From: a virus | Lineage: Duplodnaviria > Heunggongvirae > Uroviricota > Caudoviricetes | Virus record (IMG/VR): IMGVR_UViG_3300015615_000881 | Reading direction: 5' to 3' (one strand) | Length of the DNA: 64,000 bases | Shown: positions 1 to 64,000 of the stretch, in pieces | How the letters are laid out: every line of letters begins with the position of its first letter | Numbering within the stretch: the stretch's first letter is position 1 | Translations under genes and position numbers: made by a program | The notes under the pieces: model-generated | The model's database searches: none | Told to the model about the DNA's origin: nothing | The model's input: the letters and a program-made list of their open reading frames with translations, nothing else

Positions 1-158
1 CCGCTGCCTCAGCGCTGGCCCACTGGATGGTTTCTTTCACCGTCCTGTCTGCGCCATTGTTGACGAGGAGGAGTTGTTCCACTGACTGGTCGATGGATGC
101 AATGCAACGACGAAGCAGGTCGCCCCGGTTCAACACCGGAATGCCAAGAACGGGAATA

Positions 159-1178
159 CTAGACATGCGTCAACCACTCCTTTCTCTCGAGATACCACGC
201 GACGGTCCGGCTGAGGCTTTCATGGAACGCCACCGGAGCCACCCAACCAGCCCGCTTCAACTTCTCCCCGTTGAGGGCGTACCGTCGGTCGTGCCCGGGG
301 CGCGCCGCGTGGAAGTCCACCAGCTTGTAGTTGAGCTCCTCCTCCATCATCGACGCGACCGCCTGCGCGAGCTCAAGGTTATCGATCTCGATTTCACCGA
401 CCACGTTGTAGCGGTCCGGCAGCCGGGCTCCATTGCCCCCCTCGTAACCGGCCGGCGCCAGATTCCGAAGAATATGCAGAAGGGCGTCGGCGTGGTTGCG
501 GGCGTGGAGATAGAAGCGGCTCCCGATCGATTGATCGGAACCGTGGATGGTGACGGTGCGGCCGGCCAGGATGGAATGGATGATGTTCGGCACGAACTTT
601 TCCGGGTCCTGCATCTCGCCGATGTTGTTCATTGTGTTGGTCAACACGACCGGCACGTCGTAGGTCCGCCAGTAGGAAACGGCGATGGCCTCTTGTGCCG
701 CCTTGCTGGCCGCGTAGGGATTGCTGGGAACGATCGGACTCCATTCCGCGTGGCACTGACCATCGTAAGCGGCGCCATAGACCTCGTCGGTGCTGATCTG
801 GATGAACGCTTCAATGGTCCTGTGCCGGGCGAACTCCAGCATGTTCAGCACGAGATCGACATTGTTCCGCACGAAGGCCACCGGGTCCTGGATGGACCGG
901 TCAACGTGGGATTCGCTGGCCATGTTGATGATGTAATCCACCGGACCAATCTCGCGAGTGGTCAGCGCCGAGAGGGGCGCGCGCAGATCGTGGGTGACAA
1001 CCGTCACCCGCTCCTTCCATTCCGGATGCGACCGAAACATCTCCACAATGCGATCGGCCAGGCCTTTGTGGCGGAAACTGTCCAGGGCCACGAGGCGCCA
1101 GTCGGTGTTGTGCATCACATGCGCGAGTGTGTGCGCGCCAATGAACCCGCCGGCGCCGGTGAGAAGGACAGTCTTCAT
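159..1178 (-). CDS. rfbB: dTDP-glucose 4,6-dehydratase (extended SDR family)
   Basis: It has an N-terminal Rossmann motif (TGAGGFIGAHT), the catalytic Y-x3-K (YAASKAAQ) and the ISTDEVYG motif typical of RmlB. Length is 339 aa. Confidence 0.75.
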   Translation of the reverse strand: MKTVLLTGAGGFIGAHTLAHVMHNTDWRLVALDSFRHKGLADRIVEMFRSHPEWKERVTVVTHDLRAPLSALTTREIGPVDYIINMASESHVDRSIQDPVAFVRNNVDLVLNMLEFARHRTIEAFIQISTDEVYGAAYDGQCHAEWSPIVPSNPYAASKAAQEAIAVSYWRTYDVPVVLTNTMNNIGEMQDPEKFVPNIIHSILAGRTVTIHGSDQSIGSRFYLHARNHADALLHILRNLAPAGYEGGNGARLPDRYNVVGEIEIDNLELAQAVASMMEEELNYKLVDFHAARPGHDRRYALNGEKLKRAGWVAPVAFHESLSRTVAWYLERKEWLTHV

Positions 1179-1951
1179 GCCGTCTGTAGATTCGGTTGAC
1201 TTGATTGGATTTTTTCCCAGACCGCGACCAGTTCCCGTCGCAGATCATCCAGGTCCCCGTTGTTGTCCACGGTGTGGGCAATACCCTCAATCGCCTCCAC
1301 ATTCTCGCTCGAGTGGACGGGGGATCGTTCGATCAGCGGCAGGTGAACTTCGCCGCCGAACAGGCGCGCTCCAAATTCACCAGCCCACCATTCCATGAGC
1401 GGTTTGAATCGCGCTTCATCGCCCTCGATCCCGTCGAGGCTGCCGCCCCACCCCATGTTCCGGATGCACCGGACAATCTCACGGCGGATGACCCATAAAT
1501 TTGTGGAGGACACCTGACTCAAGTCCACGACGCCCCGGGGCCGTGATTCAGCCGCGGGCACTTCCCGCAGGATCCGGATGACGATGCCGCCCCGGCTGTT
1601 GACGAAGTCGGATTCGTTCTGAAACCGGACGTCGGTCACCACCAGGGCATCCGCCCGGGTGAACTGAATCGACTCGTCCATCCGGCGCAGCCAGTAGTCG
1701 CCACCGAAATACGCCCTTCGAAACTCGGTGCCCCACCATTGGAGCAGGACCCGGAAGCGTTCCTTGTCCGCCTCGATGTCGCTGAGCTCCACCTGGGAAC
1801 CGACGCTGCGCAGTGCGCGAACCACCTCGCGCTTGAGCGGGTCGGCGAATGCGCTGCGATAGATCCTGGAGCGGCCGCCGATGCGTCTCAGGATTTCGAA
1901 GGCGGTGTCTTTTCCGCTGCGCTTTTTCCCACAGATTCCGATGAGCCTCAT
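1175..1951 (-). CDS. phage deoxynucleoside monophosphate kinase (T4 gp1-like)
   Basis: P-loop GICGKKRSGKDT at the N-terminus. LLQWWGTEFRR...DYWLRRM and VVTDVRFQNE...GGIVIRI match the T4 gp1 core. A second copy of the ERF(K/R)xL(L/M)(Q/E)WW(G/A)xEF motif occurs C-terminally, indicating an internal duplication. Confidence 0.6.
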   Translation of the reverse strand: MRLIGICGKKRSGKDTAFEILRRIGGRSRIYRSAFADPLKREVVRALRSVGSQVELSDIEADKERFRVLLQWWGTEFRRAYFGGDYWLRRMDESIQFTRADALVVTDVRFQNESDFVNSRGGIVIRILREVPAAESRPRGVVDLSQVSSTNLWVIRREIVRCIRNMGWGGSLDGIEGDEARFKPLMEWWAGEFGARLFGGEVHLPLIERSPVHSSENVEAIEGIAHTVDNNGDLDDLRRELVAVWEKIQSSQPNLQTA

Positions 1952-2991
1952 ATCTTTCCGGTGAAGGGAACCCAGTTGAACACTCCGTGTTGACCGATCA
2001 GAAATGCGACCTGGGACGGGACGGCGTGCCGACCCTGGCTGTGATCAAACTCGCTGGTGCCGGACAGGGACCCGTTCACCAGAATGTTCCCCTCGATGAC
2101 ACAGGGAACGTGGAAGTGATCGATCGACCAGTAATGGAAGCCGCGACTGGTGTTCATCCGGCGCTTGGCTTCCTTGCCAATCATCCGGCTGAACCCGTAG
2201 TAGGGCAGACCCGCCCACCCCTTGATCGTGTCGCCGTGTTCACTCAGCACCTTGAAATGGTCCACCTTTACGAGGCTCTTCATGCCCGTTGCCTCATGGA
2301 ACCGGATGTTCTGGCATCGGACGAGAGCCTGAATGGTCAGCATGTGCACGAGGTAACTCATGCTGTTCGTCGTCTTCTGCTTCGCCTGCGGCTTGGGATT
2401 CAGCCGCCCGTGATTGTCGGCTCCGACCAGGCTGACATCGACCGTTTCGAAACAACCTGAGATACGCCGGATCACTTCACCCAACAGCAGGCCGGCCTTG
2501 GCAGTCTGCTGCGGGAGCGGGAATTCGTTGGTAACGCGGAGTTCCTCGTGAATGTTACCGGAGATGTAGTCGCCTTCGCAGAAGACGATGCAATGCTGGA
2601 TGCGATAGGCCTTTCTCTGGATCTCCACCCACTTCAGAAAGTCTCCGATGATGGTGAAGATCCGGTTCTCAGCGATCGCGTAATTGAATCTGCCAAACCC
2701 TTCTGTTTCCCGGGCCAGCGTGCGCTCTCCAATGTGCCAGTCCGAGAGTTTGATGGCGGCGGAGACCACCGGAAGATTCCGTGACGCGGTCTGAACATGG
2801 TAGGGCTTGAACGGTTCGGCGGCAACGATGGCCGCGGCAGTCTCGCGGGCGAACTCCTCACTCTCGCCAATCTTGGCCTGCAAACGCTTGATCGTTTTCT
2901 CATTGGCACGAACCTGCCGTTGAAGGAACTCAAACCTTTCCTTCGTGAGACCACCCGCCTTGATCTGAGCCACCGTCATATCGCCTTTCAT
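1948..2991 (-). CDS. calcineurin-like metallophosphoesterase (SbcD/Mre11-like phosphoesterase)
   Basis: Metallophosphatase motifs are present in order: GDYISG, GADNHGR and DHFHVP. There is a coiled-coil-like N-terminus. The start forms an ATGA overlap with the downstream gene. Confidence 0.55.
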   Translation of the reverse strand: MKGDMTVAQIKAGGLTKERFEFLQRQVRANEKTIKRLQAKIGESEEFARETAAAIVAAEPFKPYHVQTASRNLPVVSAAIKLSDWHIGERTLARETEGFGRFNYAIAENRIFTIIGDFLKWVEIQRKAYRIQHCIVFCEGDYISGNIHEELRVTNEFPLPQQTAKAGLLLGEVIRRISGCFETVDVSLVGADNHGRLNPKPQAKQKTTNSMSYLVHMLTIQALVRCQNIRFHEATGMKSLVKVDHFKVLSEHGDTIKGWAGLPYYGFSRMIGKEAKRRMNTSRGFHYWSIDHFHVPCVIEGNILVNGSLSGTSEFDHSQGRHAVPSQVAFLIGQHGVFNWVPFTGKI

Positions 2992-3263
2992 TGCCCCCCC
3001 TCCTTTATCGCGGCGCGAACTGTGTCCGGGTGCCCATACCAGTTCCGCCCGCCGTGTCTGACTCGGTACCTCTTCATCGATGGATCAACTACGTGAGGAT
3101 CGAGCGAGTCATGGTTTGTGTAGCCAGCCAGCAATGCCAGTTTTCTCTTGGTGATCAGGTGGCCCTTTGGATATTTCTCCAGAATATTGACCAGCTTTTT
3201 AACTGGCGGAGGTAGGTGCTTTGAAGCCGGAGGACAGGCGCCCTCGAAGATGATTGTTCCCAT
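2988..3263 (-). CDS. hypothetical small protein (possible winged-helix DNA-binding)
   Basis: ORF with a GGAGGA ribosome-binding site 6 nt upstream of the ATG at 3263. ATGA overlaps occur at both ends. There are no recognisable motifs. Confidence 0.35.
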   Translation of the reverse strand: MGTIIFEGACPPASKHLPPPVKKLVNILEKYPKGHLITKRKLALLAGYTNHDSLDPHVVDPSMKRYRVRHGGRNWYGHPDTVRAAIKEGGQ

Positions 3264-3265
3264 GG

Positions 3266-3496
3266 TTATCCTCCGCCTTTCTCCAACCACTCGTTATGTT
3301 TGGTTTTCCGGGAGTTGATCTCCGCCTCAATCTCCAGCAGCTTTGGATCGTCAGCCGGCTTGGTCTTTGCGTCGCGAAAGTAGCAGTCGAGCAGGCACCG
3401 CATGACCACGTCCGTCTCTGCTATTTGCGCTGCGGTTTTCATTCCCCTTTGAACAACTTCATCCATTCGTCGGCGATGCGGTCCCAGGACAACCAT
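3266..3496 (-). CDS. hypothetical small protein
   Basis: An ORF that fills the gap between the glycosyltransferase gene and the 2988-3263 gene. The true start may be the internal Met (MKTAAQ...). Confidence 0.25.
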   Translation of the reverse strand: MVVLGPHRRRMDEVVQRGMKTAAQIAETDVVMRCLLDCYFRDAKTKPADDPKLLEIEAEINSRKTKHNEWLEKGGG

Positions 3497-4800
3497 TCCT
3501 TGATGCAGTCCGGGAGTTCGACGCGGCCGGTTCTCAATTGAGCATAGATTTGGTATGCCGCCTCTTTGTAGTTCACAGGGAAGCGGACCCGTGTATCCGT
3601 CGAATTTACAATCGCAATACCACTCACGGGCAGGCGAACCACCCTGACCGCAGCGGTCTGGAGGCGGTCGAGTATTTCAGCACAGGCCGTGTGGTAGGGA
3701 GCCGCGACCGGACAACCGGCCGCGGCCGCCTCTGTGATAGGCAAACCCCACCCCTCACCGAGCGTCGTCGTCAGGAAAAGATCGGCAGCGTTGTACAACT
3801 TGTTCAACTTCTCTTCACTCCACAGCGGCTGGTTCCCCATCCAATGCCCACCCGATTTCTCGTCGGTGCAGCGCCAGTCTTCGGTATATTTGAGACCCAT
3901 CTGACGGGCGAGAATCTCCAGATGATGCGAGTCGTCATGCACGTTCCAGGCGGTCATGTGCATCAACAATCTGACATTCCGAACGCCCGGAATCGGATTT
4001 GCGGCGTGGTGAAGCTTCAGTTCCTTGAACGTTTGGAACGTGCTGATGATCCCCTTGCGGGGTTGGTTGGCGCTGACGTTTACAATCAGAACATCATCCG
4101 ACTTCAGCCACCCGGGCAGTAACTCTTCCACCAACTTGAATCTTGGGTCCGGCAGCTTCCGGTACACACCGGTGTCAACGCCATGTGGCAGGACGCGGAT
4201 CTTCGATTCCCAGTCTGTGCCAGGATCCTGAATCGCCGAGACGGCCTGTTCCCTTCCCCATTCGCAGTAGGCAACCGGAACATCGACGTTCCGGATTATG
4301 TCAGCCCAGCCTGGTTCCAGCGGCGCATCGACCGGGAAGTAGAGGAAGCTGCGCGCCCCCAGTTTAGTGCATGCCTCACTCAATACCGCCGGGAATTTGC
4401 AGTTCGAAAGCCCGAACGTGTCCTGCATCAGCCAGACGTGTGTGTAGGGACGGCCAGCCCGATGCGCCATTTCCAACCGGCTGATGAATCCCTGCAGCTT
4501 GGGCTGCGTCGCCCAGTCCGCAAATCCGGCGGGATAGATTCGATAGGGAAGTTCGTGCGGCCAGCCGTTGAAGTTGATGCCCCAGACATCGATCTCACCG
4601 AAGGAGGCATGCCAGCGCTTGAGAAGGTTCTGGGCTACCCGGGCGAACCCGGTGTTCACCGTTGGCGAATCACATAAGCAGAGCAGCCGCATAAAAACAG
4701 GGAGGTCTGTGAGTTGGTCATCCGGATCGCATTGCGATCTCAGTACACACTTCACGCCTCCCGTGATGGTCAGCCTGAACGAACCGGCAGGCGTTGTCAA
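3439..4800 (-). CDS. GT4-family glycosyltransferase
   Basis: The C-terminal GT-B signature GEGWGLPITEAAAAGCPV (the E-x7-E motif of GT1/GT4 enzymes) is present. The true start is probably the internal Met MRLLCLC near position 4692, because the ORF-track start is a TTG codon. Confidence 0.7.
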   Translation of the reverse strand: MTTPAGSFRLTITGGVKCVLRSQCDPDDQLTDLPVFMRLLCLCDSPTVNTGFARVAQNLLKRWHASFGEIDVWGINFNGWPHELPYRIYPAGFADWATQPKLQGFISRLEMAHRAGRPYTHVWLMQDTFGLSNCKFPAVLSEACTKLGARSFLYFPVDAPLEPGWADIIRNVDVPVAYCEWGREQAVSAIQDPGTDWESKIRVLPHGVDTGVYRKLPDPRFKLVEELLPGWLKSDDVLIVNVSANQPRKGIISTFQTFKELKLHHAANPIPGVRNVRLLMHMTAWNVHDDSHHLEILARQMGLKYTEDWRCTDEKSGGHWMGNQPLWSEEKLNKLYNAADLFLTTTLGEGWGLPITEAAAAGCPVAAPYHTACAEILDRLQTAAVRVVRLPVSGIAIVNSTDTRVRFPVNYKEAAYQIYAQLRTGRVELPDCIKEWLSWDRIADEWMKLFKGE

Positions 4801-4814
4801 CAGATTCTGTTGAC
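4796..4814. promoter_or_regulatory. conserved palindromic element, perfect copy GTCAACAG-ATT-CTGTTGAC
   Basis: A 19-bp site with perfect 8-bp inverted arms. It lies at the tail/glycosyltransferase module boundary and ends in a TTGAC (-35-like) box on the coding strand. Confidence 0.5.
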
Positions 4815-7162
4815 TATTCCGAGTAGTCGAAGTCCGTCAGCAGTTCCGTGAAACTGAATGCCACCTGCCAGGCCGGAACCTTGACCGGCGTGGAGTCCGG
4901 GTTGTACGAGGAGTATCCGGCCCGGGCCACGCCCTCGTCCATCGGCACGAAGACGGGCGAGACGCTCAGCCTGGGTTGCTGGCGATAACGCACGGCCGGC
5001 GCGGCGGGCATTCCAATCGTGCCGTAGGGGTAATGGTATTGACGCCGTGCCCACTCCATCGCCGCAGTTTCACTGGCCGCCTTGACCCGGCCGCTGACTG
5101 TCCGGCGCCCGCCCTGGTTGCCGCACACCTGCACCAGGTCCCGGCCGAATGCCGTCGCGCGCAGGACCAGCCGGGCACCGCTGAACTCGATGTCCTCGGT
5201 CACCTCGCATTCCAGGATGGTATCCTCGTTGGCCATCCGGGTCTGGTAGGTATCCGCGAAATCCAGCTTGAGAAAATACTCACCGGACGAAGGCGCATCA
5301 TCGGCCGCGCTGGCCCTGACTCCGAATGACTTCTCCCGATCCTCCAAACGCTCGCTCTCGGTCAGGTTGCCCAGGCCTCCGCTCGCAATTTGGGTCAGCA
5401 CCCAGTCCGCATCGGCCCGGGAACTTGCCCAGATGCTGCCCTGCAGGCGCGTGATGCGCTGCCGGTTGAGATAATCGTTTCGGACCAGATGACTGTAGCG
5501 CAGTGCGACCTCGCCGCCGGAGGCCTTCTGCCGGTGGACGGAGAACTGGAAGTCGAGCCGCATCTCATGGCGGGCGTAGTTGATCCCGATGGACTCCCCG
5601 GAATTCACAACGTCAGCCCAGGTGCCGGCGTTGGGCGGGGTGCGCGTCGCACCGGTCGGAACTCCGGACGCCAGTCCGATCTGCTGCCGGCTTTCCGTGG
5701 TCCGCTCATTTCTGAACATGACGGTGCCGTAGCCAGACTTGAGCGTGTTGTAGTGCGTGCGGGCGGTCGCAAAGTTGGCCGCCACCACGTATCCACTGAC
5801 CGTCTCGGAGTTGAGACCAAACGTTTCCGCCGAGATGTCGCTCGTCACCTCCATGTACACCCGGGATCCCTTGAGTTGGTACTCGAAATTGAATTCGACC
5901 GGGCAGAATCGTTCGCTCGAGCTCGTGGCGTTGTCGCTGGATTGTTGATTGTCGTTGGCGGTAACGGTGCCCGTGATGAGCATCTGATGTTTGGCGGCCC
6001 CGAGGGACTTCGCCTTGGTGACGGCCGCCTGGTAGGCGGTTGCCCAGGTCGCCGCCTTTCCCAGAACCGTCCCTGAGTAGGTGCGACGGATGAATCCCGA
6101 CCGCACGTCCTCGGTGTCGCTCATGCGCAGGGTCGAGACCAGGGCGCCGGCGGCCTTGCTCAACAGATATTCGTCGTCGAACCGAAGCTCAATGAATGTG
6201 GCGCCGTCCGTATCCGCGTGGACTTCCTGATCCGTCTCGCTCGTCGTCATCGCGGACAGCGTGTCCGGGGCTCGGGAAGCCACCAAGGCCGCACGGATGG
6301 TGGCGAGCTTGGCCTTGGCGGCAGCCAGGCTCTCGGCGCCCACCCGCCCCGACAGCAGCACGGCGGTTGTGCCATCAGGATTCTGTGACCGGGTCGTGAT
6401 GGTGAACTCCGCCAGCGCATACCCGGCTTCATTCGGAAAGTGTGTGTAGGTGGCGGAGAGACTCCAATCGATGGCGTCGCTCGCGTCGTTGATGTCGCAC
6501 GAGAAATCCTCAACCCGGACCACCTTGTCGAAAGCGCCGTATTTCAACTGGCCGTCGGCTCCGTTCACCTGCTCGATCATCTCGTCCTTGGCCGCCTGCA
6601 ACACGGCGCGTCGGTCGGCCAGCGGCGCCTTCGGATTGGCAAGAAACTGGCCGGTCAATCCAATCCGGCCGGAGGCCCCCGACCGATGGCTGCGCAGGTT
6701 CGAGTATCGGCTGGCGGAGTAGGACTGGTTGGTGCGCGTGACATGCCCGAGCGTGACCTCATCGAGCTGGCCGGAACGCTTGAAGATGGCATCGATCCCG
6801 TTCGGATGCAGATCTTGCTCATAGTAGGCGAAGACAATCTCGATTGACTGCTGGTGAGATCCCCACTGGTTGGGTTCGTCGGGCAGGTTATGGGATTGAA
6901 CCGTTGCGGTCTGATCGAGGAAGACGTTTTCTGTGACCTCGTCCAGCCATTTCAACTGGCCGTGCTGGGTCTTGAGCGCCTCACGGACCACGTTGACCAG
7001 GTTGCGGTTGTCCTGGAACGAACGTTGGAATACGTCGATGCAAACGCGCAACAGGCAGCGCATGCGGTGCGGGGTCGAGTCCGGCTGGGATTCGAATTGC
7101 TGACCGCCAATTCTCAAAACGCCGAGCCCGTGAAAGGCGACGTCGTTGTAGAAGAGTTGCAT
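4814..7162 (-). CDS. large tail protein downstream of the tape measure gene (distal tail/hub-like, function unresolved)
   Basis: A 780-aa ORF immediately after the tape measure gene. It has no recognisable catalytic motif. The probable start is MQLFYND. Confidence 0.35.
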   Translation of the reverse strand: MQLFYNDVAFHGLGVLRIGGQQFESQPDSTPHRMRCLLRVCIDVFQRSFQDNRNLVNVVREALKTQHGQLKWLDEVTENVFLDQTATVQSHNLPDEPNQWGSHQQSIEIVFAYYEQDLHPNGIDAIFKRSGQLDEVTLGHVTRTNQSYSASRYSNLRSHRSGASGRIGLTGQFLANPKAPLADRRAVLQAAKDEMIEQVNGADGQLKYGAFDKVVRVEDFSCDINDASDAIDWSLSATYTHFPNEAGYALAEFTITTRSQNPDGTTAVLLSGRVGAESLAAAKAKLATIRAALVASRAPDTLSAMTTSETDQEVHADTDGATFIELRFDDEYLLSKAAGALVSTLRMSDTEDVRSGFIRRTYSGTVLGKAATWATAYQAAVTKAKSLGAAKHQMLITGTVTANDNQQSSDNATSSSERFCPVEFNFEYQLKGSRVYMEVTSDISAETFGLNSETVSGYVVAANFATARTHYNTLKSGYGTVMFRNERTTESRQQIGLASGVPTGATRTPPNAGTWADVVNSGESIGINYARHEMRLDFQFSVHRQKASGGEVALRYSHLVRNDYLNRQRITRLQGSIWASSRADADWVLTQIASGGLGNLTESERLEDREKSFGVRASAADDAPSSGEYFLKLDFADTYQTRMANEDTILECEVTEDIEFSGARLVLRATAFGRDLVQVCGNQGGRRTVSGRVKAASETAAMEWARRQYHYPYGTIGMPAAPAVRYRQQPRLSVSPVFVPMDEGVARAGYSSYNPDSTPVKVPAWQVAFSFTELLTDFDYSE

Positions 7163-7212
7163 CAAGGACCTCCGCGGACATTCGCCCACAAGCCGGGGTA
7201 AAAGTCAAACCC

Positions 7213-10200
7213 TCAGAACGGCACACCAGTGAAACCGTTCGCCTGGGCCGGCTTGGAGGAACCACGCGACGAGGACGCCCGGTCCAGCGCATCGGCAAAA
7301 GCGTGCGCGCTGGCGGCGGCTCGGTCCATGCCAGCGGCGGCGGCCTCACCGGCGGGGCCGAGCGTGCTGATGAACTCCTGACCGGCGGCCATCAAACCAT
7401 CCGTCATCGCCGCAAGAATGCCGCCCTTGTTTTCCGAGAATCTCTGGAAGGTCTCGAGATCCATTCCAAATGGGGCCAGGGCATTCTGCTCCCGGCGGTT
7501 CTGGCGCATTGCCTGGCCGCCGGTCAGCATTTCCATGTCGGCGCGGGCAGCGGGGGACAATCCAAAGAAGGAACCCGCGTTCATGCCGTTGGACATCGAG
7601 GAGACCGCCATCTTCCGCAGCAGATCGGAGGGACTGGACGTCAACAGGCTGAGTTGGAATTCCTTCTGCGAGTCGAGCGCGATCTGGCGCTCCTCGTTTT
7701 TCAGTTGCAAGAGACGCTCCTGGATTGCCTGCTCCCCCTTCAGGCCCTCGAGCTCGAGCATGTATTGCCGGACCCGGTCGTTGTCGGTCAGCGTGCGCTT
7801 CTGGGAAATCGCCAGCAGTTGTTCGGCGATCGCCTTCTGCCGGGACAGCAGACGCTCTGCTTCATTGTAACCCACGCCGGCGACGGTCAGTTCAGAGAAC
7901 CGGGCAGCAATGGAACGCCGGTCGGCAAGTCGCGCGGCGCCCTGAACCTCCGGCCGCGACAAGGCGGAATACTCCATCCCGTATTGCTCATTGAACCGGG
8001 ATGGGTCGGAGTACTGGGACAGGGCGGACAGGTAGCCGCTTCGCCGGAACAGTGCGTTCAAGGCGCCACCGGTTCCAGGCAGGGCGCCCTGCAGGGTTTG
8101 CAGCCCGCCGGCCATACCAAGCGACAACTGTTCACGACCGAGTTGATTGAATTCCGCAGCGCGACCGGCGCGCATTCGGTCATTGGCAGCGCCAAAATTC
8201 AGCCCCAACCGTGATCCGAACCGTACGAGGCGGCTGCTCATGTCAAACTCGCCGGTTTCGGTGATGGTGGAATCGACCAGATCCCGGAACATCCGGTTAC
8301 CGTTTAGGTCGATCCGGCTGAGGACGGCGAGGGCGGCTTGCATGGTCGGAGGGAGCCGGTCACCGAAGCTGACCTTTCCGAATGCGTTCATCATCCTGAA
8401 CCCACCCGAGAAAGCGCCAATGCCGGTCGAGATCCGGTTGCCGATTCCGCCGGAACCGGCCTGGTTGACGAACCGGATCCATTCCGTGGTCAGTCCGGTC
8501 CACTGACTCTTGATGGATCCGATGATCTTGGTGTTCTCGACCACCGCCGAATCCTGATTCTTCAAGTTGTCGGCCGACTGATCGAGCACCTTCCCATAGT
8601 TCTCCAACGCCGTGGCAATTCGATTCGCCTGGTTGCGGCCGAACAACCCAAGGAGCTCGCCGCGGCCGCGGGACTCGAGCGACAGGTATTTGTTCGAGAG
8701 TTCACCCAGGAGTTCGGCGCCCGGCTTGAGGGTGTTCTCGCCGCTGAGGACCTCAAACCCGAACCGGGACCGGAGCGATTCCTGAATCACCGGGTTTTGC
8801 AGCCCGGACAGGATGGCCTTGGTGCTGTTACCGAACTGAGCGCCGGCTTGGCCGCTGACGCCGGAGGGAATTCCGATCAGAGGAATCAACACATCCAGTG
8901 GAATCCCCGCGTCCTTGGCGATGGTGGCGGTCCGGGTGAGGCCTTCGAAGATGTCCTTGTTGGTGACGCGAAACTTGTTGCTCGTGTTGTTGATCTGACC
9001 GAGCACCTTGACCATGTCCTCGCCGCGGAGGTTGAAGTTCAGCATCAAGGCCGAGAGATGCTCGGTCGCCTTACCCGCATCGATCTCCGCCACATTGGCC
9101 GCCATCAACGATGCACGCACACCGTCCTGAACTTGCTTTCGGTTCAGGCCGAGCCGGGACCAGGCAATCGCCGAGTCCATCGCCTCTTCCGTGCTTCGAC
9201 CATTGGCGGCGGCGAGCGCCAGGACGTCGTCGGTCAACGCCTTCGCGGTACCGCCAGCGCCGCGGAACACTTGGTCCAGGCGGCGGGTCTGTTGCTCGAG
9301 GTTGACGAAGGCGCGAGCCGAACCTCCAGCAACACCTGTCAAGGCGCCAATCGTGCCGACAGCCGCCCCCCACCCTCCCACCGTCAACACGTTGCGTGCG
9401 AATCCAGGCAGCGTGAAGCCGGTGAGGCCTCGAGTCACCAGCCTGCCCTGCCCGCCCATGAGCGTGCCCAATATGCCGCCACCACCACCGGCGCCGGGCG
9501 GTATGGGCGGGGGAATGGACATCGGCGGCGGACTGAACCTGTCCCACACCTTTTGAACGGCAAGATTCTGACGCGAGGAACGATTGAAGTACCTCTGGTG
9601 CTCCCGGGCGGCCCGCTCCTGCTCGACGAATGCCTTCTCCGATTCCTTCATCGCGCGCTCGCGCGCCTTTTCGAAGGCGATTTCAGATGTGCGCGGGCCC
9701 ACCTGCGGACTGCCCTGGCGGAGTCGCTCCGACTGAGCCAGGAATCTGTCGGCCTGGGCCGAATACAACTGGGTGATACCTTCCGGGCCGGGAATGGCAC
9801 GCACATTTCCCGCGTGACGCCGCAAGGCAGCGGCCAAGGCAGGCGCGTCACCGGTGCGGATTCCCGCTCTCGCGATCCTGAAGGCCTCTTCCTCGAGCGC
9901 ACGCAACCGGCGCGCTTCGGCACCAGCACCACCCGATCCGCCCCCTCCGCTGCCGCTGCCAGTTCTCCGGCTGCCGCCGCCGCCGCCACCGGAACCGACT
10001 GCCGGAACCTGACCAACCACGGTCGCGGTGATCTGGGAGGCGGGAATGACCAGCGCAATCTGGCCGGAAACCGCTGCGGTATGGGCGCCAACCGGGTCGT
10101 TGGCCATCGTCGGCGTCCGGCGGAAGATGCTGCGGTAGTTTCGCGCCTGCCGGGATTCGAACGATTCCAGGAACCGGGCGGCCGACTCACGGCTGGCGAA

Positions 10201-10617
10201 TTCCGATCCCGCGCTGCTGGAGAAGATCAGCCGTTGTCTGAGTGCCGCGATCTCGTTGGCCGTGCGGGCATTGTCCGACCGCTTGCCCTGCGCCACGGCG
10301 GTATTCAGGCGCGAGATGGCGGTGCGGATCTCTTTCTCAGCGGCCAGCCCAGCTTCGCGAATGATGGTCGGATCCAACCCGAACATCTTCGCAACGCTGG
10401 TCGTGGATAGGTCCTTGCTGGAAATCCCCGACCGAAATACCTCAGCAGACCGGCCGCGGGACAGGCCGCTGAACATCGCATTGATGTCGCCGATCTCCTT
10501 CTTGATCAGACGCAACGACGCCAGGGTTTTGTCCAACCCAGTGACGTCGCCAGCCTTGCCAACGACGTCCAGCCTTATTGTTTCGCGCAGATCTTCCACA
10601 GCTATTGCAGGCCCCAT
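7213..10617 (-). CDS. tail tape measure protein
   Basis: It is 1134 aa with Gly-rich runs (GSGGGGGGSRRTGSGSGGGGSGGAG) and a TP901-type tape measure core (ATEHLSALMLNFNLRGEDMVKVLGQ...). It sits directly downstream of a G/GT frameshift chaperone pair. Confidence 0.7.
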   Translation of the reverse strand: MGPAIAVEDLRETIRLDVVGKAGDVTGLDKTLASLRLIKKEIGDINAMFSGLSRGRSAEVFRSGISSKDLSTTSVAKMFGLDPTIIREAGLAAEKEIRTAISRLNTAVAQGKRSDNARTANEIAALRQRLIFSSSAGSEFASRESAARFLESFESRQARNYRSIFRRTPTMANDPVGAHTAAVSGQIALVIPASQITATVVGQVPAVGSGGGGGGSRRTGSGSGGGGSGGAGAEARRLRALEEEAFRIARAGIRTGDAPALAAALRRHAGNVRAIPGPEGITQLYSAQADRFLAQSERLRQGSPQVGPRTSEIAFEKARERAMKESEKAFVEQERAAREHQRYFNRSSRQNLAVQKVWDRFSPPPMSIPPPIPPGAGGGGGILGTLMGGQGRLVTRGLTGFTLPGFARNVLTVGGWGAAVGTIGALTGVAGGSARAFVNLEQQTRRLDQVFRGAGGTAKALTDDVLALAAANGRSTEEAMDSAIAWSRLGLNRKQVQDGVRASLMAANVAEIDAGKATEHLSALMLNFNLRGEDMVKVLGQINNTSNKFRVTNKDIFEGLTRTATIAKDAGIPLDVLIPLIGIPSGVSGQAGAQFGNSTKAILSGLQNPVIQESLRSRFGFEVLSGENTLKPGAELLGELSNKYLSLESRGRGELLGLFGRNQANRIATALENYGKVLDQSADNLKNQDSAVVENTKIIGSIKSQWTGLTTEWIRFVNQAGSGGIGNRISTGIGAFSGGFRMMNAFGKVSFGDRLPPTMQAALAVLSRIDLNGNRMFRDLVDSTITETGEFDMSSRLVRFGSRLGLNFGAANDRMRAGRAAEFNQLGREQLSLGMAGGLQTLQGALPGTGGALNALFRRSGYLSALSQYSDPSRFNEQYGMEYSALSRPEVQGAARLADRRSIAARFSELTVAGVGYNEAERLLSRQKAIAEQLLAISQKRTLTDNDRVRQYMLELEGLKGEQAIQERLLQLKNEERQIALDSQKEFQLSLLTSSPSDLLRKMAVSSMSNGMNAGSFFGLSPAARADMEMLTGGQAMRQNRREQNALAPFGMDLETFQRFSENKGGILAAMTDGLMAAGQEFISTLGPAGEAAAAGMDRAAASAHAFADALDRASSSRGSSKPAQANGFTGVPF

Positions 10618-11359
10618 TGAGCCTTCTGCCGCTCAAACGGATTATCCGGCACCTTCTTGTTGTTGGACTCCCCGAGCATTTCCGACTGATAACTTTCACG
10701 CAGCGACTTCTCGAGTTCGTGCGCAATCAAACGGGCCCGGCGATCGGGATGCTCAGCCCTCCATTGACTGAGTGTATAGCCGAAAGCCCGGGCAGTTTCA
10801 AGCTCGATGAATTCAAAGTGGGGCGGAGACAGCTTCTTCCACCCCTTCGACGGCGGTTTTTCGACGGGCTTCCACCCCCTCAACTCTGGGGCGAGGCGGG
10901 TGTTAAGGTAAAATTTACACGGTCCTCGACATTGACCTCCGCAGCGGTGATCTCGGAGAAAATGTGGCCGAGGATCTCTTCGGTAAAATGCGATTGAACG
11001 GCGGCGGTGATCTGCTCCTGGCTGGCCATGGACAAACCCGGGTGCTTGGAGGCAAACCAGGGGCACGCAATATAAAGCGTCAGCGATCGAGCCGACAGGC
11101 TGGCCTTGGCAATTGCTTCCTGATACTGGGGGTCGCTCAGATCCGGCACCTGTTCACCCGGTCTTGGCCCGGCAATCATCTTGGGCCGGACCCTCTGGAC
11201 AATGGCGGTGATCTCCGCGTCTTCCTTGGGAGTCAGCTTCCGGCAGGGCACGGAAACTTCCCGTCCACGGTGAATGAATTTTACGGTGATGTTTTCACCA
11301 CAAATCCTGTCGATGTCATCGAGGGTCGCGGCGGGATAGGATTGCTTTGGTTCTTCCAT
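10602..11359 (-). CDS. tail assembly chaperone GT fusion produced by -1 programmed frameshift
   Basis: The -1 frame opens exactly at the slippery site. It reads ...EDRVKFYLNTRLAPELRGWKPVEKPPSKGW... and continues to position 10602, overlapping the tape measure start. This is the classic siphovirus G/GT arrangement. Confidence 0.5.
10880..11359 (-). CDS. tail assembly chaperone (gpG-like)
   Basis: A 159-aa ORF immediately upstream of the tape measure gene. It ends ...EDRVNFTLTPASPQS and contains an A_AAT_TTT slippery heptamer 10 codons before its stop. Confidence 0.55.
   Translation of the reverse strand: MEEPKQSYPAATLDDIDRICGENITVKFIHRGREVSVPCRKLTPKEDAEITAIVQRVRPKMIAGPRPGEQVPDLSDPQYQEAIAKASLSARSLTLYIACPWFASKHPGLSMASQEQITAAVQSHFTEEILGHIFSEITAAEVNVEDRVNFTLTPASPQS
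10910..10916 (-). promoter_or_regulatory. -1 ribosomal frameshift slippery heptamer A_AAT_TTT
   Basis: On the minus strand the sequence GTA AAT TTT ACC has the canonical X_XXY_YYZ form. The -1 frame continues as KFYLN..., matching ORF 10602-11066. Confidence 0.5.
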
Positions 11360-11360
11360 A

Positions 11361-11603
11361 CTAGGTCATTGCGGGTTTATCGACGCTGACTTTCTGGGGT
11401 TGCAGGGGACGATTGAAGGTCAAGACCTCGTGCCAGAGTTTCCCGGTGAAGAGAAGTTTCAGCCGGGCAGCGACAGGCACGCTCCAGCAAATCACAATGG
11501 TGCCGTTTGGATCATCCGGAACACGATACGCCGGCAACGGGAAGTACTCTGGCTGGTCCTTGGCGTACGTGGTGTTCTGCTCCGGAAACTGGATGGGATT
11601 CAT
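11361..11603 (-). CDS. hypothetical small protein between the tail tube and chaperone genes
   Basis: The ATG at 11602-11604 overlaps the TGA of the upstream gene (ATGA). The product is an 80-aa Pro-rich protein starting MNPIQFPEQ... Confidence 0.3.
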   Translation of the reverse strand: MNPIQFPEQNTTYAKDQPEYFPLPAYRVPDDPNGTIVICWSVPVAARLKLLFTGKLWHEVLTFNRPLQPQKVSVDKPAMT

Positions 11604-12124
11604 ACTTTGATTTGATAGATTAGCTGACCGCTGGCGCTGACAAACTGCTGATTCCAATCGGTGCCGGGAACGATTGACGGCTTCCGGGCGCGGAGATGTT
11701 GGATGCCGGCGCGGGCCAGGTCCACGGCGCAGGATGGATTGGTCAGGATCGCCTTCAGCAATTCAGCCGTCCGTTGCACCAGGGAACGGCCGTCGCCGGC
11801 GTCCACAGGTTTCCCCTTAATCCAGAAGTTCCATACCACGTCGGAGCGGGCCATTCTTCCGCCGTCGTGTTCCCACGTGCGCTCGCGGCCCGGCTGGCAC
11901 ACCACCCGGATCTCAACGCGGGCTTCGTTTGCAGTGCCCGTGTCCATCGGCTGCTTGATCGGACCCTGATCGAATACGATCAGGGCCTTGGGAAATACCA
12001 CCGCCGGGTTGGTCCCAACAACATGCGAGGCGCCGTCGAACCAGAACGACAGATACTCGTGCCAGAGTTTTTTGCTGGCACTCTCGATTGTCAGTTCACT
12101 GATGGGATTGGATGAGAGGGGCAT
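11600..12124 (-). CDS. putative major tail (tube) protein
   Basis: A 174-aa ORF in the canonical position upstream of G/GT and the tape measure gene. The call rests on synteny only. Confidence 0.4.
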   Translation of the reverse strand: MPLSSNPISELTIESASKKLWHEYLSFWFDGASHVVGTNPAVVFPKALIVFDQGPIKQPMDTGTANEARVEIRVVCQPGRERTWEHDGGRMARSDVVWNFWIKGKPVDAGDGRSLVQRTAELLKAILTNPSCAVDLARAGIQHLRARKPSIVPGTDWNQQFVSASGQLIYQIKV

Positions 12125-12861
12125 CAGATCAGGGATTCACCGGTTTCACGCCACAGCTTTCGAATCTCCTGCTTTACCAACTGGGGCAATTGATTCAGAA
12201 CCATCTGGCGCCAGGCGTTGAGGATTGTGATTAGCCATTGACCGGCCGTCTCGGTGTCGAGGGCAGCCGTGGAGGGCTCCTGCTCCTGCAACCACGCCTG
12301 GATGGCGGCGGCCAGGCCGGCGCGATTGGCAGCCTCGGCATCGATCTTGGGATCAAATAGCAGCATCCGGATCCGGCGCGACAGGTCGCGGTAGAACTGT
12401 TCCGGATCCGCGGCGGTGGCGAGCTCGGCCTGCTCTTCGAGACTCAGCTCCTTCTCCTGGCGGACCCAGTCCTCGATGGCCTTGTCCACCTCGGCGAACA
12501 GGACCTCTTCGTCTTCACTCGGCTGATTCTGTTTGCCCTTGTGAGATTGGATTGCTGCCATGGCCGTGACCGCGGACTGCACCGTTCCACTCAGGCGCAC
12601 GTCGTTCTGGGGCGGGGTGAGGAGCAGGCTGAAACCGCTGATCCCGAAGATCTGCGACCGGATCCCGGCGATGAAGATGGGGATCAACCGTCTCTTGACC
12701 GGGTCCGTCTCCAGACTTTCCAGCGCAAGCCGCGCCGCATTGTAGGCGGGCAGGCGCCATCGCTTCGGGTCCATCGACCGGAGCATGACCGCCGGGAGTC
12801 CGGCACGGAATCGCTCCAGTCTCCGGATGACGCCGTCGAGGTTCGTGTCGATGGCGATCAT
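12124..12861 (-). CDS. hypothetical head-tail joining / tail completion protein
   Basis: A 245-aa ORF coupled by stop-start overlap to the tail tube gene. It has no motif. Confidence 0.3.
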   Translation of the reverse strand: MIAIDTNLDGVIRRLERFRAGLPAVMLRSMDPKRWRLPAYNAARLALESLETDPVKRRLIPIFIAGIRSQIFGISGFSLLLTPPQNDVRLSGTVQSAVTAMAAIQSHKGKQNQPSEDEEVLFAEVDKAIEDWVRQEKELSLEEQAELATAADPEQFYRDLSRRIRMLLFDPKIDAEAANRAGLAAAIQAWLQEQEPSTAALDTETAGQWLITILNAWRQMVLNQLPQLVKQEIRKLWRETGESLI

Positions 12862-13265
12862 GTCACCTTCTCGAGCAGGACCGTGCGATAGAGCCGTTGA
12901 TTGCGCTGCACCACATCCCAGGCTTTGGCCAGTTTCTGGCTGACCTTTTTCTGCTCGTATTGCTGGCCGTCGATGGTGAATCGAAGCGCTTCCTTGCCGT
13001 CCAGCGGGGCGTCGTAGGCGAAGTCAACAATCAGATCCCCCACTTCAATTTCCGCGTACTGACGAACCGCGCTGACGGAACCGGCGGAGTGAACGAAAGC
13101 CTTGATCGTCAGAGTTTGATCGGTGGCAACCGCGCCAACGTGTTGCTGGGTTACCGGATCAAGGGTGCCGCCGACGTAGCTCTTCCATGTCAGGATGACG
13201 GAGGTCCCGTCCTTCGACAGGTTCAGTTTTACCCGCCGCTTGATCGATGGGAGATTCGACTGCAT
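12858..13265 (-). CDS. hypothetical head-tail connector-like protein
   Basis: The ORF-track N-terminus (MCRGFDSRP...) is a translated tRNA and was trimmed. The probable start is MQSNLPSIK at 13265. Confidence 0.35.
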   Translation of the reverse strand: MQSNLPSIKRRVKLNLSKDGTSVILTWKSYVGGTLDPVTQQHVGAVATDQTLTIKAFVHSAGSVSAVRQYAEIEVGDLIVDFAYDAPLDGKEALRFTIDGQQYEQKKVSQKLAKAWDVVQRNQRLYRTVLLEKVT

Positions 13266-13756
13266 TCGGCCTCGTACAGGTTGGCGAAACGGCGGGCCCG
13301 GTCGAGAATGGGCGCAGGGGCGGGAATCGAACCCGCGACACACAGTTTATGAGGCTGCGGAACTACCACTGTTCTACCCTGCATCAGATACTTGGGAGCA
13401 TTCCACAGAACGTAGAGTTCCCGGGCGCACGGCGGCCGGCCGTGCCGCCTGCTGAATCCAGCGATGCGCTCCACCAGAATCGCCCGCGCCTCCGGCCATT
13501 CCGGCCGGCGCGACCGCGTCAACCTGGGGTGGATCTGGAACCGGCCACGTTCGCCGGCGGCACCGATGAGACGCGGGTTGTCGCCGGTCTCGATTTGAGC
13601 CAGGGCGTGACGCAAGGCGGACTCGAAAGGCAGGCGGCCACGGTGGGAGCAGACAACCCGAGGGTGACCCAAAAACATTCCCTCGCTACAAGGATGAGCC
13701 GCCAGTTGCGGCGCGAAGCCGCAGAGCAAAAGCATGAAAACGAGTGCCCAACGCAT
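13229..13756 (-). CDS. secreted SLT-domain lytic transglycosylase
   Basis: Signal peptide MRWALVFMLLLCGFAPQLAAHP. Family-1 SLT active-site motif QIETGDNPRLIGAAGERGRFQIHP (compare ESxFNPxAxSxxGAxGLMQI). The last ~50 codons run through the tRNA, so the true C-terminus is uncertain. Confidence 0.5.
   Translation of the reverse strand: MRWALVFMLLLCGFAPQLAAHPCSEGMFLGHPRVVCSHRGRLPFESALRHALAQIETGDNPRLIGAAGERGRFQIHPRLTRSRRPEWPEARAILVERIAGFSRRHGRPPCARELYVLWNAPKYLMQGRTVVVPQPHKLCVAGSIPAPAPILDRARRFANLYEAECSRISHRSSGG
13309..13383 (-). tRNA. tRNA with CAT anticodon (Met, fMet or Ile2-lysidine type)
   Basis: A 75-nt cloverleaf on the minus strand. The acceptor stem is TGCAGGG/CCCTGCG with a U1-G72 wobble. 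The D-arm is GAAC-AGTGGTA-GTTC. The anticodon loop is CTCATAA (CAT). The T-arm is GCGGG-TTCGATT-CCCGC. The discriminator is C and the CCA is encoded. The anticodon stem has one C-A mismatch. Confidence 0.65.
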
Positions 13757-13801
13757 TGGTGCGCAGAATCTGTTTATTCTGTGGACTTGTCAACCCGAAT
13801 G

Positions 13802-14578
13802 TCACAGCGCGAGGGGCTCCTCGAACCCCACCGCCGTGAGACCCTCCACGCCGAGGGTCGCCTTCAGAGTCCCGACCGAGAATTCAAACCGGGCGGGCGA
13901 GGCCTCCGGGGTTGCCTCGATCAGGGCGGGTGTGTAGATCCTCCCGCCGGTCATAACGCAGCCCAGGCGGAGGCTGCCACGCCAGAACTCCAGGCGGGGC
14001 GTAAACAGGCGGTCCACCTCGAGAAACTCATCAGCCGTCACCCCCTGGGATCGGATCGTGGCACAGGGCGCGCCGTGGATGGAGATGTTGATTCCGCTCG
14101 GAACCGGGAGAATTGCGCCACGGTTGTCCAGTGAAGCCACCGCGGTGAACACCCCGGAGACGTAGTTGTAGAGCCTGACGTCCTCGATCCCGTCAACCCA
14201 TCGAACCGTCAGAGGCAGGTCCGGCGCGAGACCCGTCACCAGGTTGGGATCAGCCGTCTCCAGAACGATGGCGGCATTCGTCGCCGCATCTGCCTCGACG
14301 CCGGCGAAAGCGCGCACCAGCCAGCGGATCTGGTGGCCGACCGGCACGGTGCGGTTGATCTGGATGGACTGCCGGATCTCGCCGGTGCCCGGTGAAATCT
14401 GAAACTCTTCACCCGTCAGGACCCCGTTGACCTCCAGCGCAATGAAAACGAATCCCGCCACGGGCCGGGTCAGCACGATCGAGGCCGACGTGATCGAGCG
14501 CGGCGCTGTCCAGTGGTAGTGACCCATGAAGTATTCACCCGTGACGAGCGCGGCCGTATGCTTGAAGATGGATTTCAC
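13802..14578 (-). CDS. structural protein carrying the repeated EVNGVLTG beta-domain (one copy)
   Basis: A probable GTG start at 14578 overlaps the upstream TGA (GTGA). It contains GEYFMGHYHW...IALEVNGVLTGEEFQISPG...GHQIRWLV. Confidence 0.4.
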   Translation of the reverse strand: MKSIFKHTAALVTGEYFMGHYHWTAPRSITSASIVLTRPVAGFVFIALEVNGVLTGEEFQISPGTGEIRQSIQINRTVPVGHQIRWLVRAFAGVEADAATNAAIVLETADPNLVTGLAPDLPLTVRWVDGIEDVRLYNYVSGVFTAVASLDNRGAILPVPSGINISIHGAPCATIRSQGVTADEFLEVDRLFTPRLEFWRGSLRLGCVMTGGRIYTPALIEATPEASPARFEFSVGTLKATLGVEGLTAVGFEEPLAL

Positions 14579-15768
14579 GCCAGCCTCACCTTCATGTTGA
14601 CGCTGACCTCGGTCGGGCAGTTCAAAGGCGAAGCCGGTCCACTGACGGATTTCCACCGGACCTGGTCACCCACATTCAGCGAGCGATTCAGGTTGTCGAG
14701 TGGAACCCGGGACTGGCCGGCGGGAATGGTGACGTCCAGGCTGGCGTCAGGTACCCCGTTGATCACCGGCCGCAGCACGGAGAATCCACCGACCGGGGGA
14801 TTGCAGTTCACCACGACACTGATGATCTTCGACGACTTGCTGGCATTGTATTCCCCGAGGCAAAAGGCCCCGGTCGTCAAAGCGCCCACGCTGGTAAACA
14901 GGATGTCCGCATCCATGTCCCCGTAGAGCGCGCCAATCACCCCCGTCCCCGTCGGGCGGATCCGCATGATGGTGCTGGCGATCCAGGCCGCGTCCGTGAT
15001 CGAGGCCGGTGCCGACGTGCATTTCCAGCGCACCTGGCTGTTGGCGGGAATGGTGATCCCGGGCGAAATACTGGCGGACACTTCCTGGTTGAGCGTGCCC
15101 ACCGGAATCTGGATCGTGGTGGACGTCAGGACCCCGTTGACTTCGAGCGTCAGGGTGCACGGGCTGGTCTGGGGAGCGTAGGAGATGACCTTGACGGATT
15201 CCAGCGCCACCTCGTCGGCCCACAGGTAGTGACCCTGAAAGTAATCGCCCAGAGCGATCGGGCCATCGTGAAAAAACGGGACGTTCTGCTCGGCGCTCGC
15301 GGCAACGATTGGGGAATAGATCCCGGTGCCCGACCGCTGGGTGTAGTACTGCGCTCGAAACGACTGGCCGGCGCCGTATTCCATGATCCCGTTGCTGTTG
15401 AGAGTCCAATTGCGCGCCGTGACACCGTAGTAGGTGCGTTTGTGCCAGCGATTCTTCTGCTCGTCGTTCCAGACGATCTCGAAAACGAAACGCTGGTTCG
15501 GCCGCGGCTGGTAGTCCTCCATGGCCGGAAGTGGCAGAACCCACACCCTGGCGATGTCAATCCCGTGCCGCTCATCGACATGGTAGGCGGTCTTGTATTC
15601 GTCGCCGGTTCCGGCCATCAAAACTTCTTCGAAGTCGAACCCGATCTGCATCTGCTCAATGCAGGCGCCAATCCAGACCGGTTCGGCGATGATCGCGGCG
15701 CCGGTCGGGTCCGACGGATACAGGGAAACCGTCGCTTCGTGCAGGACGAATAGCTGGTTCTGTCCCAT
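14575..15768 (-). CDS. structural protein with two copies of the EVNGVLTG beta-domain
   Basis: Copy 1 is GHYLWADE...LEVNGVLTSTTIQIPVG...SQVRWKCTSAP. Copy 2 is GEYNASKS...PVINGVPDASLDVTIPAG...DQVRWKSVSGP. Confidence 0.45.
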   Translation of the reverse strand: MGQNQLFVLHEATVSLYPSDPTGAAIIAEPVWIGACIEQMQIGFDFEEVLMAGTGDEYKTAYHVDERHGIDIARVWVLPLPAMEDYQPRPNQRFVFEIVWNDEQKNRWHKRTYYGVTARNWTLNSNGIMEYGAGQSFRAQYYTQRSGTGIYSPIVAASAEQNVPFFHDGPIALGDYFQGHYLWADEVALESVKVISYAPQTSPCTLTLEVNGVLTSTTIQIPVGTLNQEVSASISPGITIPANSQVRWKCTSAPASITDAAWIASTIMRIRPTGTGVIGALYGDMDADILFTSVGALTTGAFCLGEYNASKSSKIISVVVNCNPPVGGFSVLRPVINGVPDASLDVTIPAGQSRVPLDNLNRSLNVGDQVRWKSVSGPASPLNCPTEVSVNMKVRLA

Positions 15769-15771
15769 GGG

Positions 15772-16680
15772 TTACCGGGCGATGACGGTGAGATTGAGAC
15801 TGACTTCACTGATCGAGTTTTCCGGGGTGACCGGGGCGGCAGTGCAACGCCAGCGGAGGCTGTCGCCCGCGGCCAGGTTCTTCTGATAGGTCGCCTCGGC
15901 GTGGACGGCGCTCGCGGCAATGGTGATGGTATCCTCGATCGCCAGGTTTCCATTGACCTCGGGCACAATCGTGACGGGGCCGGTGCCGGCGGCGCAGTTG
16001 AGCACGGCCTTGACGTACTGCACTGGCCGGGTCGCCTTGTATTCGCCGAGCAGGTAAGCCCCGGAGAGCAGTGCCCCGACGTGGGTGAACAGAATGTTTT
16101 GGTCCATGTCGCCTCCATTGGATGAACTACTGGCGCCGCCTTCGGATACCGTGAGTGTTTGCCAAGAACCGTCCACCTTGACCTCCGTCATCAGGGCCGG
16201 CAGGCACAGACCGTGCAGCCCCTCAAACCAGCCGGTGAAGTGTTGCCAGCCGCTGAACATGGCCTCTCCGTTCTCGAGGCGGTGAATCACGTCCTCCAGA
16301 TGATTCATGAAGTCGCGATAGGACCCGAAGGTCTCGCTCATCGCGCGCGTCTTGTAACCCTGGAACGAGGGGTTGGGCGCGATGAACATCACGGCGACTC
16401 TGTAAACCAGAAGAGCGAAGGCGTTGGGATCCGTCAGGTCGGGAGTGATGTTCAGGCGGTTGGGGGTCAGGGTGTAACCCTTGGCGAAGTTCATCCGCAC
16501 GGCCGTCCGCACGGCGCCTTCAATGGCGCTGTTGGCGTACAGGGGAATCTCCGGGTCGCGATCGCCGAGCACGGCGCGAATCGGTTCCTGCAGTTCAGTG
16601 ATCGGCGTCATGGCGCATTCCTTAGCTTCAACAGAAAAGGCGGACGCACTCGCATGCGTCCGCCCCCTCAATACCCGCAC
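15772..16680 (-). CDS. structural protein with a C-terminal EVNGVLTG-type beta-domain
   Basis: GEYKATRPVQYVKAVLNCAAGTGPVTIVPEVNGNLAIEDTITIAA...DSLRWRCTAAPV. It is coupled to the upstream gene. Confidence 0.4.
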   Translation of the reverse strand: MRVLRGRTHASASAFSVEAKECAMTPITELQEPIRAVLGDRDPEIPLYANSAIEGAVRTAVRMNFAKGYTLTPNRLNITPDLTDPNAFALLVYRVAVMFIAPNPSFQGYKTRAMSETFGSYRDFMNHLEDVIHRLENGEAMFSGWQHFTGWFEGLHGLCLPALMTEVKVDGSWQTLTVSEGGASSSSNGGDMDQNILFTHVGALLSGAYLLGEYKATRPVQYVKAVLNCAAGTGPVTIVPEVNGNLAIEDTITIAASAVHAEATYQKNLAAGDSLRWRCTAAPVTPENSISEVSLNLTVIAR

Positions 16681-16683
16681 CTC

Positions 16684-17529
16684 CTACATCGCCGTCAGGT
16701 AGGCGACATCTTCAAAGACTCCGCTGGCATCGAACATGGCCTCCCCCTCCCCGTCAGGAAGCGTGGGCTGGACGCGGACATTCATCTCGAGAAAGTAGAT
16801 GTTGTCCGTATGGATCTTGCCTTCCTTCACCACCTTCACGAGCCCGGTGCAGGGAATGCCGTCGAACTTGATGATTCCGTCGCCGAACCCGAATTGCTTG
16901 ACACCAATGGACAGGTCAGGCCGTTCACTTCTCCCGGGCTTGGTGAACGCGGAGGCGTCCATGCCGCAGGCAATCGCAACCGGGATGCTGGCCTTGGTGT
17001 TGAAGCGCATGTCGGTCGCGCACCCCACCTGGGTGAACGTCGAGAGGGCCGGCATGGCGAACAACGTCACCTTGCAGCCCTTGGCGGCGGCTTCCGCCGT
17101 GGTCGCCACGATGCTGGTGATGTTCTTGAACTTCTTGTTGGCGCCCTGCACCACATCCACCGCGTACCCGACCTGGAACACCTTGGTCTGATCCTTGGCA
17201 TACGGAGGCGGTTTGAAGGTGACCGTCGCCGAAATCGGGGCGGCGGTCGAATCCAGTCCGTTCACCGTCAGGACGACGTTGCTGGCGCCACCGTTCAGAC
17301 CCGTGCGGGTTTCGACCACCGCAATGAGGTCGTTTCCGCTGGTCTGGTCGGGGGCATTGACCGGGTCCGGATTCCAGATGCCGGAGTTGGTGCCCATGAA
17401 CTGAAACTGGCCAATCTCAATGGCGTGCTCACGGGAGAGAAAGACGGCCTTCTCACCGCCCAGCGTCGGCTTCTGAGCCAGCACGTAGTCTTGGGAGTTC
17501 AGGTCCAGTGGTGCGTAGATTCCGGACAT
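16684..17529 (-). CDS. hypothetical virion structural protein
   Basis: A 281-aa ORF with an AAGGAGA ribosome-binding site 7 nt upstream, preceded by the conserved palindromic element and a hairpin. It has no motif. Confidence 0.35.
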   Translation of the reverse strand: MSGIYAPLDLNSQDYVLAQKPTLGGEKAVFLSREHAIEIGQFQFMGTNSGIWNPDPVNAPDQTSGNDLIAVVETRTGLNGGASNVVLTVNGLDSTAAPISATVTFKPPPYAKDQTKVFQVGYAVDVVQGANKKFKNITSIVATTAEAAAKGCKVTLFAMPALSTFTQVGCATDMRFNTKASIPVAIACGMDASAFTKPGRSERPDLSIGVKQFGFGDGIIKFDGIPCTGLVKVVKEGKIHTDNIYFLEMNVRVQPTLPDGEGEAMFDASGVFEDVAYLTAM

Positions 17530-17578
17530 ATCGTCTCCTTGTGATCGATCCGGACCGGTGTCAACCGGCCCGGATCTT

Positions 17579-17601
17579 GGTCAATTGATTCGGTGGACTA
17601 C
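17579..17601. promoter_or_regulatory. conserved element copy (GTAGTCCACCGAATCAATTGACC on the coding strand) plus downstream hairpin and TTGACA
   Basis: It lies between the capsid gene and the next structural gene. A GATCCGG...CCGGATC hairpin and an AAGGAGA ribosome-binding site follow. Confidence 0.45.
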
Positions 17602-18755
17602 GTGCGGTAGGCGACCCGCGCCACATTCACCCGGTGGGGTGCGGGGATGGTGAAGCCGATCACCTTGGTCATGCCGCGCTCGGCCCAGTTCTTACTCTTG
17701 AACACGTCCTCGAAGACGTCGTCGTGACTCGGCTTCGTGTAGATGGTTCCCACCGGCTTGGTCAACTGCGCGTAGAATTTCTTTGCCGGCAGCGTGTTGT
17801 CCGGGATGATGGTCCACCGCACACCCAGGTAATCGAACGACGTGTAGTTGTTCATCAACTGGTCGGCGGTCGAGTTGTTCGTGGAGCCCGTCGGAACAAT
17901 CTCGTCGGCCAGTTGGACTGCGTCCTGAGACGGAACCACGATCCGACCAGTCGGGCGCAGGGGTCCATCCGAGAAGCTGTTGGCCCACTGATCGCAGTAG
18001 CCAATCAAGGAGCGAAGCGCTTCCAGGCGGAATTTGCTTGAACCGTTGGAGTTCGGCGCCTGGATGTCGTTCGTGCTCGGCAGGTTGCTGGTGTCGATCC
18101 GCGTGTTGGGCACATAGACCCGGCTCACCTTGTTGCCGGTCAATGTGAAAGCGCCGAAGGCGCCGCCGCTACCAAGGGCGGCCGTCAGCAACGCAAACGC
18201 CAGCGCATCCACCTGGTTGGCCATGTCGAACGCGATATCGACATTGCGCTGGGCGGACGCCGCGATGTTGCCGTTGTAGATGTCGCGCAGGCGATACCCG
18301 AACTTTTCCGTGGCGAGCGTCTTGAGCGGAATCAGGGTCTCCGCCTGGGGGTTGACCGCCTTGATCAATACCGGCTCACCATCCTCACCCATGTAGCCGA
18401 CATTGATTTGCTGTTTCGTCTCGTTCTGGATCACCGGGCGGTCCGCATCACCCAGCTCCACAATCCGGAAGAACAGGCTCCCGAAATTGAGCGAAGGATA
18501 GATGAAGTTGTTGATCTGCTCACTGCGCAGGGCGTTCAGCGCCACCTTGGCTTCCTGATCGCCATCGTGCGCCCTCTTCATCAACGCGATCGCCTTGCCC
18601 GGGTCCCCTTCGGCACCCTTGATGGAGGCGAGACGGCTCTTGACGGACTCGTGCAGGTCAACCTCTTTGCCTTCGGCATCGATGCGGACGCCGTTGAGTG
18701 AGATGACATCCAACTTCTTTTCGATCTGTGTGAAATCGAGGTTTTTGACTTTCAT
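17598..18755 (-). CDS. putative major capsid protein
   Basis: It is 385 aa and sits immediately downstream of a scaffold-like coiled-coil gene and a small decoration-like gene. Its composition is typical of HK97-fold capsid proteins. The call rests mainly on synteny. Confidence 0.45.
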   Translation of the reverse strand: MKVKNLDFTQIEKKLDVISLNGVRIDAEGKEVDLHESVKSRLASIKGAEGDPGKAIALMKRAHDGDQEAKVALNALRSEQINNFIYPSLNFGSLFFRIVELGDADRPVIQNETKQQINVGYMGEDGEPVLIKAVNPQAETLIPLKTLATEKFGYRLRDIYNGNIAASAQRNVDIAFDMANQVDALAFALLTAALGSGGAFGAFTLTGNKVSRVYVPNTRIDTSNLPSTNDIQAPNSNGSSKFRLEALRSLIGYCDQWANSFSDGPLRPTGRIVVPSQDAVQLADEIVPTGSTNNSTADQLMNNYTSFDYLGVRWTIIPDNTLPAKKFYAQLTKPVGTIYTKPSHDDVFEDVFKSKNWAERGMTKVIGFTIPAPHRVNVARVAYRT

Positions 18756-18794
18756 GTTGCTTGGTCTCCAGTTCCAGGAATGGTTGGTTGTCGA

Positions 18795-19274
18795 TTAACG
18801 GATGATTTCCGCTCGGATCCGGACGTTGCCCACAGTTTCGGGGGTGAGTTGAGCCGACAGGCGGTAGAACACCTGGTCGCCACCCTGCGCGGCGCGCAGC
18901 TTGCCGTTGTTGAACGACAGGGCCGCTCCAACCGAACTGCCTCCGGTGATTGCGCCGGTACCGGAAGTCGTCAGCATTCCGCCGTTGTTCAGGTCCCCCT
19001 CGACCTCGATCTCGTCTGCCTTGCAGAGCGAGCATTCATCGCCGGCGGTGAAGGGCAGTTCCAGGCGACCGGGGAAGACGTGATCGGCGAGGACCGGGCC
19101 GCCCGCCACAACATCCCGGGTTACGAAACCGAGGAAGTTGGTGCCGCCGGCCAGGTCGGCCGAGGCGGGATCCGAAGCATGGGACCCGTACGCGATGCCA
19201 CGGGCTGCGGCATTGGCGATCTTGCGCGAGATGTGATCACCCCGGTAGGGACGACGAATTTCGAACTGAGACAT
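18795..19274 (-). CDS. putative head decoration/cement protein
   Basis: A 159-aa Gly/Ala-rich ORF between the scaffold and capsid genes. Confidence 0.3.
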   Translation of the reverse strand: MSQFEIRRPYRGDHISRKIANAAARGIAYGSHASDPASADLAGGTNFLGFVTRDVVAGGPVLADHVFPGRLELPFTAGDECSLCKADEIEVEGDLNNGGMLTTSGTGAITGGSSVGAALSFNNGKLRAAQGGDQVFYRLSAQLTPETVGNVRIRAEIIR

Positions 19275-19381
19275 ATTCTTTTTCCTCCTCGACCGGATTC
19301 ACCGCCAGTCGGGCGGCCATCGCTTACTTGGTAACCCGCGATGTGGGTCGCCCGGCACACCCGGGCAAAATTCAATTGTTG

Positions 19382-20158
19382 CTAGACGGCGCCAGCGTAG
19401 CCAATTCCTTCCGGCTTGCCGCCGCCCCCCGCAAACGGGTTGGCGCCGGACTTGCCGCGAAACTCTTCCACCAGCTTCAGGTCCCGCTGGTAGGCGTCTT
19501 CCGAAGCCCACAGAGAGGCGCCGATCGAGCCGTTGAGCGAGGTGATCCCCTTGGCCTTGAGCTCGGCCGCACGCCGGTCGGCGATGGCCTTGGCATCGTT
19601 GAATGCCTTCTCGTCACCGGCCAGCAGTTCGTCAGCCGGGGAAGGCAGGCCGCACTTGGCGAGGGCTTCGCGCCGGGTCCCGGCCAGGCGGAACTTTTCG
19701 GTCGCCGCAGTCTCTCCGGCGGTGCGCGCCGCCGTTACGTCCGCGGTCAGCTTTTCCTTGGTCACCAACTCGCCGGATTCGATCCGGCCCTCCAACTCAG
19801 CCAGCTTGTTGAGGGAAACCTTCTGGCCCTTGATCGCCTCCTGCAGCTCGCGATTGACTCCGAGCACCGCGTCCTGCGCGCCGCACAGCGACTCCACCAC
19901 GGAATTCAGGGAGGTATCCTCCTTCACGTCGGCGGGATCCGGAAGCTCCTTCACCGAAGCCTCGAGGGATTTCCGGGTGCCGTTCAATTTTTCCCGGGCA
20001 GCCTCCGGAAGTTGTTCGATGATCGCGTTGAGGCTGGTGACGGCGCCGGACAAAGCAGCGTGGCTGGCTTTGTAAATTTCGGGAGTGGTTTTCATGAGAT
20101 TGGTCGCTTGGCTTTGCTTTCTGATCGCCTCCTTGGCGATTCGAACGATGCGCATCAT
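19382..20158 (-). CDS. putative capsid scaffolding protein
   Basis: 258 aa, strongly alpha-helical and coiled-coil (Ala/Glu/Lys/Leu-rich), located upstream of the capsid gene, with a Gly-rich C-terminus. Confidence 0.4.
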   Translation of the reverse strand: MMRIVRIAKEAIRKQSQATNLMKTTPEIYKASHAALSGAVTSLNAIIEQLPEAAREKLNGTRKSLEASVKELPDPADVKEDTSLNSVVESLCGAQDAVLGVNRELQEAIKGQKVSLNKLAELEGRIESGELVTKEKLTADVTAARTAGETAATEKFRLAGTRREALAKCGLPSPADELLAGDEKAFNDAKAIADRRAAELKAKGITSLNGSIGASLWASEDAYQRDLKLVEEFRGKSGANPFAGGGGKPEGIGYAGAV

Positions 20159-21036
20159 GAACCATATCGCGAAAGTGAAGTCAACTCTTTTTTTGACAGA
20201 TTAGACAGATTCTGTAGAACGGCCTCGATTTGTTCGATCACAGCCGGGTTGATCTCTCCTTCCGCCTCCAGGCTGGCCAGCATCTGCTCGATGCGCGCCG
20301 TCGGTTCGGCGCCGCGCTCCACCATCGCAAATCCGTTGTAGTGATTGAACCCGTTGACGCCGCCCATGACATAGACCACGTCCCGGTTCTGCCACCGGCC
20401 GACATAACCGCCGTCGGCACGGCGTTGCGTCATGCGCCCCTTCTTGAAGTCCCGGGTCGCGAGTAGTTCGGAAGCCGCCGCGGAGAGCGGGATGTAATCC
20501 CAGCCCGGGCAGAGGTTTCCCGGAGTCGCCTGCACCGCGAATCCACTCGCATCGGTCTGGTATTTGATCTCCATCGAGACCGCGTACGGACGGCGGCCGG
20601 CCTGGTGTTTGCCGATGATGCGATCGGCGCCGTCGGCCATCTTGAACAGACTCGCCACCGCGCGAATGCCGGGCGCTTCGGCCACACTGGCCGGCACGCT
20701 CCAGCCGGTGATCGGCGCCTTGGGAAATTCGACAGCCACCACGCTGCCCAGGATCCGGTCCTTGTAAATCGTCTCCGGATCGTACACCCGCATCAGGTGC
20801 CCGTAGTTGACGACCTGGTGCAACAGGGTGTCGTAGGAGTTCGCGACCGTTTGCGGGTGAACGCAGTCGCCGTAAAAGGTGACGACGGGAAAGCTGTGAC
20901 TCAGCGAGCAATCCAGGTAGGCCTTGCTCTGGTCCGGCGTGAATTTCTGACCGCCGATGGTGATGGCCTGCTCGCAGATGGCGATGCTGGCCTCGCCAAT
21001 CAACAAGCCACCCGCGTCTGTTTTTGCGTCGCTCAT
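20155..21036 (-). CDS. hypothetical head morphogenesis protein (possible prohead protease or minor capsid protein)
   Basis: A 293-aa ORF coupled to the scaffold gene. It has no clear catalytic motif. Confidence 0.25.
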   Translation of the reverse strand: MSDAKTDAGGLLIGEASIAICEQAITIGGQKFTPDQSKAYLDCSLSHSFPVVTFYGDCVHPQTVANSYDTLLHQVVNYGHLMRVYDPETIYKDRILGSVVAVEFPKAPITGWSVPASVAEAPGIRAVASLFKMADGADRIIGKHQAGRRPYAVSMEIKYQTDASGFAVQATPGNLCPGWDYIPLSAAASELLATRDFKKGRMTQRRADGGYVGRWQNRDVVYVMGGVNGFNHYNGFAMVERGAEPTARIEQMLASLEAEGEINPAVIEQIEAVLQNLSNLSKKELTSLSRYGS

Positions 21037-21077
21037 CTCTACCTCCTGCCTGCCGTTACCATATCCGGACGATCAAT

Positions 21078-21395
21078 TCAAGAAAGGTCCGCAACAATGT
21101 TGATCGTATTGTAGCCTTCCGAGGGCACCGTGAGGACCTTGCCGTCGGCAAAGGTCACCTCCCATTCCTGACGGTGCTCGCCCTCGGTATCAACAATGTC
21201 GGCAACGGCCTGGATGGAAACCTTCCCGTCGGTGGGGGTCGGCGAGATCGTAGCCGGAAGCGACAGGCGCAGGGCGCCCTTCGACATCAGGAATTTTACC
21301 GTGGTGCCGGTGAGATCCAAGGCCGCGCCGGCATAGAGCAGGGTGTCCTCAATGAGTTGTTTGGTGTCGTTCCGTTTGATGGTGATGGTGCTCAT
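21078..21395 (-). CDS. hypothetical small protein
   Basis: The Arg-rich ORF-track N-terminus was discarded. The probable start is MSTITIKRND, directly after the stop of the repeat protein. Confidence 0.3.
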   Translation of the reverse strand: MSTITIKRNDTKQLIEDTLLYAGAALDLTGTTVKFLMSKGALRLSLPATISPTPTDGKVSIQAVADIVDTEGEHRQEWEVTFADGKVLTVPSEGYNTINIVADLS

Positions 21396-22510
21396 GGGTT
21401 CGTATGGATTGAGCCGGTTGACTTCGGGCAGTCCAGGTCCGAAGCCGACGGCAGGACAGACGGGCTTGAATTCGACCGGCTCGACCGAAACGATGATTGC
21501 GTCGGCGGCGCGGAAAGCGACGAGACGGCGACATCTCCCTTTCCGATCCTGGCGATCAGCGGAACGGCGGCGAAGGCATCGCAGGTTTCCGCAACGACCA
21601 GGACCTCCTCGATCGGGGCCAGATAGGTCCCGTTTCCAGAGACCGCGTCGGCGATCGTCAGCGACTCCGTGCAACTCACGGTCAGGAGTAGCAGAGCGCC
21701 GATGTTCTCCTGAATCACCAGAGTCTCCGTAACCTCACCCGCGGCGATCAGGGTGGCCGAGCATTCATCGACGACGGACAGGGTGTCACTGACACTCTCC
21801 CCCGCAGACACCAGTGCCGCACTTTGTTCATCAGTGGCGGCCAGGCTTTCGGACACGGCGCCGGCGGCAGTCAGCACCGCCGACGCCGAGTCGGTTACAT
21901 TCAGCGATTCAGCTACGGTTCCCGCCGCGGTCAGGACGGCACTCTGGCTGTCGGCAGCCGCCAGCGTTTCCGAGGTGGCACCCGTCCCGGTCAGGGTCAC
22001 CGTCTGGGCATCCGCGGCGGACAGGGTTTCCGCCAGGAGACCCGCGGCAAGGAACACCACGGACTGGCTCTCAGAAGACGATAGTGATTCCGTGCAGGTC
22101 CCCGCGGCGGTCAGGACGACACTCTGGCTGTCGGCAGCCGACAGGGTTTCCGTGATCGACGAATCGAAGGTGGCGACGACGGATTGTGACTCCGCCGCGG
22201 AAAGCGTTTCCGTCGCGGTGCCGGCCGCCGTCAGGACAAAGGACTGACTCTCGGTGGCCGTCAGGCTCTCGGTGGCCGTACCCGAAACGATGAGCACCAC
22301 CGATTGTGATTCGGAAACGGAGAGGGATTCCGGGACGGCGTCAACGAAGATGGCGGCACCCGACTGGGATTCCGACGCCGAAAGACTTTCGGAGAGTGTC
22401 CCAACAAACGTTGCCGCTACGGATTGACTCTCGGCGGCGGAGAGTGCTTCCGTAACGGATCCGGATTGAACACCGGTATCAACAGCCCCAAAGAAGAATC
22501 TGACAGGCAT
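21392..22510 (-). CDS. tandem-repeat fibrous protein (~15 x 20-aa repeats, consensus E(S/T)LSAA(E/D)SQSVVLTAAGTAT)
   Basis: The protein is almost entirely 20-residue repeats encoded by 60-bp DNA repeats. Confidence 0.55.
   Translation of the reverse strand: MPVRFFFGAVDTGVQSGSVTEALSAAESQSVAATFVGTLSESLSASESQSGAAIFVDAVPESLSVSESQSVVLIVSGTATESLTATESQSFVLTAAGTATETLSAAESQSVVATFDSSITETLSAADSQSVVLTAAGTCTESLSSSESQSVVFLAAGLLAETLSAADAQTVTLTGTGATSETLAAADSQSAVLTAAGTVAESLNVTDSASAVLTAAGAVSESLAATDEQSAALVSAGESVSDTLSVVDECSATLIAAGEVTETLVIQENIGALLLLTVSCTESLTIADAVSGNGTYLAPIEEVLVVAETCDAFAAVPLIARIGKGDVAVSSLSAPPTQSSFRSSRSNSSPSVLPSASDLDCPKSTGSIHTNP
21601..22500. repeat. ~15 imperfect 60-bp tandem repeats (in-frame, coding)
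   Basis: Successive 60-nt blocks begin nnAGnGnTTCCG... and align column by column from about 21600 to 22500. Confidence 0.8.
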
Positions 22511-22514
22511 TGCA

Positions 22515-22829
22515 TCACTGGGTCGTTGGAATGCTGAACACGAAATCGGCCCACTCTTTGGGGGCGGTCTGGTCGATACAGACGACCGTCACCACGTCGG
22601 CATTCATCTCGGTCGAACTGAGCGCGATCGTGACGAGAACGCTGCTCGCCGGCGAGTTGGTCGGAAGCGTCGTCAGGTTCGCCAGAGCACCGCCGTCCTT
22701 GCTGACTTTGAAATCGCCCGCGGCCAGGGTCGGGGTCGATTTGAAGTTGCCAGGGTTGGCGTAGTCTTCCAGCGAGATCTGTATCTGAAAGTCCTCGTTC
22801 TTGGTCGGTGGGTTGTAAGGGGCTGCCAT
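22515..22829 (-). CDS. hypothetical protein
   Basis: A 104-aa ORF between the BNR protein and the repeat protein, with a short intergenic gap to each. Confidence 0.3.
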   Translation of the reverse strand: MAAPYNPPTKNEDFQIQISLEDYANPGNFKSTPTLAAGDFKVSKDGGALANLTTLPTNSPASSVLVTIALSSTEMNADVVTVVCIDQTAPKEWADFVFSIPTTQ

Positions 22830-22832
22830 AAC

Positions 22833-24014
22833 TCAGAATCCCAGTATGCTTTGCGCCCGTGGCTGCAAGATGGGCGCGTTCACCATGATTTCATCAAGTG
22901 TGATGTCGTTGTGAAACGCCACCACAGGCGGGCCTGTGAACCTGGGTATCGTGCAGAGCCAGGTGATGTCACGGGAGACTGAAGTCAACAACGTCTCCGG
23001 ACTCCAGGTAGCGCCGCCATCGGTCGAACACTTGCAGTAGATGTTGACGAGAGTCAGCCAGTTCTCGCCGCCGCCACTCGCCCCGGCATAGAAAACCCAC
23101 CAGTAACCGGTGCCGGTGTCGAGACCGACGCCGCACAAGGCCTGGTCGTCCGTGCTGTTCAACACCACGTTGGCGCTCGACTCGGTGATCGCCGATTCCG
23201 TGATCGTCCAGAACCTGAGATCGGCGTTCGCGGTATCGATCGCCGACCAGGCGGCCAGCAGGATACGGTTGTTGGTTAGATCCACGGTGGCCGCGTAGTG
23301 GGGCCACGACGTCGCGGCCACCTGCTCCGTCATGGATGTGGCGATGCTCGTCTCCGCCCAGGTGTTCGCCGAATCATCGTAAATCTGCCGGCTGATTTCG
23401 TTGGCGGATATATCCCAGAATATGCCGATGATGTCCTGATTGTCGGCCGCAAAGCCCGGCACCAGAATCATCATGTCCTGCGTGGCAAGCGTCTCATTGA
23501 TCGTGCGCGCCGCGTCCCAGGCGCCGTTGGGAACGTTCGCATTCGGTAGCCGGAAAAACCCGCCCTCAGCGCCGGCGTCGATGCAGGTTCGGCAATAGAC
23601 GTTCCCACCCCGGGCGCGGGTGATCGAAAGAGAACCGCCGGCGGCAGTGCTCGTTCCGGCAAAGATGGTGGTTTGCGTCGAAAGCGCATCCGCGGATGCG
23701 GTGTTCACCGTCCGATAGAGCGTGTCGGATCCGCCGGATTCCGTATAGGCGCAGTGGATCAGATCGCCACTGATCCCGGACCAGCGGTCATACCAGATCG
23801 AGATGGCTACGATGGTGCCGGCAAAGACCACCGTGGGCGCCCCCCAGGTGAGGCCTTTATTCGTCGATTTTCGGAACGCAAGGTCGGATCCGGTATCGAC
23901 GTAGAAGAGATAGAGATCGCCGTTGTTGGCCTGGACAAGATAGGTCGTGCCGCCACCGCTGAATTGAAGGAGGCCGGCCGTCCGGGCGGCAAGGATGTCG
24001 GCACGATTGGGCAC
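22833..24014 (-). CDS. BNR/Asp-box repeat beta-propeller protein (sialidase/glycosidase-like)
   Basis: Asp-box motifs STNKGLTWGAP and STDGGATWSPE (S-x-D-x-G-x-T-W). Length 393 aa. It has no signal peptide. Confidence 0.55.
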   Translation of the reverse strand: MPNRADILAARTAGLLQFSGGGTTYLVQANNGDLYLFYVDTGSDLAFRKSTNKGLTWGAPTVVFAGTIVAISIWYDRWSGISGDLIHCAYTESGGSDTLYRTVNTASADALSTQTTIFAGTSTAAGGSLSITRARGGNVYCRTCIDAGAEGGFFRLPNANVPNGAWDAARTINETLATQDMMILVPGFAADNQDIIGIFWDISANEISRQIYDDSANTWAETSIATSMTEQVAATSWPHYAATVDLTNNRILLAAWSAIDTANADLRFWTITESAITESSANVVLNSTDDQALCGVGLDTGTGYWWVFYAGASGGGENWLTLVNIYCKCSTDGGATWSPETLLTSVSRDITWLCTIPRFTGPPVVAFHNDITLDEIMVNAPILQPRAQSILGF

Positions 24015-24015
24015 G

Positions 24016-24684
24016 TCACACGTTGAGTGTGTAGGTCACGTCGATCTTGTCGCCGTTCCCGACGGTCTTGCTCCCGTTGGAGAAATCACCCGCACTGAAC
24101 AGAATTCCGGTCGTATCGTCCTTGGTCGCGGAGCCGCCGTTGTTGATGAAGCAGCCTGCCACGGTTCCGCCCGAGGTGAACGTGAACTGTTGCACCGGAG
24201 CGGCGGAACTTCCGCCGGAGGCGGCATTGAAGGTGATGGACGGACGGTTGCCGGTATAGACCGGCGCGTTCGCCAGCCCCACCTCACTCCAACCGGAGTG
24301 CGAGGCCTGGGTGTCGCCGACGACGGCACTGCCCGTCCCCTTCAATCCCATGCGCACCGTCTGCGTGTAGGACGAGCCCTTCAGATACTTGTCGAGGAAA
24401 TCGTTCTTGCCGACGGTCGTGACCAGGTTGTCGATGTGGTCGCGCCACTTCTCCTTGCCATCGGGCCCGTAACAAACGGCTTCGAATCGGCCTTTCAGCC
24501 GGAGGGTGTCACCGATCAATCCGCCGCGAGTGACTACCGCGGCCTGGCTGTCCACAACCGAAAGTTTATCGTTCATTTTTGTTCTCCGTATGAATTTGAC
24601 TCTCATTTGAGCGGCTGGTTTTCGACCAGCAGCTCGAGATGGGCGATGTACTCCAGCGCTGCCTTCACCAGATCCGGGGCACAC
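24016..24684 (-). CDS. hypothetical protein (probable start at internal MNDKLSVVD, ~24576)
   Basis: An ORF adjacent to the BNR gene. Its C-terminal half is Gly/Ser/Thr-rich. Confidence 0.35.
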   Translation of the reverse strand: MCPGSGEGSAGVHRPSRAAGRKPAAQMRVKFIRRTKMNDKLSVVDSQAAVVTRGGLIGDTLRLKGRFEAVCYGPDGKEKWRDHIDNLVTTVGKNDFLDKYLKGSSYTQTVRMGLKGTGSAVVGDTQASHSGWSEVGLANAPVYTGNRPSITFNAASGGSSAAPVQQFTFTSGGTVAGCFINNGGSATKDDTTGILFSAGDFSNGSKTVGNGDKIDVTYTLNV

Positions 24685-24848
24685 TCTCGCGCCTTCGCGT
24701 AATCCGGGTGCGCCAGCAACCGACGACCGTAATCCAGGTGAATCTCACCAGCCACGATCGGCGGTCGATCCAACGGCCGGGGCGGAGGCGGAGTGCTGCT
24801 ACACCCCGTCAGGAGGAGGAAGGCGACGAGCGCGATCGATTTTTTCAT
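24603..24848 (-). CDS. small proline-rich outer-membrane lipoprotein, o-spanin (Rz1-like) candidate
   Basis: Lipoprotein signal MKKSIALVAFLLLTGC (lipobox LLTGC) followed by CSSTPPPPRPLDRPP. It is about 81 aa and lies immediately downstream of a TM plus coiled-coil gene. Confidence 0.4.
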   Translation of the reverse strand: MKKSIALVAFLLLTGCSSTPPPPRPLDRPPIVAGEIHLDYGRRLLAHPDYAKARECAPDLVKAALEYIAHLELLVENQPLK

Positions 24849-24980
24849 TGTACCTCTCCACCAGATTCTTTTTGGCCTCCGCCTGCTTCGCCGCATCCGA
24901 CCTGTCCCGACTGGCCCTGCGAAATCGAAGAGCCTCCGTCAGCGACTCAAACAGTTTCGCGATCGCCGCGCCGATGCCAC

Positions 24981-25229
24981 TCACTCGTATTTCTTTCGCG
25001 CCAAGGCCAGCAGGACACTCAAGGCCGCCTCGTTGGCTGCGACCTCCGCGCGTAGTTCCGCGAGATCCGCGCGGACCGCCGCCGCCTCAATCCGACTCGC
25101 GCGCTGGTCCTCGTTGTAGGACGACTGCGTGACGAACAGATGGTAAACCGCCACCAGTGTGGCAGTTGACACGCCACCAATCGCCGCCAGCTTCTTCCTG
25201 CCTGACAATTGTGTCGGCTGGCCGGACAT
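24981..25229 (-). CDS. i-spanin (Rz-like) candidate: N-terminal TM helix plus coiled coil
   Basis: A TM segment (AAIGGVSTATLVAVYHLFV) is followed by a coiled-coil (RADLAELRAEVAANEAALSVLLALARKKYE). The adjacent 61-aa coiled-coil ORF at 24799-24984 in another frame may be its continuation. Confidence 0.35.
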   Translation of the reverse strand: MSGQPTQLSGRKKLAAIGGVSTATLVAVYHLFVTQSSYNEDQRASRIEAAAVRADLAELRAEVAANEAALSVLLALARKKYE

Positions 25230-25232
25230 GGG

Positions 25233-25595
25233 TTATTGATGGCCGGTCAGCTTGATCGAGAACACGTAGTCGAGTCCCCAGGCGAACCAGCGGAAGATGA
25301 TGTTGCCTTCGATCAAGGCGAGAATCTCGTCGTCCCGGGTCGTCGGCGTGGTCTTCACAAACCCATGGAGCCAGGTCATTCCCGGCTTGAATACCGCACG
25401 GAAGCCGACGATGACCCCGAAGATCTGCGCCACGACACCAAACTTTCCCGTGAAAATGCCGATCAACTGGGTGATCCAGGCGGTGTCCACCGGGACGGGC
25501 GGTTGGGCCGGCGATTCCTGCGCAAAGGCGGACACCAGACCGGCGAAGATCGTCACGAGCAACGTGAAGACGACGAGGCGAACGAATGTTTTCAT
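25233..25595 (-). CDS. holin-like small membrane protein (2 TM)
   Basis: From the MKTFVRLVVFTLLVTIFAGLVSAFA start there are two hydrophobic helices in about 120 aa. It is located in the lysis-like cassette. Confidence 0.3.
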   Translation of the reverse strand: MKTFVRLVVFTLLVTIFAGLVSAFAQESPAQPPVPVDTAWITQLIGIFTGKFGVVAQIFGVIVGFRAVFKPGMTWLHGFVKTTPTTRDDEILALIEGNIIFRWFAWGLDYVFSIKLTGHQ

Positions 25596-25630
25596 GGCGT
25601 GGAGGAGAGTTGGAGTTGATTTGCTCAGGC

Positions 25631-26134
25631 TCAGTGGACCGGGGGCAGGCCCGTGTCCACCAACGCGGTATTGACCGACGCGCACATCGTCCTCGCCACG
25701 AAGATGGGCCACTTCTCCGGATCCAACTCCGCGTTGAACCGATCGGCGTAGAACCCTTGATAGAGCGCGATGATCCCGTCCTTGATGGCGAGCACGTCCT
25801 GATCGAGCCCGGATTGCAGCCCGGCCGTGGCGTTGTTGAGCGAGCCGATCAGGAAGTCGGGGGAGAACTTGCCCTCCGCCTCCATCTGGCAGAACACCGA
25901 GCCAACGGCCCGGTAATAGTTCCCGAGTTTGACCCGCGTTCCAGGGCTCTGGTTCGCCAGGACGGCACGCAGGCTGACGGTGACGAGCGTCTGGGCCGCG
26001 GCCGTCACCTTCTCGGTCCGGACCGGGTCAAACACTGGGTGGCCGGTGTTGGGATCGGTGGACCGGCAACCGTTCGAGAGCAGCAGGGTGGCGCCGAGGA
26101 CGATGGATGGAATGATTCGGAATAGTTTTTTCAT
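25631..26134 (-). CDS. lipoprotein of unknown function
   Basis: Lipoprotein signal MKKLFRIIPSIVLGATLLLSNGC (lipobox LSNGC). About 167 aa. Confidence 0.4.
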   Translation of the reverse strand: MKKLFRIIPSIVLGATLLLSNGCRSTDPNTGHPVFDPVRTEKVTAAAQTLVTVSLRAVLANQSPGTRVKLGNYYRAVGSVFCQMEAEGKFSPDFLIGSLNNATAGLQSGLDQDVLAIKDGIIALYQGFYADRFNAELDPEKWPIFVARTMCASVNTALVDTGLPPVH

Positions 26135-26135
26135 G

Positions 26136-26381
26136 TTAGACTCCAATGTTTTTGCTGGCCGGCTCCTTGGATGCACGCTGCGCCTGCCACCGTCTGACTG
26201 CCCGGGCGATCCACGAGAACAGTTTGATGCCCGTCAGGATGGCTGTGAACGTCCACGCCAGGGTTTGCACGAACAGATTCCAATTGGCCAGGGACAGACC
26301 GGTGCTTGAAGCCATCGCCGCCACAACGTATCGGTATCCTGGCATTTCAATGTCCCCCAGCCGGTTGAACCAGTCGCGCAT
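26136..26381 (-). CDS. small 2-TM membrane protein (holin/antiholin-like)
   Basis: The probable start is MRDWFNRL. The ORF-track N-terminus (MTWSTESTESTE) is a translated palindromic DNA element. Confidence 0.3.
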   Translation of the reverse strand: MRDWFNRLGDIEMPGYRYVVAAMASSTGLSLANWNLFVQTLAWTFTAILTGIKLFSWIARAVRRWQAQRASKEPASKNIGV

Positions 26382-26393
26382 TGCCTCACTTTC

Positions 26394-26428
26394 GGTTGAC
26401 TCTGTCGATTCTGTTGACCAAGTCAACG
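26394..26428. promoter_or_regulatory. composite copy of conserved element (GTTGACTCTGTCGATTCTGTTGAC-CAA-GTCAAC)
   Basis: It lies at the 3' boundary of the secreted-protein operon and contains a GTTGAC-CAA-GTCAAC palindrome. Confidence 0.45.
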
Positions 26429-26432
26429 TTTT

Positions 26433-28571
26433 TTATGATCCCCGGATGACATACCGCACCCGGACCGTGGTTTGACCGCTCGAGGTCGCCGTGCTCTTCT
26501 TGATCCAGATGTTGGTGAAGGCGGTGGCGCTTTCACTGGTCTTGTTGCCGCTGTCCACCAGGAGCTTTCCGGTGCCGGTCGCCACGGCGGCGTTGACGAA
26601 CTTCGTCTGGGACGCCGTGGTGCCCACGTCGATGGTCCCGGCGTTGAACGCCACCTCCCGGTCGAATTCCACGTCCAGGATCCCGCAGTTGGGCGGCAGT
26701 TCGAGTAGCTTCGTGGTATTGGCGGAACTGGAGATTTCGGAGTGCAGGTAGGTCTTCTGCACCACCATTTCATTGGCCATCCGGGGTCTCCAGTGGTACA
26801 CCCCGCCACCCATCTCGCCGGCGGCCGGCGCACTCGACAGTTTGTTCGCGGAACGGTCCGGGATGAATTTACCGATGCCCACCTGGAGGTCTGGCTCCAG
26901 CATGGCGCCAATCTCCTGCAGGATGACGTTGTCGAGGAAGATGCTTCCGCTGGCGCTCGGAGCGACCCGGCGGATGCCAAAGTTCGCCGACGCCGCGACA
27001 AACTCATGGATGAACTGGGCGTAGGACGTCGAGAGAGTGTTGGTCCAGGCGGTGTCCCCGGTGGCGCCGGAGGATCCCGCATAGCAGACGGTCGCCCCCC
27101 GCTTCGCGTAGTACGTGACCCGGTAGCGCTTCCCGGGCGTCATGGCGCCCGTGGCATTGATGCTGACGTTGCTGTCCGAGGCGTCCACGTCCAGCCGGCA
27201 GGACCGGGTTCCGGCGAAGGGCGCACCGGTCTCGTTGTTGACGGTGGACGTGCCGGCCGTCGTTTCCGACCAGCTCGCGAATACGTCCGCACCGCCGCCG
27301 CCCAGCGTCTCGAAATCCCCGTTCAAGGTGGCGGGGTTGTAGTGAACGATCGCGCTCTGGGCCGCCCATTGATCGGCGTACGAGACCCCAGCTTCGCGCA
27401 ACCGGGTGACGTCGGACGGCGACAACCCGCGGTTGAACACCGCCGCGGCCGTGATCAGGTCGCTGAATTGAAGGCTGTTGTCACTGAGGGTAAACGTGGT
27501 GTTGGTGATCGAGTCGTAGAAATTCGGAGGCGCGCCGCCGGTCGTCGTTTCAGAAAAGGCCGGCACCACCCCGTTGAGATAGATCGTCAGAGTCCCGAGT
27601 GACCTGGTGATCACCAAATCCGTGAACTTGCCCGACAATCCCCCGGGCGCGCCGCCAACCACACCGCTGACACCGGAGATGGAGCGCTTTCGGGTTGAGG
27701 CTGCCGAGTGCTCGGTGTGGATGAATTCCAACGCGCCCGAAGCCAGCGGAAATCTCGCCTCCAGGCACTTCCCAAGTCCTCCGCTGACCGAGAAGAGTTC
27801 GGTCGCCGCCGCCGCGACCGAGATGGTTTCCGGACACTTGAACCTGACCCAGATCGTGTAGTCGTTGGTGTCCAGAGTGGGTAGCGTGAAAGGAAGCGAC
27901 GCGCCGGACACCGTCCAATCGAAGTACAAGCCGCCGGCGGTGATCTTCGCATTGTTGACATTGTCGATGTAGTTGGATGCCCAGAACGTGGAGGCCAGGC
28001 GGTCCGTTGGCGAGCCGGAAACCAGAACGCCATCGACAAAGACAAGCGCATTGGTTCCGACGTTGAGGTCGCTCTGGATTGACCATGAGTTGGTGCCCGA
28101 TTTTCCCTGGATGAACTTGGCACCGCTGGTTCCGTCAGCCTTGACGATGCCGGTAGTTGAGACGCCGTTGGACGCGAAGTTGGGAAGATCGAGGGTCTTG
28201 TTCGAAAGCAATTCCTTCGCGCCGACCCGGGACACGGTGTTCGTGTCATCCTGGGCGGCGGGATTGCCCAGGAAGTTGAAGTTGAACAACTGATAGTTCC
28301 CGAGAGATGAATTGTAGGTCCGGATCTGAAACGAGTTGGTCCCGGTGAACTGACCCGATAACGTGCGGCCGGTGATCAGGGCTGGCAAAATGACATCCGC
28401 AAGCCGATTCGTGCCGGCGTTCTGGTTGAGTCCCTGAATGGTGGTGCCCGCGTTGTTGTTCTGGCCAAAGAAGCCGGGCAGCACTTTGTCGTAGGTGCTA
28501 TTGCCGATCACAGTCCGCTGGGCGTGCAGCGGAAGGACGAGGACCAGTAGAGCGATCGCGAATCTCATCAT
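26433..28571 (-). CDS. secreted large protein with conserved N-terminal QNNNAG...NAGTN module
   Basis: Signal peptide MMRFAIALLVLVLPLHAQ. The N-terminus GQNNNAGTTIQGLNQNAGTNRLADVILP is paralogous to that of 31346-33349. The rest is Gly/Thr/Ser-rich and beta-rich. Confidence 0.45.
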   Translation of the reverse strand: MMRFAIALLVLVLPLHAQRTVIGNSTYDKVLPGFFGQNNNAGTTIQGLNQNAGTNRLADVILPALITGRTLSGQFTGTNSFQIRTYNSSLGNYQLFNFNFLGNPAAQDDTNTVSRVGAKELLSNKTLDLPNFASNGVSTTGIVKADGTSGAKFIQGKSGTNSWSIQSDLNVGTNALVFVDGVLVSGSPTDRLASTFWASNYIDNVNNAKITAGGLYFDWTVSGASLPFTLPTLDTNDYTIWVRFKCPETISVAAAATELFSVSGGLGKCLEARFPLASGALEFIHTEHSAASTRKRSISGVSGVVGGAPGGLSGKFTDLVITRSLGTLTIYLNGVVPAFSETTTGGAPPNFYDSITNTTFTLSDNSLQFSDLITAAAVFNRGLSPSDVTRLREAGVSYADQWAAQSAIVHYNPATLNGDFETLGGGGADVFASWSETTAGTSTVNNETGAPFAGTRSCRLDVDASDSNVSINATGAMTPGKRYRVTYYAKRGATVCYAGSSGATGDTAWTNTLSTSYAQFIHEFVAASANFGIRRVAPSASGSIFLDNVILQEIGAMLEPDLQVGIGKFIPDRSANKLSSAPAAGEMGGGVYHWRPRMANEMVVQKTYLHSEISSSANTTKLLELPPNCGILDVEFDREVAFNAGTIDVGTTASQTKFVNAAVATGTGKLLVDSGNKTSESATAFTNIWIKKSTATSSGQTTVRVRYVIRGS

Positions 28572-28933
28572 CTCAAGAACACGCAGATCCCAGTGCCGTA
28601 CTTGCCGGAGGATGGCGGCGGGTTGTCGAACTTCTCCTTGGACACCGAAAGCCACTTGAAGCTCCGATGCTGAGCCCACGGCAAGTCATCCTTGATCCTG
28701 AACACCGGGGCGGGCGCGTTCGTCACCCCGAGTTGTTCGGAAGAGCAGACGTAATCCCATTTGATGTTGTCATCCGTCACATACAACTCGAAGTAGGTGG
28801 GCACGCTGGTGGAATCCACCTGCTTGAAGTTGAACGAGGTCACCGTGGCGGACTGGGGCGGCATCGGCACCGGAGGAGCCGACACCAACCCGACCGTGGC
28901 CAGGACGATTGCTGAAGCGATTAGTTGTCTCAT
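28568..28933 (-). CDS. small secreted protein
   Basis: Signal peptide MRQLIASAIVLATVGLVSAPP. 121 aa. ATGA coupling at both ends. Confidence 0.4.
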   Translation of the reverse strand: MRQLIASAIVLATVGLVSAPPVPMPPQSATVTSFNFKQVDSTSVPTYFELYVTDDNIKWDYVCSSEQLGVTNAPAPVFRIKDDLPWAQHRSFKWLSVSKEKFDNPPPSSGKYGTGICVFLR

Positions 28934-30624
28934 TGTTTGATGCGCTGGCGCCTTTCGGTCGGCGCGGCGTCGTTGTCGTTGATGTTTACCTGGGCGGAGG
29001 TTGGGCTTGCCGGCGTATAGGATCCGGCGGCGATGTTGAGTATGATCGTTTCAGTTCCCTCCACCGCCGCATCGTCCACGGCGGTGATGGGAATCGTGAC
29101 GCTGGACTGGCCATTGGGAATCACTACCGAGGTGCCGATGGTTCCGTAGTCGCCTGTCTCCGTCGCGCTGCTGCTGCCGTCGATGGTGAAGTTGACGGTC
29201 AAGCCTCCGGACGTGGAACCGGTTCGCGTCACCTGAAAGCCGCCGGCGGACCCACCCTCGGTCGCATTGCCGAGGGAAATGATGCTGACAGTCGGGGTCG
29301 TTCCACCCCCGGTAAATTCAAACCTCCCGACATCTCTCACCCCCTCAGCAATGGCGTTGCCGTCACCGTCCAGAATGGCAAGCTGAGGAGCCGTACCGGC
29401 GTTTCTCAGTGCGGACGTTGAGGTCAACCGGAAATTGTTCCAGGCAACAAAATCCGCGTTGTACTGATCTCCAAAAAGGGAGTTGGGCGTCGTGAATGAA
29501 GAACCGATACGGTTTTCCAAATTGGCCCTCAAGTTGTCTGACGAGACGCAATTCGACGCCACGCAAGCAGGTACTCCGGAGCCGATAAAAAAACCGTTTG
29601 CCCAGTTGCTGATGGCGGCGCAATTGACCCACCTGGCGCCCGTCGAATTGGCGCTGTCGATGGCGAAACCGCCGCCGACACCAGTCGCTTGGTTGCCATT
29701 CCGCACCGCCGTGCAATTCTCCCAAAGGGTATCAATGGCTCCATAGGCGGCATAGAATCCGATAACGACGTTTGTCGCCTCGCAGTTGATGAACTTGTTG
29801 CCGATGCCCTGATACGCCCCGAATCCGCGAGGCATCAGAGCCCCTGTGCTGAACCCGCGGCAGTTGATCAGGATGTTCGAATTGACCGAACCTGAACCCC
29901 CCGTGGCGTTCACATGAAAAGCGTGGGGGGTGCCACCACCGGACTGATCAGCGCCAACGCAGTTGGTATAGTAGCCAAGGCTGGACCCGATATACCACGC
30001 GTGCTGATCGTTATCTCCCAGATAATTCAACCAGCCATTATTGGTCGCGATGCAGTCGTAGAAAGAGACTCCATTCATGTTCTGGAGCACCCCGTGACGA
30101 CCGGCGGAATCTGTGAACTTGCAGCCTTTAAAAACGTTGGACGAGCTGGCAGTCCCAACATTATAGCAAGTCAATACCGGGGAATCTGAAATACTGTTGG
30201 TCAGAGACCACCAGATGTTCTCGAACCAGACAAAGGACTTGTCCACTGGATCGAAGTTGTAGTTGCCGAAAAAGAGCGCGGGAGAATTCCACGTGTTGTC
30301 CGGAGCCACCTTAACGTTGTGACCGGGATAGGCCATGATCCGCGTGTAGTTGCCACCGGTCCCGTTCTTGATCTTCATCTTGGAGACGTTTCCACCGGTC
30401 GATGAGTCGGTGCCCATCCCCTCGTTGTACACACCCTCCAGAATCTGTAGAGTGTCGTTGGCCTGCATGTTGTTGATGCCGTACACGATGTTCCGCCACG
30501 GAGCGTTGGTGGAAGTGCCGGCGTTGGCGTTGTTGCCGTAGAGGGCGACGTAGTTCGTCTGCGCGGCGCTAAGCCACAGCGGCGTCCACAGAATCAATTG
30601 GCTGATGAGCAGGAGTGTCTTCAT
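28930..30624 (-). CDS. secreted right-handed beta-helix (pectate-lyase-like) protein with C-terminal Calx-beta domain
   Basis: Signal peptide MKTLLLISQLILWTPLWLSAAQT. Repeated NC...N beta-helix rungs (INCRGF, INCEATN, ENCTAVRN, VNCAAISN, SNCVSSDN). C-terminal Calx-beta signature DGSSSATETGDYGTIGTSVVIPNGQSSVTIPITAVDDAAVEGTETIILNI. Confidence 0.55.
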   Translation of the reverse strand: MKTLLLISQLILWTPLWLSAAQTNYVALYGNNANAGTSTNAPWRNIVYGINNMQANDTLQILEGVYNEGMGTDSSTGGNVSKMKIKNGTGGNYTRIMAYPGHNVKVAPDNTWNSPALFFGNYNFDPVDKSFVWFENIWWSLTNSISDSPVLTCYNVGTASSSNVFKGCKFTDSAGRHGVLQNMNGVSFYDCIATNNGWLNYLGDNDQHAWYIGSSLGYYTNCVGADQSGGGTPHAFHVNATGGSGSVNSNILINCRGFSTGALMPRGFGAYQGIGNKFINCEATNVVIGFYAAYGAIDTLWENCTAVRNGNQATGVGGGFAIDSANSTGARWVNCAAISNWANGFFIGSGVPACVASNCVSSDNLRANLENRIGSSFTTPNSLFGDQYNADFVAWNNFRLTSTSALRNAGTAPQLAILDGDGNAIAEGVRDVGRFEFTGGGTTPTVSIISLGNATEGGSAGGFQVTRTGSTSGGLTVNFTIDGSSSATETGDYGTIGTSVVIPNGQSSVTIPITAVDDAAVEGTETIILNIAAGSYTPASPTSAQVNINDNDAAPTERRQRIKQ

Positions 30625-31349
30625 GGTTTGATGGCGTAGGCGAGGATGGTCCACGCGGTTGATCCTCCGAGAGTGTACGAGTGGGTGACTGACCCCGTCC
30701 CACCTTCAGTGGAACAGATGGCCGTGGTGAACGCGGATTGACCTCCGGTCCAACGCTGGGTCTGGTCGGCACCGACGGCCAGTGAAACGTTGCCGTAGTT
30801 CATCGAAGCGCCGATGAGCATCTCCCCCGTCGAAAGGGTTAGTGAGGTTGACGGAGTGGTGCTGGTGCCGGAGGCGGTGATCCCGTTTCCTTCCGCCTGA
30901 GTTTGCGCCGCGCCGTTGAAAGTGACAACGCCGATACACCACTCAGAAACGGCCGCGGAATAGGTGACCACGGCGTCATACGTGCCCGCCGCGAGGCTGC
31001 CGATCCCCACTCCCCACAACGACAGGTTCACCGAAGCGCTATCGACGATATTCGTGAGCTTCGAACAGGCCACTCCATTGAAGGTGACAGACGTAATGGT
31101 ACGGTTTTCCCAGTTGGCGAACCCAACCGCCGCGTAACCTGACGAGTGAGATCCCCCCGTGGTGATTGTGTTGGTTATCGTGGTCTGGGAGCCTTGAGCT
31201 TGAGTCGCTGTCGAGGCGTAGGCAAACGACACGGAGCCGCCCCCACCGCCTCCGCCGGCGGAGATCGGCTTGTTCCACGCGGGATCCTGGAGCGTGTTCG
31301 GCTGGGCGAACGCCGCCAGGCAGACCAGCAATGTGAGCCCGCGAATCAT
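30621..31349 (-). CDS. secreted Gly/Thr/Ser-rich protein
   Basis: Signal peptide MIRGLTLLVCLAAFAQP. It has a GGGGGGG run and is 242 aa. Confidence 0.4.
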   Translation of the reverse strand: MIRGLTLLVCLAAFAQPNTLQDPAWNKPISAGGGGGGGSVSFAYASTATQAQGSQTTITNTITTGGSHSSGYAAVGFANWENRTITSVTFNGVACSKLTNIVDSASVNLSLWGVGIGSLAAGTYDAVVTYSAAVSEWCIGVVTFNGAAQTQAEGNGITASGTSTTPSTSLTLSTGEMLIGASMNYGNVSLAVGADQTQRWTGGQSAFTTAICSTEGGTGSVTHSYTLGGSTAWTILAYAIKP

Positions 31350-33349
31350 TTGAATCGTCGCAGCGCGAATGAGGTGTTGGTCTCGCTGGGGCCATGACTG
31401 ATCAGGCTGATCATGGCCGCGGTTCCGTTGGTGAGGACGTAGGTGTAATTCTCGTCGTCCTTCGGCGGATTCATGGAGGAATGAAGCTGAATGTTCCGGT
31501 TCGCGCCGGTTGCCCTGACATACAGTTGGTAGCTCCGGCTGAAGGCGTATTCCGTAGCTGGCCGGTTCGTGGTGAACAGGAAGAGGTCGTTCGAGAGCAC
31601 CGCCACCGCACCCTCCCGGGTAAAGTCGGCGATGTAGTTCGTGACACTGCTCGATGCGGTCAACAGGCCGGTTTCAAACTCATTGGCCATCAGGTGCGGT
31701 TGGTCGTAATCCCCAAACATCCGGCCGGCGGCATACCAAAAGCGGAGGACGGTCGTTTTCAGCGGAGGAAGCTGGGGACTGATCTCACCCACCCAGTAGG
31801 ATTCCGCGGAGGGCCAGGTGACGTTGATCCCGTTGGTCGTCGCGGACGCGGTGTTGGTGATGTAAACGAAGACGGGCGAGGTCTGAAGGTTTGTATCCGC
31901 CGGGAGTCCCGCGAAGGAGATGTTGACCGTGTTCGTCGCGGTGATCCGGTAGGCGTTTGTCTTGGTGGGATCGATGACGATGGTGTTCGCGGTGAGGTGC
32001 ACCAACGGCACCGTGTAGGTGTTGAGAATCTTCAGCCCGCCGAACGCGTGCGGGCTGTTGTTGGTCCCACCCTCGGAGGTCGAGAAATCCCCCTTGAGAA
32101 ACCCGCCGTCAATCTTCAGACCGTTGCCCACCGCCGCCGCCCCGACCAGCCCGCCGCCGCCCGGGTTCAGGAGAAGGCCGGATGGGGTGTTGCTGAGGAC
32201 AATGCCCGGGCCGACCCTCATCGCATTGCCGTCGAGGTTCAGCCAGTTGGTCGATGAGTTGTTGGTGCCGCTGCCGGGCCCGACCATGAACGCCGCGGTG
32301 GGGTCGCCGAGGTCGATCCTTAACGTGGCGCTGTCGATCGACAGACCATAGTGCAGCGCCGCGCTGACCGGGTAGAGCGTGATTTTTCGGCCGGTCGTGG
32401 AGGAAAATATCTCGATCGCCCCGTTGTTGCTGTTGGTGGTGATCGTCCAGGCCGTTCCCGCCGTGTAGCCATTCGTCGCGTGGTAGCTGGTGGCGCGAAC
32501 AATATCGAGGCCAGTCGTTCCGGTGAGTGTCGGGCTGCCCTGGCGGACGGCGAGGCCGCTCCCCGTGAAGTCCGGCATGAGGCCGAAGAATTCTGCTGCG
32601 GAATCGATCTCGGTGGACCGGATGATGTTGAGGCCGCCCAGCGCCGTCTCGAGCTCCGCCTCCGTATCGACGTCGATGGTGTTGTTGCTGCCGTCACTCC
32701 CCAGCAGCCCGGTTCCGTAGGTCGCCGTGTCCGCCCCGGTACCGCCGCGAGCGCGCTCGATCTGTCCCGAAGGGAAGAAGGCGGTGGCGTTGTCTCCGGC
32801 GTTGGCGGTGCCGGACGAGGCCGCAAAGTTGATCGTGATGTCGTTCGGCACCTGGCCGTCGGTTAGCACGCCCTGCAGATCAGGTAGATCCATGACGCCT
32901 TCCAGCGCCGACTCCAGGGAACCGATCGTGATGCTGCGTTTGGCGTTGGAGTCGGGGGCCGATTCGATGATCAGAAGGTCCGAGGCAATGGGAGTCGCCT
33001 TGCTGGCGATGCCGGCAATTTCTCCGGATTGATTGTCGTGGATCGCCGCGGGGTCATCGCCACCACCCCCACCGCCACCGGGTGCCGTGACGTAATACCA
33101 CCGGTGCGGCGCGGTGCCGTTCGTGGCAACCGTGAGTCCGCTGCCCCACACAATCGGAATGACGTTGATGTCAAATTGATTGGTCCCGGCGTTCTCCCCG
33201 ATTCCAACGATGGCCAGGCCCGCGTTGTTGTTCTGGGTCCAGAAGTTGGTGAGGAACTGGTCCTCCGGCTTCTTACCGAGCAGCGTGATCTGCGCGGAGG
33301 CCTCCAGGCAGGCCGCGAAAATGCACAGCAAGGCGATGATTCGCTTCAT
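31346..33349 (-). CDS. secreted large protein, paralog of 26433-28571 (shared QNNNAG...NAGTN N-terminal module)
   Basis: Signal peptide MKRIIALLCIFAACLEASAQ followed by TQNNNAGLAIVGIGENAGTNQFDINVIP. Length 667 aa. The operon is preceded by the conserved palindromic element plus a TTGACA box. Confidence 0.45.
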   Translation of the reverse strand: MKRIIALLCIFAACLEASAQITLLGKKPEDQFLTNFWTQNNNAGLAIVGIGENAGTNQFDINVIPIVWGSGLTVATNGTAPHRWYYVTAPGGGGGGGDDPAAIHDNQSGEIAGIASKATPIASDLLIIESAPDSNAKRSITIGSLESALEGVMDLPDLQGVLTDGQVPNDITINFAASSGTANAGDNATAFFPSGQIERARGGTGADTATYGTGLLGSDGSNNTIDVDTEAELETALGGLNIIRSTEIDSAAEFFGLMPDFTGSGLAVRQGSPTLTGTTGLDIVRATSYHATNGYTAGTAWTITTNSNNGAIEIFSSTTGRKITLYPVSAALHYGLSIDSATLRIDLGDPTAAFMVGPGSGTNNSSTNWLNLDGNAMRVGPGIVLSNTPSGLLLNPGGGGLVGAAAVGNGLKIDGGFLKGDFSTSEGGTNNSPHAFGGLKILNTYTVPLVHLTANTIVIDPTKTNAYRITATNTVNISFAGLPADTNLQTSPVFVYITNTASATTNGINVTWPSAESYWVGEISPQLPPLKTTVLRFWYAAGRMFGDYDQPHLMANEFETGLLTASSSVTNYIADFTREGAVAVLSNDLFLFTTNRPATEYAFSRSYQLYVRATGANRNIQLHSSMNPPKDDENYTYVLTNGTAAMISLISHGPSETNTSFALRRFK

Positions 33350-33404
33350 TTGAAATGCCTCCTCGGCATCAGTAACTCCGCCATGATGCAGAATCCCTTT
33401 GCTC

Positions 33405-33425
33405 TGTCAATGGATTCTGTTGACT
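33405..33425. promoter_or_regulatory. conserved element copy (GAGTCAACAGAATCCATTGACA on the coding strand) with -35-like TTGACA
   Basis: It lies 56-76 nt upstream of the ATG at 33349. An inverted repeat CAGAATCC/GGATTCTG (33388-33395 and 33411-33418) flanks it. Confidence 0.5.
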
Positions 33426-33428
33426 CCG

Positions 33429-35075
33429 CTACGGAATGATCTCAATTCCGTTGATGGCGACGTGATACCCCGACCCGGCGCCAAGCAGGGGTGTCAGTCG
33501 CACTTTGATGATTCCGTTGCTGTCGGCGCGCAGGACAAAACTCTGGATGTTCGCCTTGAACTTCCCGCCGGCGGCCGCGATGACGTCGTAATTGGACACG
33601 CTTTGTGTCGTCTGGCCGATCACCTCGATGTTGAACCGCTGGTCGCCGGTGTTGTTCCACAGGATCTCGGCGAAGTGGAGCCGCACCGTGTAGTCCAGGG
33701 CGCGGGCCAGACCGGGAATCGTGTAGGTCAGCGGGTAGTTGTCGTAGAACTTGCCCCGGTGCGATTGATAGACCGCCTGGGGCGCCGGACTCACCACACC
33801 GCTCACGTCGATCGCATTGGGAACCGCGCCGGTTCCCCCGACGTCATAGTAGGCGTCGGCCGCGAAGGGTGCGGCGGCGGACCCGCCGCAGTTAAGCTTG
33901 ACCGTCGGGATGCTGCTCAAGGCGGGCTGCACATTCATCTCGAGATAGACGAAGCTCGCGAAATTCTCCACCCCGCTGCCGGCCGGGACCCCGCTGGTGC
34001 ATATCCACCGTGCGTACTCACCCACCTCGATGAACGTGCTGCCGAAGGTGACAGCGTTCTGCACCTCCACACCGTGGGCGCCGGCCGGGATGTCGATGGT
34101 GTCCCCCGTCAGGACGCCGTTCACCTGGAGGGCCAGCCGTTGCGGCAGAATCCCGGGATTGGCGGTCAGGTTCGTCTTGGTGACCAGCATCCGCTGCTCC
34201 CAGCGCTTGCGGCCACCGATGTAGTCGCCCAGGGCGACGAAGTCATGCCGCGTGTACAGCACCGGCTGATTCAACTGCACGAGGCTGACGTACTGGTCGA
34301 GCTTGACCTTGTCTGCGGCCGACAGGAGTCCGTCCGTGGACGTGGTTGCCACCGGGTGCGTGTGCTCGTAAGCCGCGGCGCCGCTGGTGCCGATCTTCGT
34401 GTAGATTCCCGCACTCGTATTGAGAATCCTGGCGCCCGGCGGGTTCGGATCCATCTTCACGTCACCGGAGATCTTCTGATCCCCGTCCACGATGGTGGGT
34501 GTCAACGTGGTGGACGCCTGGACCGTGACCTTGTTGTGCAAACCAACGTGCCCGTGATTGCCGCGGGCCACCTGGTTGACTCCGGATCCGAAATCGACCT
34601 GCAACCCGTCGCCCTCAATGATCAGGCCACTGTCGCCAGAAAGTTTGACCTCGCCGGCGAGGACCTGCCCGCCCGGCCCAGCCAGCGTGAACTCAATCGA
34701 CGTGCTGGTGCCAAGCGTTACCGGATCATGCAGCCCGCTGTGGGTATGGTTCTCGCTGGCGACGCCGGAGGTGGACAGGCCGTCACTATCCGAGGTGAGT
34801 CCCCCACCTGGCTTCAATGCAACCGCGGCGGACAACTCGCCGCCAGGGTCGTCATAGTTCCAGCGAACGGTGTGACTGTCCTGGATCAGGGCGGCGACCT
34901 GATCGGCCGTGGCCTCCGCAAAATCCGTGATCTGGCTCGACGTGTGCGTGTGGCCGGCGTCAACCCCAGATGAGATGGCCGCCTGCATCTGATCCAGACG
35001 CACCAGATGATTCGGAAGAGTCGCGGGATTCTCCGACGTGAACTGGGCTCCGGTGACGTTTCCGAGTTTGGCCAT
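33429..35075 (-). CDS. tail fibre protein with N-terminal HxH collar repeats and C-terminal malectin-like carbohydrate-binding domain
   Basis: Repeats GHTHTSSQITDF, ENHTHSGLHDPV, GNHGHVGLHNKV and YEHTHPVATTST match the phage tail fibre repeat. There is a central EVNGVLTG-type beta-domain. The C-terminus YTVRLHFAEILWNNTGDQRFNIEVIGQ matches the malectin signature. Confidence 0.6.
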   Translation of the reverse strand: MAKLGNVTGAQFTSENPATLPNHLVRLDQMQAAISSGVDAGHTHTSSQITDFAEATADQVAALIQDSHTVRWNYDDPGGELSAAVALKPGGGLTSDSDGLSTSGVASENHTHSGLHDPVTLGTSTSIEFTLAGPGGQVLAGEVKLSGDSGLIIEGDGLQVDFGSGVNQVARGNHGHVGLHNKVTVQASTTLTPTIVDGDQKISGDVKMDPNPPGARILNTSAGIYTKIGTSGAAAYEHTHPVATTSTDGLLSAADKVKLDQYVSLVQLNQPVLYTRHDFVALGDYIGGRKRWEQRMLVTKTNLTANPGILPQRLALQVNGVLTGDTIDIPAGAHGVEVQNAVTFGSTFIEVGEYARWICTSGVPAGSGVENFASFVYLEMNVQPALSSIPTVKLNCGGSAAAPFAADAYYDVGGTGAVPNAIDVSGVVSPAPQAVYQSHRGKFYDNYPLTYTIPGLARALDYTVRLHFAEILWNNTGDQRFNIEVIGQTTQSVSNYDVIAAAGGKFKANIQSFVLRADSNGIIKVRLTPLLGAGSGYHVAINGIEIIP

Positions 35076-35078
35076 GGT

Positions 35079-36404
35079 CTATCCGGTGGCGGGATCGGGG
35101 GTGCCGGAGGGGCGCCCGTTGGGTTTCCTGCCAGGACGATCGCCGTGGGCCGGGTCGAAGATGGGCAGGTGCTGATGCAGAGGATCCTTGTGCTCCGCCT
35201 CCTTATTCGCCTTTTCTTCTTCTGGGTCGAGCCCGCCTTCCTGCAGGAAACTCGACTGGCTGCCGGCACCGCTGGTCAGCGCCATCTTCATGTACTCGAG
35301 CGCAACCCGGGGATCGTTGAAGCAACGGTTGCTCCACTGGAGTTCCAACTCGGTGTCGTAGGCTTCCTTGATCACCGTTTCGACGTGCCGCTCGACCAGC
35401 TCGCGCTCCGCCAAGGCCTCCTGCTTGAGGAGGTTCATCAGGTAGGGCGCCGGCGTCTTCGCCAGCAGCATGTAGCCGACGGCGCCAGCCCACACCTGGA
35501 GCCGGACCAGCACGTCGTCCCACTTCTTTCCGTCGAACACCTTCGGGTCAATCGTGACGTACTTGATCACATGATCAAAGTTGGTGGTGATCTCCATGAA
35601 ACCCACCTGCCCCTTGAACTTCTTCTCGATCGCGTCCCCGCGCTCCTTCTTCCAGAAGTGCGCGGGTGTGCCGGCCTTCGATCCCTGCTTGATCTCATGC
35701 CCGAGCAGGTGCTGGCGGATGGGTGAGCGAGCCAGAAATCCGCACAGGGAGCCCTGAACGTCCATGCCCTGAGCCTGCGAAAGAATACGAAAGGCCGAAT
35801 ACATTGACGGCTGACCCAGCCCATCACCCACCCGGCAGGTCTTGAGAACCTTGAATCGGCGGCCCTTTGTTGGATCCAGAACCACGGTCCCCGTGAATTC
35901 CTTCTTCAGTTCATCGGGAAGATCCGAAGCCTTCCACTTGGGGTAAAACTTCAGTTTCTCGAAACCCAGCGCATCCGTGTAATCGCAGCATTCCAGCGGC
36001 AGTGTGAGTGGGTGCGCGTTAAGAATGCCCGGTGCATTCTCCAGCCAGAGGGTGATGACGTTCGAATAAATGAGCCGGTCCTGCCACACTGACCGGACGT
36101 AGTCGTAGAACCATTCGGCATTCTCCTCCAGAAAGGCTTTGCTTTTGTCGGTCTTCCTGACCCGAAAGCCTGAGTTGAAAAACGCCTGCTTGAGGCCAAC
36201 GATGGTTCGCACCCACCAACTATCATCGTACCAATCAGAACAGATCTTGAACGACTCCTTGAGATCGTCCGGCGCCTCGGCCCTTTGCAGCGAGCCGAGC
36301 TTTACCGAACGATGATCGTGAATGTCAACGGTGCAGTAGGATCGCTCTTCGCGCGCGCGCTTTGACCTTGGCATGTGCGGACCTCCAAAGGCGCACCAGA
36401 ACAC
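35079..36404 (-). CDS. hypothetical 441-aa protein coupled to the tail fibre gene
   Basis: An ORF preceded by the conserved element and the CTCTATAGAG palindrome. No motif. It could be a fibre-associated or portal-like protein. Confidence 0.3.
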   Translation of the reverse strand: MFWCAFGGPHMPRSKRAREERSYCTVDIHDHRSVKLGSLQRAEAPDDLKESFKICSDWYDDSWWVRTIVGLKQAFFNSGFRVRKTDKSKAFLEENAEWFYDYVRSVWQDRLIYSNVITLWLENAPGILNAHPLTLPLECCDYTDALGFEKLKFYPKWKASDLPDELKKEFTGTVVLDPTKGRRFKVLKTCRVGDGLGQPSMYSAFRILSQAQGMDVQGSLCGFLARSPIRQHLLGHEIKQGSKAGTPAHFWKKERGDAIEKKFKGQVGFMEITTNFDHVIKYVTIDPKVFDGKKWDDVLVRLQVWAGAVGYMLLAKTPAPYLMNLLKQEALAERELVERHVETVIKEAYDTELELQWSNRCFNDPRVALEYMKMALTSGAGSQSSFLQEGGLDPEEEKANKEAEHKDPLHQHLPIFDPAHGDRPGRKPNGRPSGTPDPATG

Positions 36405-36407
36405 AAA

Positions 36408-36432
36408 GACTCTATAGAGTCAACAGAATTGC
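36408..36432. promoter_or_regulatory. conserved element copy in opposite orientation plus GACTCTATAGAGTC palindrome
   Basis: It lies between genes 36482-37294 and 35079-36404. The sequence is AGACTCTATAGAGTCAACAGAATTGC. Confidence 0.45.
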
Positions 36433-36481
36433 ATTACGGGAAGCCCGCCTGGTGAACCGGGCGGGCGGCGGGCGGGGCAGC

Positions 36482-37294
36482 TTACTTCACCAGTTCTTGG
36501 CGAGCTGCGTCAACGGGCAGCTTCAATCGGGCAAGCGCCTCGTCCGCCAATTCCAGGCAATGCCGGAGCGAGTCCCGGCAGTGAGTGAGGCGACCGGCGA
36601 CTTGCTTGTCGGATCCAGATAGGACCGCGCGCACGGCCTCGCCGACATTGCCGGCGTTCCACAAATTGAATTGCACGCCGCTTGCGATCTCAAAGTTACG
36701 GATGGCCTCCCGGAGCGCGGCCGCGTCGAGCTCGATCCGTTCGGCGTTGTGTTTGGCTTGCATGGTCGCCAATTCTTGCCCCTGCTTGTAGCCCTCCTCT
36801 TTCCCTTCATTGCGCGCGCGCCTCAACCTGGCCGCCGGCGTCGCCTGCTCGACGATGCGCCGGACGAGCGCCGCGACAAAGCCTCGATCGACCGGCTCGG
36901 GTTTCATCAGGACCGGGACTTTCGCGCATTGAAGCCTGCCCGCGGTGTCGAGCTCCAGGAGGCCCCAATTGATCGGGAGCTCGTCGAGCTTCACAATTCC
37001 CGGGGAGCCGGTCGCCACAATCCAATTGTCGCAAAACTTTGCGATCGGATCCGCCTTGCCTGGATCCTGGAGCTCGCGGATCCAGTCGCCGCGGGAAACC
37101 TTGACCTCGATGCCGACGATCTCCAGGCCACGCGACGGCCAGAGGCCGACGAGCACAACGTCGGCGTGACGCCGGCAGCGGAATCCGGTCGAGTTGCCGA
37201 CCTCCTCGACGAGGGCGTACGCCTCGGCCGGATACTTCCGACGGAGCGCGGCGACGACGTCGGCGGCCGTTGCCTTTGGCTTGGCAGGTTTCAT
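36482..37294 (-). CDS. PD-(D/E)xK-like nuclease-fold protein with C-terminal coiled coil
   Basis: HADVVLVGL...LEIVGIEVKVSRGDW matches the D...(E/D)xK restriction-endonuclease-fold motif. The C-terminal segment is helical. Confidence 0.35.
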   Translation of the reverse strand: MKPAKPKATAADVVAALRRKYPAEAYALVEEVGNSTGFRCRRHADVVLVGLWPSRGLEIVGIEVKVSRGDWIRELQDPGKADPIAKFCDNWIVATGSPGIVKLDELPINWGLLELDTAGRLQCAKVPVLMKPEPVDRGFVAALVRRIVEQATPAARLRRARNEGKEEGYKQGQELATMQAKHNAERIELDAAALREAIRNFEIASGVQFNLWNAGNVGEAVRAVLSGSDKQVAGRLTHCRDSLRHCLELADEALARLKLPVDAARQELVK

Positions 37295-37337
37295 TTATCC
37301 TTTGGTTTTGGATCCGGAGGGCGGAGCGCGCCGGCCG

Positions 37338-38183
37338 TCAGTTTGCCGTGCCAGAGCGCCATGGCCACGGAGAGCTTCTCGGCGTCGCGAAGGTGATCGG
37401 GCCAGGGAATTCCCTGACTCGCAAGCCTTCAGGGAACTGGGCCATGTCGGTGATGGCCTTCGGACCCTGACCGGAGATCTGCTTCATGAACAACCGGACG
37501 CCACGGTCCGACGCCTGATCCGCGAGGGCATGCGCCCAACCGAGTTCCATCGGCCGGGCGCCAGCGCCACTCTCTGCGCCCGCGATGATCCAATCGGGAA
37601 CCGAGTGGCCAATCGTTAGGGGTCCCAGCATCGGCTCGACGCTGACGAAGTGAACCTTCGCGGGAATCGTCAACAGCAGCGGGACTCGCTGTGTCCAATA
37701 CTTCTGGTTCTCCGCACTGACACCGAGCCACACGTTTGGCGGGCACGAATCGCCATTCGCCCATCCCAGAACGCTGTCGGGCATGAGATCGTATGCCAGT
37801 GCCGCGAGCTTCATTCGCTTCCACCAATTCTCCGGTCGCTTCGTCAGCAGCAGCCAGTCGAGGTTTGGCGTGCTCGAGATCACGCAGAGTAGATTCGCCA
37901 GCCACTCTGCCGGCACTTCCTCATCGAGCCAGTCAGCCAGCGAAGCGCAGAACACCCGGGGCCGGACCGCGGCGCCCGCGGCATGGCGATTCCACCGGTC
38001 CGGTTGCCGCCAGTAATCCTTGCTGGTTCGACTTCGAGGATTACCGGGCCCCCACTTGACGCGGTGATACCGGTGATCCTGCATGTGCTCGGCGTAGCAT
38101 TGCGCGCAGCCCGGCGATACCTTGCTGCAGCCGATCCACGGGTTGAACGTGTGTGTCGTCCAACCAATTGCCGAGTTTTCCAT
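37338..38183 (-). CDS. DUF5131 (phage Gp37/Gp68 family) protein
   Basis: The N-terminus IGWTTHTFNPWIGCSKVSPGCAQCYAE matches the hallmark IEWTxxTWNPxxGCxxxSxGCxxCYA three-Cys motif of PF07505. Confidence 0.6.
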   Translation of the reverse strand: MENSAIGWTTHTFNPWIGCSKVSPGCAQCYAEHMQDHRYHRVKWGPGNPRSRTSKDYWRQPDRWNRHAAGAAVRPRVFCASLADWLDEEVPAEWLANLLCVISSTPNLDWLLLTKRPENWWKRMKLAALAYDLMPDSVLGWANGDSCPPNVWLGVSAENQKYWTQRVPLLLTIPAKVHFVSVEPMLGPLTIGHSVPDWIIAGAESGAGARPMELGWAHALADQASDRGVRLFMKQISGQGPKAITDMAQFPEGLRVREFPGPITFATPRSSPWPWRSGTAN

Positions 38184-38186
38184 AAG

Positions 38187-38369
38187 TCAATCTCCTTGGC
38201 CATTCGCGCTGCATTTCTTGCAGAGAATTTGTTTGCCTGTGAATTGTGATTCTCGCAGCGGGATCGTGTCGCCGCACAAATCACAAACCTCAAGAACGGC
38301 ATCCGGGGGAATGCCAATCAAGGGCACTTTGAAGCCGTCCTTTTCAACAACGGCATGGTCGGCCTTCAT
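38187..38369 (-). CDS. small zinc-ribbon protein
   Basis: CDLCGD...CKKCS (two CxxC pairs) in 60 aa. Confidence 0.3.
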   Translation of the reverse strand: MKADHAVVEKDGFKVPLIGIPPDAVLEVCDLCGDTIPLRESQFTGKQILCKKCSANGQGD

Positions 38370-38848
38370 TGCTCACACCCCTTTCCAATCGCTCCTTCAT
38401 CGTCCGCCACCGAGAACTTTCTCCAATGCACCCACCCGGCGAATGGGCAGTGAAACCCCCACTCCCGATACTTCGGTCCCGTGATGAACAGCGTCCAGCA
38501 CTCGCCGTTGTGCAGTTCAATCCGATGAGCGAATTTCCCAGACCATCGGAGCCTGATTGCGCCAGCCTTGAGAATCTGCATGCGATTGATCCCGCCGGCC
38601 GCGATCGTGTGCTCGGTGTATTCCCCCCTCAACAGGACAGAGCAATTGATCCACGGATGATCGTGCAATGCCCTGTCGTCGTCGCTGCGCAAGAAGTAGT
38701 GCAGGTAGATGTTGAGGACGCGGTTTCGAGGGATCACCCACCATCGGTACATATACGGGTTGTCCGCTCCGCCGATGATAAAGTCCGGCGGCCGACGCAA
38801 CGCAACCTTCGTTAAGAGCAATCTGGTGAGGAATCGAACCATGTTCAT
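38366..38848 (-). CDS. cupin-fold protein
   Basis: The probable start is MNMVRFL. The upstream ORF-track extension overlaps the neighbouring gene and is low-complexity. Cupin-like motifs are LHDHPWINCSVLLRGEY and AHRIELHN. Confidence 0.35.
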   Translation of the reverse strand: MNMVRFLTRLLLTKVALRRPPDFIIGGADNPYMYRWWVIPRNRVLNIYLHYFLRSDDDRALHDHPWINCSVLLRGEYTEHTIAAGGINRMQILKAGAIRLRWSGKFAHRIELHNGECWTLFITGPKYREWGFHCPFAGWVHWRKFSVADDEGAIGKGCEQ

Positions 38849-38850
38849 AA

Positions 38851-39663
38851 TCAGAAGCTGCTGAACATCGGATCTTTGGAGCCAGTGTCCCATTGACCGT
38901 CGTTTTCCTTCAGCCACGTCAGAAATGCCGTGTTCGCGTACATCAAACCGCTGACGAAGTCCTTCTTCCCCTTCGCACCAAACTGCCGCGCGTTGCGTTT
39001 CGTGAAGAGCCAGCTTCCATCCTCCTTGGTCGCCACCAGGATGTTCTTCAACTGCGAGAGCAGCACCGTCAGGTTCTTCAGGCACCACACCTTTTCCTCG
39101 CTCCAACCCATCATCCTTTCCCGCGGCCAATCCTTGATCGGCGGTACAAACCCCAGTTCGCAGTGGTCCAACGCCTCCTTGAGCGAGGAGTACAGCGTGT
39201 CCACCAACACATCGTCCCCCGTCAGCGACGGCCATTGGGATTCGATGCACGGATCACCTCGCTTGCACATGCTCAGGATGAAATGCGCTTGGACCACGGA
39301 CGTTTCGTCCGGTGTGACGATCGGGGTAACTTCCGTGTCGATGTTCTCGATCGTCTGCCTCGAAAGACAGAGCTCGCGCTTTACCCACTGACCACCTCCG
39401 CCCGGGTCCAGGCATATCCGCGCGAAATTGAATCGCCGGTGCAACTGGTGAATGATCCCACTCCACTGCCGCGCGCTGGCCTTCCGGATCCGCCGCGCGT
39501 AAAGGACGTCGCGCCACCAGTCGGCGGGATTGTTCGACAACGCACCATCTGGAGCCTGGTGACGAGGTGTGGCGCGCATCGCTACCAGCGCTCCATCGTC
39601 GGAGCGGGCGCTCTCGCTTGGAGCCGCGTCACCACCCAAAAACCAGAAGGTGTTGTCCGTCAT
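38851..39663 (-). CDS. hypothetical protein
   Basis: A 270-aa ORF with an AAGGAAA ribosome-binding site. The conserved GTAGTCCACCGAATCA element lies 17 nt upstream. Confidence 0.35.
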   Translation of the reverse strand: MTDNTFWFLGGDAAPSESARSDDGALVAMRATPRHQAPDGALSNNPADWWRDVLYARRIRKASARQWSGIIHQLHRRFNFARICLDPGGGGQWVKRELCLSRQTIENIDTEVTPIVTPDETSVVQAHFILSMCKRGDPCIESQWPSLTGDDVLVDTLYSSLKEALDHCELGFVPPIKDWPRERMMGWSEEKVWCLKNLTVLLSQLKNILVATKEDGSWLFTKRNARQFGAKGKKDFVSGLMYANTAFLTWLKENDGQWDTGSKDPMFSSF

Positions 39664-39917
39664 TTCCTTGTTCTACTGATTCGGTGGACTACATCAACAA
39701 ACGTCTTCCGATCAATCTCGATCGCACCCAACGCCACCGCCTTCTTTCGCTTGGTTTTGCAGATGTCGAAGTGCGGATACTTCGCGTTCTGGAACCACCG
39801 ACGACTCACGCCAATGGCATCCGCCATCGCGAACAATTCCTCTGTGGTGTCCACGATCATGTGACACATGAGCATGCCGCGGAACGGCCAGATCGGTGCG
39901 TCAACGTAGCAAGCCAT
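39660..39917 (-). CDS. DUF4031-family protein
   Basis: MACYVDAPIWPFRGMLMCHMIVDTTEELFAMADAIGVSRRWFQNAKYPHFDI matches the DUF4031 pattern (xVYVDd...W.HL.AD...EL..fA..lG..r.Wf..HYDi). Confidence 0.45.
   Translation of the reverse strand: MACYVDAPIWPFRGMLMCHMIVDTTEELFAMADAIGVSRRWFQNAKYPHFDICKTKRKKAVALGAIEIDRKTFVDVVHRISRTRK
39676..39692. promoter_or_regulatory. conserved element copy (GTAGTCCACCGAATCAG, 16/16 identical to the copy at 17585-17600)
   Basis: It lies 17 nt upstream of the ATG at 39663 and overlaps the 3' end of the DUF4031 gene. Confidence 0.45.
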
Positions 39918-40320
39918 TGTCCGTCTTCCATTCGTCCAGGTTTATCGGCCGCACCAGCCAGCCGTATTCGCGCGTCAGGTTGGTCAACGGAATTGATTCA
40001 AGGACGTTTGTGAACGAGACGGCTTTCCAGTGTGTGACCGAAACCAGGTTGGAAGACACCAACCCGATCTCGCGATTGTCCAACCAACGGTGAATCGCCT
40101 TTTGCAACGGCGATTCCGGATACCCTGGGTGTATCCGACACGGCTCGTTCGTGTTTGCGTGGTAGAGGTCCAGGTAAGGTTTTCCAGCCTGCACCCAGTG
40201 TCCAATATCGGCCTTGTGCCATGTCTCGGCGCGGACCCATTGCGGCGGGTCCACGCGGAACGGGATCGGTTCAGGGTTCGCCGCGAGAATGGCGGCGGCG
40301 ATTGCATAGGGTAGGATCAT
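39901..40320 (-). CDS. hypothetical protein with shared C-terminal SNLVxVxxWK...TNVLESxxxTNLTR domain
   Basis: The C-terminus LVSSNLVSVTHWKAVSFTNVLESIPLTNLTREYGW is paralogous to the C-termini of 55312-55896 and 54559-55308. Confidence 0.35.
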   Translation of the reverse strand: MILPYAIAAAILAANPEPIPFRVDPPQWVRAETWHKADIGHWVQAGKPYLDLYHANTNEPCRIHPGYPESPLQKAIHRWLDNREIGLVSSNLVSVTHWKAVSFTNVLESIPLTNLTREYGWLVRPINLDEWKTDNGLLR

Positions 40321-40425
40321 GCGGTTATGTTTTAATCGTCATCGTCGTCGTCTCCAAAGATCTCACCGTCCTCGTCAACGCCACCTTCCGGATTTTCGTT
40401 GACGTTCATGGTCGGTGACAGCGGT

Positions 40426-40707
40426 TCATAACTCGATTCTGGTTACGGTGGCCTGACCGCCGTGAGATTCCACCCATGGAATTAACTTCGCGACAAAGCA
40501 GTCGGGGCAGATGTCGATTGTAGTTTCCTCGACTTCCCCGCAGTCCCGACTGGTCCATCCAGTTTCGAGCTTTACAGTGGATTCTGAAACGTCGCCGTAC
40601 TCCTTTTTCCACGATCCTCCTTCTTTCACGCGATGGCAAAGATCGCACTCGATTTCCTTAATCAGCCGCCGCGTAACCGATTCTGTTTTGTCGATGAACT
40701 TTTTCAT
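40426..40707 (-). CDS. small Cys4 zinc-ribbon protein
   Basis: From the start MKKFIDKT, the motifs CDLCHR...CPDC are present. Confidence 0.3.
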   Translation of the reverse strand: MKKFIDKTESVTRRLIKEIECDLCHRVKEGGSWKKEYGDVSESTVKLETGWTSRDCGEVEETTIDICPDCFVAKLIPWVESHGGQATVTRIEL

Positions 40708-41384
40708 ATTTGAAACCCACTGGCCGAGGTTGCGCAGCCAGCCTTCCTTACCAGGGTCTTGTGTGCCATCGACACATCTGGTGGGCCCCAATTGATCACA
40801 ATTCCCTCAAAGGGAAGACCGTGCTCGACTTGGAACCAATCCGCCATTTCCCCGAAAGAGTCGAACCCGTCACGCATTGCAAACTCCGCCTGCTCGGTCC
40901 GGCGAAGGAACACTTTCTGTGAGTTCAAATCATCAGGGGTAAGTGCATGGGCAATTTCGTGGTAGGAAATGGTGATCGCGTAAACAGACGTGATCTTCCA
41001 TTGGCCCAGGCGGCGGTGCTTGCTTCCAAAAGGTTTCCCGCACCATGCCCGACAGTCGATGATGTCGCCGGTCCTGGGCATTCTCTTCGGCACCGGCCGC
41101 ACCGTTTGCTGCTTCGCTCCGGATCTGACCAAGCCAGAGAATTGAGGCTTGAACATCCGCACGAAGCGACGAGGGGCTGCCGGCAGCTTCTCCGCCTCCG
41201 GCGGAGACGGCAGTGCACGCCGTTCCACCCGGGCACCGCACCGTTTGCATCGCGCCCAGCGCTTGCTGATCGCCCGGGTTCCAAAGCCGCACTTCGGGCA
41301 CATTGCGCCCTGATGCAGGAGAATCCCAAGCACGAGTGGGATTCCGTCTATATGCGCGAGGGGATGTGTAATTGCCTCACCCAT
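40704..41384 (-). CDS. zinc-ribbon plus ASCH-like domain protein
   Basis: CPKCG...CKRCG zinc ribbon. The segment FKPQFSGLVRSGAKQQTVRPVPKRMPRTGDII resembles the ASCH GxKxxExR...GD core. Confidence 0.4.
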   Translation of the reverse strand: MGEAITHPLAHIDGIPLVLGILLHQGAMCPKCGFGTRAISKRWARCKRCGARVERRALPSPPEAEKLPAAPRRFVRMFKPQFSGLVRSGAKQQTVRPVPKRMPRTGDIIDCRAWCGKPFGSKHRRLGQWKITSVYAITISYHEIAHALTPDDLNSQKVFLRRTEQAEFAMRDGFDSFGEMADWFQVEHGLPFEGIVINWGPPDVSMAHKTLVRKAGCATSASGFQI

Positions 41385-42356
41385 TTAGTTCCTCGTCATC
41401 GGTTCGAGGTTGCGCTGCCGGCCGAGCTCGACGCAGCTAAGGATCGCTTCCTCCGTGAACCACCCCTTCCCGCTCTTTGACCAGACGCCAAACACTTCGC
41501 CGAGGGCGTCCGCCCGATCGAGTTTATCGCGCAACGTGTCAATGGTCCGTTGGACCCTAAACTTTTTGAACGTGCCCCCGTCCCGGGTCGGCAGGTCGGA
41601 GTAATCCTTGAAGTTGTAGCTGATGGTGGCGTAGTCCGGATTACCGCGTTTGACCTGCTTCTCGTTCGCGCTGTAGCGCTCGTGGGCTGGATGCAACTGG
41701 GTCTTGGCGGGAGCGGAAAACGTAATGTGGTTCGACCAGATCGGGTGTGATTGGTTCCACGATTCCTTGGTGACGCGGCCGATCAACTGACTGTCGATAC
41801 CGTCGCTCGACGCATCGATGTGAGTCCATTCGTCAATCAGCATCGTGTTGAACCGCAAACTCGATTGTGAGAATGCGTTCTTCATGAACGATGGCGCCGG
41901 CATCGCCACCGTCGCCCCGTTCTTGAAGTACGCCATGTAACAAGCGGCGCCCTGGACCTTGGCGGATCCCTTTTCCTCTCCGGTCTCATCCAGACGTCCG
42001 AGGTGTGCCGAGAATATGGGCGCAGTGACAGTGGAGTAGTAACGCCAGAAGGTTCGCTTGCCGGTTTCGAAGACTGGGTAATACACGCCGGCGTCATGCG
42101 CAGATCCCGAGTAGGAGAGCAGGATGCACCGCAGTTGCACATAGCCCCAGTCAACGATGGTCTTGCCGCTCGAGAATCCCGAACTGTCAATGACCTCCGG
42201 CACCCACCAGTAATACTTGAGGCGGCAGCGCTGGAAGACGTCCAGGTCGATACCGAGGATAACCTTGAACCCGAGAACCGGGTCGCAAAGGAAATCCTCG
42301 AGCATCTGAGCCGTGACGGTCAGCCGCTTCGGAATGACTGGAGTGATAATCTGCAC
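41385..42356 (-). CDS. P-loop ATPase, possibly a terminase large-subunit ATPase domain
   Basis: Walker A SGFSSGKT and Walker B TMLIDEW. It is only 323 aa and no nuclease domain was recognised. Confidence 0.3.
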   Translation of the reverse strand: MQIITPVIPKRLTVTAQMLEDFLCDPVLGFKVILGIDLDVFQRCRLKYYWWVPEVIDSSGFSSGKTIVDWGYVQLRCILLSYSGSAHDAGVYYPVFETGKRTFWRYYSTVTAPIFSAHLGRLDETGEEKGSAKVQGAACYMAYFKNGATVAMPAPSFMKNAFSQSSLRFNTMLIDEWTHIDASSDGIDSQLIGRVTKESWNQSHPIWSNHITFSAPAKTQLHPAHERYSANEKQVKRGNPDYATISYNFKDYSDLPTRDGGTFKKFRVQRTIDTLRDKLDRADALGEVFGVWSKSGKGWFTEEAILSCVELGRQRNLEPMTRN

Positions 42357-42362
42357 GACGCG

Positions 42363-42581
42363 TCAGACCGCCACCAAGGGTTGAACCGAAGTCAACGCGA
42401 CCCCGCCAGCCACTCCGTCCACCATCACCATCGCGCTGTGACCACCCACTACCCAGGCCTTTGATCGGGTTTTGGTTATCTCTGGTTCTCGGGGTGGATT
42501 GAGCAACCTGTATCGACGGACGGGTGTCCCGATGGGGTAGGTGCCATTCCAATAATCCACGATGCTTTGCAGTTTTCTCAT
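42363..42581 (-). CDS. hypothetical small protein
   Basis: An ORF filling the gap between neighbouring genes. Confidence 0.2.
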   Translation of the reverse strand: MRKLQSIVDYWNGTYPIGTPVRRYRLLNPPREPEITKTRSKAWVVGGHSAMVMVDGVAGGVALTSVQPLVAV

Positions 42582-42584
42582 ACG

Positions 42585-43106
42585 TTATGATTGCGGTTTC
42601 ACTTCCAATGCGTGCGTTGGCCACCAGGTCCCGTCTCCTTTCGGCACGGCTTCCCTGATGAGCCACGGGATGAGTTTCCATTCCCAATCTTGCGATTTCA
42701 TCCAGCCGCCTACACACATTGCGTTCACGTCGAACACTTCCTCATTGTCATTGCGCAGAGCCACCCAGTGCGTGTGTCGGTAGCGCACTCGCATCGGCAC
42801 ACCAGGCTTCGTCCACGGGCCTCCAAATTGCACGCGCATCAAACCATGCTTGAGTTTCGGGATCCGGCCGCCCCGCTCATCGCTTCGATACACCTGCTGG
42901 TATTGTGCGCCCGACCGCTTCAACACATCCAGCATGAGCGTCGGATTGGTGTAACCCTTGGCCTCGAAGTCGCCCATCAAAGGGCGAATCTCGGCGGGGG
43001 TCAGATGGAGCACGGCGCAGAGCGCACCCGGTCCGCAGTTGAAGCACCAACCACAATTATTGGCGTCGGAGAGCGTGAACCGCACCGGAATCGAAAATTT
43101 AGTCAT
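42585..43106 (-). CDS. hypothetical Cys-motif protein (NCGWCFNCGPG)
   Basis: The probable start MTKFSIPV forms an ATGA overlap with the upstream ORF. The Cys-rich motif is reminiscent of a thiol-protease or zinc-binding motif. Confidence 0.3.
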   Translation of the reverse strand: MTKFSIPVRFTLSDANNCGWCFNCGPGALCAVLHLTPAEIRPLMGDFEAKGYTNPTLMLDVLKRSGAQYQQVYRSDERGGRIPKLKHGLMRVQFGGPWTKPGVPMRVRYRHTHWVALRNDNEEVFDVNAMCVGGWMKSQDWEWKLIPWLIREAVPKGDGTWWPTHALEVKPQS

Positions 43107-43300
43107 TCCGGCTGGCGAGTGGGGCATTTGATAGGCACGATTAGACTTCGATCCCAATCGTCGTCGTACCAGTAGTCTTCAAAATCCTCGGTCAGGTATT
43201 TGATCATCGGGTCATCTCCCGGAACGATGACACACAGATACCAACGGGCACCTGAGCCGATGTCTGTCCATGCCCAGAACGGGCCGATCGGTTGTTTCAT
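43103..43300 (-). CDS. hypothetical acidic small protein
   Basis: The probable start is MKQPIGPF. The C-terminus is Asp/Trp/Tyr-rich. Confidence 0.2.
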   Translation of the reverse strand: MKQPIGPFWAWTDIGSGARWYLCVIVPGDDPMIKYLTEDFEDYWYDDDWDRSLIVPIKCPTRQPE

Positions 43301-43304
43301 ATTG

Positions 43305-44450
43305 CTACTGCGCGGGCAGGTGCAACGGGTCGTATTCGTTCTGGAGCGGGTCATCGCTTTCCAGGTCGGGCAGGCGTTCCTGTTCTTCATCGCTGACGTG
43401 CTGGGCCGCGGCCGTCCAGGCTGCGTCGAGCTTCTTCAATTGCCCTGGCGTGAAGTGGGACTTCCACTTCGGATCCCACAAGCCGGCCTTCGCGGCATTG
43501 AGATAGACAACCAGGCCGGCCCGATACCGGGGCTCGGGCGCCTGCACGCTCCGACGGCATTCCACCTGGATCTCCACGGCGGTGAAGATCCCATCCACGC
43601 GGGCGCGATCGCCTTTCGCCATGTAATCCCGGTGCCCCTCGATCAACTCCGCCACCACACCGACAAAGGCCATCTTCCCACTGATGGCACCAGCCCACGG
43701 GGCGATGACATCGATCTGGGTCAGTTGTTCCCGGTACCGGTCCTGCATCTCCTGCTGCAGTCGCACGACTTCACGATGCTCCTTGCTGCCGAACTCGTGC
43801 CGGGCGGATTTCACTTCCGCCCGGCGGATCTGCATTTCATTGAGCAGGGTTTGGCGCGCCAGCTCCGCGGCCATCTGGTGGTCGAGTAGTTTCGTCCACC
43901 GCTCCACTCGCATTGAAAACCAGAATCGCTCCGCTTGGGTCTCCGCCGCATCGCGGCCAGGCACGGCAAAGAGACTGTCCGGGAACCCGTATTTCTCGAG
44001 GATGCTCTCCTTGAACTCAATGGCCTGTTGCGGGGATGCCGGCGGCGGCGCTGGATCCAGCGTTGGCGCAACACCGAGCACAATCCCACGCACAGCATCA
44101 ATCTCCTGGGAGAGTTGCGCCCTGGAAACACCGAGAGCGGCGGCGAGCTCTTCCCGCCCCCAAACGCGCAGGTCGTCGGGATCCGAGTCCGCCCGGGGAA
44201 TCATTGGCGCGATGCCGAACAGGCGGCGCACGATCAACCAGGACCTGGCGTGCTGGCTGACGCGGGACACGAATTGAGCCAGGTCGGTGACCTGCGAGAA
44301 TTCCGACTCGAACAGGTCGTGCCGGGAGATGCGCCACGGCTCGTTGGCCGGGCCGGAAAACTCTCGGATCGGACCGGCTTGCACCTGGGCAGGCGGAGGA
44401 GGAGGCGAGCCGAGCTCTGGTTGCATTGAGTCTTTGGATTTCCGGGGCAT
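43305..44450 (-). CDS. HTH-containing protein (possible small terminase or regulator)
   Basis: The segment EELAAALGVSRAQLSQEIDAVRGI is HTH-like. The N-terminus is Pro-rich. 381 aa. Confidence 0.3.
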   Translation of the reverse strand: MPRKSKDSMQPELGSPPPPPAQVQAGPIREFSGPANEPWRISRHDLFESEFSQVTDLAQFVSRVSQHARSWLIVRRLFGIAPMIPRADSDPDDLRVWGREELAAALGVSRAQLSQEIDAVRGIVLGVAPTLDPAPPPASPQQAIEFKESILEKYGFPDSLFAVPGRDAAETQAERFWFSMRVERWTKLLDHQMAAELARQTLLNEMQIRRAEVKSARHEFGSKEHREVVRLQQEMQDRYREQLTQIDVIAPWAGAISGKMAFVGVVAELIEGHRDYMAKGDRARVDGIFTAVEIQVECRRSVQAPEPRYRAGLVVYLNAAKAGLWDPKWKSHFTPGQLKKLDAAWTAAAQHVSDEEQERLPDLESDDPLQNEYDPLHLPAQ

Positions 44451-44453
44451 AAC

Positions 44454-44843
44454 TCAGCGGGGAACGTCCTCAAGATATAAGGTGTCCAGTGGGTTCTGTG
44501 CCGCATTCGTCGAGGCGGATGGAGGTAGATCAAAATCGATTTGTAAATCGATAGCGTAGCCGGTGCTGGTGCTGTTCGTGATAAAAATTGCCCCGGGCGC
44601 AAAGAATGTCGATGGGCTCATGGTGACGGTGTGGCTGATATAAATCCCCTGATTGTCTGGTGTCCAAGGATGCCGCACGGCGCGACTTCTGACCTCCAGG
44701 CTGTGGTGTACCGTGAATTCGTCATTCTTGAATCCGAGACACCACCACGGCAGCGCGAGAGTCAGTTCCTGCCCGCGGTAGTACGTGCGCCAGCCGATCA
44801 GGACCATGAAACCGACGGCGAAGGTTATGAGAAATGCCCTCAC
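44454..44843 (-). CDS. membrane-anchored hypothetical protein
   Basis: N-terminal TM helix MRAFLITFAVGFMVLIGW. Confidence 0.3.
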   Translation of the reverse strand: MRAFLITFAVGFMVLIGWRTYYRGQELTLALPWWCLGFKNDEFTVHHSLEVRSRAVRHPWTPDNQGIYISHTVTMSPSTFFAPGAIFITNSTSTGYAIDLQIDFDLPPSASTNAAQNPLDTLYLEDVPR

Positions 44844-44846
44844 AGC

Positions 44847-45194
44847 CTACAGTTCTACGCCGTGACGCTTCAGGCCGTACGACCGCTTCGTTTCCGGTTC
44901 AATCTCTGGCGCCATCGCCTCGAGCTCGATGACGCCGTTCGTGCCAACCAGCGCCTCCATTGGCATCACCAGGTTTAACCGATCGTTCTTCTGCACAATG
45001 AAGGCGCCACTGGAATAGACCACGAAGTTCGAGAAGCCCCTCGATTCCAGTTGCATGAACGATTCCGAGACGAGGCTGAGTAACTTGGCGTCGGGCAGCT
45101 TCTCGATGGCCAGCGTCCTTTCCAGCTTTGCGACTTTGTCGCGATCGCAGCCGGGGACGAGTAGCAGGACGGCGAGCAGGATCATGAGTTTCAT
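44847..45194 (-). CDS. lipoprotein
   Basis: MKLMILLAVLLLVPGC lipobox. Confidence 0.4.
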   Translation of the reverse strand: MKLMILLAVLLLVPGCDRDKVAKLERTLAIEKLPDAKLLSLVSESFMQLESRGFSNFVVYSSGAFIVQKNDRLNLVMPMEALVGTNGVIELEAMAPEIEPETKRSYGLKRHGVEL

Positions 45195-45200
45195 ACGTTT

Positions 45201-45929
45201 TCAGTCTTCGGGTAGTGCGGATGCCAGGTCTCGAAGGTTGGCGAGCGCCTGCTCAGTGGTTGGAGGTATTGCGGGGTGACCCCGGTTGGTGACGATCCAT
45301 TTGCAGATCGCATCGATTTGGTCTGGGAGGTAGTCCTCGAGCGCACGCGCGGCGTCGGAAATCAAGGTCTCTGAATAGCCGATGGAGGTGGGTGGCCTAT
45401 CCTGGCGGAACAGGGCGTTGTCAAATGCCTTGATCAGAATCATCACCCGGCGCACTTGTTCGGCGGAGAGGGGCGTGCCGTCGGACTGGCGCCAGTTCTC
45501 CGCCGGAATCAGCAGGCTTTGAACTACCGCTTCGTCGCGCGCGAACCTTCGCACAGAGCGGGTGTGCCGACTGGCGGCGGCGCCTTTGAGGTGGAATGGT
45601 ACGTGGCTGGGATCAAGGTGGGGGTTGCAGCGGATGAATCGGTTGCAGATCCAGCCGCCCTCGGTCTCCTTGAGAAACTCACCAAGGGTGGCCACCGCAT
45701 TCAGGTCACCGCACCGACAACTGGCATTGAAACGCGGCAGGCTTTCTGACCGCAGAAAACCGTTACGGCCGGTGGCCTCGAGTTCGTAACTGAGATCGAC
45801 CCAGAGACGCATCAGCAGGCCGGTCGCGAGGGCGGGCGGGTTCGGCTGGCCGGAGCGCTCAATGCGGTGGACGCAATCGAGGTACTCCGGCCAGCGCTCG
45901 AAGTCGTTCGGTATGTGCAGAACGGCCAT
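45201..45929 (-). CDS. hypothetical protein
   Basis: A 242-aa ORF with no motif. Confidence 0.35.
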   Translation of the reverse strand: MAVLHIPNDFERWPEYLDCVHRIERSGQPNPPALATGLLMRLWVDLSYELEATGRNGFLRSESLPRFNASCRCGDLNAVATLGEFLKETEGGWICNRFIRCNPHLDPSHVPFHLKGAAASRHTRSVRRFARDEAVVQSLLIPAENWRQSDGTPLSAEQVRRVMILIKAFDNALFRQDRPPTSIGYSETLISDAARALEDYLPDQIDAICKWIVTNRGHPAIPPTTEQALANLRDLASALPED

Positions 45930-45931
45930 GA

Positions 45932-46264
45932 TCAGGTTTTGTCGGCGCGGGCGATGGCGGCCGCATCAGTGTAACGAAAGCTGGGGTACCGTTGGGCGAG
46001 CTTGCTCATATTGCCGGCGAGGCACTGCTCGCGGGTGATCCCCAGGTGGCGGCGCAGGTCTTCCATGTAGAATTCCATATCACCGAGTTCCTCAACGATG
46101 TTCGGGACATCGATCGCCTTGCCGTAGATGATCTTCTTCTTGATCGCGTCCACCAACTCGCCGGCTTCGCCACTGATCCCCAGAACGGCGTGCATCAATC
46201 CGGCGTCACGGCCGTTCATCTGGTCGAGAATCGTCTGGCCGGGTTTCACCAGGGCGGCGACCAT
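45932..46264 (-). CDS. MazG-like nucleoside triphosphate pyrophosphohydrolase
   Basis: LGISGEAGELVDAIKK...NIVEELGDMEFYM...NMSKLAQR matches MazG/NTP-PPase helices with metal-binding Glu/Asp residues. The probable start is MVAALVK. Confidence 0.6.
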   Translation of the reverse strand: MVAALVKPGQTILDQMNGRDAGLMHAVLGISGEAGELVDAIKKKIIYGKAIDVPNIVEELGDMEFYMEDLRRHLGITREQCLAGNMSKLAQRYPSFRYTDAAAIARADKT

Positions 46265-46286
46265 GCTTTGAAATGCAGCTTCCACG

Positions 46287-47291
46287 TCAGGCCTTGGCGG
46301 GAGTGGTGGTGTAAATCGCATCCGGTTGCATGTCCCGCTCGGTTTGCATCAGCTTCAAGGCGGCGACTGTCTGGCGCATGGTGCGGTTCAACCCCTCGGC
46401 GGATCCGTCGAACATGATCATGTTGCCCGTGCCGTGTTCCGCGACGTGTTTGACCCCTTCGATCCACATGCTGAAGGCGATCAACGACACATCCAGCTTG
46501 TATTTCTCGAGTAACTCGGCGGACGACGCCATGCCTTTGGAGACTTCTTCACGGAATGCGGCGGCGCCAATGCCGCGCAGGCGGGAGGCCTCCGCTTCGG
46601 CCATGGCGGCGATTTTAATTGCGGCCCCCTGAGCCTCGGCTTCCTTCGTTTTCTCGATCAGCAGGGCGGCGCCCTCGTTGGTTGCGCTGGCGATCTTGTT
46701 GAGCGAGGCCACCACCGCGTTCATGGCCGTGGTGATTTCCTCGTTGAAGGTGATCTCGCGCACCTGCAAATCGATCAGTTGGTGGCCCCATTCGGCGAGT
46801 CGAAACTGGATCTGGCCGGTGACAAAATCGTTGATCTCCGATCGCAACCCAAGGACGTTCTGCTGCTGGGTCTTGGCGACCAGACCGCGGATGGTCGATT
46901 CAACCAGACCGTGAAACGCTGTTTTGAAATCATCCGATGAGTCGAATGCGTAGGCAGCACGTTTGACCGATTCATCTCCGTCATCGGCGAGGGCCGAGAC
47001 CACCACGATGTCGAGGGTCACAGTCGCCTGATCGAGGCTGATCGCCTCAAACTCGAGTTCGTCGCTCAGGTTCTGAAGCGTACCCGTTATGGCCACGCGG
47101 TCGATGAACGGACATTTGAAGTTCATGCCCGCACGAAGCACGCGATGGAACTGGCCCAGGCGCGTGACCACACCGAACCGGCCTTGCGGAATGATGACAA
47201 TTTGTTTCAGGGCGATGATGCCAATGATGATCCACAGAACAGTCTTCAGGATCTGGGAACCGTTGCTCGAAATGAATGCGATGGGGTCCAT
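46287..47291 (-). CDS. SPFH/band-7 (stomatin/HflKC-like) domain membrane protein
   Basis: N-terminal TM (ILKTVLWIIIGIIALKQIVII) and an SPFH core (IIPQGRFGVVTRLGQFHRVLRAGMNFKCPFIDRV...). The C-terminal segment is coiled-coil and Ala/Glu-rich. Confidence 0.6.
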   Translation of the reverse strand: MDPIAFISSNGSQILKTVLWIIIGIIALKQIVIIPQGRFGVVTRLGQFHRVLRAGMNFKCPFIDRVAITGTLQNLSDELEFEAISLDQATVTLDIVVVSALADDGDESVKRAAYAFDSSDDFKTAFHGLVESTIRGLVAKTQQQNVLGLRSEINDFVTGQIQFRLAEWGHQLIDLQVREITFNEEITTAMNAVVASLNKIASATNEGAALLIEKTKEAEAQGAAIKIAAMAEAEASRLRGIGAAAFREEVSKGMASSAELLEKYKLDVSLIAFSMWIEGVKHVAEHGTGNMIMFDGSAEGLNRTMRQTVAALKLMQTERDMQPDAIYTTTPAKA

Positions 47292-47296
47292 AATGG

Positions 47297-47704
47297 TTAC
47301 TTGGTTTTGAGAGGGCGGTGGTAGTGGCGGGTTTGTCCATTGAACTGACCGTAGAAAGTGCCGGAGGAGGCTTGGTACGTGAGGTTGGACCAACCCATGT
47401 AATTCAATTCCTGGATGCCGACGATCACGTTGTTCGCGCAGGCGTCGAACGCATCCTTGATCGGCATGAGTTGACCTGACGGCCCGGCGTCAGGTGGGGC
47501 TTGCGAGTTGGGTGGCCTGAACTCCGGCGGAACTGCGGTCTGCGCCGACGGAAGTGGTTGAGACGCGGGCAACTGATAGTAGATCGCCGGCAGTGGCGCA
47601 GGCGGCATTGCCGGCGCAGGGGAACGCAGCGTGAGGTGGGCGACTACGCCCAAGGCGCAGGCGACGAGGAAGGCGTGTTGTAGTGGTTTGAGTTTTGGAT
47701 CCAT
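47297..47704 (-). CDS. secreted proline-rich protein
   Basis: Signal peptide MDPKLKPLQHAFLVACALGVVAHLTL followed by a Pro-rich region. Confidence 0.35.
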   Translation of the reverse strand: MDPKLKPLQHAFLVACALGVVAHLTLRSPAPAMPPAPLPAIYYQLPASQPLPSAQTAVPPEFRPPNSQAPPDAGPSGQLMPIKDAFDACANNVIVGIQELNYMGWSNLTYQASSGTFYGQFNGQTRHYHRPLKTK

Positions 47705-47712
47705 GGTGTTTC

Positions 47713-47736
47713 GTTTCTGTTGACTCTGTTGACTCG
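47713..47736. promoter_or_regulatory. conserved element copy (GAGTCAACAGAGTCAACAGAAAC on the coding strand)
   Basis: It lies 9 nt upstream of the ATG at 47704, between the methyltransferase and secreted-protein genes. Confidence 0.45.
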
Positions 47737-47747
47737 CACACGGGGAT

Positions 47748-49145
47748 TCATTCGGAGAGCACGGCCGTCACTAGGGACCTGGCGGTGTTGCATGGCACAG
47801 CGTTGCCAATCTGGCGGATGATGTCCTTTTTCGTCCCGGTGAAGTTGTAGTCGGAAGGGAATCCCTGGGCGGCGGCAAGTTCGTGAGGTTGGAGCATTCG
47901 ATACAGAATCTCCAGACGGTATTGCTTGCCATCGATTTTCATCTCGGGCTGGACCAACCCAAAGCGCGGGCGGGTAGTGACCGTTCCAAGTGGTTCGCGG
48001 ACGGAACGAGTAGTGCCGGTGCCGTAATATTCGACGAGGAAAGGCTCGACCAATCCAGCATGAACGCCGCCGGCGGAAATGGTCGGCACCGGTTCGTCGA
48101 TCGATTTTGCGGAAGCCTCAAGCTGACTGTGCTCGGTGCCCCGCAATTCAACCAGGTATGGTTGGATCAAAGCCATCGAAGCGCTTCCCACGACGGTTTG
48201 CAAAGGCTTGGCGACTGAACGAGCCGGAGAGGCATTCTGTTGGCCGATGATGAAAGGCTCGATCAGTGCCATCTCCCCTCGATTGGCGCAGGTGATTGTC
48301 GGGACTGGTCTATTGATGGAATGGACACGGCGATCAGTGCCGGATGAGTGAGTGACGTGGATAATGAAGGGTTCAAGCACCGCACCACCGTATTTCCTCA
48401 ATCCGGCGGCGATTCGGCGAAGGGTGTTTTCTTTGAGCGGACGTTCCCGGCTGAAAATCGAGGACCCCTTGATTCTCCAGTCAATGATCTCCCGAGCGGA
48501 TCTCCAGCGCTGGCTCGACTCCAATTGACGCTCGGCATCCGGTTTGAAATGGGTCGGTGACGGCCAGGCAAGTTTCCGGCGGCCGCGGACTGCCTGAACA
48601 AACAAGCGCTGCCGCGTCGTTGGATCACCGTAGTCAGCGGCGCAGAGGATTCGCCATTCGACCTTGTAACCGAGGGACTCCAGCATGCCGAGCCAGGCTT
48701 TGAAAGTCGCACCCTTCTTGGATTTGAGCGGGCGCCCACGGCGGCCCAGCGGGCCCCACTCCATGAACTCCTTCACGTTCTCGACGAGGATGACGTCCGG
48801 CCGAAGGGCCTCCGCCCAACGCGTGACGCAGTGCCCGGACGCCCGGCTTTGATCGTTCATGGGACGCCCACCGCGCGCGCGGGAATGGTGGGTGCACTCC
48901 GGAGACGCCCAAAGGATGTCCAACTTCCCGTCCGGATACAGGTGGCGCGGATTGATTGAGTCAACCGACGCGCAGACGTGCCGGGCACTGGGGTGGTTCG
49001 ATGTATGCGATTGGACGGCGACCGGCCAATGATTGACAGCGGTGAGCCGGGGCTCATACCCAAGCGACTCGGCGGCCTGCATTGCGCCGGTGCTCGTTCC
49101 GCCGGCGCCACAGAACAGGTCCGCGATCTCCAGGACTTTGGTCAT
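47748..49145 (-). CDS. DNA (cytosine-5)-methyltransferase with expanded, internally repeated target-recognition region
   Basis: Motif I DLFCGAGG. Motif IV WASPEC. Motif VI ILVENV. Motif VIII TRQRLFVQAV. Motif X QIGNAVP. Between motifs VIII and IX there are four tandem PxPTIT...(E/Q)PF(I/L) segments. Confidence 0.8.
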   Translation of the reverse strand: MTKVLEIADLFCGAGGTSTGAMQAAESLGYEPRLTAVNHWPVAVQSHTSNHPSARHVCASVDSINPRHLYPDGKLDILWASPECTHHSRARGGRPMNDQSRASGHCVTRWAEALRPDVILVENVKEFMEWGPLGRRGRPLKSKKGATFKAWLGMLESLGYKVEWRILCAADYGDPTTRQRLFVQAVRGRRKLAWPSPTHFKPDAERQLESSQRWRSAREIIDWRIKGSSIFSRERPLKENTLRRIAAGLRKYGGAVLEPFIIHVTHSSGTDRRVHSINRPVPTITCANRGEMALIEPFIIGQQNASPARSVAKPLQTVVGSASMALIQPYLVELRGTEHSQLEASAKSIDEPVPTISAGGVHAGLVEPFLVEYYGTGTTRSVREPLGTVTTRPRFGLVQPEMKIDGKQYRLEILYRMLQPHELAAAQGFPSDYNFTGTKKDIIRQIGNAVPCNTARSLVTAVLSE

Positions 49146-49339
49146 GCCATCACTGTCTCAACCTCGGAGACCTCGTCGAGCGAGACCGGACCTGGCTTGT
49201 TGCTGAGATAGACAACAATCTTCCCGTCCACGGCGGCAATGCTTCGGATGCGATAGAGCACTCCGTCATGCGGACCGCCAACGACGGGATGATAACGAAC
49301 ATACTGGCCGATTTCGATTTGGGTTTCATTCATACTCAT
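49142..49339 (-). CDS. hypothetical small protein
   Basis: ATGA-coupled to both neighbouring genes. Confidence 0.3.
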   Translation of the reverse strand: MSMNETQIEIGQYVRYHPVVGGPHDGVLYRIRSIAAVDGKIVVYLSNKPGPVSLDEVSEVETVMA

Positions 49340-49626
49340 TGTTCCACGTGTAACAGTTTGCTTGCTCGTTGCAAGTAAATTCTACCGAATAAACTGTTTC
49401 GACTGACTGCCAGCCACCGATTGAGGGCGGCGCGCCGTGCCGGGCAACCGCAATTCCCGAGGAACTTCTCCAGCCATTCCGGGCCGGCAGCGATGATGGC
49501 GCGCTTGATGGGGTCCGACTTGAGCGCGACCAGGTCGCCGAGGCCGAACACGTCCTCCTTCTGCACCTTGAACCCACCTGGCGGCGCTACCTCGTAGCCG
49601 AGAGCGGTCTTTCGAATGAGAGCCAT
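49336..49626 (-). CDS. hypothetical small protein
   Basis: ATGA-coupled. 96 aa. Confidence 0.3.
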   Translation of the reverse strand: MALIRKTALGYEVAPPGGFKVQKEDVFGLGDLVALKSDPIKRAIIAAGPEWLEKFLGNCGCPARRAALNRWLAVSRNSLFGRIYLQRASKLLHVEQ

Positions 49627-52600
49627 CAGTCAACGAGCTCCGCCTCGATGTATGTGGTTTGATCGACCAGCGGTGTGACCGTGACGCTGCGGGCGCTGGT
49701 GTTCGCGCAGCGGACACCTCCGGCGGATCGATTGTGGCCGATATAGAAGGTGCCGCCGGGAGGCTGGCCGGCGTCAAGGACTCCGGCCGGCGGCATAAGC
49801 TGACAGACCTCCGTGTTCGTTTGGTCGTCCTCAAACCGGTAGCCGTCGGCATCCTGGTCCCAAAAGTATGGAGTGGGGGTCTGGTTCGGAAAATTGCAGG
49901 GCGTAGCTTCCGCCTGGGTGGAGACCACAATCCCCCTGGGGACGGAGGTGAAGGTATGAACACGCGCAAGGAAACCGACGGCGCCGCCTTCCACAAGACC
50001 TTGGATCAAGGGCGGCAGGGCGTGAAGCGCGAGGGCATCGGTGGGCTGCATTCTCCAGTGAGTCACGGTCCTGAAGGAACTGAGCGCGAAAAGCCCCTCC
50101 CCACCAAAGCAGGGTTCGAGGGCGTTGAATCCGCCGAACGATGATGAGCCAAATCCGAGGCCGGCGGGTAACTCGTCCCACTCCTCGAGGTCGTTGCCGG
50201 GAAAGGCTTGACTGGCGGCGGGCAGCCCGGTGCTGGCCACCGCCTTCTTGTTCGCGTCGGTTTGGCAGATGGTGCCAGGTGGCCAGTTGGGTGCGATGCT
50301 GTCCGACCCGAAGTAGCTTTGACCCCGGGCTTGCAGCCGGAACGGGAGCATCATCCGCAGTCTCGTCAGTTTGTTGAAGACCTTGGCCATCCGGTTGAAC
50401 ACCTCGGCGCGCAGGACTGTGTTGGTCTGGGCGCTGAAGCCGAACATGGTGTCGGGGCGCTGGGCCGATGACATCGGGCCCTGGGACCGGCCACCGAACG
50501 CGTCAAAGAGCAGATTGTCCCAGGTGAAGTCGAACGAGGCGGTGATCGTGTCACCAAGCATCTGACCGCAGGTGGAGCAGCCGTAGGCCTGGGTGGTGGT
50601 GCCGTCGAGGAACGCTTCGCAGTACGCGCGCTGGTGCAATTCCATCTGCTGCATGATGTCCATCACAATCTTCGAGTCGCGGTCGGGATCGATGACGTCG
50701 TTGCCGTCCTCGTACTGCAATGGTGCCAACCGACAGAACAGGAAATCCGGATAGATTGATGCGTAGGGCGGGCCGAGCGTGGCGACCCGGATGTCACTTT
50801 CGGCGCCGTTGTCGCCGATCTTGGGCAGTGGTTTGTAGGAGGTCTCAGACTCGATGCCGCCGGTGTGAATGTGGTAGAGATATTGTCGGATGCCGTTCTC
50901 GAGGGACCGGTAGGGTTCGGCGGTGAGTTGATCCGGGGACCAGGTGTTCATGTCCGACGAAATGTCGCCGCCGATGCCGAAGTCGGCGGGACTGCAACAG
51001 TGGAAGCGACTCTTGAACGTGAGCTTGATGACCTCGTTGGCGCCCGGCGTGTCCACAATACAACTCTCGAGCTCGGGCCACGGTTCGTAGATCCGGCAGC
51101 TTTTGTAGAACCAGGTGCGCGTCTGGGCATCGGACGTTTGAAAGAACTGGTTGGACGTGCCTGCGTAGCGATAGCCGCTTGGGGCCTCCGGGGAAATGAG
51201 GCGGCTGATGCCGTAGTTGAAGTGGAAGCGCAGGTCAGGATTGTTGTAGCCGCGGATCTGGAGAGACCAGAAATGGCAGCGATCGCAGAGGGAGAAGTAG
51301 TCCGCCATGGCGGCGGGTTTCCACTGGCTGCTTTCGCTCCAATGCCAGGGCTTGAACTCCACGTTCATCAAGTGCTGGTTCGTGGTCCCCTGCTTGAGGG
51401 CGACGTGCCGGATGCCGTCGTAGATCCAGGGGCGGGCGTCGCCGGTGTGGGCAAACTCCTTGAGGCCGGCCAGGCCGGTGAATTTCTGACCGTTGGAGTA
51501 GTTGACCGGCGCTTCGGACGGACCGTAGGTGACGTGTCCGGACGTCGCGCGAACGATGTATGTCTCGCCTTCGGTGATCTCGCCAGTGAGGGTGGCGGCG
51601 ATGGGGGGCGCAATGTTGTGGAACGAATCCACTTCCATGTTGTTTTCACCGAGGGCGTACCGGGCGAACCAGAGACAGGACTTGCCATTCTCGACGGCGT
51701 ATTTGAGGACCTGCGCGCGAGGCACGAGGCGCATCAGGTCGCGACAGAGCCTGCGGGCGGCTTCATAGACAGGCTTGTCGTTGATGAACACACCCTCCAA
51801 TGGAAGACCTGGGGCACCGGAGCGGTTGAGGATGAGGCCGTGGTCGAAGTAGGCGTCGGACAGAATCTTCGGCGACAGGTAGCGGGTGCCGTCGCCATCG
51901 ACGGTGGCGATCGAGTCGCCGGTGGTGGTTGAGAGGCGCAGGACCAGATATTGGTCGTGGATGTCCGGCTTGTATTCGAGTTGCTCGGTGCATTCGATGT
52001 CGATGCGACCGGTGGCGTCCTCGAACACGGCGAGTGATTTGAGGCGGAACGAAAGGGGGCTCGGGTGAGGACCATCCGGGAAGGTGACGATCTGGCCCGG
52101 GACGTCGTCGGTAAGGACAATCTCCTTGAGCACCTTCCCATTGGTGCCGATCGCTTCAATGATGGCAGCGCCGATGAGTTTCGTGCATTTGAAGAACGCG
52201 GAGCCCAGGACAAATCCAGGTTCGTAGGCGTGAGTCGTTCCACCGCCAACGTGCGAGAACACCTGGCCGGCCTGGAAGACTTCGCCGGCGAGGAAGAACT
52301 GGGGCAGGTCGCGGACAACAAAGGATCCGTTCCAATGCCCGATGTTGGGGCTGAGCAGGTACTGGCTGGCGTTGAATCTTTCCACGTCGAATCCGAAGTC
52401 CTCGATGCTGTAGCCCGGGCTGGCGATCTCACCGACGGATCCGCGGTAGTCCTTGACGTACGCGGCCAGGCCCATGCGCGTGAGATGATCGCCGTCGGAT
52501 TTGGTGAGGGCCCCACCACACCGGTATGGCCCTTCGATGTAATCCTTGGTGCGAAGCGCGACCGGAATGTTGCTGCCCCAGACATAGACGAAGTACGCGG

Positions 52601-53393
52601 GGGGCGTACGCCCGATGAACCGGACGTGGCCGTTCACATTCGGACACGTCCCAGGAAAGCTGACCTCCTGCAGGCCGGGTCGAATCGGGGTGAAGAAGAT
52701 TCGGTGGTTGGGCGTTGGTGGTTGATCTTCAGTCGCGTCGCCACAGTCCCCGAGGTATTCCGGAAGCGGAAGGTAACCGCCGTAGGATTTGCCGTGGACG
52801 ATGGACCCACTGCCGCTGAGCGAGATCCGCACCACACCGTCATCACCGGCGACCGGGACCCACACGTCCGGGGTCAGTTGCTGAATCTTGTAGTAACTCT
52901 GGGCCGCGGCGAAGGCATTGGCGAGTTCGTGACCGGTGACGGGGTCGTACTGTCCGCGCTGAACCTTGCCGAGCTCCCAGATGGCTTCAATGGAGTCGTC
53001 GGGCTTGAGTGGCACGACCTCGAGGCGGACGTGCTCAGGGTCGGTGATCGGGTTTCCGAAGTGAAAGCCCATGAATGGACACGACAGGTTGGCGCCGGTG
53101 CCGAAACCGGGGTCAACGATGGGCCAGTCCGCACGGGCGATGTATGGGTCGAGATGGACGTAAAACTTGAACATCTCGAACATCGAGGGCCACAGGAGGG
53201 CAAGACCGCCACCGCTGGTGTCCGGATTACGGACCTGCCGAAAGCCGTTGAGGATGTAAAAGCAAACGCGCCAGGGCAGGTCGCCGATGGACCGGAGGCG
53301 ATCGTTGTCGGCGGTCGCCATGGCGTTGATCTGGGTGCTGGTGACCGGATCATCGATGGCGACTTCGGGAACGCGTTTGAAAACGAGGGCCAT
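49626..53393 (-). CDS. very large hypothetical protein (1255 aa), possible virion-associated
   Basis: A long uninterrupted ORF rich in Gly, Pro and aromatic residues. No catalytic motif was recognised. Confidence 0.45.
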   Translation of the reverse strand: MALVFKRVPEVAIDDPVTSTQINAMATADNDRLRSIGDLPWRVCFYILNGFRQVRNPDTSGGGLALLWPSMFEMFKFYVHLDPYIARADWPIVDPGFGTGANLSCPFMGFHFGNPITDPEHVRLEVVPLKPDDSIEAIWELGKVQRGQYDPVTGHELANAFAAAQSYYKIQQLTPDVWVPVAGDDGVVRISLSGSGSIVHGKSYGGYLPLPEYLGDCGDATEDQPPTPNHRIFFTPIRPGLQEVSFPGTCPNVNGHVRFIGRTPPAYFVYVWGSNIPVALRTKDYIEGPYRCGGALTKSDGDHLTRMGLAAYVKDYRGSVGEIASPGYSIEDFGFDVERFNASQYLLSPNIGHWNGSFVVRDLPQFFLAGEVFQAGQVFSHVGGGTTHAYEPGFVLGSAFFKCTKLIGAAIIEAIGTNGKVLKEIVLTDDVPGQIVTFPDGPHPSPLSFRLKSLAVFEDATGRIDIECTEQLEYKPDIHDQYLVLRLSTTTGDSIATVDGDGTRYLSPKILSDAYFDHGLILNRSGAPGLPLEGVFINDKPVYEAARRLCRDLMRLVPRAQVLKYAVENGKSCLWFARYALGENNMEVDSFHNIAPPIAATLTGEITEGETYIVRATSGHVTYGPSEAPVNYSNGQKFTGLAGLKEFAHTGDARPWIYDGIRHVALKQGTTNQHLMNVEFKPWHWSESSQWKPAAMADYFSLCDRCHFWSLQIRGYNNPDLRFHFNYGISRLISPEAPSGYRYAGTSNQFFQTSDAQTRTWFYKSCRIYEPWPELESCIVDTPGANEVIKLTFKSRFHCCSPADFGIGGDISSDMNTWSPDQLTAEPYRSLENGIRQYLYHIHTGGIESETSYKPLPKIGDNGAESDIRVATLGPPYASIYPDFLFCRLAPLQYEDGNDVIDPDRDSKIVMDIMQQMELHQRAYCEAFLDGTTTQAYGCSTCGQMLGDTITASFDFTWDNLLFDAFGGRSQGPMSSAQRPDTMFGFSAQTNTVLRAEVFNRMAKVFNKLTRLRMMLPFRLQARGQSYFGSDSIAPNWPPGTICQTDANKKAVASTGLPAASQAFPGNDLEEWDELPAGLGFGSSSFGGFNALEPCFGGEGLFALSSFRTVTHWRMQPTDALALHALPPLIQGLVEGGAVGFLARVHTFTSVPRGIVVSTQAEATPCNFPNQTPTPYFWDQDADGYRFEDDQTNTEVCQLMPPAGVLDAGQPPGGTFYIGHNRSAGGVRCANTSARSVTVTPLVDQTTYIEAELVD

Positions 53394-53671
53394 TAGCTAA
53401 TGACGGGTTTGAAGGGTTTCTGACGGGTTATCGTGGGCGGGGTTGATGCCTCCAACTCGGATTGAATTGCTGAAAACTCCTTGTGCATTTTGCTGTTCGG
53501 GGGCACCGGCTTCTGAAGCGCCACCAGCAGATCCTTGTTTATTTCGTCGAGTGGGTGTGACCCATCCCCCAACAGACACGATCTTCCGGCGTGCGAATAG
53601 CGCCACATTCCAGCTCTGGCGCCGACCGCGCATTGACGCCAATGCGCCATCCGGGGATCAGTGGATGTCAT
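53393..53671 (-). CDS. hypothetical small protein
   Basis: A weak ORF coupled between neighbouring genes. Confidence 0.15.
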   Translation of the reverse strand: MTSTDPRMAHWRQCAVGARAGMWRYSHAGRSCLLGDGSHPLDEINKDLLVALQKPVPPNSKMHKEFSAIQSELEASTPPTITRQKPFKPVIS

Positions 53672-53910
53672 GGCTTTAGTTGCCAGTCCGGCTTCCAGAA
53701 TGGCCCCTTCATGTTCCTGAATCCGCTGGACATGCCCGGCTTCAATTCAACGAGGGTGAATTGTTCTTTGCAGTGGGCGCATTGGGTTTTGTCCCCAAGC
53801 TTCGCGGTGGGCATACCCAACCCCACTGCGGCGGTGCAACAACGAAATGTGCCCGCAGGCTCCACAGCATAGTCAACGGTGTCGAGTTTCATGGCTTCCT
53901 CCCGTGCCAT
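53668..53910 (-). CDS. small Cys-rich (zinc-finger-like) protein
   Basis: CC...C-x2-C spacing (FRCCTAA...CAHCKE). Confidence 0.3.
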   Translation of the reverse strand: MAREEAMKLDTVDYAVEPAGTFRCCTAAVGLGMPTAKLGDKTQCAHCKEQFTLVELKPGMSSGFRNMKGPFWKPDWQLKP

Positions 53911-54299
53911 TGTCCGTTGTCGTCAACGTATATGTAGTCAACCCACCACCAGTTGCTACCCAGGACTGTGGCGGTCTCGGTGCCGTCGTCCCACACGATT
54001 TTCCCAGGCTTGCCGATTGGTGGGGCGTCGGAGACTTCCAGGCGGGCTGGAAAGTGAGTTTCAGTCCACAATCGTCGGTGGCAGAACACACAGACATGAT
54101 GGTTCTGCCAATCGGCTTCACCTGGTGGTTCTTTTACGGACACGACGCGGGAGAACTTCTTTGTCGCATTGATGCATCTCTCGGCTGGGCAATTGATCTT
54201 GAGACATTCGGGATCGGAGAAGTATCCGTCATACCGAATCGTGTGCCACGTTTGGCAGGGCAGCGCGCAGAGAAGGAGTAGTGAGAGTGGAATTGTCAT
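53889..54299 (-). CDS. secreted Cys-rich protein
   Basis: Signal peptide MTIPLSLLLLCALPCQTW and multiple Cys residues. Confidence 0.35.
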   Translation of the reverse strand: MTIPLSLLLLCALPCQTWHTIRYDGYFSDPECLKINCPAERCINATKKFSRVVSVKEPPGEADWQNHHVCVFCHRRLWTETHFPARLEVSDAPPIGKPGKIVWDDGTETATVLGSNWWWVDYIYVDDNGQWHGRKP

Positions 54300-54568
54300 A
54301 GTGGGAGACCGTCGTTTACGTGGCAGCGGCGTTCGATGAATTTGATGTACTCCGGGTTGAGTTCGATGAGGCAGGCATGGCGCGAGAGGCCGAGGGCGAC
54401 TTCACCGACGGTGCCGGATCCGGCGAAGGGATCGAGGCCGATCTGACCGGGGACACCGTAGTCACGGAGCCCGTAGTAAGGGGGTGACGTGACGCAGCAG
54501 TGGACGGAGTTATCCGGCAACTGGCGGAGGCGCTCGAGGCAATCGCCCTGGATGATTCTTACCGCCAT
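54296..54568 (-). pseudogene. internally deleted beta-class N6-adenine/N4-cytosine DNA methyltransferase remnant
   Basis: Motif IV (CCVTSPPYYG) and motif I (LDPFAGSGT) are only about 20 aa apart in a 90-aa ORF. Intact PF01555 enzymes have roughly 130-200 aa between them. Confidence 0.45.
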
Positions 54569-55308
54569 GAGAAATCCTTCGTCGGCACGCGCTGGATTTC
54601 AAAGCGGTAGCCGCGGGAGGTGTAGTTGAATGCCACGGAGTCGATGACGTTGGTGAACAGCCGGCCTTTGTATTCGGAGATGGAGAGGAGGTTGCTGGCG
54701 ACGAGGCCGTATTCACGGTTCGGCAATTCCAGTAACGAGACTACGCCGTGGCGTTTTGCGACGGCGATCCATTCATCGGTGGCGTGATCGGACCAGTTGG
54801 TGGCGAGCACCCAGACGGGTGGGTAGGAGGTGACGTCGCCGATGGAGACGCTGGTGCAGGCGGACCATGTGGAACTGGCGAAGGAGTGATTCATCTGGCC
54901 GCGCACGACATTCATCTGGCCTGGGGCTTGGATGCGGTTGGGCTCCTGGTCACCGGCAAAGAGGTTGGTGCTGGTGCCAAGATAGATCCCGCGACCGATA
55001 TTGGTCGTTAGGTTATGGTGATAGAGGATGCGGGAACGGTGCGGGCCGGGGTCGGTTGGCACCTGCATTGGATGGTTCGTTGATTCACGGGGGGCGATCG
55101 AGTTTGCGGCGCGCCGCAATTCTGCGAGCAGGGCTAGGCTTTTTTCGATCGTTCGGTCAGTGACGACCGGGTCGCCGGATTCGCTGGTGGCGAGCCAGTC
55201 GCGGCGGATTTCATTAACGGCGGAGCCGACTCGGATGGCGGAGTAGGAAATGGCGCCGAGGCAGAGTAGGCAGACGAGGGCTTTGATGGTGTCGATGGTT
55301 TTTTTCAT
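54559..55308 (-). CDS. membrane/secreted protein with shared C-terminal domain
   Basis: N-terminal hydrophobic segment (ALVCLLCLGAISY). The C-terminus REYGLVASNLLSISEYKGRLFTNVIDSV is paralogous to those of 55312-55896 and 39901-40320. Confidence 0.35.
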   Translation of the reverse strand: MKKTIDTIKALVCLLCLGAISYSAIRVGSAVNEIRRDWLATSESGDPVVTDRTIEKSLALLAELRRAANSIAPRESTNHPMQVPTDPGPHRSRILYHHNLTTNIGRGIYLGTSTNLFAGDQEPNRIQAPGQMNVVRGQMNHSFASSTWSACTSVSIGDVTSYPPVWVLATNWSDHATDEWIAVAKRHGVVSLLELPNREYGLVASNLLSISEYKGRLFTNVIDSVAFNYTSRGYRFEIQRVPTKDFSWR

Positions 55309-55311
55309 AAG

Positions 55312-55896
55312 TTACTCATACCGGCGGACTACCTCCTCGCGGAATGTTCTAGTCAGATTGGTCACGATAACCGATTCAAGGACGTTGGTGTGCTTGACGC
55401 CTTTCCACTCGATGACGGCGACGAGGTTGGATTGGACGGTGCCGCGCTCCAGGGGCGGCGGCGTTGAAACAACGTTGCCGTTGATCATGACTTTGGTGGG
55501 AACCTGATCCACCCAATTCGTATGCAACTGCCATTGTGGCGTGGTGCACAGTAGGTCCGAGCCGTTGAATGATACGCTTACTATTGTTCTCGGCGGCGGC
55601 GCATTCGTCATCACCGGCGACGATTGGACTGTCCACGTGTCGGTTTCGATGAGTGCCGACGGCTTCACGCCCAGAAAGTCCGCGGCCTCCTCTCGTGTCA
55701 TGTGGGAAAGTGGCGTGTAGTGGTGAAACTTGACATACCCGTCATCCATGAAACGAAGCCACACGGACCCTTGGTTGGTGCCGGATCGCCACAAGACTTG
55801 ACCGGCGGCAATTTGTTCTGCCTTGTGGTCAGAGTAGCACCCGGACAACAGAAGCGTGGAGGTGAGGATTAGGGCGAAGGTGATGATGTTTTTCAT
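55312..55896 (-). CDS. lipoprotein with shared C-terminal SNLVAVIEWKGV...TNVLESVIVTNLTR domain
   Basis: Lipobox MKNIITFALILTSTLLLSGC. The C-terminal paralogous domain is present. Confidence 0.4.
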   Translation of the reverse strand: MKNIITFALILTSTLLLSGCYSDHKAEQIAAGQVLWRSGTNQGSVWLRFMDDGYVKFHHYTPLSHMTREEAADFLGVKPSALIETDTWTVQSSPVMTNAPPPRTIVSVSFNGSDLLCTTPQWQLHTNWVDQVPTKVMINGNVVSTPPPLERGTVQSNLVAVIEWKGVKHTNVLESVIVTNLTRTFREEVVRRYE

Positions 55897-55900
55897 ACGA

Positions 55901-56251
55901 TTAACGGTTCAGGATGAGTTCGCAGTAGATGACGAGGCCGCGGCGGAGGAATACCTTTTGGAAGTGTTCTTCGAAATCGAGCAAAGGATCGAGGCGGCTG
56001 GGTTCGGGCTGCCAGGCGCGTTGGAGTTCCCACAGGTATTCGGATAGGGAAGTTGTGCCGTGCGCCTTCCAGAAGGCCATGGCTTTGGTGAGGTCGGTGT
56101 TGAGATCGCTCCAATCGATCCAGTTGTTGAGAGCATCCCGGAGGGCGGGACCACGCCAGCGCTGACGGCAACGGACTTTGTATTCGTCGTGCGTTGGCAC
56201 CTTCAGACCCGCTGAGGCGGGCACGTCCAGCAATTGGATCTGTTCGGTCAT
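55901..56251 (-). CDS. hypothetical protein
   Basis: The probable start is MTEQIQLLD. The ATG lies 5 nt after the 3' CCA of the tRNA-like element. Confidence 0.3.
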   Translation of the reverse strand: MTEQIQLLDVPASAGLKVPTHDEYKVRCRQRWRGPALRDALNNWIDWSDLNTDLTKAMAFWKAHGTTSLSEYLWELQRAWQPEPSRLDPLLDFEEHFQKVFLRRGLVIYCELILNR

Positions 56252-56255
56252 GTTG

Positions 56256-56367
56256 TGGTGGAGGAGCCCGGATTCGAACCGTGCGGTGGCGGGTCGCACA
56301 TCTTACCCATAGCCAGCCGCTCTTAGTGTGCTCTATAGATCTCGTTCCCAACGAGCAAAGCTCCCCC
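56256..56367 (-). ncRNA. 112-nt tRNA-like element (perfect T-arm GG-TTCGAAT-CC, acceptor GGGGGAG/CTCCTCC, encoded ACCA 3' end)
   Basis: The element exactly fills an intergenic gap. The D-arm-like CTCG-TTGGGAA-CGAG is present. No clean anticodon arm could be drawn, as roughly 30 extra nucleotides include a CTCTATAGAG palindrome. Confidence 0.3.
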
Positions 56368-56368
56368 A

Positions 56369-58972
56369 TTACGCCCAGCGGGCGACAACCTTTCCTCCGC
56401 CTGTGCCGGACCCGAGGCCGGCCATGATGAGGCGGACGTTTTCGTCGGCGATCTTCTGCAGCGCGAGACCGACTTCGATCGCGCCGGATTCGCCTTTGGA
56501 TTTTGAGGTCAGGTAATCCTGACCGTTGACCTTGACGAGAGAGTCGTTGACCTCGCAGGGGCCTTTGACGCGGACGAGGCAGCGGCCTTGGGGTTGAACG
56601 TGCAAAATGGAATTGGCGGGTTCGTTATTGCGGGTGACGACGCCGGCGAGAACGGTGTGATCGGCGGCGGCGGACGTGGGCATGACGGAGCGGGTGCCGG
56701 TGTTGACGTCGTCGCCGGCGGTGACGGGTTGGCGCCAGAGAGGGGTGCCGACGGCGAGATGGGAATCGTCGGGTGGACTGTCGATGACGGTGGGGACAGT
56801 GGGATCGGAGTGGCCGAGGAAACCGCGAAAGGCGTCGGACAGGTTCTTGTACGTGCGACGGCTTTGGCGGAGACCGGCGGCGACCATTTTCAGGGCGCGG
56901 GCTTGTTCGATGAGTTCCTGCTGGCCTGGGTAGAGGGATTGTTCGGCGCGGCGGCGGTCGTAGTCGCGTTCGGGTTCGTAGAAATTCTTGCTGCGTTCGT
57001 TTGCGAAATCAACTTCCTCCCAGTGTCCGTCGGCGCCGTAGTGGAGGGTCAGGCGGTTGTAAAAGCCGTTGAGTTGAATGGCCGTGTCGCCGGCGAGGAG
57101 GTAGCGGACGAACCCGCCGTCGGCGATGAGCAACTGGCGGGTGAGATAGGCTGTGCCGATGTCGATGGCTTTGGATACGGCGGTGGTACCGTCGGCGAAG
57201 GGGATCTCGATGGAGGCGCCGGAGACGGGGTCAAGGAGGTATTCGGAGTGGAGTTGGGGTTCGTTGACGGTGTAGTCGAGGGATCCGTTGGGGGTGGCGA
57301 CGGTGCGATAGATGAAGGGTTCGGCCTCGAAAGTGAGGCAGGCGATGACGGGTGGAATGGTTATGTCGATGCCGTCGATGACGCGGAACACGGCGTGGCC
57401 GTCGATGCGCTCGACGAGGCTTTCCGCGCGGATGACAGGTCCGTCGAAGAGAACGTATTTGTAGCCCTGGCCACTGTCGTCGATGTGGAACTGGGCGGCG
57501 GACCAGGTGGTGAGTGCGTCGGACCAGTTGGCGAGGTTGAAGCGGTCGGGGGAGAGGCCGCGGAAGATGTCCTGGGCGACCTGGTAACCGCGGATGATGG
57601 CCAGGCCGTTACCGTCGATCGGGGCGTTTAGGTCGGCGGTCATCACGCCCGTCGCGGGATTGAACTCGACTCTGGCGATCTGCTGTTCGACCAGATTGTA
57701 GGACCGGAGTGGGATCTGACGGACGACTCTTCCCCGCCCAGGGGATGGTTCGATGACGGCGAGATTGTCGGGAGGTTTGAAGCATCGGAAAAGGATGGTG
57801 TTGATGTACTGGACGCACGGCATGTCGAGGCGGGTGCGGCCGGCGAACTTGCGATAGTCGCGGAAAACCTCACCGGAGGGAGGACTGAGGGTGTCCTCGT
57901 GGGCGGCGAACTGACGGAGGGTCATCAGGGTGGACCGGGCGCGGGCTTTATGGCGGCCGATGATCTGTTCGGGATCGTCGGGTTGGCTGGTGTAGGGCAC
58001 GCCTTGTTCGTCGTTGAAGTTTCTGAAGACGTAGTCGTGGAAGAGTTCTTCGTCGTAGAAGAACTGCCATGCCGTGTTCCAGGCGGGCTCGAGACCGACG
58101 TTGATGATCTGGTAAACGTTGCGGCCGCCGAGAACGAAGACGCGCGTGGGCGCGGAGTTCATGGCGGTGCCGTCGCGGAGGATGTCGGTGTTGGGGGGAA
58201 AGACGAAGCGGCCGTCGGCAGAGAAGGAGCCTGGGGAAATGGATTCGTTCTGGCGCAGGACCCCCATGCGGGTCCAGTAGAGGGTCAGGCGTTGGGAGAG
58301 GGTGAATGTGAGACCCTGGCGGGCGCTGACTTCGACGAGGAAGGCGTCGAGGCGGCGGCCGTTGGTGGCATCGATGTTGAGAAGGGTCCGCTCGATCTGG
58401 TCGGGGTGATAGACGCGGGCCCATGGGGTGCCGATGGTTACGCCGGAGAATACGTAATCGAGGACCTGGGAGACGGACAGTGGGGTGTCGGTGTAGGTGC
58501 GGAGGCCTGAATCAAAATTGTTGGGTAGAATGTGCCAGTAACGCTTGCGGCGTTCAGGGAGACCGGTGACGGGCGAGTTCTCGATGGTGGTGTACACCAT
58601 GTTGAAGGCGCAGAAGGTCCAGTCGTCCTGGAGGTATTTGCGTTGGTCGAAGAAGCGGAGGATGCGGGTCTGGCCGCCGGATCCGGCGGCGGAGACGTCG
58701 GACATGCAAACGCCGTGGAAGACGCGGCCGGCGAAGGAGATCTCGGTGTAGGAGCCGACGGCGACGCCGCGTTCGCGGATGGCGGTTTGGACGACCACGT
58801 CGGGATTGGTGACGGATTCAGCGACGTAGTCGATGGTGGCCTCGCCGGGTTGGGCGCCCCAGGACATGGTGAAGTCGAGCTTGCTGATCTGGAACTGGGC
58901 GGCGGCTTGCTGGCCGGGACCGCGGAGTGGATCACGGACGGAAATGACCGGGGGTGGAACAGGATCAGGCAT
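56369..58972 (-). CDS. very large hypothetical protein (867 aa)
   Basis: A long ORF with no recognisable motif. It could be structural. Confidence 0.45.
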   Translation of the reverse strand: MPDPVPPPVISVRDPLRGPGQQAAAQFQISKLDFTMSWGAQPGEATIDYVAESVTNPDVVVQTAIRERGVAVGSYTEISFAGRVFHGVCMSDVSAAGSGGQTRILRFFDQRKYLQDDWTFCAFNMVYTTIENSPVTGLPERRKRYWHILPNNFDSGLRTYTDTPLSVSQVLDYVFSGVTIGTPWARVYHPDQIERTLLNIDATNGRRLDAFLVEVSARQGLTFTLSQRLTLYWTRMGVLRQNESISPGSFSADGRFVFPPNTDILRDGTAMNSAPTRVFVLGGRNVYQIINVGLEPAWNTAWQFFYDEELFHDYVFRNFNDEQGVPYTSQPDDPEQIIGRHKARARSTLMTLRQFAAHEDTLSPPSGEVFRDYRKFAGRTRLDMPCVQYINTILFRCFKPPDNLAVIEPSPGRGRVVRQIPLRSYNLVEQQIARVEFNPATGVMTADLNAPIDGNGLAIIRGYQVAQDIFRGLSPDRFNLANWSDALTTWSAAQFHIDDSGQGYKYVLFDGPVIRAESLVERIDGHAVFRVIDGIDITIPPVIACLTFEAEPFIYRTVATPNGSLDYTVNEPQLHSEYLLDPVSGASIEIPFADGTTAVSKAIDIGTAYLTRQLLIADGGFVRYLLAGDTAIQLNGFYNRLTLHYGADGHWEEVDFANERSKNFYEPERDYDRRRAEQSLYPGQQELIEQARALKMVAAGLRQSRRTYKNLSDAFRGFLGHSDPTVPTVIDSPPDDSHLAVGTPLWRQPVTAGDDVNTGTRSVMPTSAAADHTVLAGVVTRNNEPANSILHVQPQGRCLVRVKGPCEVNDSLVKVNGQDYLTSKSKGESGAIEVGLALQKIADENVRLIMAGLGSGTGGGKVVARWA

Positions 58973-59196
58973 CAGTGTCTCCCGAACATATCGGTGAAAA
59001 TGTCGGCGCCGCGTTGGCCGCCGAGTTTCCGGAGGTCCTCGGCGAATTTGTGACCGGCAGTGTGGCCGGCGGAGTGGCCAGCATCGTAGGCACGCTCGAT
59101 TTGTTGTACCAAGCTGGCGGGTGCGAGGGTGATCCGGATGGCTTCAAACAACCGTGGGTTGTTGGCTTTGATGCTGGCGATGTAATCGTCCCGGGT
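58972..59196 (-). CDS. hypothetical small protein (GTG start overlapping upstream TGA)
   Basis: A GTGA junction at 59196. The ORF-track N-terminus is low-complexity and was ignored. Confidence 0.2.
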   Translation of the reverse strand, partial: TRDDYIASIKANNPRLFEAIRITLAPASLVQQIERAYDAGHSAGHTAGHKFAEDLRKLGGQRGADIFTDMFGRH

Positions 59197-59402
59197 CACA
59201 GGAGGTGTTCGTTGATGACCTTGTGCTCGCGGATCTCGATGGCTGGGCGGGCGCGAAAATCGAAAACCTTGCCGGTGGGGGTGAGGAGGCAGAGGCGATG
59301 GGTGCGGCGATCTTCGCCCCAGCGCCAGTTCTTGTGGTTGGTGAGAAACGCGAGGTGTTCGAGTCTCACACTGGCCCACGTGAATTTTTTCCCTCTGGCC
59401 AT
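59196..59402 (-). CDS. hypothetical small basic protein
   Basis: A 68-aa ORF at the start of an operon, about 260 nt downstream of the primase gene. Confidence 0.3.
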   Translation of the reverse strand: MARGKKFTWASVRLEHLAFLTNHKNWRWGEDRRTHRLCLLTPTGKVFDFRARPAIEIREHKVINEHLL

Positions 59403-59632
59403 TGTTTATGTCGATTCTATTGTCTTGGATGCTCCATCTGGTTACTGGCCGTTGGCTTCAGTGTGCTTTAGCATGCCGACGCATAGAGGACACCTGGCAG
59501 TAACGCCTCGAAGGCCTCCTAAATGTCTCTCGCCGTAAGTTGTAACTTGCGACCCAGACATCGCCGCGTTGAATCGACTCATTCATCAACGGGCACCACC
59601 TGACAACGACGCTTTTTTGAATTTCCATACGC

Positions 59633-59663
59633 TGTTGACCGATTCGACAGATTCTATTGATTT
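59633..59663. promoter_or_regulatory. degenerate copy of conserved element (ATAGAATCTGTCGAATCGGTCAACAG)
   Basis: It lies immediately downstream of the primase-helicase stop and at the head of the next operon. Confidence 0.35.
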
Positions 59664-62600
59664 ACGTTGTGCCTGGCAAGTTTTCTTCGCCGTCTTTTGG
59701 TTCGACGGCGTGGACGATCTCGAAGAGTTCGCCCTTGCGGGGATCGACCCATTCACCGGTGGGCCAGGAGACGCCGGGAGACTTTTCCCATGAGTCGCGC
59801 ATGACGTCGTCGGTGACGGGTTGGTAGCCGAGTTCGTGGAAGTCGAGGTCAACGGCCCAGCAGTTGGAGCCGGCGGGGGCGTCGCCGAACCGTTGCTTGT
59901 GCACGCAGCCGTTGGGAGGGTTGACCCAGGACCGGCGCTGGCTCATCTGCGACTTCAGGTCGGAGTGGTTGAGGGACATGGTTTTACCCTGTTGGCGGTA
60001 GTGGCGTTGGAGAAGGTCGAGAACGACGCCGTGAACGAAGTAGAGGCGGTAGCTGACCCATCTTATGCCGCGGAAACAGTGGACACATTCTTCGTGTGCA
60101 TCGTGGGGATCGACGCCGGGGGGATGGATTGATTCACCGAGGCGGCGGGCTTTGAACATTTTGGACAGGTCGGCGCGGCCGTGGCCGAAGACGCCGGCGC
60201 GGAGGGCGTTGACGATGTCGGTCCAGATGCGATTGACGTCCACGTTTTCGGCGACGGTGGCGCTGCCGGCGGCGCATTCGACCAGGGTAAACCTGTGAAA
60301 CTGTTTGATGTCGGTGGGGGAGTGGGAGTTTAGGAGTGAGACCATGGAGGCCATGGCGGAGTAGCCGACGCCGTAAACGTAGCGGGCGCGTTGCTCGATG
60401 GACTCGATGGCGGGATCTGCCATCCACTTCTCGAGGTTCTCGAGTACGCCTTGAACGAACTTGGGGCGGTTGCGGAGGAGGTGGCGGCCGAGGAGGTAGA
60501 ACTGGTCGCAGTTGGCCTGGAACCAGTCGAAGTGATTGACGCGGCGTTTCTGGTCGGAGACCTGGATGTGGGGGAATCGGGAGCGGACCTGGGCGTCGGA
60601 GGAGGTGGCGATGCCGGTGACCACGACGCTGCCGAGGATGCGGCGCATGCCCTCGCCGAACGTTTTCTTGATGCCGGCTTCGCGGTTGTAGGAGTTCTTG
60701 ATGGTCTCGATGATCTCCGGGGGGCTGTCGGTTTGGAACTCCTCTAACCACACCGGCAGGTTGGAATACTGCTGGAGGACGATGCAGATGCCGACGCGGG
60801 AGGAGCCTTTGAGGACGATGCCGACGTCCTTGGTGAAGCCCCAGATGTGTTGGAGCCATTTGGCGGTGGATGATTTGCCTTTGCCTTTTTCGCCGTGGAG
60901 CCAGAGGCCTGGGAAGGCGGTGAACTTCTGGTAGAGCTCGGGAGCGGCGGCGTAGGCGAGCATCATGCCGAGAGTGAGGTAACCTTCGTAGCCGCCGAGG
61001 GCGTCGTTGAGGCGGGTGGAGACGTTCTGGAAGAGATCGACGATGGCCTCGTTTTCGGATTCGAACTTGCCGCCCACAGCATCGAGCCAGACGTCTTTGG
61101 CGTTGATGTCGGGACGCATGAGGGGGCGGCCCAGTTTGAACTCTTCACCTTCGTGGTCGCGATCGGCCATCTTGTACCCCTTGCCTTCGTGCCAGAGGAT
61201 GCCGGTTTGTTTGTCGGGGGTGAGTTCGACGTTGTCGCCGAGGATGAGGTCGTCGAAGAACCAGAGTTTGGAGCGGGAATGCCAGCCGAAGTAGGGGACC
61301 TCGAGTACGGATTTGTGCGCGAGGGCGTTGGCCATGTCCTTCTGGAGGTTTTGCATCTCGCGTTCGCCGGCGCCCCAGGTGGCGTTGGCGTGGAGGTTGA
61401 GCCAGACGCGCATCTGTTTGGGGGCGCTCCAGGATTCGGCGTCGAGATCGAGGACCTCGGTTTTTTCGCCGTGGATGTTGAAGATGCGAACAAGACGGCG
61501 CAGTTCCCCGCTCTCCTTTTGGAGGATGTGCAGGGGAATCATGTAGAAGTCGGTGAACTGTTCGGGGACACCTTCGAGGGCGATGGAGCAGGCCCATTCG
61601 TAGTCGAGGTCGTGCTGGTGATGGGCGATCTCCCGGCGGAAACGCCAGTTTTGTTCGTAGTTGGCGTCGTCGGGGACCTTGTCTTTGCGTGGCAGGGGTT
61701 TGAGTTGGTAATACCCTTCGGTTAGTTCGCGATACTGGCGGGAGAGCCATGAGAGATAGGTGAGGGCGGCGTCGGGGATCCGGCCTTGTTTACGGCGGCA
61801 CTCCCACACGAAATCGGTGAGCTTGCGGACGAGCCACTTCTCGCGGTCGCCGGCGCGGGGCAGTTTGGGTTCGTAGCTGATGGCCCGGAGTTTTCGGTGG
61901 ATGGTCTTTTCCTCATCTTCAGAGAACAACCCAAGCTGACGGAAGGACGAGACGGTATGGGACTTCTTTAAAACCTCGACGAAGACTTTTTGAATCGGCG
62001 GCTTTCTCGACAGCCAGTCAGGTTCGGCGGCGGGTTGGTCGGAGTGGAGGAGGTGCGACAGGTGGCCATCCCAGTCGGCCTTGCCGTTCTCGTCGCGCCA
62101 GTCGTTGGGGAGCACGCAGACGCGGGCGTCGTAACCGTCACGGGCGAGTTGCTCGGCGAGGTAGCGGGCCCAGACCTGGGTATCGTAGCGTTTCCAGGGA
62201 TCCTTTTTGAACCCGGGCAGATTTGGGTTGCCTTTGTCCTCGTTGTCGAAGGCGACGCAGACGCGGCGGGCGCCGGAGGATCTGAGCCACTTCTCGAGGG
62301 CGGCGCGGACCCACCAGGATCCGCCGCTGGACTTGCTCATGCTGATGCCTGGCAGGGCGGCGACGCCGAAGGCTGCCGTGCCGTCCTCCTTGCGTAAATC
62401 TCCCAACACCTGGCTCACGGCAAGTGCCTTGAACTCACCCTCGCAGATGATGGCGGTGTCGAACTTGCGTTGATTCTGGCGGTCGGGAAAGGGGACGTAG
62501 AGATGGGGCGATCGCCCTTTGAGCATCTCCTTGTGTGGGCGCAGTTGGAGGAGGCGGCCGCGATCGTCGAAGTAGGGAATGAGGATTGGTTGGGTCCAGT

Positions 62601-63918
62601 CGAACTCCCACTCATTATCCTTGTCGCCTTCAGTCCGGGGCTTCTTACACTTGCGGCCCCAACCGTGGTAGAACGGGTTGGGCTTTGGTTCAGAGCGTTC
62701 GTGTTGGACCCACAAGCCACAGGCGATGAGGGTCTCGAGTTTGAACTCCTTCTCGAGAGAGAGAAGGATTTCCTTGTTGGAATGGTTGTTGGATTTGAGA
62801 GGCTGCCGGGTGTCGGCGATGAGGCCGCGTTTGATCCATGTTTTTTGGGCGTCGTCGTCGGTGAGAGAGATCCGGTTGTAGAACACGGCGAGCGCATCGG
62901 AGACTGATCGATCATCTTCACCGTCGTCCGGGCCATCAGGCGGAGGACCGCCAGGCGGTTCGGACGGTGGCCCAGTGGGCGGTTGGAATACTGAAATAGA
63001 AGGCGCTCCGGCAGAATGGGGCACTGCTGATGCAGCGTCCTGCGGAGCGCTCGGAGTCCCTTCGGGTTTACCTGCACCGGGGGATTGTTCCGTGAACAAC
63101 TGGGGACCATCCGGAAGAGCGGGAGAACTTTCGGATGCAGCGGGGCTGCCAGTTGAAAGCGAAGAAATCAGTACGGCACGAGGTTGCCTTGGAGAAAGGA
63201 AAGGCCCCACGACCCCTAGCCGTTCCAGTTCTTCAATTATTTTCGCGGCTACAGAGTTCCCGATGCGCAAATTGGCCTTGATTTCGCGCGCGGAACACGA
63301 CTGGGTCCGGATCACCAGGTCGCGGGCGGCGGCCACCCGGGCGGCCATGATCAACTCGGGCGTGAGCTCCGCGACTGCGACTGTTGCAGCGGGGGGCGGA
63401 TTCGTTGCATCCGGAGGCGGAATCGTTTCACCAGCCGCTGCAGTTGTCTCACTCTCAGGTTCGGGGACTTGTGGCTCTGAAGGTTCGGACGGTGGTTCGG
63501 GGAGGGCGGATGGAGGTGGAATGACGGCGGCGGCTTCTGGATCAACAGGCCCGGAGACCCGGCGGGGGCGCTGGCCGGGCATGATGCTGGGTGAGTGGGT
63601 CGGTTCCTTCCATACACCAGCTTCCTTGAGGTAGGTCTTGAAGGCCTCCGCGCGGCCAATGGACAGCTTGTAGCCGAGGTATCCGACCTCGTCGAACGAC
63701 GCCTTTGGCCCGCTGGTGCCGCTGGGGCACGACGTGTGGAAACACTTGAACCACTGGCGGGATCCACGCTCGGAAACGCTGGCACCGGACTTCCGGCAGA
63801 AAGGGCATGGAAACCCTTTCCACTTGCCATTCTGAGGGCCGTCTCCGTACTGTTCCATCAACAGCTTGAGCGGCAGAGCAGCCCTGGCGTCCTCGATCCT
63901 TGCGTTATCAGCACTCAC
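59662..63918 (-). CDS. bifunctional DNA primase / SF3 (D5-like) helicase, P4-alpha-like, with FtsK-gamma-like winged helix
   Basis: CHC2 zinc finger FPCPFC...FKCFHTSC. A Pro-rich linker. wHTH LRIGNSVAAKIIEELERLGVVGP. TOPRIM motifs IICEGEFKALA and VAFDNEDKG. Walker A GEKGKGKSS and Walker B WLEEFQTD. Length 1418 aa. Confidence 0.75.
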   Translation of the reverse strand: MSADNARIEDARAALPLKLLMEQYGDGPQNGKWKGFPCPFCRKSGASVSERGSRQWFKCFHTSCPSGTSGPKASFDEVGYLGYKLSIGRAEAFKTYLKEAGVWKEPTHSPSIMPGQRPRRVSGPVDPEAAAVIPPPSALPEPPSEPSEPQVPEPESETTAAAGETIPPPDATNPPPAATVAVAELTPELIMAARVAAARDLVIRTQSCSAREIKANLRIGNSVAAKIIEELERLGVVGPFLSPRQPRAVLISSLSTGSPAASESSPALPDGPQLFTEQSPGAGKPEGTPSAPQDAASAVPHSAGAPSISVFQPPTGPPSEPPGGPPPDGPDDGEDDRSVSDALAVFYNRISLTDDDAQKTWIKRGLIADTRQPLKSNNHSNKEILLSLEKEFKLETLIACGLWVQHERSEPKPNPFYHGWGRKCKKPRTEGDKDNEWEFDWTQPILIPYFDDRGRLLQLRPHKEMLKGRSPHLYVPFPDRQNQRKFDTAIICEGEFKALAVSQVLGDLRKEDGTAAFGVAALPGISMSKSSGGSWWVRAALEKWLRSSGARRVCVAFDNEDKGNPNLPGFKKDPWKRYDTQVWARYLAEQLARDGYDARVCVLPNDWRDENGKADWDGHLSHLLHSDQPAAEPDWLSRKPPIQKVFVEVLKKSHTVSSFRQLGLFSEDEEKTIHRKLRAISYEPKLPRAGDREKWLVRKLTDFVWECRRKQGRIPDAALTYLSWLSRQYRELTEGYYQLKPLPRKDKVPDDANYEQNWRFRREIAHHQHDLDYEWACSIALEGVPEQFTDFYMIPLHILQKESGELRRLVRIFNIHGEKTEVLDLDAESWSAPKQMRVWLNLHANATWGAGEREMQNLQKDMANALAHKSVLEVPYFGWHSRSKLWFFDDLILGDNVELTPDKQTGILWHEGKGYKMADRDHEGEEFKLGRPLMRPDINAKDVWLDAVGGKFESENEAIVDLFQNVSTRLNDALGGYEGYLTLGMMLAYAAAPELYQKFTAFPGLWLHGEKGKGKSSTAKWLQHIWGFTKDVGIVLKGSSRVGICIVLQQYSNLPVWLEEFQTDSPPEIIETIKNSYNREAGIKKTFGEGMRRILGSVVVTGIATSSDAQVRSRFPHIQVSDQKRRVNHFDWFQANCDQFYLLGRHLLRNRPKFVQGVLENLEKWMADPAIESIEQRARYVYGVGYSAMASMVSLLNSHSPTDIKQFHRFTLVECAAGSATVAENVDVNRIWTDIVNALRAGVFGHGRADLSKMFKARRLGESIHPPGVDPHDAHEECVHCFRGIRWVSYRLYFVHGVVLDLLQRHYRQQGKTMSLNHSDLKSQMSQRRSWVNPPNGCVHKQRFGDAPAGSNCWAVDLDFHELGYQPVTDDVMRDSWEKSPGVSWPTGEWVDPRKGELFEIVHAVEPKDGEENLPGTT

Positions 63919-64000
63919 GCAAGGTCACACACGAGGCACAATCAGGAGTTATTAGCTTGATAATAAACATCTTAGACAGGTAAGTTCGAATTTACACTTC

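Follow-up and report, generated by a model that had tools for sequence, protein, structure and literature searches.

A predicted phage C5-cytosine DNA methyltransferase with four tandem units, a short member of a large family with variable unit arrays

The gene at 47748..49145 (minus strand) of the window, by which we mean the whole stretch of 64,000 nucleotides of viral DNA that was analysed, is, as judged from its sequence, an ordinary and rather short member of a very large and widespread phage methyltransferase family. For the window gene itself this result is mostly clarifying, since the gene is a typical member of its family and no newly expanded oddity; the picture of the family is the more useful outcome, in which one core is combined with interchangeable modules of ~35 aa, each built on a fixed scaffold with two loops that are specific to its type.

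Gene, Enzyme Class and Catalytic Core

The complete coding sequence specifies 465 aa plus the stop codon and is the sole open reading frame with exactly these bounds. Its product was matched by the Pfam model PF00145 with an E value of 9.1e-37 and 127.6 bits, against a cutoff of 22, and the match consists of two stretches, one N-terminal and one C-terminal, which flank the repeats and cover both catalytic halves. PHROG 116 ('DNA methyltransferase') also matched the protein (E 2e-78), and the NCBIfam model TIGR00675 dcm gave a score of 97.4 bits, slightly below its cutoff of 100.65. The motif set required of the C5-methyltransferase superfamily (FxGxG, Pro-Cys, ENV, RxR, IX and GN) is present; an earlier sequence-only reading had described the enzyme as an intact C5-methyltransferase, which is borne out by the finding of motifs I, IV, VI, VIII, IX and X together with the PF00145 match. 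The window protein is therefore confirmed as a C5-cytosine DNA methyltransferase, with its activity predicted.

The N-terminal catalytic half (aa 1-200; 48546..49145, minus strand) carries motifs I, IV, VI and VIII and matches the catalytic domains of DNMT1, HhaI and 3G7U. Motif I reads DLFCGAGG (aa 9), motif VI reads ENV (aa 122) and motif VIII reads T-R-Q-R (aa 177-180); motif IV is a variant, S-P-E-C (aa 81-84), which has P-x-C and not P-C, with Cys84 as the catalytic cysteine. The motif residues of this half are invariant among 28 and among 120 homologues, S81, P82, C84 and S88 are invariant across the 120, and Pyei1_p05, a relative discussed below, likewise has a P-x-C motif IV. Ahead of the units lies a family-specific conserved segment (aa 201-257; 48375..48545, minus strand) with the pattern WPxPTH...AREIIDW...SI..R.RPL..NT..RI..GL; the invariant or nearly invariant columns before the units are W194, P195, H199, D222, W223, R233, P236, L237, R244, I245 and G248. 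The C-terminal catalytic part (aa 399-465; 47751..47951, minus strand) comprises a beta-hairpin (KIDGKQYRLEILY), motif IX (RMLQPHELAAAQGFP, aa 416-430) and motif X (GNAVP, aa 447), and matches the C-terminal motifs of HaeIII and DNMT1, with a pLDDT of 84-95.

In the AF2 model of the window protein, which was built from a 28-sequence alignment, the core reached a pLDDT of 85-96, and units 2-4 were below 50. For P0007, a four-unit homologue that is 63% identical to the window protein and was modelled with 120 sequences, the segment ahead of the units was predicted confidently (pLDDT 80-95), as was the first unit (81-91), and the other units had values of 35-76, so that neither run yielded a usable model of the array. 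The P0007 model gave TM scores of 0.65-0.68 against HhaI and HaeIII, normalised to the target, and Foldseek matched it to HhaI, HaeIII and DNMT1 with E values of about 1e-14 to 1e-16, the matches being generic C5-methyltransferases only; the catalytic domain is thus predicted to adopt the methyltransferase fold. When the unit profile was compared with all PDB sequences, no match was obtained at E values up to 10, and hence no structural template for the unit.

In the phage genome, genes for a tape-measure protein, a primase, MazG and SPFH lie on the same strand. The genes neighbouring the methyltransferase had no match in Pfam and none in PADLOC, and searches with Pfam, PHROGs and PADLOC detected no partner endonuclease, Vsr or cmoA in an adjoining gene; as no recognisable domain is adjacent, the enzyme has no identifiable endonuclease partner.

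The Four Tandem Units

The stretch from motif VIII to motif IX contains four complete units of 32-39 aa each, at aa 258-398. The PxPT(I/V)T...(E/Q)PF(I/L) segment, which had been said to occur four times, was indeed located at aa 279, 313, 351 and 384. It had also been thought to follow the target-recognition domain, whereas PxPT(I/V)T is part of the target-recognition region and corresponds to the conserved 'T-L' position. The scaffold of a unit consists of a strand, (E/Q)PF(L/I)(V/I), loop 1, the motif S-(V/I)-D-x-P-x-x-T-(V/I)-T, loop 2 and a second strand, x-(A/G)-L-(V/I); from unit to unit the two loops vary and the scaffold is constant, with every scaffold residue kept in all four units of the window protein.

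Unit 1 (aa 258-295; 48261..48374, minus strand; EPFIIHVTHSSGTDRRVHSINRPVPTITCANRGEMALI), recognised by the unit HMM with an i-E of 1.3e-11, is divergent and falls into none of the main types (best single match 0.56); Rhizobium phage RR1-A and Caulobacter phage Sansa have units like it, with the pattern 'TH ... T(C/G)ANRGE'. Unit 2 (aa 296-327; 48165..48260, minus strand; EPFIIGQQNASPARSVAKPLQTVVGSASMALI; i-E 6.5e-10) is also divergent and has type B-like loops (QQS...), its best single matches being at 0.52, one of them to a type B unit. Lying outside the main types, units 1 and 2 could be degenerate. Unit 3 (aa 328-366; 48048..48164, minus strand; QPYLVELRGTEHSQLEASAKSIDEPVPTISAGGVHAGLV; i-E 7.4e-11) belongs to type F, with a mean identity to that type of 0.57 and a best of 0.72. 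Unit 4 (aa 367-398; 47952..48047, minus strand; EPFLVEYYGTGTTRSVREPLGTVTTRPRFGLV; i-E 1.7e-15) belongs to type A and was aligned weakly by BLASTP with the last recognition segment of the SPR enzyme (EPAFTVNTIDRHG; E 0.06). In pairwise local alignments, five of the six unit pairs scored 6-10 SD above 1000 shuffles, and the pair of units 2 and 3 scored 2.5 SD above them.

Family-Wide Arrays and Exchange of Units

Among the 120 best homologues we found 767 units, at 3-12 per protein with a mode of 6, and protein length in this set follows unit number closely (r = 0.98, slope 37 aa/unit). Four units are accordingly near the minimum; the window protein had been proposed to be a new repeat-expanded variant, a proposal that does not hold, as arrays of 3-12 units are normal and tblastn retrieved 372 homologous phage records, of which 296 cover at least 80% of the query. 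The array of the window protein has the family pattern, namely ~35-aa (E/Q)PF(L/I)V...PxxT(V/I)T...AL(V/I) units with type A last. The unit profile matched 3,281 protein clusters (50% identity) in up to 12 stretches per protein, and all 10 of the proteins sampled from its best matches are C5-methyltransferases.

Clustering of the units gave 27 clusters with at least 3 members, 20 of them with at least 5, and identity within types was 0.57-0.76, against an overall median of 0.34. Scaffold columns are conserved across all types, and variability between types is high in columns 6-11 (to about 16) and 26-31; within a type the loop columns are conserved, with an entropy drop of at least 2 bits at most of them. 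This pattern of loop variability is the one that would be expected of specificity loops.

The order of the units is highly diverse, with 94 different orders among the 120 proteins. We found 85 pairs whose arrays differ even though their catalytic domains are at least 85% identical (85-98%): P0041 (KHFCJBA) and P0077 (JHFCBA), for example, have catalytic domains that are 98% identical. P0007 (DFBA) and P0092 (DBA), with about 93% identity in their first 250 residues, are distinguished in the BLASTP alignment by the clean insertion or deletion of one type F unit, the type to which unit 3 of the window protein also belongs, and a further pair is P0035 (KHFCJBA) and P0089 (KHFCBA). Units are gained, lost and reordered like cassettes between near-identical enzymes. 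Type A, with the consensus YYGT...TVTTKxRFGLV, is the last unit in 117 of the 120 homologues and is recognisable in the same position in Aeromonas, Rhizobium and Paracoccus phage enzymes; this near-universal terminal unit could be structural and not a specificity module.

Relatives are carried by phages that infect a wide range of bacterial phyla, and also by a haloarchaeal virus. In enzymes from Aeromonas, Paracoccus and Rhizobium phages and from Halobacterium virus phiH, with catalytic cores that share only some 30-38% identity with the window protein, we could still discern types A, B, E and I/L. The variable-array family (PHROG 116) includes ARM81mr_p29, Pyei1_p05, RR1-A gp60 and phiH Dcm5, and the window protein is homologous to it over its full length. 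In the literature that we searched we found no description of tandem unit arrays in this family, although an earlier one may exist; its members are characterised there only by 'relaxed specificity', with no mention of tandem recognition modules, and multi-domain arrays are credited only to Bacillus phages (PMC12707154).

Comparison with Multispecific and Ordinary Enzymes

An analogy with the SPR and phi3T enzymes had been drawn from the window sequence alone, and it proved apt: in the sequences that we fetched, (S)PT(L/I)TT-type motifs recur between motifs VIII and IX, once every ~41-47 aa. A regular expression located two such motifs each in SPR and phi3T and four each in rho11s and H2, and a third SPR motif, SHTLSAS, was recognised by eye. 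SPR has three targets, phi3T two, rho11s two to three and H2 three. Like the window enzyme, M.SPRI, M.Phi3TI, M.Rho11sI and M.H2I, which were characterised by the laboratories of Trautner, Noyer-Weidner and Walter, are phage-encoded orphan C5-methyltransferases, and they are presumed to protect against several restriction systems (PMC12707154). Both have several short tandem modules between motifs VIII and IX and are encoded by phages without a detectable partner endonuclease; both have a P-T-(L/I/V)-T motif in each module, at a spacing of 41-47 aa in the Bacillus enzymes and 33-38 aa in the window protein, and in the Bacillus enzymes and the window family alike, variable upstream modules are followed by a constant last one.

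The differences are equally clear. The catalytic subfamily is different: identity to SPR is 24%, located in the N-terminal catalytic half and in a further, weakly aligned stretch from unit 4 to motif X (E 0.06), and where SPR has S-P-C-Q as motif IV, the window protein has S-P-E-C. Units of the window family are more regular, being bounded by the (E/Q)PF(L/I)V strand, more numerous (3-12 versus 2-4) and of at least 20 types, and their carriers infect many bacterial phyla and include a haloarchaeal virus, whereas the Bacillus enzymes come from Bacillus phages. The correspondence of one module to one target is proven for the Bacillus enzymes; for the window family we infer it. In a four-sequence search, the unit HMM gave marginal matches to SPR, phi3T, rho11s and H2 (i-E 0.04-0.13), in the PT(L/I)TT and EPAFTV segments. 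From this result and the 24% identity to SPR, the window protein is like the Bacillus group and not a member of it. With marginal HMM matches and no significant sequence similarity between the two kinds of module, a claim that the window units and the Bacillus modules are homologous is not supported.

M.HhaI, M.HaeIII and Dcm share their fold and catalytic motifs with the window protein and carry a single P-x-x-T-(V/L)-type segment shortly ahead of motif IX. EPAFTV is such a segment; it is carried by the last (GGCC) module of SPR and is also present in M.HaeIII. Recognition in these ordinary enzymes lies with a single domain of about 80-100 aa, whereas the window protein has four units of about 35 aa.

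Tested Relatives and Proposed Function

Within the family, the only members with experimental data are enzymes studied by Dziewit, Radlinska, Decewicz and colleagues (P. aminophilus JCM7686_0772 and _2655, Aeromonas phage phiARM81mr p29, Paracoccus phage Pyei1 p05 and Rhizobium phage RR1-A gp60). These enzymes share with the window protein the P-x-C motif IV and an array of units (5 to 7-9 in number) that ends in a type A-like unit, and are longer, at 565-697 aa versus 465 aa with four units. ARM81mr_p29 has five units, and its identity to the window protein is 38% across 99% of the latter; Pyei1_p05 has at least seven units and is 34% identical (BLASTP, E 1e-74). The P. aminophilus enzymes were placed in the family via their published identity of about 69% to Pyei1_p05 (PMC6536676), the sequence of which was analysed here. 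Both P. aminophilus enzymes, which are prophage-encoded, were reported to protect DNA partially against about 16 restriction enzymes, with AluI, BsuRI, EcoRII, Hin6I, HpaII/MspI, NciI, PvuII, TaiI, XhoI and others partly blocked (PMC3925955) and cutters of CGCG, GATC, CATG, CTAG, GANTC and CCATGG unblocked (PMC3925955 Additional file 8). Their authors interpreted this protection as 'relaxed specificity' (at least one C in CC) and not as a sum of discrete targets (PMC3925955), and relaxed specificity was also reported for ARM81mr_p29 (PMC5537653).

From the type-specific loops, the cassette-like exchange of units and the protection by relatives against many enzymes, each of which is indirect support, and from the analogy to the Bacillus phage enzymes, we favour the view, with some reserve, that the window gene encodes an orphan methyltransferase of phage origin in which each module would provide one target, up to four in all. 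Several different DNA sequences would probably be marked in this way, which would allow host restriction to be evaded. Each module would act as a self-contained mini target-recognition domain, as in M.SPRI, M.Phi3T, M.Rho11s and M.H2I, and the single catalytic core would take one module at a time by alternating docking; up to four short sequences of the phage genome would be methylated, and the genome would thereby be shielded from several host restriction systems.

More tentatively, the family as a whole may constitute a natural combinatorial system of at least 20 conserved types of cassette, about 35 aa long and each perhaps with a DNA target of its own, in which the 3-12 cassettes of an enzyme are rapidly reshuffled in the arms race between phage and host. 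If true, no known DNA methyltransferases would match them in multispecificity, the 2-5 targets of the Bacillus phage enzymes being far surpassed, and the family would offer ready-made material for deciphering a cassette-to-motif recognition code. If one module corresponds to one target, the evasion of several restriction systems by one gene would be explained for many temperate phages, and a mechanism would be provided for the 'relaxed specificity' of the Paracoccus and Aeromonas phage enzymes. Natural single-module pairs would then permit the quick assignment of targets to module types, and the modules would be usable to build methyltransferases with chosen target sets.

Alternative Explanations

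Unlikely, in our estimation, and yet the best-surviving alternative is that the units pack into one extended DNA-binding domain with relaxed specificity, which reads a short degenerate context such as CC or GC, and that added units alter affinity or processivity and not the number of targets. Those who tested the relatives did describe 'relaxed substrate specificity', with protection that was only partial, and the ...C-B-A order is largely conserved (BA 92 times, CB 61 times). In addition, the sole confidently modelled boundary between units in the AF2 prediction, ...ALVEPFLV..., forms one strand of ~10 residues (P0007 residues 285-294), and such a continuous strand would fit a continuous sheet. 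However, the protection was sequence-selective: sites without CC (AGCT, GCGC, ACGT and CTCGAG) were protected, and CGCG, GATC and CCATGG were fully cut, a result that a single degenerate motif does not explain. The free insertion, deletion and reordering of units among near-identical enzymes is hard to reconcile with one cooperative fold, and it also counts against this alternative that, within a type, loop residues are conserved from one bacterial phylum to another and in an archaeal virus.

It is improbable that the enzyme is effectively monospecific, with only the type A unit, maybe together with its neighbour, reading DNA and the upstream units being inactive relics or spacers. Relics would decay, but purifying selection is clear in the loops of the upstream types, and the types themselves persist across very distant hosts; the scaffold is complete in all four window units, and relatives with many units protect against many enzymes. 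What suggests such an arrangement is the position of type A, nearly always last and beside motif IX, the site of the single recognition segment of ordinary enzymes, together with the atypical character of units 1 and 2 of the window protein. Lange et al. reportedly documented 'pseudo-domains' in Bacillus phage enzymes in 1991, which would be a precedent for inactive units.

We consider it highly improbable that a group other than methyl is transferred, such as carboxymethyl from Cx-SAM as by the phage enzyme CmoX, in a first step of hypermodification. CmoX (PDB 8YF3) appears among the sequence and fold matches and phages do use CmoX-type enzymes, the genes of which normally adjoin cmoA and a ligase (PMC12783734), but the 8YF3 match is no better than those to ordinary methyltransferases, and Pfam matched neither cmoA nor a ligase in the genes that surround the window enzyme. 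Moreover, relatives expressed alone in E. coli blocked m5C-sensitive enzymes, although E. coli supplies Cx-SAM.

The chance that the repeats are an assembly artefact or a chance similarity is negligible, because TRF found no tandem DNA repeat in the unit region, the units stand out significantly against shuffles, and thousands of proteins have the same architecture. The repeats are real and not misassembled low-complexity sequence, a possibility left standing by the sequence-only reading: at the nucleotide level the units are 56-70% identical, with no shared exact run of more than 9 nt, and four independent contigs from JGI metagenomes, 124-198 kb long, encode the identical protein of 465 aa.

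The gene and its catalytic core

The C5-cytosine methyltransferase (the window protein) is encoded by a single 465-aa ORF at 47748-49145 on the minus strand, exactly where the sequence-only reading had placed it. A Pfam search matched it to PF00145 (C-5 cytosine DNA methylase; E 9.1e-37) in two pieces, aa 6-200 and a C-terminal stretch, and matches in PDB sequence searches were limited to the catalytic parts of DNMT1, 3G7U, HhaI, and HaeIII. The catalytic motifs are intact, as had been claimed for I, IV, VI, VIII, and X: motif I DLFCGAGG (aa 9), motif IV S-P-E-C (aa 81-84), motif VI ENV (aa 122), motif VIII T-R-Q-R (aa 177-180), motif IX RMLQPHELAAAQGFP (aa 416-430), and motif X GNAVP (aa 447). 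Motif IV has the form P-x-C instead of the usual P-C; because S81, P82, C84, and S88 are invariant among 120 homologues, this variant is a family trait and not damage.

Four diverged units in the window protein

The fourfold PxPTIT...EPF(I/L) segment noticed earlier, with copies at aa 279, 313, 351, and 384, corresponds, when properly phased, to four complete units: U1 (aa 258-295; divergent, 'TH...TCANRGE'), U2 (aa 296-327; divergent, with a B-like 'GQQ'), U3 (aa 328-366; type F), and U4 (aa 367-398; type A), the letters denoting clusters of similar units. A profile built from such units (the unit HMM) detected all four with i-E values of 1e-10 to 2e-15, each retains the unit scaffold, and five of the six unit pairs scored 6-10 SD over 1000 shuffles. 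TRF found no DNA tandem repeat within the unit region of the gene, where nucleotide identity between units is 56-70% and the longest exact run in common is 9 nt, and four independent metagenome contigs (124-198 kb) encode the identical 465-aa protein. These results show the repeats to be real, old, and diverged and exclude misassembly of low-complexity sequence; we give an artefactual origin practically no credence.

A family of variable unit arrays

A homology search with the window protein gave over 7,900 matches, the best 120 of which are 42-63% identical to it and 421-756 aa long. The iterated unit HMM identified 767 units in these 120 homologues, with 3 to 12 units each and a mode of 6; four units are thus near the minimum, and the suggestion of a new repeat-expanded variant was wrong. 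Protein length tracks unit number (r = 0.977; slope, 37 aa per unit), so that length differences among the homologues are due to the repeat. A unit profile made from 67 diverse units and run against 1.84 billion representative proteins matched 3,281 clusters with E no higher than 1e-3, of which 470 also reached 1e-30; a single protein could show as many as 12 matched stretches. All ten sampled matches, the longest included, were C5-methyltransferases, some of them with inteins. Relatives were present in 372 sequenced phage records (296 covering at least 80% of the query), whose hosts include Gordonia, Mycobacterium, Pseudomonas, Arthrobacter, Vibrio, Aeromonas, Myxococcus, cyanobacteria, and Bacillus, with longer family members in Caulobacter, Rhizobium, and Paracoccus phages and in Halobacterium virus phiH. 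They also occur in genomes of Syntrophales, Acidobacteria, Verrucomicrobia, Chloroflexi, Elusimicrobia, Alphaproteobacteria, and haloarchaea. In several relatives of 930-1050 aa (P0147, P0171, P0194, P0205, P0227, and P0263), the N-terminal catalytic half is interrupted by an intein with a Hint/intein-splicing domain and a LAGLIDADG homing endonuclease, and the 1066-aa relative P0145 has a PRAI-like stretch at its C-terminus.

Unit types and their exchange

When the 767 units were clustered on the HMM alignment, 27 types had three or more members, and 20 of these had five or more. Type A has 118 units, B 109, C 81, D 57, E 55, F 47, and G 46, with further types following. Unit identity is 0.57-0.76 inside types versus an overall median of 0.34. 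Column entropies revealed a scaffold common to all types (P2, F3, L4, V5; S17, V18, D19, P21; T24, V25; G/A32, L33, V34) and two zones, columns 6-11 (to about 16) and 26-31, that are highly variable across types and conserved inside one, with an entropy drop of at least 2 bits within types at most of their columns. A shared fold that displays two specificity loops would be expected to leave such a pattern.

Type A is terminal in 117 of the 120 proteins and type B penultimate in 92, and 94 distinct unit orders were found. The arrays differ in 85 protein pairs that match at 85% identity or more over their first 250 residues. Examples, with identities over those residues, are P0041 (KHFCJBA) and P0077 (JHFCBA) at 98%, P0026 (EDGFCBA) and P0060 (EDFCBA) at 93.5%, and P0007 (DFBA) and P0092 (DBA) at about 93%; BLASTP of the last pair places gaps totalling 39 residues, one type F unit, within the array. 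Units of types A, B, E, and I/L can also be made out in enzymes from Aeromonas phiARM81mr, Paracoccus Pyei1, Rhizobium RR1-A, and Halobacterium virus phiH, whose cores share only about 30-38% identity with the window protein or its homologue P0003. Arrays that differ between near-identical cores, and types shared with distant cores, indicate from the alignments that the units evolve as mobile, individually conserved cassettes. These cassettes cross the boundary between bacteria and archaea, since phiH dcm5 (628 aa) has five units with clear type B-like and type E-like ones among them.

Comparison with multispecific enzymes of Bacillus phages

Work of the Trautner laboratory assigned three targets to the SPR enzyme, two to phi3T, two to three to rho11s, and three to H2; their recognition domains are about 40-50 aa long, independent, and in tandem, with inactive 'pseudo-domains' now and then. 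We retrieved these four genes for comparison and found (S)PT(L/I)TT-type motifs every 41-47 aa between motifs VIII and IX; a regular expression counted two in SPR and phi3T and four in rho11s and H2, and a third variant in SPR, SHTLSAS, was spotted by eye. All four end in the common segment EPAFTVNTIDRHG, presumably their shared GGCC module, which recalls the near-constant terminal type A unit and aligns weakly with U4 in BLASTP. The analogy with SPR and phi3T thus holds for the tandem motif array and not for group membership: the likeness is architectural only, as the cores are 24% identical and the unit HMM gives only marginal matches. As far as sequence can tell, the window protein would work like the Bacillus enzymes without belonging to their group. 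The gene belongs to an already known kind of enzyme.

Proposed recognition mechanism and alternatives

We consider it rather probable that the window protein is an orphan phage C5-methyltransferase with one catalytic core (aa 1-257 and 399-465) and four mini recognition domains that serve it. Every module would direct two loops into the major groove and hold its P-x-x-T-(V/I)-T segment against the backbone close to the flipped cytosine, an arrangement modelled on the conserved T-L position in HhaI. The modules would engage singly, in turn, giving access to up to four targets. We infer one module per target, alternating docking, and an anti-restriction role; multispecificity is plausible and indirectly supported.

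Neither AlphaFold model (window protein; P0007, 63% identical to it) resolved the array, and the unit profile recognised no unit among PDB sequences. The unit adjoining the conserved pre-array segment scored best (pLDDT 81-91 in P0007 and about 60-77 in the window protein), and later units were poorly predicted, the near-universal terminal type A included, despite about 110-120 aligned sequences. Equivalent units that dock alternatively might produce this result, as might mere ambiguity in the alignment. A continuous strand is predicted across the sole confidently modelled unit boundary, as might be seen if the units formed one composite domain with a degenerate target.

Published data on relatives bear on the same alternative. 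Two ~700-aa prophage m5C methyltransferases of Paracoccus aminophilus, expressed in E. coli, partially protected against AluI (AGCT), BglI, Bme1390I (CCNGG), BsuRI (GGCC), CaiI, EcoO109I, EcoRII (CCWGG), Hin6I (GCGC), HpaII/MspI (CCGG), HpyF10VI, NciI, PauI, PvuII, TaiI (ACGT), and XhoI, and not at CGCG, TCGCGA, GATC, GGNNCC, CCWWGG, CTAG, CATG, GANTC, CCGCTC, ACGCGT, or CCATGG (PMC3925955). The authors termed this relaxed specificity (PMC3925955), later worded as 'at least one cytosine in CC' (PMC5537653), which would suit a composite domain. However, the pattern is selective: several protected sites lack CC, and sites that closely resemble protected ones are cut, so a set of discrete targets fits better. 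Pyei1_p05, reported to be about 69% identical to these enzymes (PMC6536676), has a unit region with eight P-x-x-T motifs and no fewer than seven HMM units; ARM81mr_p29, for which relaxed specificity was also reported (PMC5537653), has five units and aligns with 99% of the window protein at 38% identity. Because units are also freely inserted, deleted, and reordered, we regard a composite domain as unlikely, if still a serious contender. That the terminal unit alone functions and the others are relics is improbable, given that upstream unit loops are strongly conserved across phyla.

A 2025 review credits recognition-domain arrays only to Bacillus temperate phages (PMC12707154), and we found no paper describing this family's unit arrays in the accessible literature, which lacked several key papers. 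The cassette architecture seen across the family appears under-described and could be tested at low cost.

Genomic surroundings

The window is phage DNA, with a tape-measure protein (PF10145; 7213-10617), a 1418-aa primase-like protein (59662-63918), and long ORFs mostly on the minus strand. A MazG-like pyrophosphatase (45932-46321) and an SPFH/Band-7 protein (46287-47393) lie shortly downstream of the methyltransferase, and Pfam, PHROG, and PADLOC gave zero matches for its immediate neighbour genes. No partner restriction endonuclease, Vsr, or cmoA was recognisable around it, which makes the enzyme an orphan; with neither cmoA nor a ligase found nearby, CmoX-like transfer of another group is very improbable.

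A 65-aa ORF (49142-49339, minus strand) shares 4 nt (ATGA) with the methyltransferase at the latter's start codon, an arrangement suggestive of translational coupling. The counterpart of this ORF is called as 63 aa in one sister contig (loci L006, L007), where the 135-aa ORF downstream of the methyltransferase (47297-47704) is only 56 aa as called; otherwise identical phages thus differ here by small changes. Just upstream of the methyltransferase lie two very large minus-strand ORFs of 1255 aa (49626-53393) and 867 aa (56369-58972), for which Pfam and PHROG returned nothing, as did PADLOC for the former. GC skew shifts from about -0.1 at 38-44 kb to +0.1 to +0.24 at 44-64 kb, where most long ORFs are still on the minus strand; the cumulative-skew minimum near 44 kb may mark a replication origin, a terminus, or a module boundary. 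Amid the phage structural genes is one tRNA-Met (CAT) gene (13309-13383, minus strand). Also in the structural-gene part, large minus-strand proteins at 28930-30654, 33429-35075, and 22833-24014 have Calx-beta, Malectin, and weak BNR-like domains, which suggests carbohydrate-binding tail fibres or receptor-binding proteins.

Follow-up and report, generated by a model that had tools for sequence, protein, structure and literature searches.

The genes of the prophage operon described here are tightly packed, with gaps of -10 to +17 nt between neighbours and mostly without Shine-Dalgarno motifs, and a single large gap of 117 nt is exceptional among them. What fills this gap, and what could it do there? 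An earlier note on the window (the whole stretch of 64,000 nt that was analysed) had placed a 112-nt tRNA-derived, non-canonical element in the gap, without stating its strand. We confirm that a tRNA-like element fills the gap at 56256..56367 and find that it lies on the minus strand. It is a real, irregular, tRNA-shaped RNA gene without an anticodon loop. The core of the earlier reading holds: the element has a canonical T-loop, a D-loop GG, a paired acceptor helix and an ACCA end, and it is matched end to end by R1, a covariance model built from nine published 9/3 allo-tRNAs. The parts of the element are listed below, in the numbering in which RNA nt i is window position 56368 - i.

56256..56367, minus strand: whole tRNA-like element, 112 nt, read from the sequence
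56359..56367, minus strand: acceptor 5' strand GGGGGAGCU, nt 1-9, pairing with nt 108-100, with G3 in a G3.U wobble
56357..56358, minus strand: UU linker, nt 10-11, placed by alignment in the 2-nt linker column that the nine 9/3 allo-tRNAs share
56340..56356, minus strand: hairpin at the D-arm position, GCUCGU-UGGGA-ACGAGA, nt 12-28, a 6-bp D-stem in the R1 and tRNA-Sec alignments
56321..56339, minus strand: 19-nt segment at the anticodon-arm position, nt 29-47, with the TCTATAGA palindrome, a local insertion in both covariance models
56283..56320, minus strand: 38-nt bulged 12-bp hairpin at the variable-arm position, nt 48-85, abutting the T-stem (pair probabilities 0.93-1.0)
56282, minus strand: A86, a 1-nt spacer before the T-arm
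56269..56281, minus strand: T-arm with a 3-bp stem CGG/CCG and loop UUCGAAU, nt 87-99, from the sequence and pair probabilities of 0.92-0.97
56256..56268, minus strand: acceptor 3' strand GGCUCCUCC (nt 100-108), discriminator A109 and encoded CCA (nt 110-112), from the sequence and the R1 alignment

The element is fitted closely between two genes. The TAA stop codon of the upstream gene (56369-56371) ends 1 nt, a U, before G1, and 4 nt (CAAC) separate the CCA from the downstream ATG, a distance earlier given as 5 nt. The downstream start at 56251 is backed by homolog alignment and has no Shine-Dalgarno motif. The gap is truly non-coding, as the GC3 periodicity tracks the frame of MTEQIQ... and the element contains three in-frame stops. 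A 158-aa ORF that crosses the element (55893..56369) was rejected as off-frame junk because of its Arg/Pro-rich translation, its wrong GC3 phase and the homolog-backed start at 56251. In naive or routine annotation, this spurious ORF would mask the element. The ORF, as called mechanically, overlaps both neighbouring genes (TAATG, ATGA). No promoter-like or terminator-like sites were found near the element.

The window is an integrated divergent tailed prophage next to the host genes purA-uppS-cdsA-dxr-rseP, and the host housekeeping proteins are singletons when clustered at 90%. The prophage also has a gene for a normal tRNA-Met whose CCA is encoded (51 bits). The genes around the element are as follows.

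56369..58972, minus strand: upstream orphan gene, 867 aa, from the ORF list, GC3 phase and homologs P0001-P0013
55901..56251, minus strand: downstream gene, 116 aa (MTEQIQLL...), ATG at 56251, from the translation, GC3 phase and family alignment
55312..55896, minus strand: lipoprotein, 194 aa, with a signal sequence
54559..55308, minus strand: membrane-anchored paralog of the 194-aa lipoprotein, 249 aa, with a signal sequence (paralogy E = 9e-11)
54296..54568, minus strand: internally deleted DNA methyltransferase remnant, matching both ends of the methyltransferase of L001

L001, the closest relative, lacks the entire extra block of genes that starts with the element and includes the two exported paralogs. 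No toxin-antitoxin or defence signature was found in the neighbouring orphans with PADLOC, NCBIfam, Pfam or PHROGs. A 1255-aa gene was considered as a conserved downstream neighbour and set aside, having no detectable homology. A role of the element as an antisense regulator was also rejected, with its complementarity to window transcripts at chance level.

The acceptor branch is the best preserved part of the molecule. The earlier note had described a 7-bp acceptor stem, GGGGGAG paired with CTCCTCC through one G3.U wobble. These pairs are indeed present, but the helix extends to 9 bp (GGGGGAGCU / GGCUCCUCC), and all nine are standard pairs, including G3.U and U9.G. Their predicted pair probabilities are 1.0 for pairs 1-8 and 0.89 for pair 9, and the chance that a random 9-mer pairs along its whole length with the 3' strand is P = 1.2e-4. 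The T-arm had been called perfect with a 5-bp stem, which does not survive inspection: CACGG/CCGGG contains an A.G mismatch and only CGG/CCG (3 bp) is sound. The three T-stem pairs are all standard and, together with the nine acceptor pairs, make a 12-bp acceptor branch. The T-loop is canonical, with positions T54, Psi55, C56, R57, A58 and C61 readable in the sequence. When the element is constrained to a 7/5 fold, the A.G mismatch is included and the energy is 6 kcal/mol worse than for the 9/3 fold. Modelling thus prefers the 9/3 layout, in which the acceptor has 9 bp and the T-stem 3 bp, to the 7/5 reading; since the element is a single known sequence with no homolog found, this 9/3 fold is a prediction without covariation. 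The 9/3 reading also turns an aberrant 5-nt linker into a UU linker, as in published 9/3 allo-tRNAs.

The discriminator A and the encoded CCA, both noted earlier, are present, and they belong to an alanine-type identity set that can be read directly: G3:U70, G1-C72, G2-C71, G4-C69, A73 and the encoded CCA. In model systems, an acceptor/T-arm stack with G1-C72, G2-C71, G3.U70, G4-C69, A73 and CCA suffices for alanylation. The element carries alanine-charging signals that match those of the alanine-accepting subset of allo-tRNAs, with charging itself a prediction. Among allo-tRNAs, serine identity goes with a V-arm and G73 or U73, and alanine identity with G3:U70.

The remainder of the molecule is less regular. 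The hairpin CTCG-TTGGGAA-CGAG described in the earlier note is present at the D-arm position, where the six stem positions comprise five pairs and one G.A mismatch and enclose a 5-nt loop, UGGGA, that contains GG. The combination of an allo-like D-arm and a middle arm has an ensemble probability of ~7%, versus ~90% for a competing minimum-free-energy hairpin of nt 11-39. The palindrome earlier quoted as CTCTATAGAG is absent from the element; the actual palindrome is TCTATAGA, inside ATCTATAGAG. The 19-nt middle segment that carries it forms only three sound pairs, or alternatively a 6-bp stem that contains bulges and encloses the 6-nt loop AGCACA; the loop at the anticodon-arm position has 6 nt or 13 nt and no U33. 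An exhaustive hairpin scan found no canonical anticodon arm in the element, in agreement with the earlier note; a 7-nt loop with U33 and R37 on a sound stem occurs only in the D-position hairpin. Both R1 and the Rfam tRNA-Sec model skip the anticodon-arm segment. The absence of a canonical anticodon hairpin, and the way both models pass over that arm, support a non-decoding RNA. The 38-nt hairpin taken alone is not significantly more stable than shuffled sequences (p = 0.085). The whole element has a minimum free energy of -45.3 kcal/mol (z = -2.5), and none of 200 shuffles was equally stable.

Standard tools do not detect the element. ARAGORN did not find it in default, intron, tmRNA or organellar modes. 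At relaxed thresholds of 50-80%, ARAGORN made noise-level calls on both strands, forcing the element into a tRNA-Ser(GCU) with a 13-nt intron alongside equally good junk calls on the opposite strand. The suggestion of an intron-containing tRNA is not upheld, as the intron search was empty at default settings and no 13-nt excision gives a U33/R37 loop. In an Rfam scan at gathering thresholds and at E <= 10, no family reached its threshold. The best match in the tRNA clan is tRNA-Sec (RF01852), at 17.6 bits and sub-threshold against a gathering score of 47, and its alignment covers the 9-bp acceptor and 6-bp D-stem. RF00005, out-scored by tRNA-Sec within the clan, has no listed match to the element even at E <= 10, and tmRNA_permuted (RF04321) aligns only to a 32-nt T-arm/acceptor fragment (12.5 bits). 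These results reveal a practical blind spot, in which both ARAGORN and the Rfam families at threshold miss the element.

The best R1 match in the window is the element, aligned end to end at the exact gap ends with 31 bits and E ~2e-4 (3e-6 locally), a score that shows tRNA-likeness rather than 9/3 membership because ordinary 7/5 tRNAs used as a control score 20-48 bits on R1. After this control, we withdrew R1 as a specific classifier of allo-tRNAs. A matched 7/5 class II control model was also dropped, as its tRNA-Tyr sequences were too alike to test architecture. A weak R1 match at 36470-36549 on the plus strand was treated as chance; it falls on the non-coding strand, in a region where a GC-rich hairpin resembles a terminator. 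A structure-aware pattern on the constrained positions matched once in the window, at the element, and never in 100 shuffles. The earlier note would have counted the lack of any covariance-model hit, together with a lack of transcription, against the element, and this applies in part, as no curated family reaches its threshold. The sequence features, the window-unique pattern match and the 9-bp helix (P = 1.2e-4) support derivation from a tRNA.

We searched for relatives of the element in several collections. Two interior strings of the element had no match in IMG/VR, and BLAST of the element against phage genomes returned generic T-arms only. The structure-aware pattern gave 1, 119 and 96 matches in the collection searches, and all were discarded, as none is a homolog. 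They resolved into tRNA-Tyr with GG in front of it, cases of tRNA-Ala or tRNA-Tyr in which the upstream match is fortuitous, and 3' ends of full-length tmRNAs; one locus that at first seemed similar to the element (L120) is one of these tmRNAs. The flanking proteins have homologs, 13 for the 867-aa protein and 32 for the 116-aa protein. The element is absent from the eight inspected contigs that carry such homologs, neither flanking family has it elsewhere, and no loci of the flanking proteins were found in IMG/VR. Three assemblies are 100% identical over 17.6 kb, and the element is a singleton sequence.

With confidence slightly short of even, we favour the reading that the element is a co-transcribed, RNase P-processed, probably alanine-accepting and non-decoding tRNA-like RNA. 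In the model we propose, the operon RNA would include the element, and RNase P would cleave at the U(-1)/G1 junction, 1 nt past the upstream stop codon. Endonuclease cleavage and exonuclease trimming would produce the mature end with its encoded CCA. Once released, the RNA of ~112 nt may fold into a tRNA elbow and serve as a substrate of AlaRS, without decoding codons. Excision would also sever the polycistronic mRNA and would leave the next cistron with a leader of at most 4 nt, that is, nearly leaderless. This cistron is the first of the block that includes the two exported proteins. Through excision and the near-leaderless cistron it leaves, the element would act as a punctuation or processing module of the tRNA type. 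The RNA or alanyl-RNA might also have a role of its own, such as that of a decoy or sponge.

Among the other explanations to be weighed against this model, decay is the main rival. It is quite possible, although we lean against it, that the element is a decayed pseudogene of a phage tRNA or allo-tRNA, which lost its anticodon arm by insertion, deletion or point mutation and now forms an inert spacer at a recombination-prone module junction. The lack of an anticodon loop, the sub-threshold scores on every curated model and the singleton status without conserved relatives all fit decay. So does the neighbourhood, which is decayed or rearranged: the block is missing from L001, and the internally deleted methyltransferase is a sign of decay in the surroundings that favours a pseudogene. 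Allo-tRNA pseudogenes and translationally inactive variants have also been described by Mukai et al. On the other hand, the damage would be oddly selective. The nine acceptor pairs, the three T-stem pairs, the T-loop invariants, the D-loop GG, A73 and the CCA are all intact, and the anticodon region alone is aberrant. Nor does the middle segment resemble a canonical arm damaged at one point, as a U33/R37 loop is not regained by any excision. If the element is a pseudogene, a very recent event could account for this selectivity. We consider it improbable that the element instead works as a decoding tRNA by means of an unconventional anticodon arm, either an enlarged or bulged loop or the first hairpin. 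The latter has a loop, UUGGGAA, in a formally perfect 7-nt format (U33-GGG-A37), odd-structured allo-tRNAs do function in E. coli, and the prophage has a second tRNA gene. However, this hairpin (nt 12-28) takes the place of the D-arm and is separated from the acceptor stem by 2 nt, a geometry incompatible with decoding. The arm at the anticodon position, with its 6-nt or 13-nt loop, has no U33, and the standard, intron and organellar modes of ARAGORN were empty at default stringency.

An attachment-site remnant or recombination scar, in which site-specific integration captured the 3' end of a host tRNA or tmRNA, is largely refuted and seems very improbable. This idea of the earlier note draws on the integrated state of the prophage, which adjoins host genes, on the position of the element at the junction of a gene-content difference from the closest relative, and on the weakly tmRNA-terminus-like T-arm and acceptor 3' end (tmRNA_permuted, 12.5 bits). 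Yet the element has both acceptor halves, including a complementary 5' strand, and a D-arm, unlike remnants that consist of a 3' end only. The exact 22-nt 3' half has no copy in 185,579 species-representative genomes, in the metagenome collection or in IMG/VR, and with no matching host tRNA 3' half in any of these collections the remnant idea is unsupported. Within the window, there is no direct or partial repeat of the 3' half; the element lies ~7.6 kb inside the prophage, away from its ends, and no integrase was found near it. We give still less credence to a miniature tmRNA-like molecule, an alanylated tRNA-like domain that would work with SmpB on stalled ribosomes. G3:U70, A73 and CCA are the acceptor identity of tmRNA, the anticodon is missing as in tmRNA, and the T-arm and acceptor partly match tmRNA_permuted, but the tmRNA mode of ARAGORN was empty even at lowered thresholds. 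The element has no tag reading frame, pseudoknots, conserved tmRNA 5' motif or GGAC element, and the genuine tmRNAs retrieved in our searches are 349-363 nt long and score 155-204 bits on RF00023. Equally hard to credit is chance resemblance or a plain mRNA structure without tRNA ancestry, such as a spacer hairpin that modulates translational coupling. In its favour, the total fold stability is just moderately unusual (z = -2.5) and the large hairpin alone is not significant. Against it, an exact 11-nt T-loop consensus directly adjoins the closing 9-bp helix of the molecule, after which comes ACCA. The GG of the D-loop is correctly spaced, the pattern expectation is 0.00 in 100 shuffles, the covariance match is full length at the exact gap ends, and no comparable pseudo-matches turned up in shuffled or unrelated sequence.

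Under the favoured reading of a processed, non-decoding tRNA-like RNA, a more specific and rather unlikely scenario is that of a 9/3 scaffold adapted by the prophage. Such an RNA would be excised by RNase P and charged with alanine by the host AlaRS, and it would bear an enlarged, aptamer-like arm. Its use would be either as punctuation that makes a leaderless mRNA for the exported (superinfection-exclusion-like) block, or as a decoy or sponge for host factors that target tRNAs. If true, this would be the first natural function for the irregular allo-tRNA-like class. With an intact alanine-type acceptor branch and no anticodon, flush between phage genes, the element offers a clean natural test case for distinguishing processing signals, charged non-decoding RNAs and relics. 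If it is just a decayed tRNA gene, its value is mainly that of an annotation caveat.

At the time of its first description, the class of (9/3) allo-tRNAs had fewer than a dozen known members. To our knowledge, the irregular, non-translating relatives of allo-tRNAs have no assigned function. The element is predicted to resemble these rare allo-tRNAs, with a (9/3) architecture apart from the missing anticodon loop. In the predicted fold, as in (9/3) allo-tRNAs (Mukai et al. 2017, PMC5389517; Mukai 2020, PMC7590224), the 12-bp branch is split 9+3 with a UU linker, the putative D-stem has ~6 positions and a short loop containing GG, the T-loop is canonical, and the putative extra arm abuts the 3-bp T-stem with a spacer of 0-1 nt. 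Allo-tRNAs were first found as tRNA-Sec look-alikes (PMC5389517), and the element is likewise a weak tRNA-Sec look-alike missed by standard tRNA finders. Allo-tRNAs come from metagenomes of soil and of marine sites, and phages have related 8/4 forms (PMC5389517). Some allo-tRNAs with G3:U70 insert alanine, and there are also irregular forms that are inactive (PMC5389517); A73 together with G3:U70 turns allo-tRNA scaffolds into alanine acceptors, and bulges in the V-arm block SerRS in E. coli (PMC7590224).

The differences from (9/3) allo-tRNAs are also clear. The element lacks their 6-bp anticodon stem and 7-nt anticodon loop, is longer (112 nt versus 88-93 nt), and has a bulged extra arm of 38 nt where theirs has ~15-23 nt. 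Its D-arm has a 5-nt loop and a G.A mismatch, compared with a 4-nt loop in theirs, and, unlike them, it is wedged between ORFs with spacers of 1 nt and 4 nt. Closer in some respects are the inactive allo-tRNA(UAU) variants, allo-tRNA pseudogenes and 'irregular tRNA' polycistrons of Acidobacteria (PMC5389517), which also combine an allo-type acceptor branch with disrupted stems or extra junction elements, share inactive or doubtful decoding, and occur in mobile or accessory genomic contexts. Unlike the element, however, they keep a recognisable anticodon loop, and they adjoin toxin-antitoxin or transposon genes, whereas the element adjoins orphan phage genes and exported paralogs. The authors who described the irregular allo-tRNAs proposed that they may act as regulatory non-coding RNAs (PMC5389517).

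Other tRNA-like molecules share fewer features. The long acceptor stem and the 6-bp D-stem align with tRNA-Sec (RF01852), but the element has no UCA anywhere, A73 instead of G73 and a T-stem of 3 bp rather than 4-5 bp. Canonical tRNA-Ala differs in its UGC or GGC anticodon arm and its 7/5 layout, and tmRNA in its tag ORF, its pseudoknots and its length (~350 nt, or two-piece permuted). The tRNA fragments at prophage attachment sites have the prophage context and a tRNA 3' end with CCA in common with the element, which differs from them in having both acceptor strands and a D-arm, in lying internal to the prophage and in having no identical counterpart in the searched collections. Stable tRNA-like RNAs are also known from phage T4, as 'species 1/2'. 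In the mitochondrial punctuation model and in MALAT1 mascRNA, a tRNA-shaped module lies between RNA segments, and RNase P and 3' processing set the ends; mRNAs downstream of punctuating tRNAs are leaderless or nearly so. Bacterial and phage examples of punctuation are ordinary tRNAs or members of tRNA clusters, not placed 1 nt and 4 nt from ORFs. Like these punctuation modules, the element lies flush between coding segments, and it may be processed in a similar way.

The element is 112 nt long and lies on the minus strand at window 56256..56367; as RNA it would read GGGGGAGCUUUGCUCGUUGGGAACGAGAUCUAUAGAGCACACUAAGAGCGGCUGGCUAUGGGUAAGAUGUGCGACCCGCCACCGCACGGUUCGAAUCCGGGCUCCUCCACCA. One nucleotide (U) separates it from the TAA stop of the upstream 867-aa gene, and CAAC lies between its CCA and the ATG of the downstream 116-aa gene, a spacer of 4 nt instead of the 5 nt given in the earlier note. 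Our analysis confirms a non-canonical tRNA-like element at this site; the earlier description was mostly right and needed four corrections, this spacer among them. The element is more than chance. The exact T-loop consensus GGUUCGAAUCC, a helix that closes the element, ACCA and a correctly spaced D-loop UGG co-occur only here, and a pattern of the constrained positions had one match in the window, with 0.00 expected (100 shuffles). The probability that a random 9-mer pairs fully with the element's 3' strand is 1.2e-4, and none of 200 shuffles was as stable as the whole-element fold (-45.3 kcal/mol, z = -2.5). The hairpin of nt 48-85 alone is not significant (p = 0.085).

In both the MFE structure and the ensemble, nt 1-9 pair with nt 100-108, including G3.U106, C8-G101 and U9.G100, leaving a T-stem of only 3 bp (C87-G89 with C97-G99). 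Pair probabilities are 0.89-1.0 for these two stems. The terminal helix therefore has 9 bp, not 7, and the 5-bp T-stem once called perfect contains an A.G mismatch, which is still present when a 7/5 fold (7 bp in the acceptor stem, 5 in the T-stem) is forced at a cost of 6 kcal/mol. The actual palindrome is TCTATAGA, not CTCTATAGAG. Read against the layout of the (9/3) allo-tRNAs, all nucleotides of the element are assigned, from 5' to 3':

9-bp acceptor stem; UU linker; D-position hairpin GCUCGU-UGGGA-ACGAGA
19-nt middle segment; 38-nt bulged hairpin; 1-nt spacer
3-bp T-stem with loop UUCGAAU; 9-nt 3' strand; A; CCA

The allo-like D-arm and middle-arm fold makes up ~7% of the ensemble, and a hairpin of nt 11-39 competes with it. 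An exhaustive scan found no canonical anticodon stem-loop at any position of the element, which bears out the earlier statement that no such arm could be folded.

Two open reading frames compete for the region downstream of the 867-aa gene:

55893..56369, minus strand, 158-aa mechanical ORF that spans the element and overlaps both neighbours (TAATG, ATGA)
55901..56251, minus strand, 116-aa gene of the family P0015-P0045

The 158-aa ORF mimics a well-coupled gene, with its ATG start in TAATG and its end in the ATGA overlap. We rejected it as a gene: it is off-frame, with an Arg/Pro-rich translation and the wrong GC3 phase. GC3 periodicity tracks the other frame (MTEQIQLL...) and collapses within the element, where the shared frame of the flanking genes has three stops. 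The ATG at 56251 is supported as the start of the 116-aa gene by alignment of 18 homologs, because the N-terminal extension is also present in the homolog P0016. The 158-aa ORF is spurious, and naive annotation would let it hide both the element and the real 116-aa gene.

The sole ARAGORN call in the window was a tRNA-Met at 13309-13383, and the intron search, tmRNA and organellar modes gave no call at the element at default stringency. Relaxed thresholds forced a tRNA-Ser(GCU) with a 13-nt intron, and junk calls on the opposite strand were equally good; the suggestion of an intron-containing tRNA is therefore not supported. Rfam, to which the earlier note had looked for a covariance-model hit, gave a partial answer. 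At gathering thresholds it found the tRNA-Met alone in the window. On 120 nt alone, the top tRNA-clan match was tRNA-Sec (RF01852), which aligned end to end, with 9 bp in the acceptor and 6 bp in the D-stem, and outscored the canonical tRNA model. Its 17.6 bits (E = 0.21) are far under the gathering score of 47. The tRNA-Met(CAT) itself (13309..13383, minus strand) is conventional (Rfam 51 bits, CCA encoded), with an unusual terminal pair U1.G72 and apparently a C discriminator, and could be of the initiator, elongator or Ile2 type.

In two longer contigs of the window's genome (L005/L006, positions 1..5054, beyond window coordinate 64000), the host genes purA-uppS-cdsA-dxr-rseP adjoin the gene block, with only ~115 nt from purA to the gene of a 1418-aa primase-like protein. 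Since the gene block runs into these host genes, we read the window as a divergent tailed prophage; gene order indicates that it is an integrated prophage or island. Neither an integrase nor a tRNA was found at its host-gene end. The host housekeeping proteins are singletons at 90% clustering, so the host lineage is unsampled. All window genes are on the minus strand. PHROGs matches comprise a tape-measure protein, DNA methyltransferases, an exonuclease, a dNMP kinase and the 1418-aa protein, and the other proteins are mostly orphans. The 1418-aa protein (59662..63918, minus strand) joins primase-like regions (PHROG DNA primase) to an FtsK gamma (DNA-binding) domain at about residues 197-251, a combination that is unusual among phage replication proteins.

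The element lies ~7.6 kb inside the prophage, in the early/replication region. Intergenic distances around it are -10 to +17 nt, its own 117-nt gap being the exception, and Shine-Dalgarno (SD) motifs are mostly absent, also at the ATG of the 116-aa gene. Across 46369..64000, genes are all on one strand with many 1-nt or 4-nt stop/start overlaps, and an SD-like motif is missing at ~10 of the 17 starts, which points to a host poor in SD motifs or to a strong dependence on translational coupling. As neither a sigma-70-like promoter nor an intrinsic terminator was found within 55600-57000, co-transcription of the element with its neighbours is expected.

In the closest relative locus, L001, a 266-nt gap that lacks tRNA features comes after the homolog of the 867-aa protein (47% identity), and beyond this gap lies the gene of a 447-aa N6/N4 methyltransferase. 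In the window, the element, the 116-aa gene and two paralogous, predicted exported proteins lie between the 867-aa gene and a remnant of this enzyme:

55312..55896, minus strand, 194-aa predicted lipoprotein, signal ...LLLSGC (MKNIITFALILTSTLLLSGC)
54559..55308, minus strand, 249-aa predicted membrane-anchored protein with an N-terminal hydrophobic anchor
54296..54568, minus strand, internally deleted methyltransferase remnant of 90 aa, at the position that the 447-aa enzyme takes in L001

Only two stretches of the intact L001 enzyme, aa 5-45 (66% identity) and aa 386-431 (61%), are matched by the remnant, which points to decay or rearrangement within this variable region. The 194-aa and 249-aa orphans are paralogous over their C-terminal ~80 aa (37% identity, E = 9e-11); both look exported and could be envelope proteins of the prophage "moron" or superinfection-exclusion type. 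The 116-aa family comprises ~30 small phage proteins with the invariant C-terminal motif LDFEEHFQKVFLRRGLxIYC and no match in Pfam, PHROG or PADLOC. Its members are found in early or anti-defence-like regions near methylases, HNH, NUDIX, SNF2 and "Sequestin" genes. In other phage contigs, each is packed against a different upstream gene, without a tRNA-like element. Given the extra block relative to L001 and these element-free relatives, the element heads a lineage-specific block and is tied to neither flanking family. No toxin-antitoxin or defence genes were detectable near it.

The 22-25-nt 3' half of the element is absent from IMG/VR, from 185,579 species-representative genomes and from a metagenome collection (without the source samples), and the window holds no partial copy. 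The attachment-site remnant considered earlier is thus unsupported: no matching host tRNA 3' end was found in these collections, and the 5' acceptor strand and D-arm are present. A structure-aware pattern (G1-G4, UU linker, D-loop UGG, T-loop, CUCC-A-CCA) matched 1, 119 and 96 loci in the three collections. We rejected all as relatives: each proved to be a tRNA-Tyr with GG before it, a tRNA-Ala or tRNA-Tyr that happened to have a match upstream, or a tmRNA end (the last 86-114 nt of a full-length tmRNA). Two interior strings of the element had zero matches in IMG/VR, and the three independent assemblies show no difference across 17.6 kb; neither covariation nor population evidence is therefore available for the element. 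In another IMG/VR locus (L227, UViG_3300023284_001008, ~4131..4229, plus strand), a phage array of 25 tRNA genes has a gap in the ARAGORN calls that holds an uncalled tRNA-Ser-like sequence of ~99 nt, GGAGGAA...CUUGAAAAC...GGGUUCGAAUCCUAC-UUCCUCC-G-CCA. Its D region is odd, and it may belong to the irregular tRNA-Ser forms of phages.

The element has the elbow-forming features of tRNA (T-loop invariants, D-loop GG) and the full alanine identity set (G3.U70, A73, G2-C71, G4-C69). Its acceptor and T stems are predicted to stack coaxially over 12 bp, a U occupies position -1, A73 precedes the CCA, and there is no anticodon loop. Such determinants are used by bacterial RNase P and AlaRS, and for AlaRS acceptor/T minihelices suffice. 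Our leading but tentative reading is that the element would be cut out of the operon transcript and probably alanylated, and would be unable to decode. Excision would cut the mRNA 1 nt past the upstream stop and leave the next cistron almost leaderless, while in unprocessed RNA the stable acceptor helix, 4 nt from the SD-less AUG, would block initiation. A separate decoy or sponge role for the charged RNA is conceivable; we found no support for antisense targeting.

A serious alternative, and the main rival to this reading, is that the element is a decayed phage (allo-)tRNA gene. The singleton status of the element, its missing anticodon arm and its decaying neighbourhood all fit decay. However, the integrity is selective, as 12/12 acceptor-branch pairs and every T-loop invariant are intact, which argues against decay.

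The (9/3) allo-tRNAs (Mukai et al. 2017, PMC5389517) are recognised by their hallmark 9+3 acceptor branch. They first came to notice as tRNA-Sec look-alikes; their D-stem, which resembles that of tRNA-Sec, and their variable arm are both long. Some of them carry G3:U70 and insert alanine, and irregular relatives that are inactive in translation were proposed to be regulatory RNAs or relics (PMC5389517). In allo-tRNA scaffolds, G3:U70 and A73 confer alanine acceptance and V-arm bulges block SerRS (PMC7590224). We built a covariance model (R1) from nine natural 9/3 scaffolds in the supplement of PMC7590224; plain MFE recovered the published cloverleaf for each, and when they are aligned, 19 of the 23 pairs have compensatory changes. 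The best R1 match in the window is exactly 56256-56367 (minus strand), full length, at 31 bits (E ~2e-4 over the window, 3e-6 locally), with 23 bits for the genuine tRNA-Met. The acceptor, linker, D-arm and T-arm are aligned, and the model passes over the anticodon arm with a local insertion of 33-35 nt. Because ordinary 7/5 tRNAs from unrelated loci reach 20-48 bits, this score shows tRNA-likeness and not 9/3 membership. The sub-threshold tRNA-Sec match in Rfam lends independent support to the resemblance. A further weak R1 match lies at 36470..36549 (plus strand) and scores 11.5 bits (E = 2.3). Its terminal helix of 9 bp is GC-rich and ends in GCCA, and a T-loop is absent. It is on the non-coding strand, where it overlaps a terminator-like hairpin that follows the end of a gene; we judged it to be chance.

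The element shares the acceptor branch and identity features of the (9/3) allo-tRNAs and lacks their anticodon arm. The remaining features could fit either way. We therefore call it allo-tRNA-like rather than a member of the class. Among known kinds it comes nearest to the (9/3) allo-tRNAs and their irregular inactive relatives, as a variant of alanine type that has no anticodon, carries an oversized arm and is wedged in a prophage operon.
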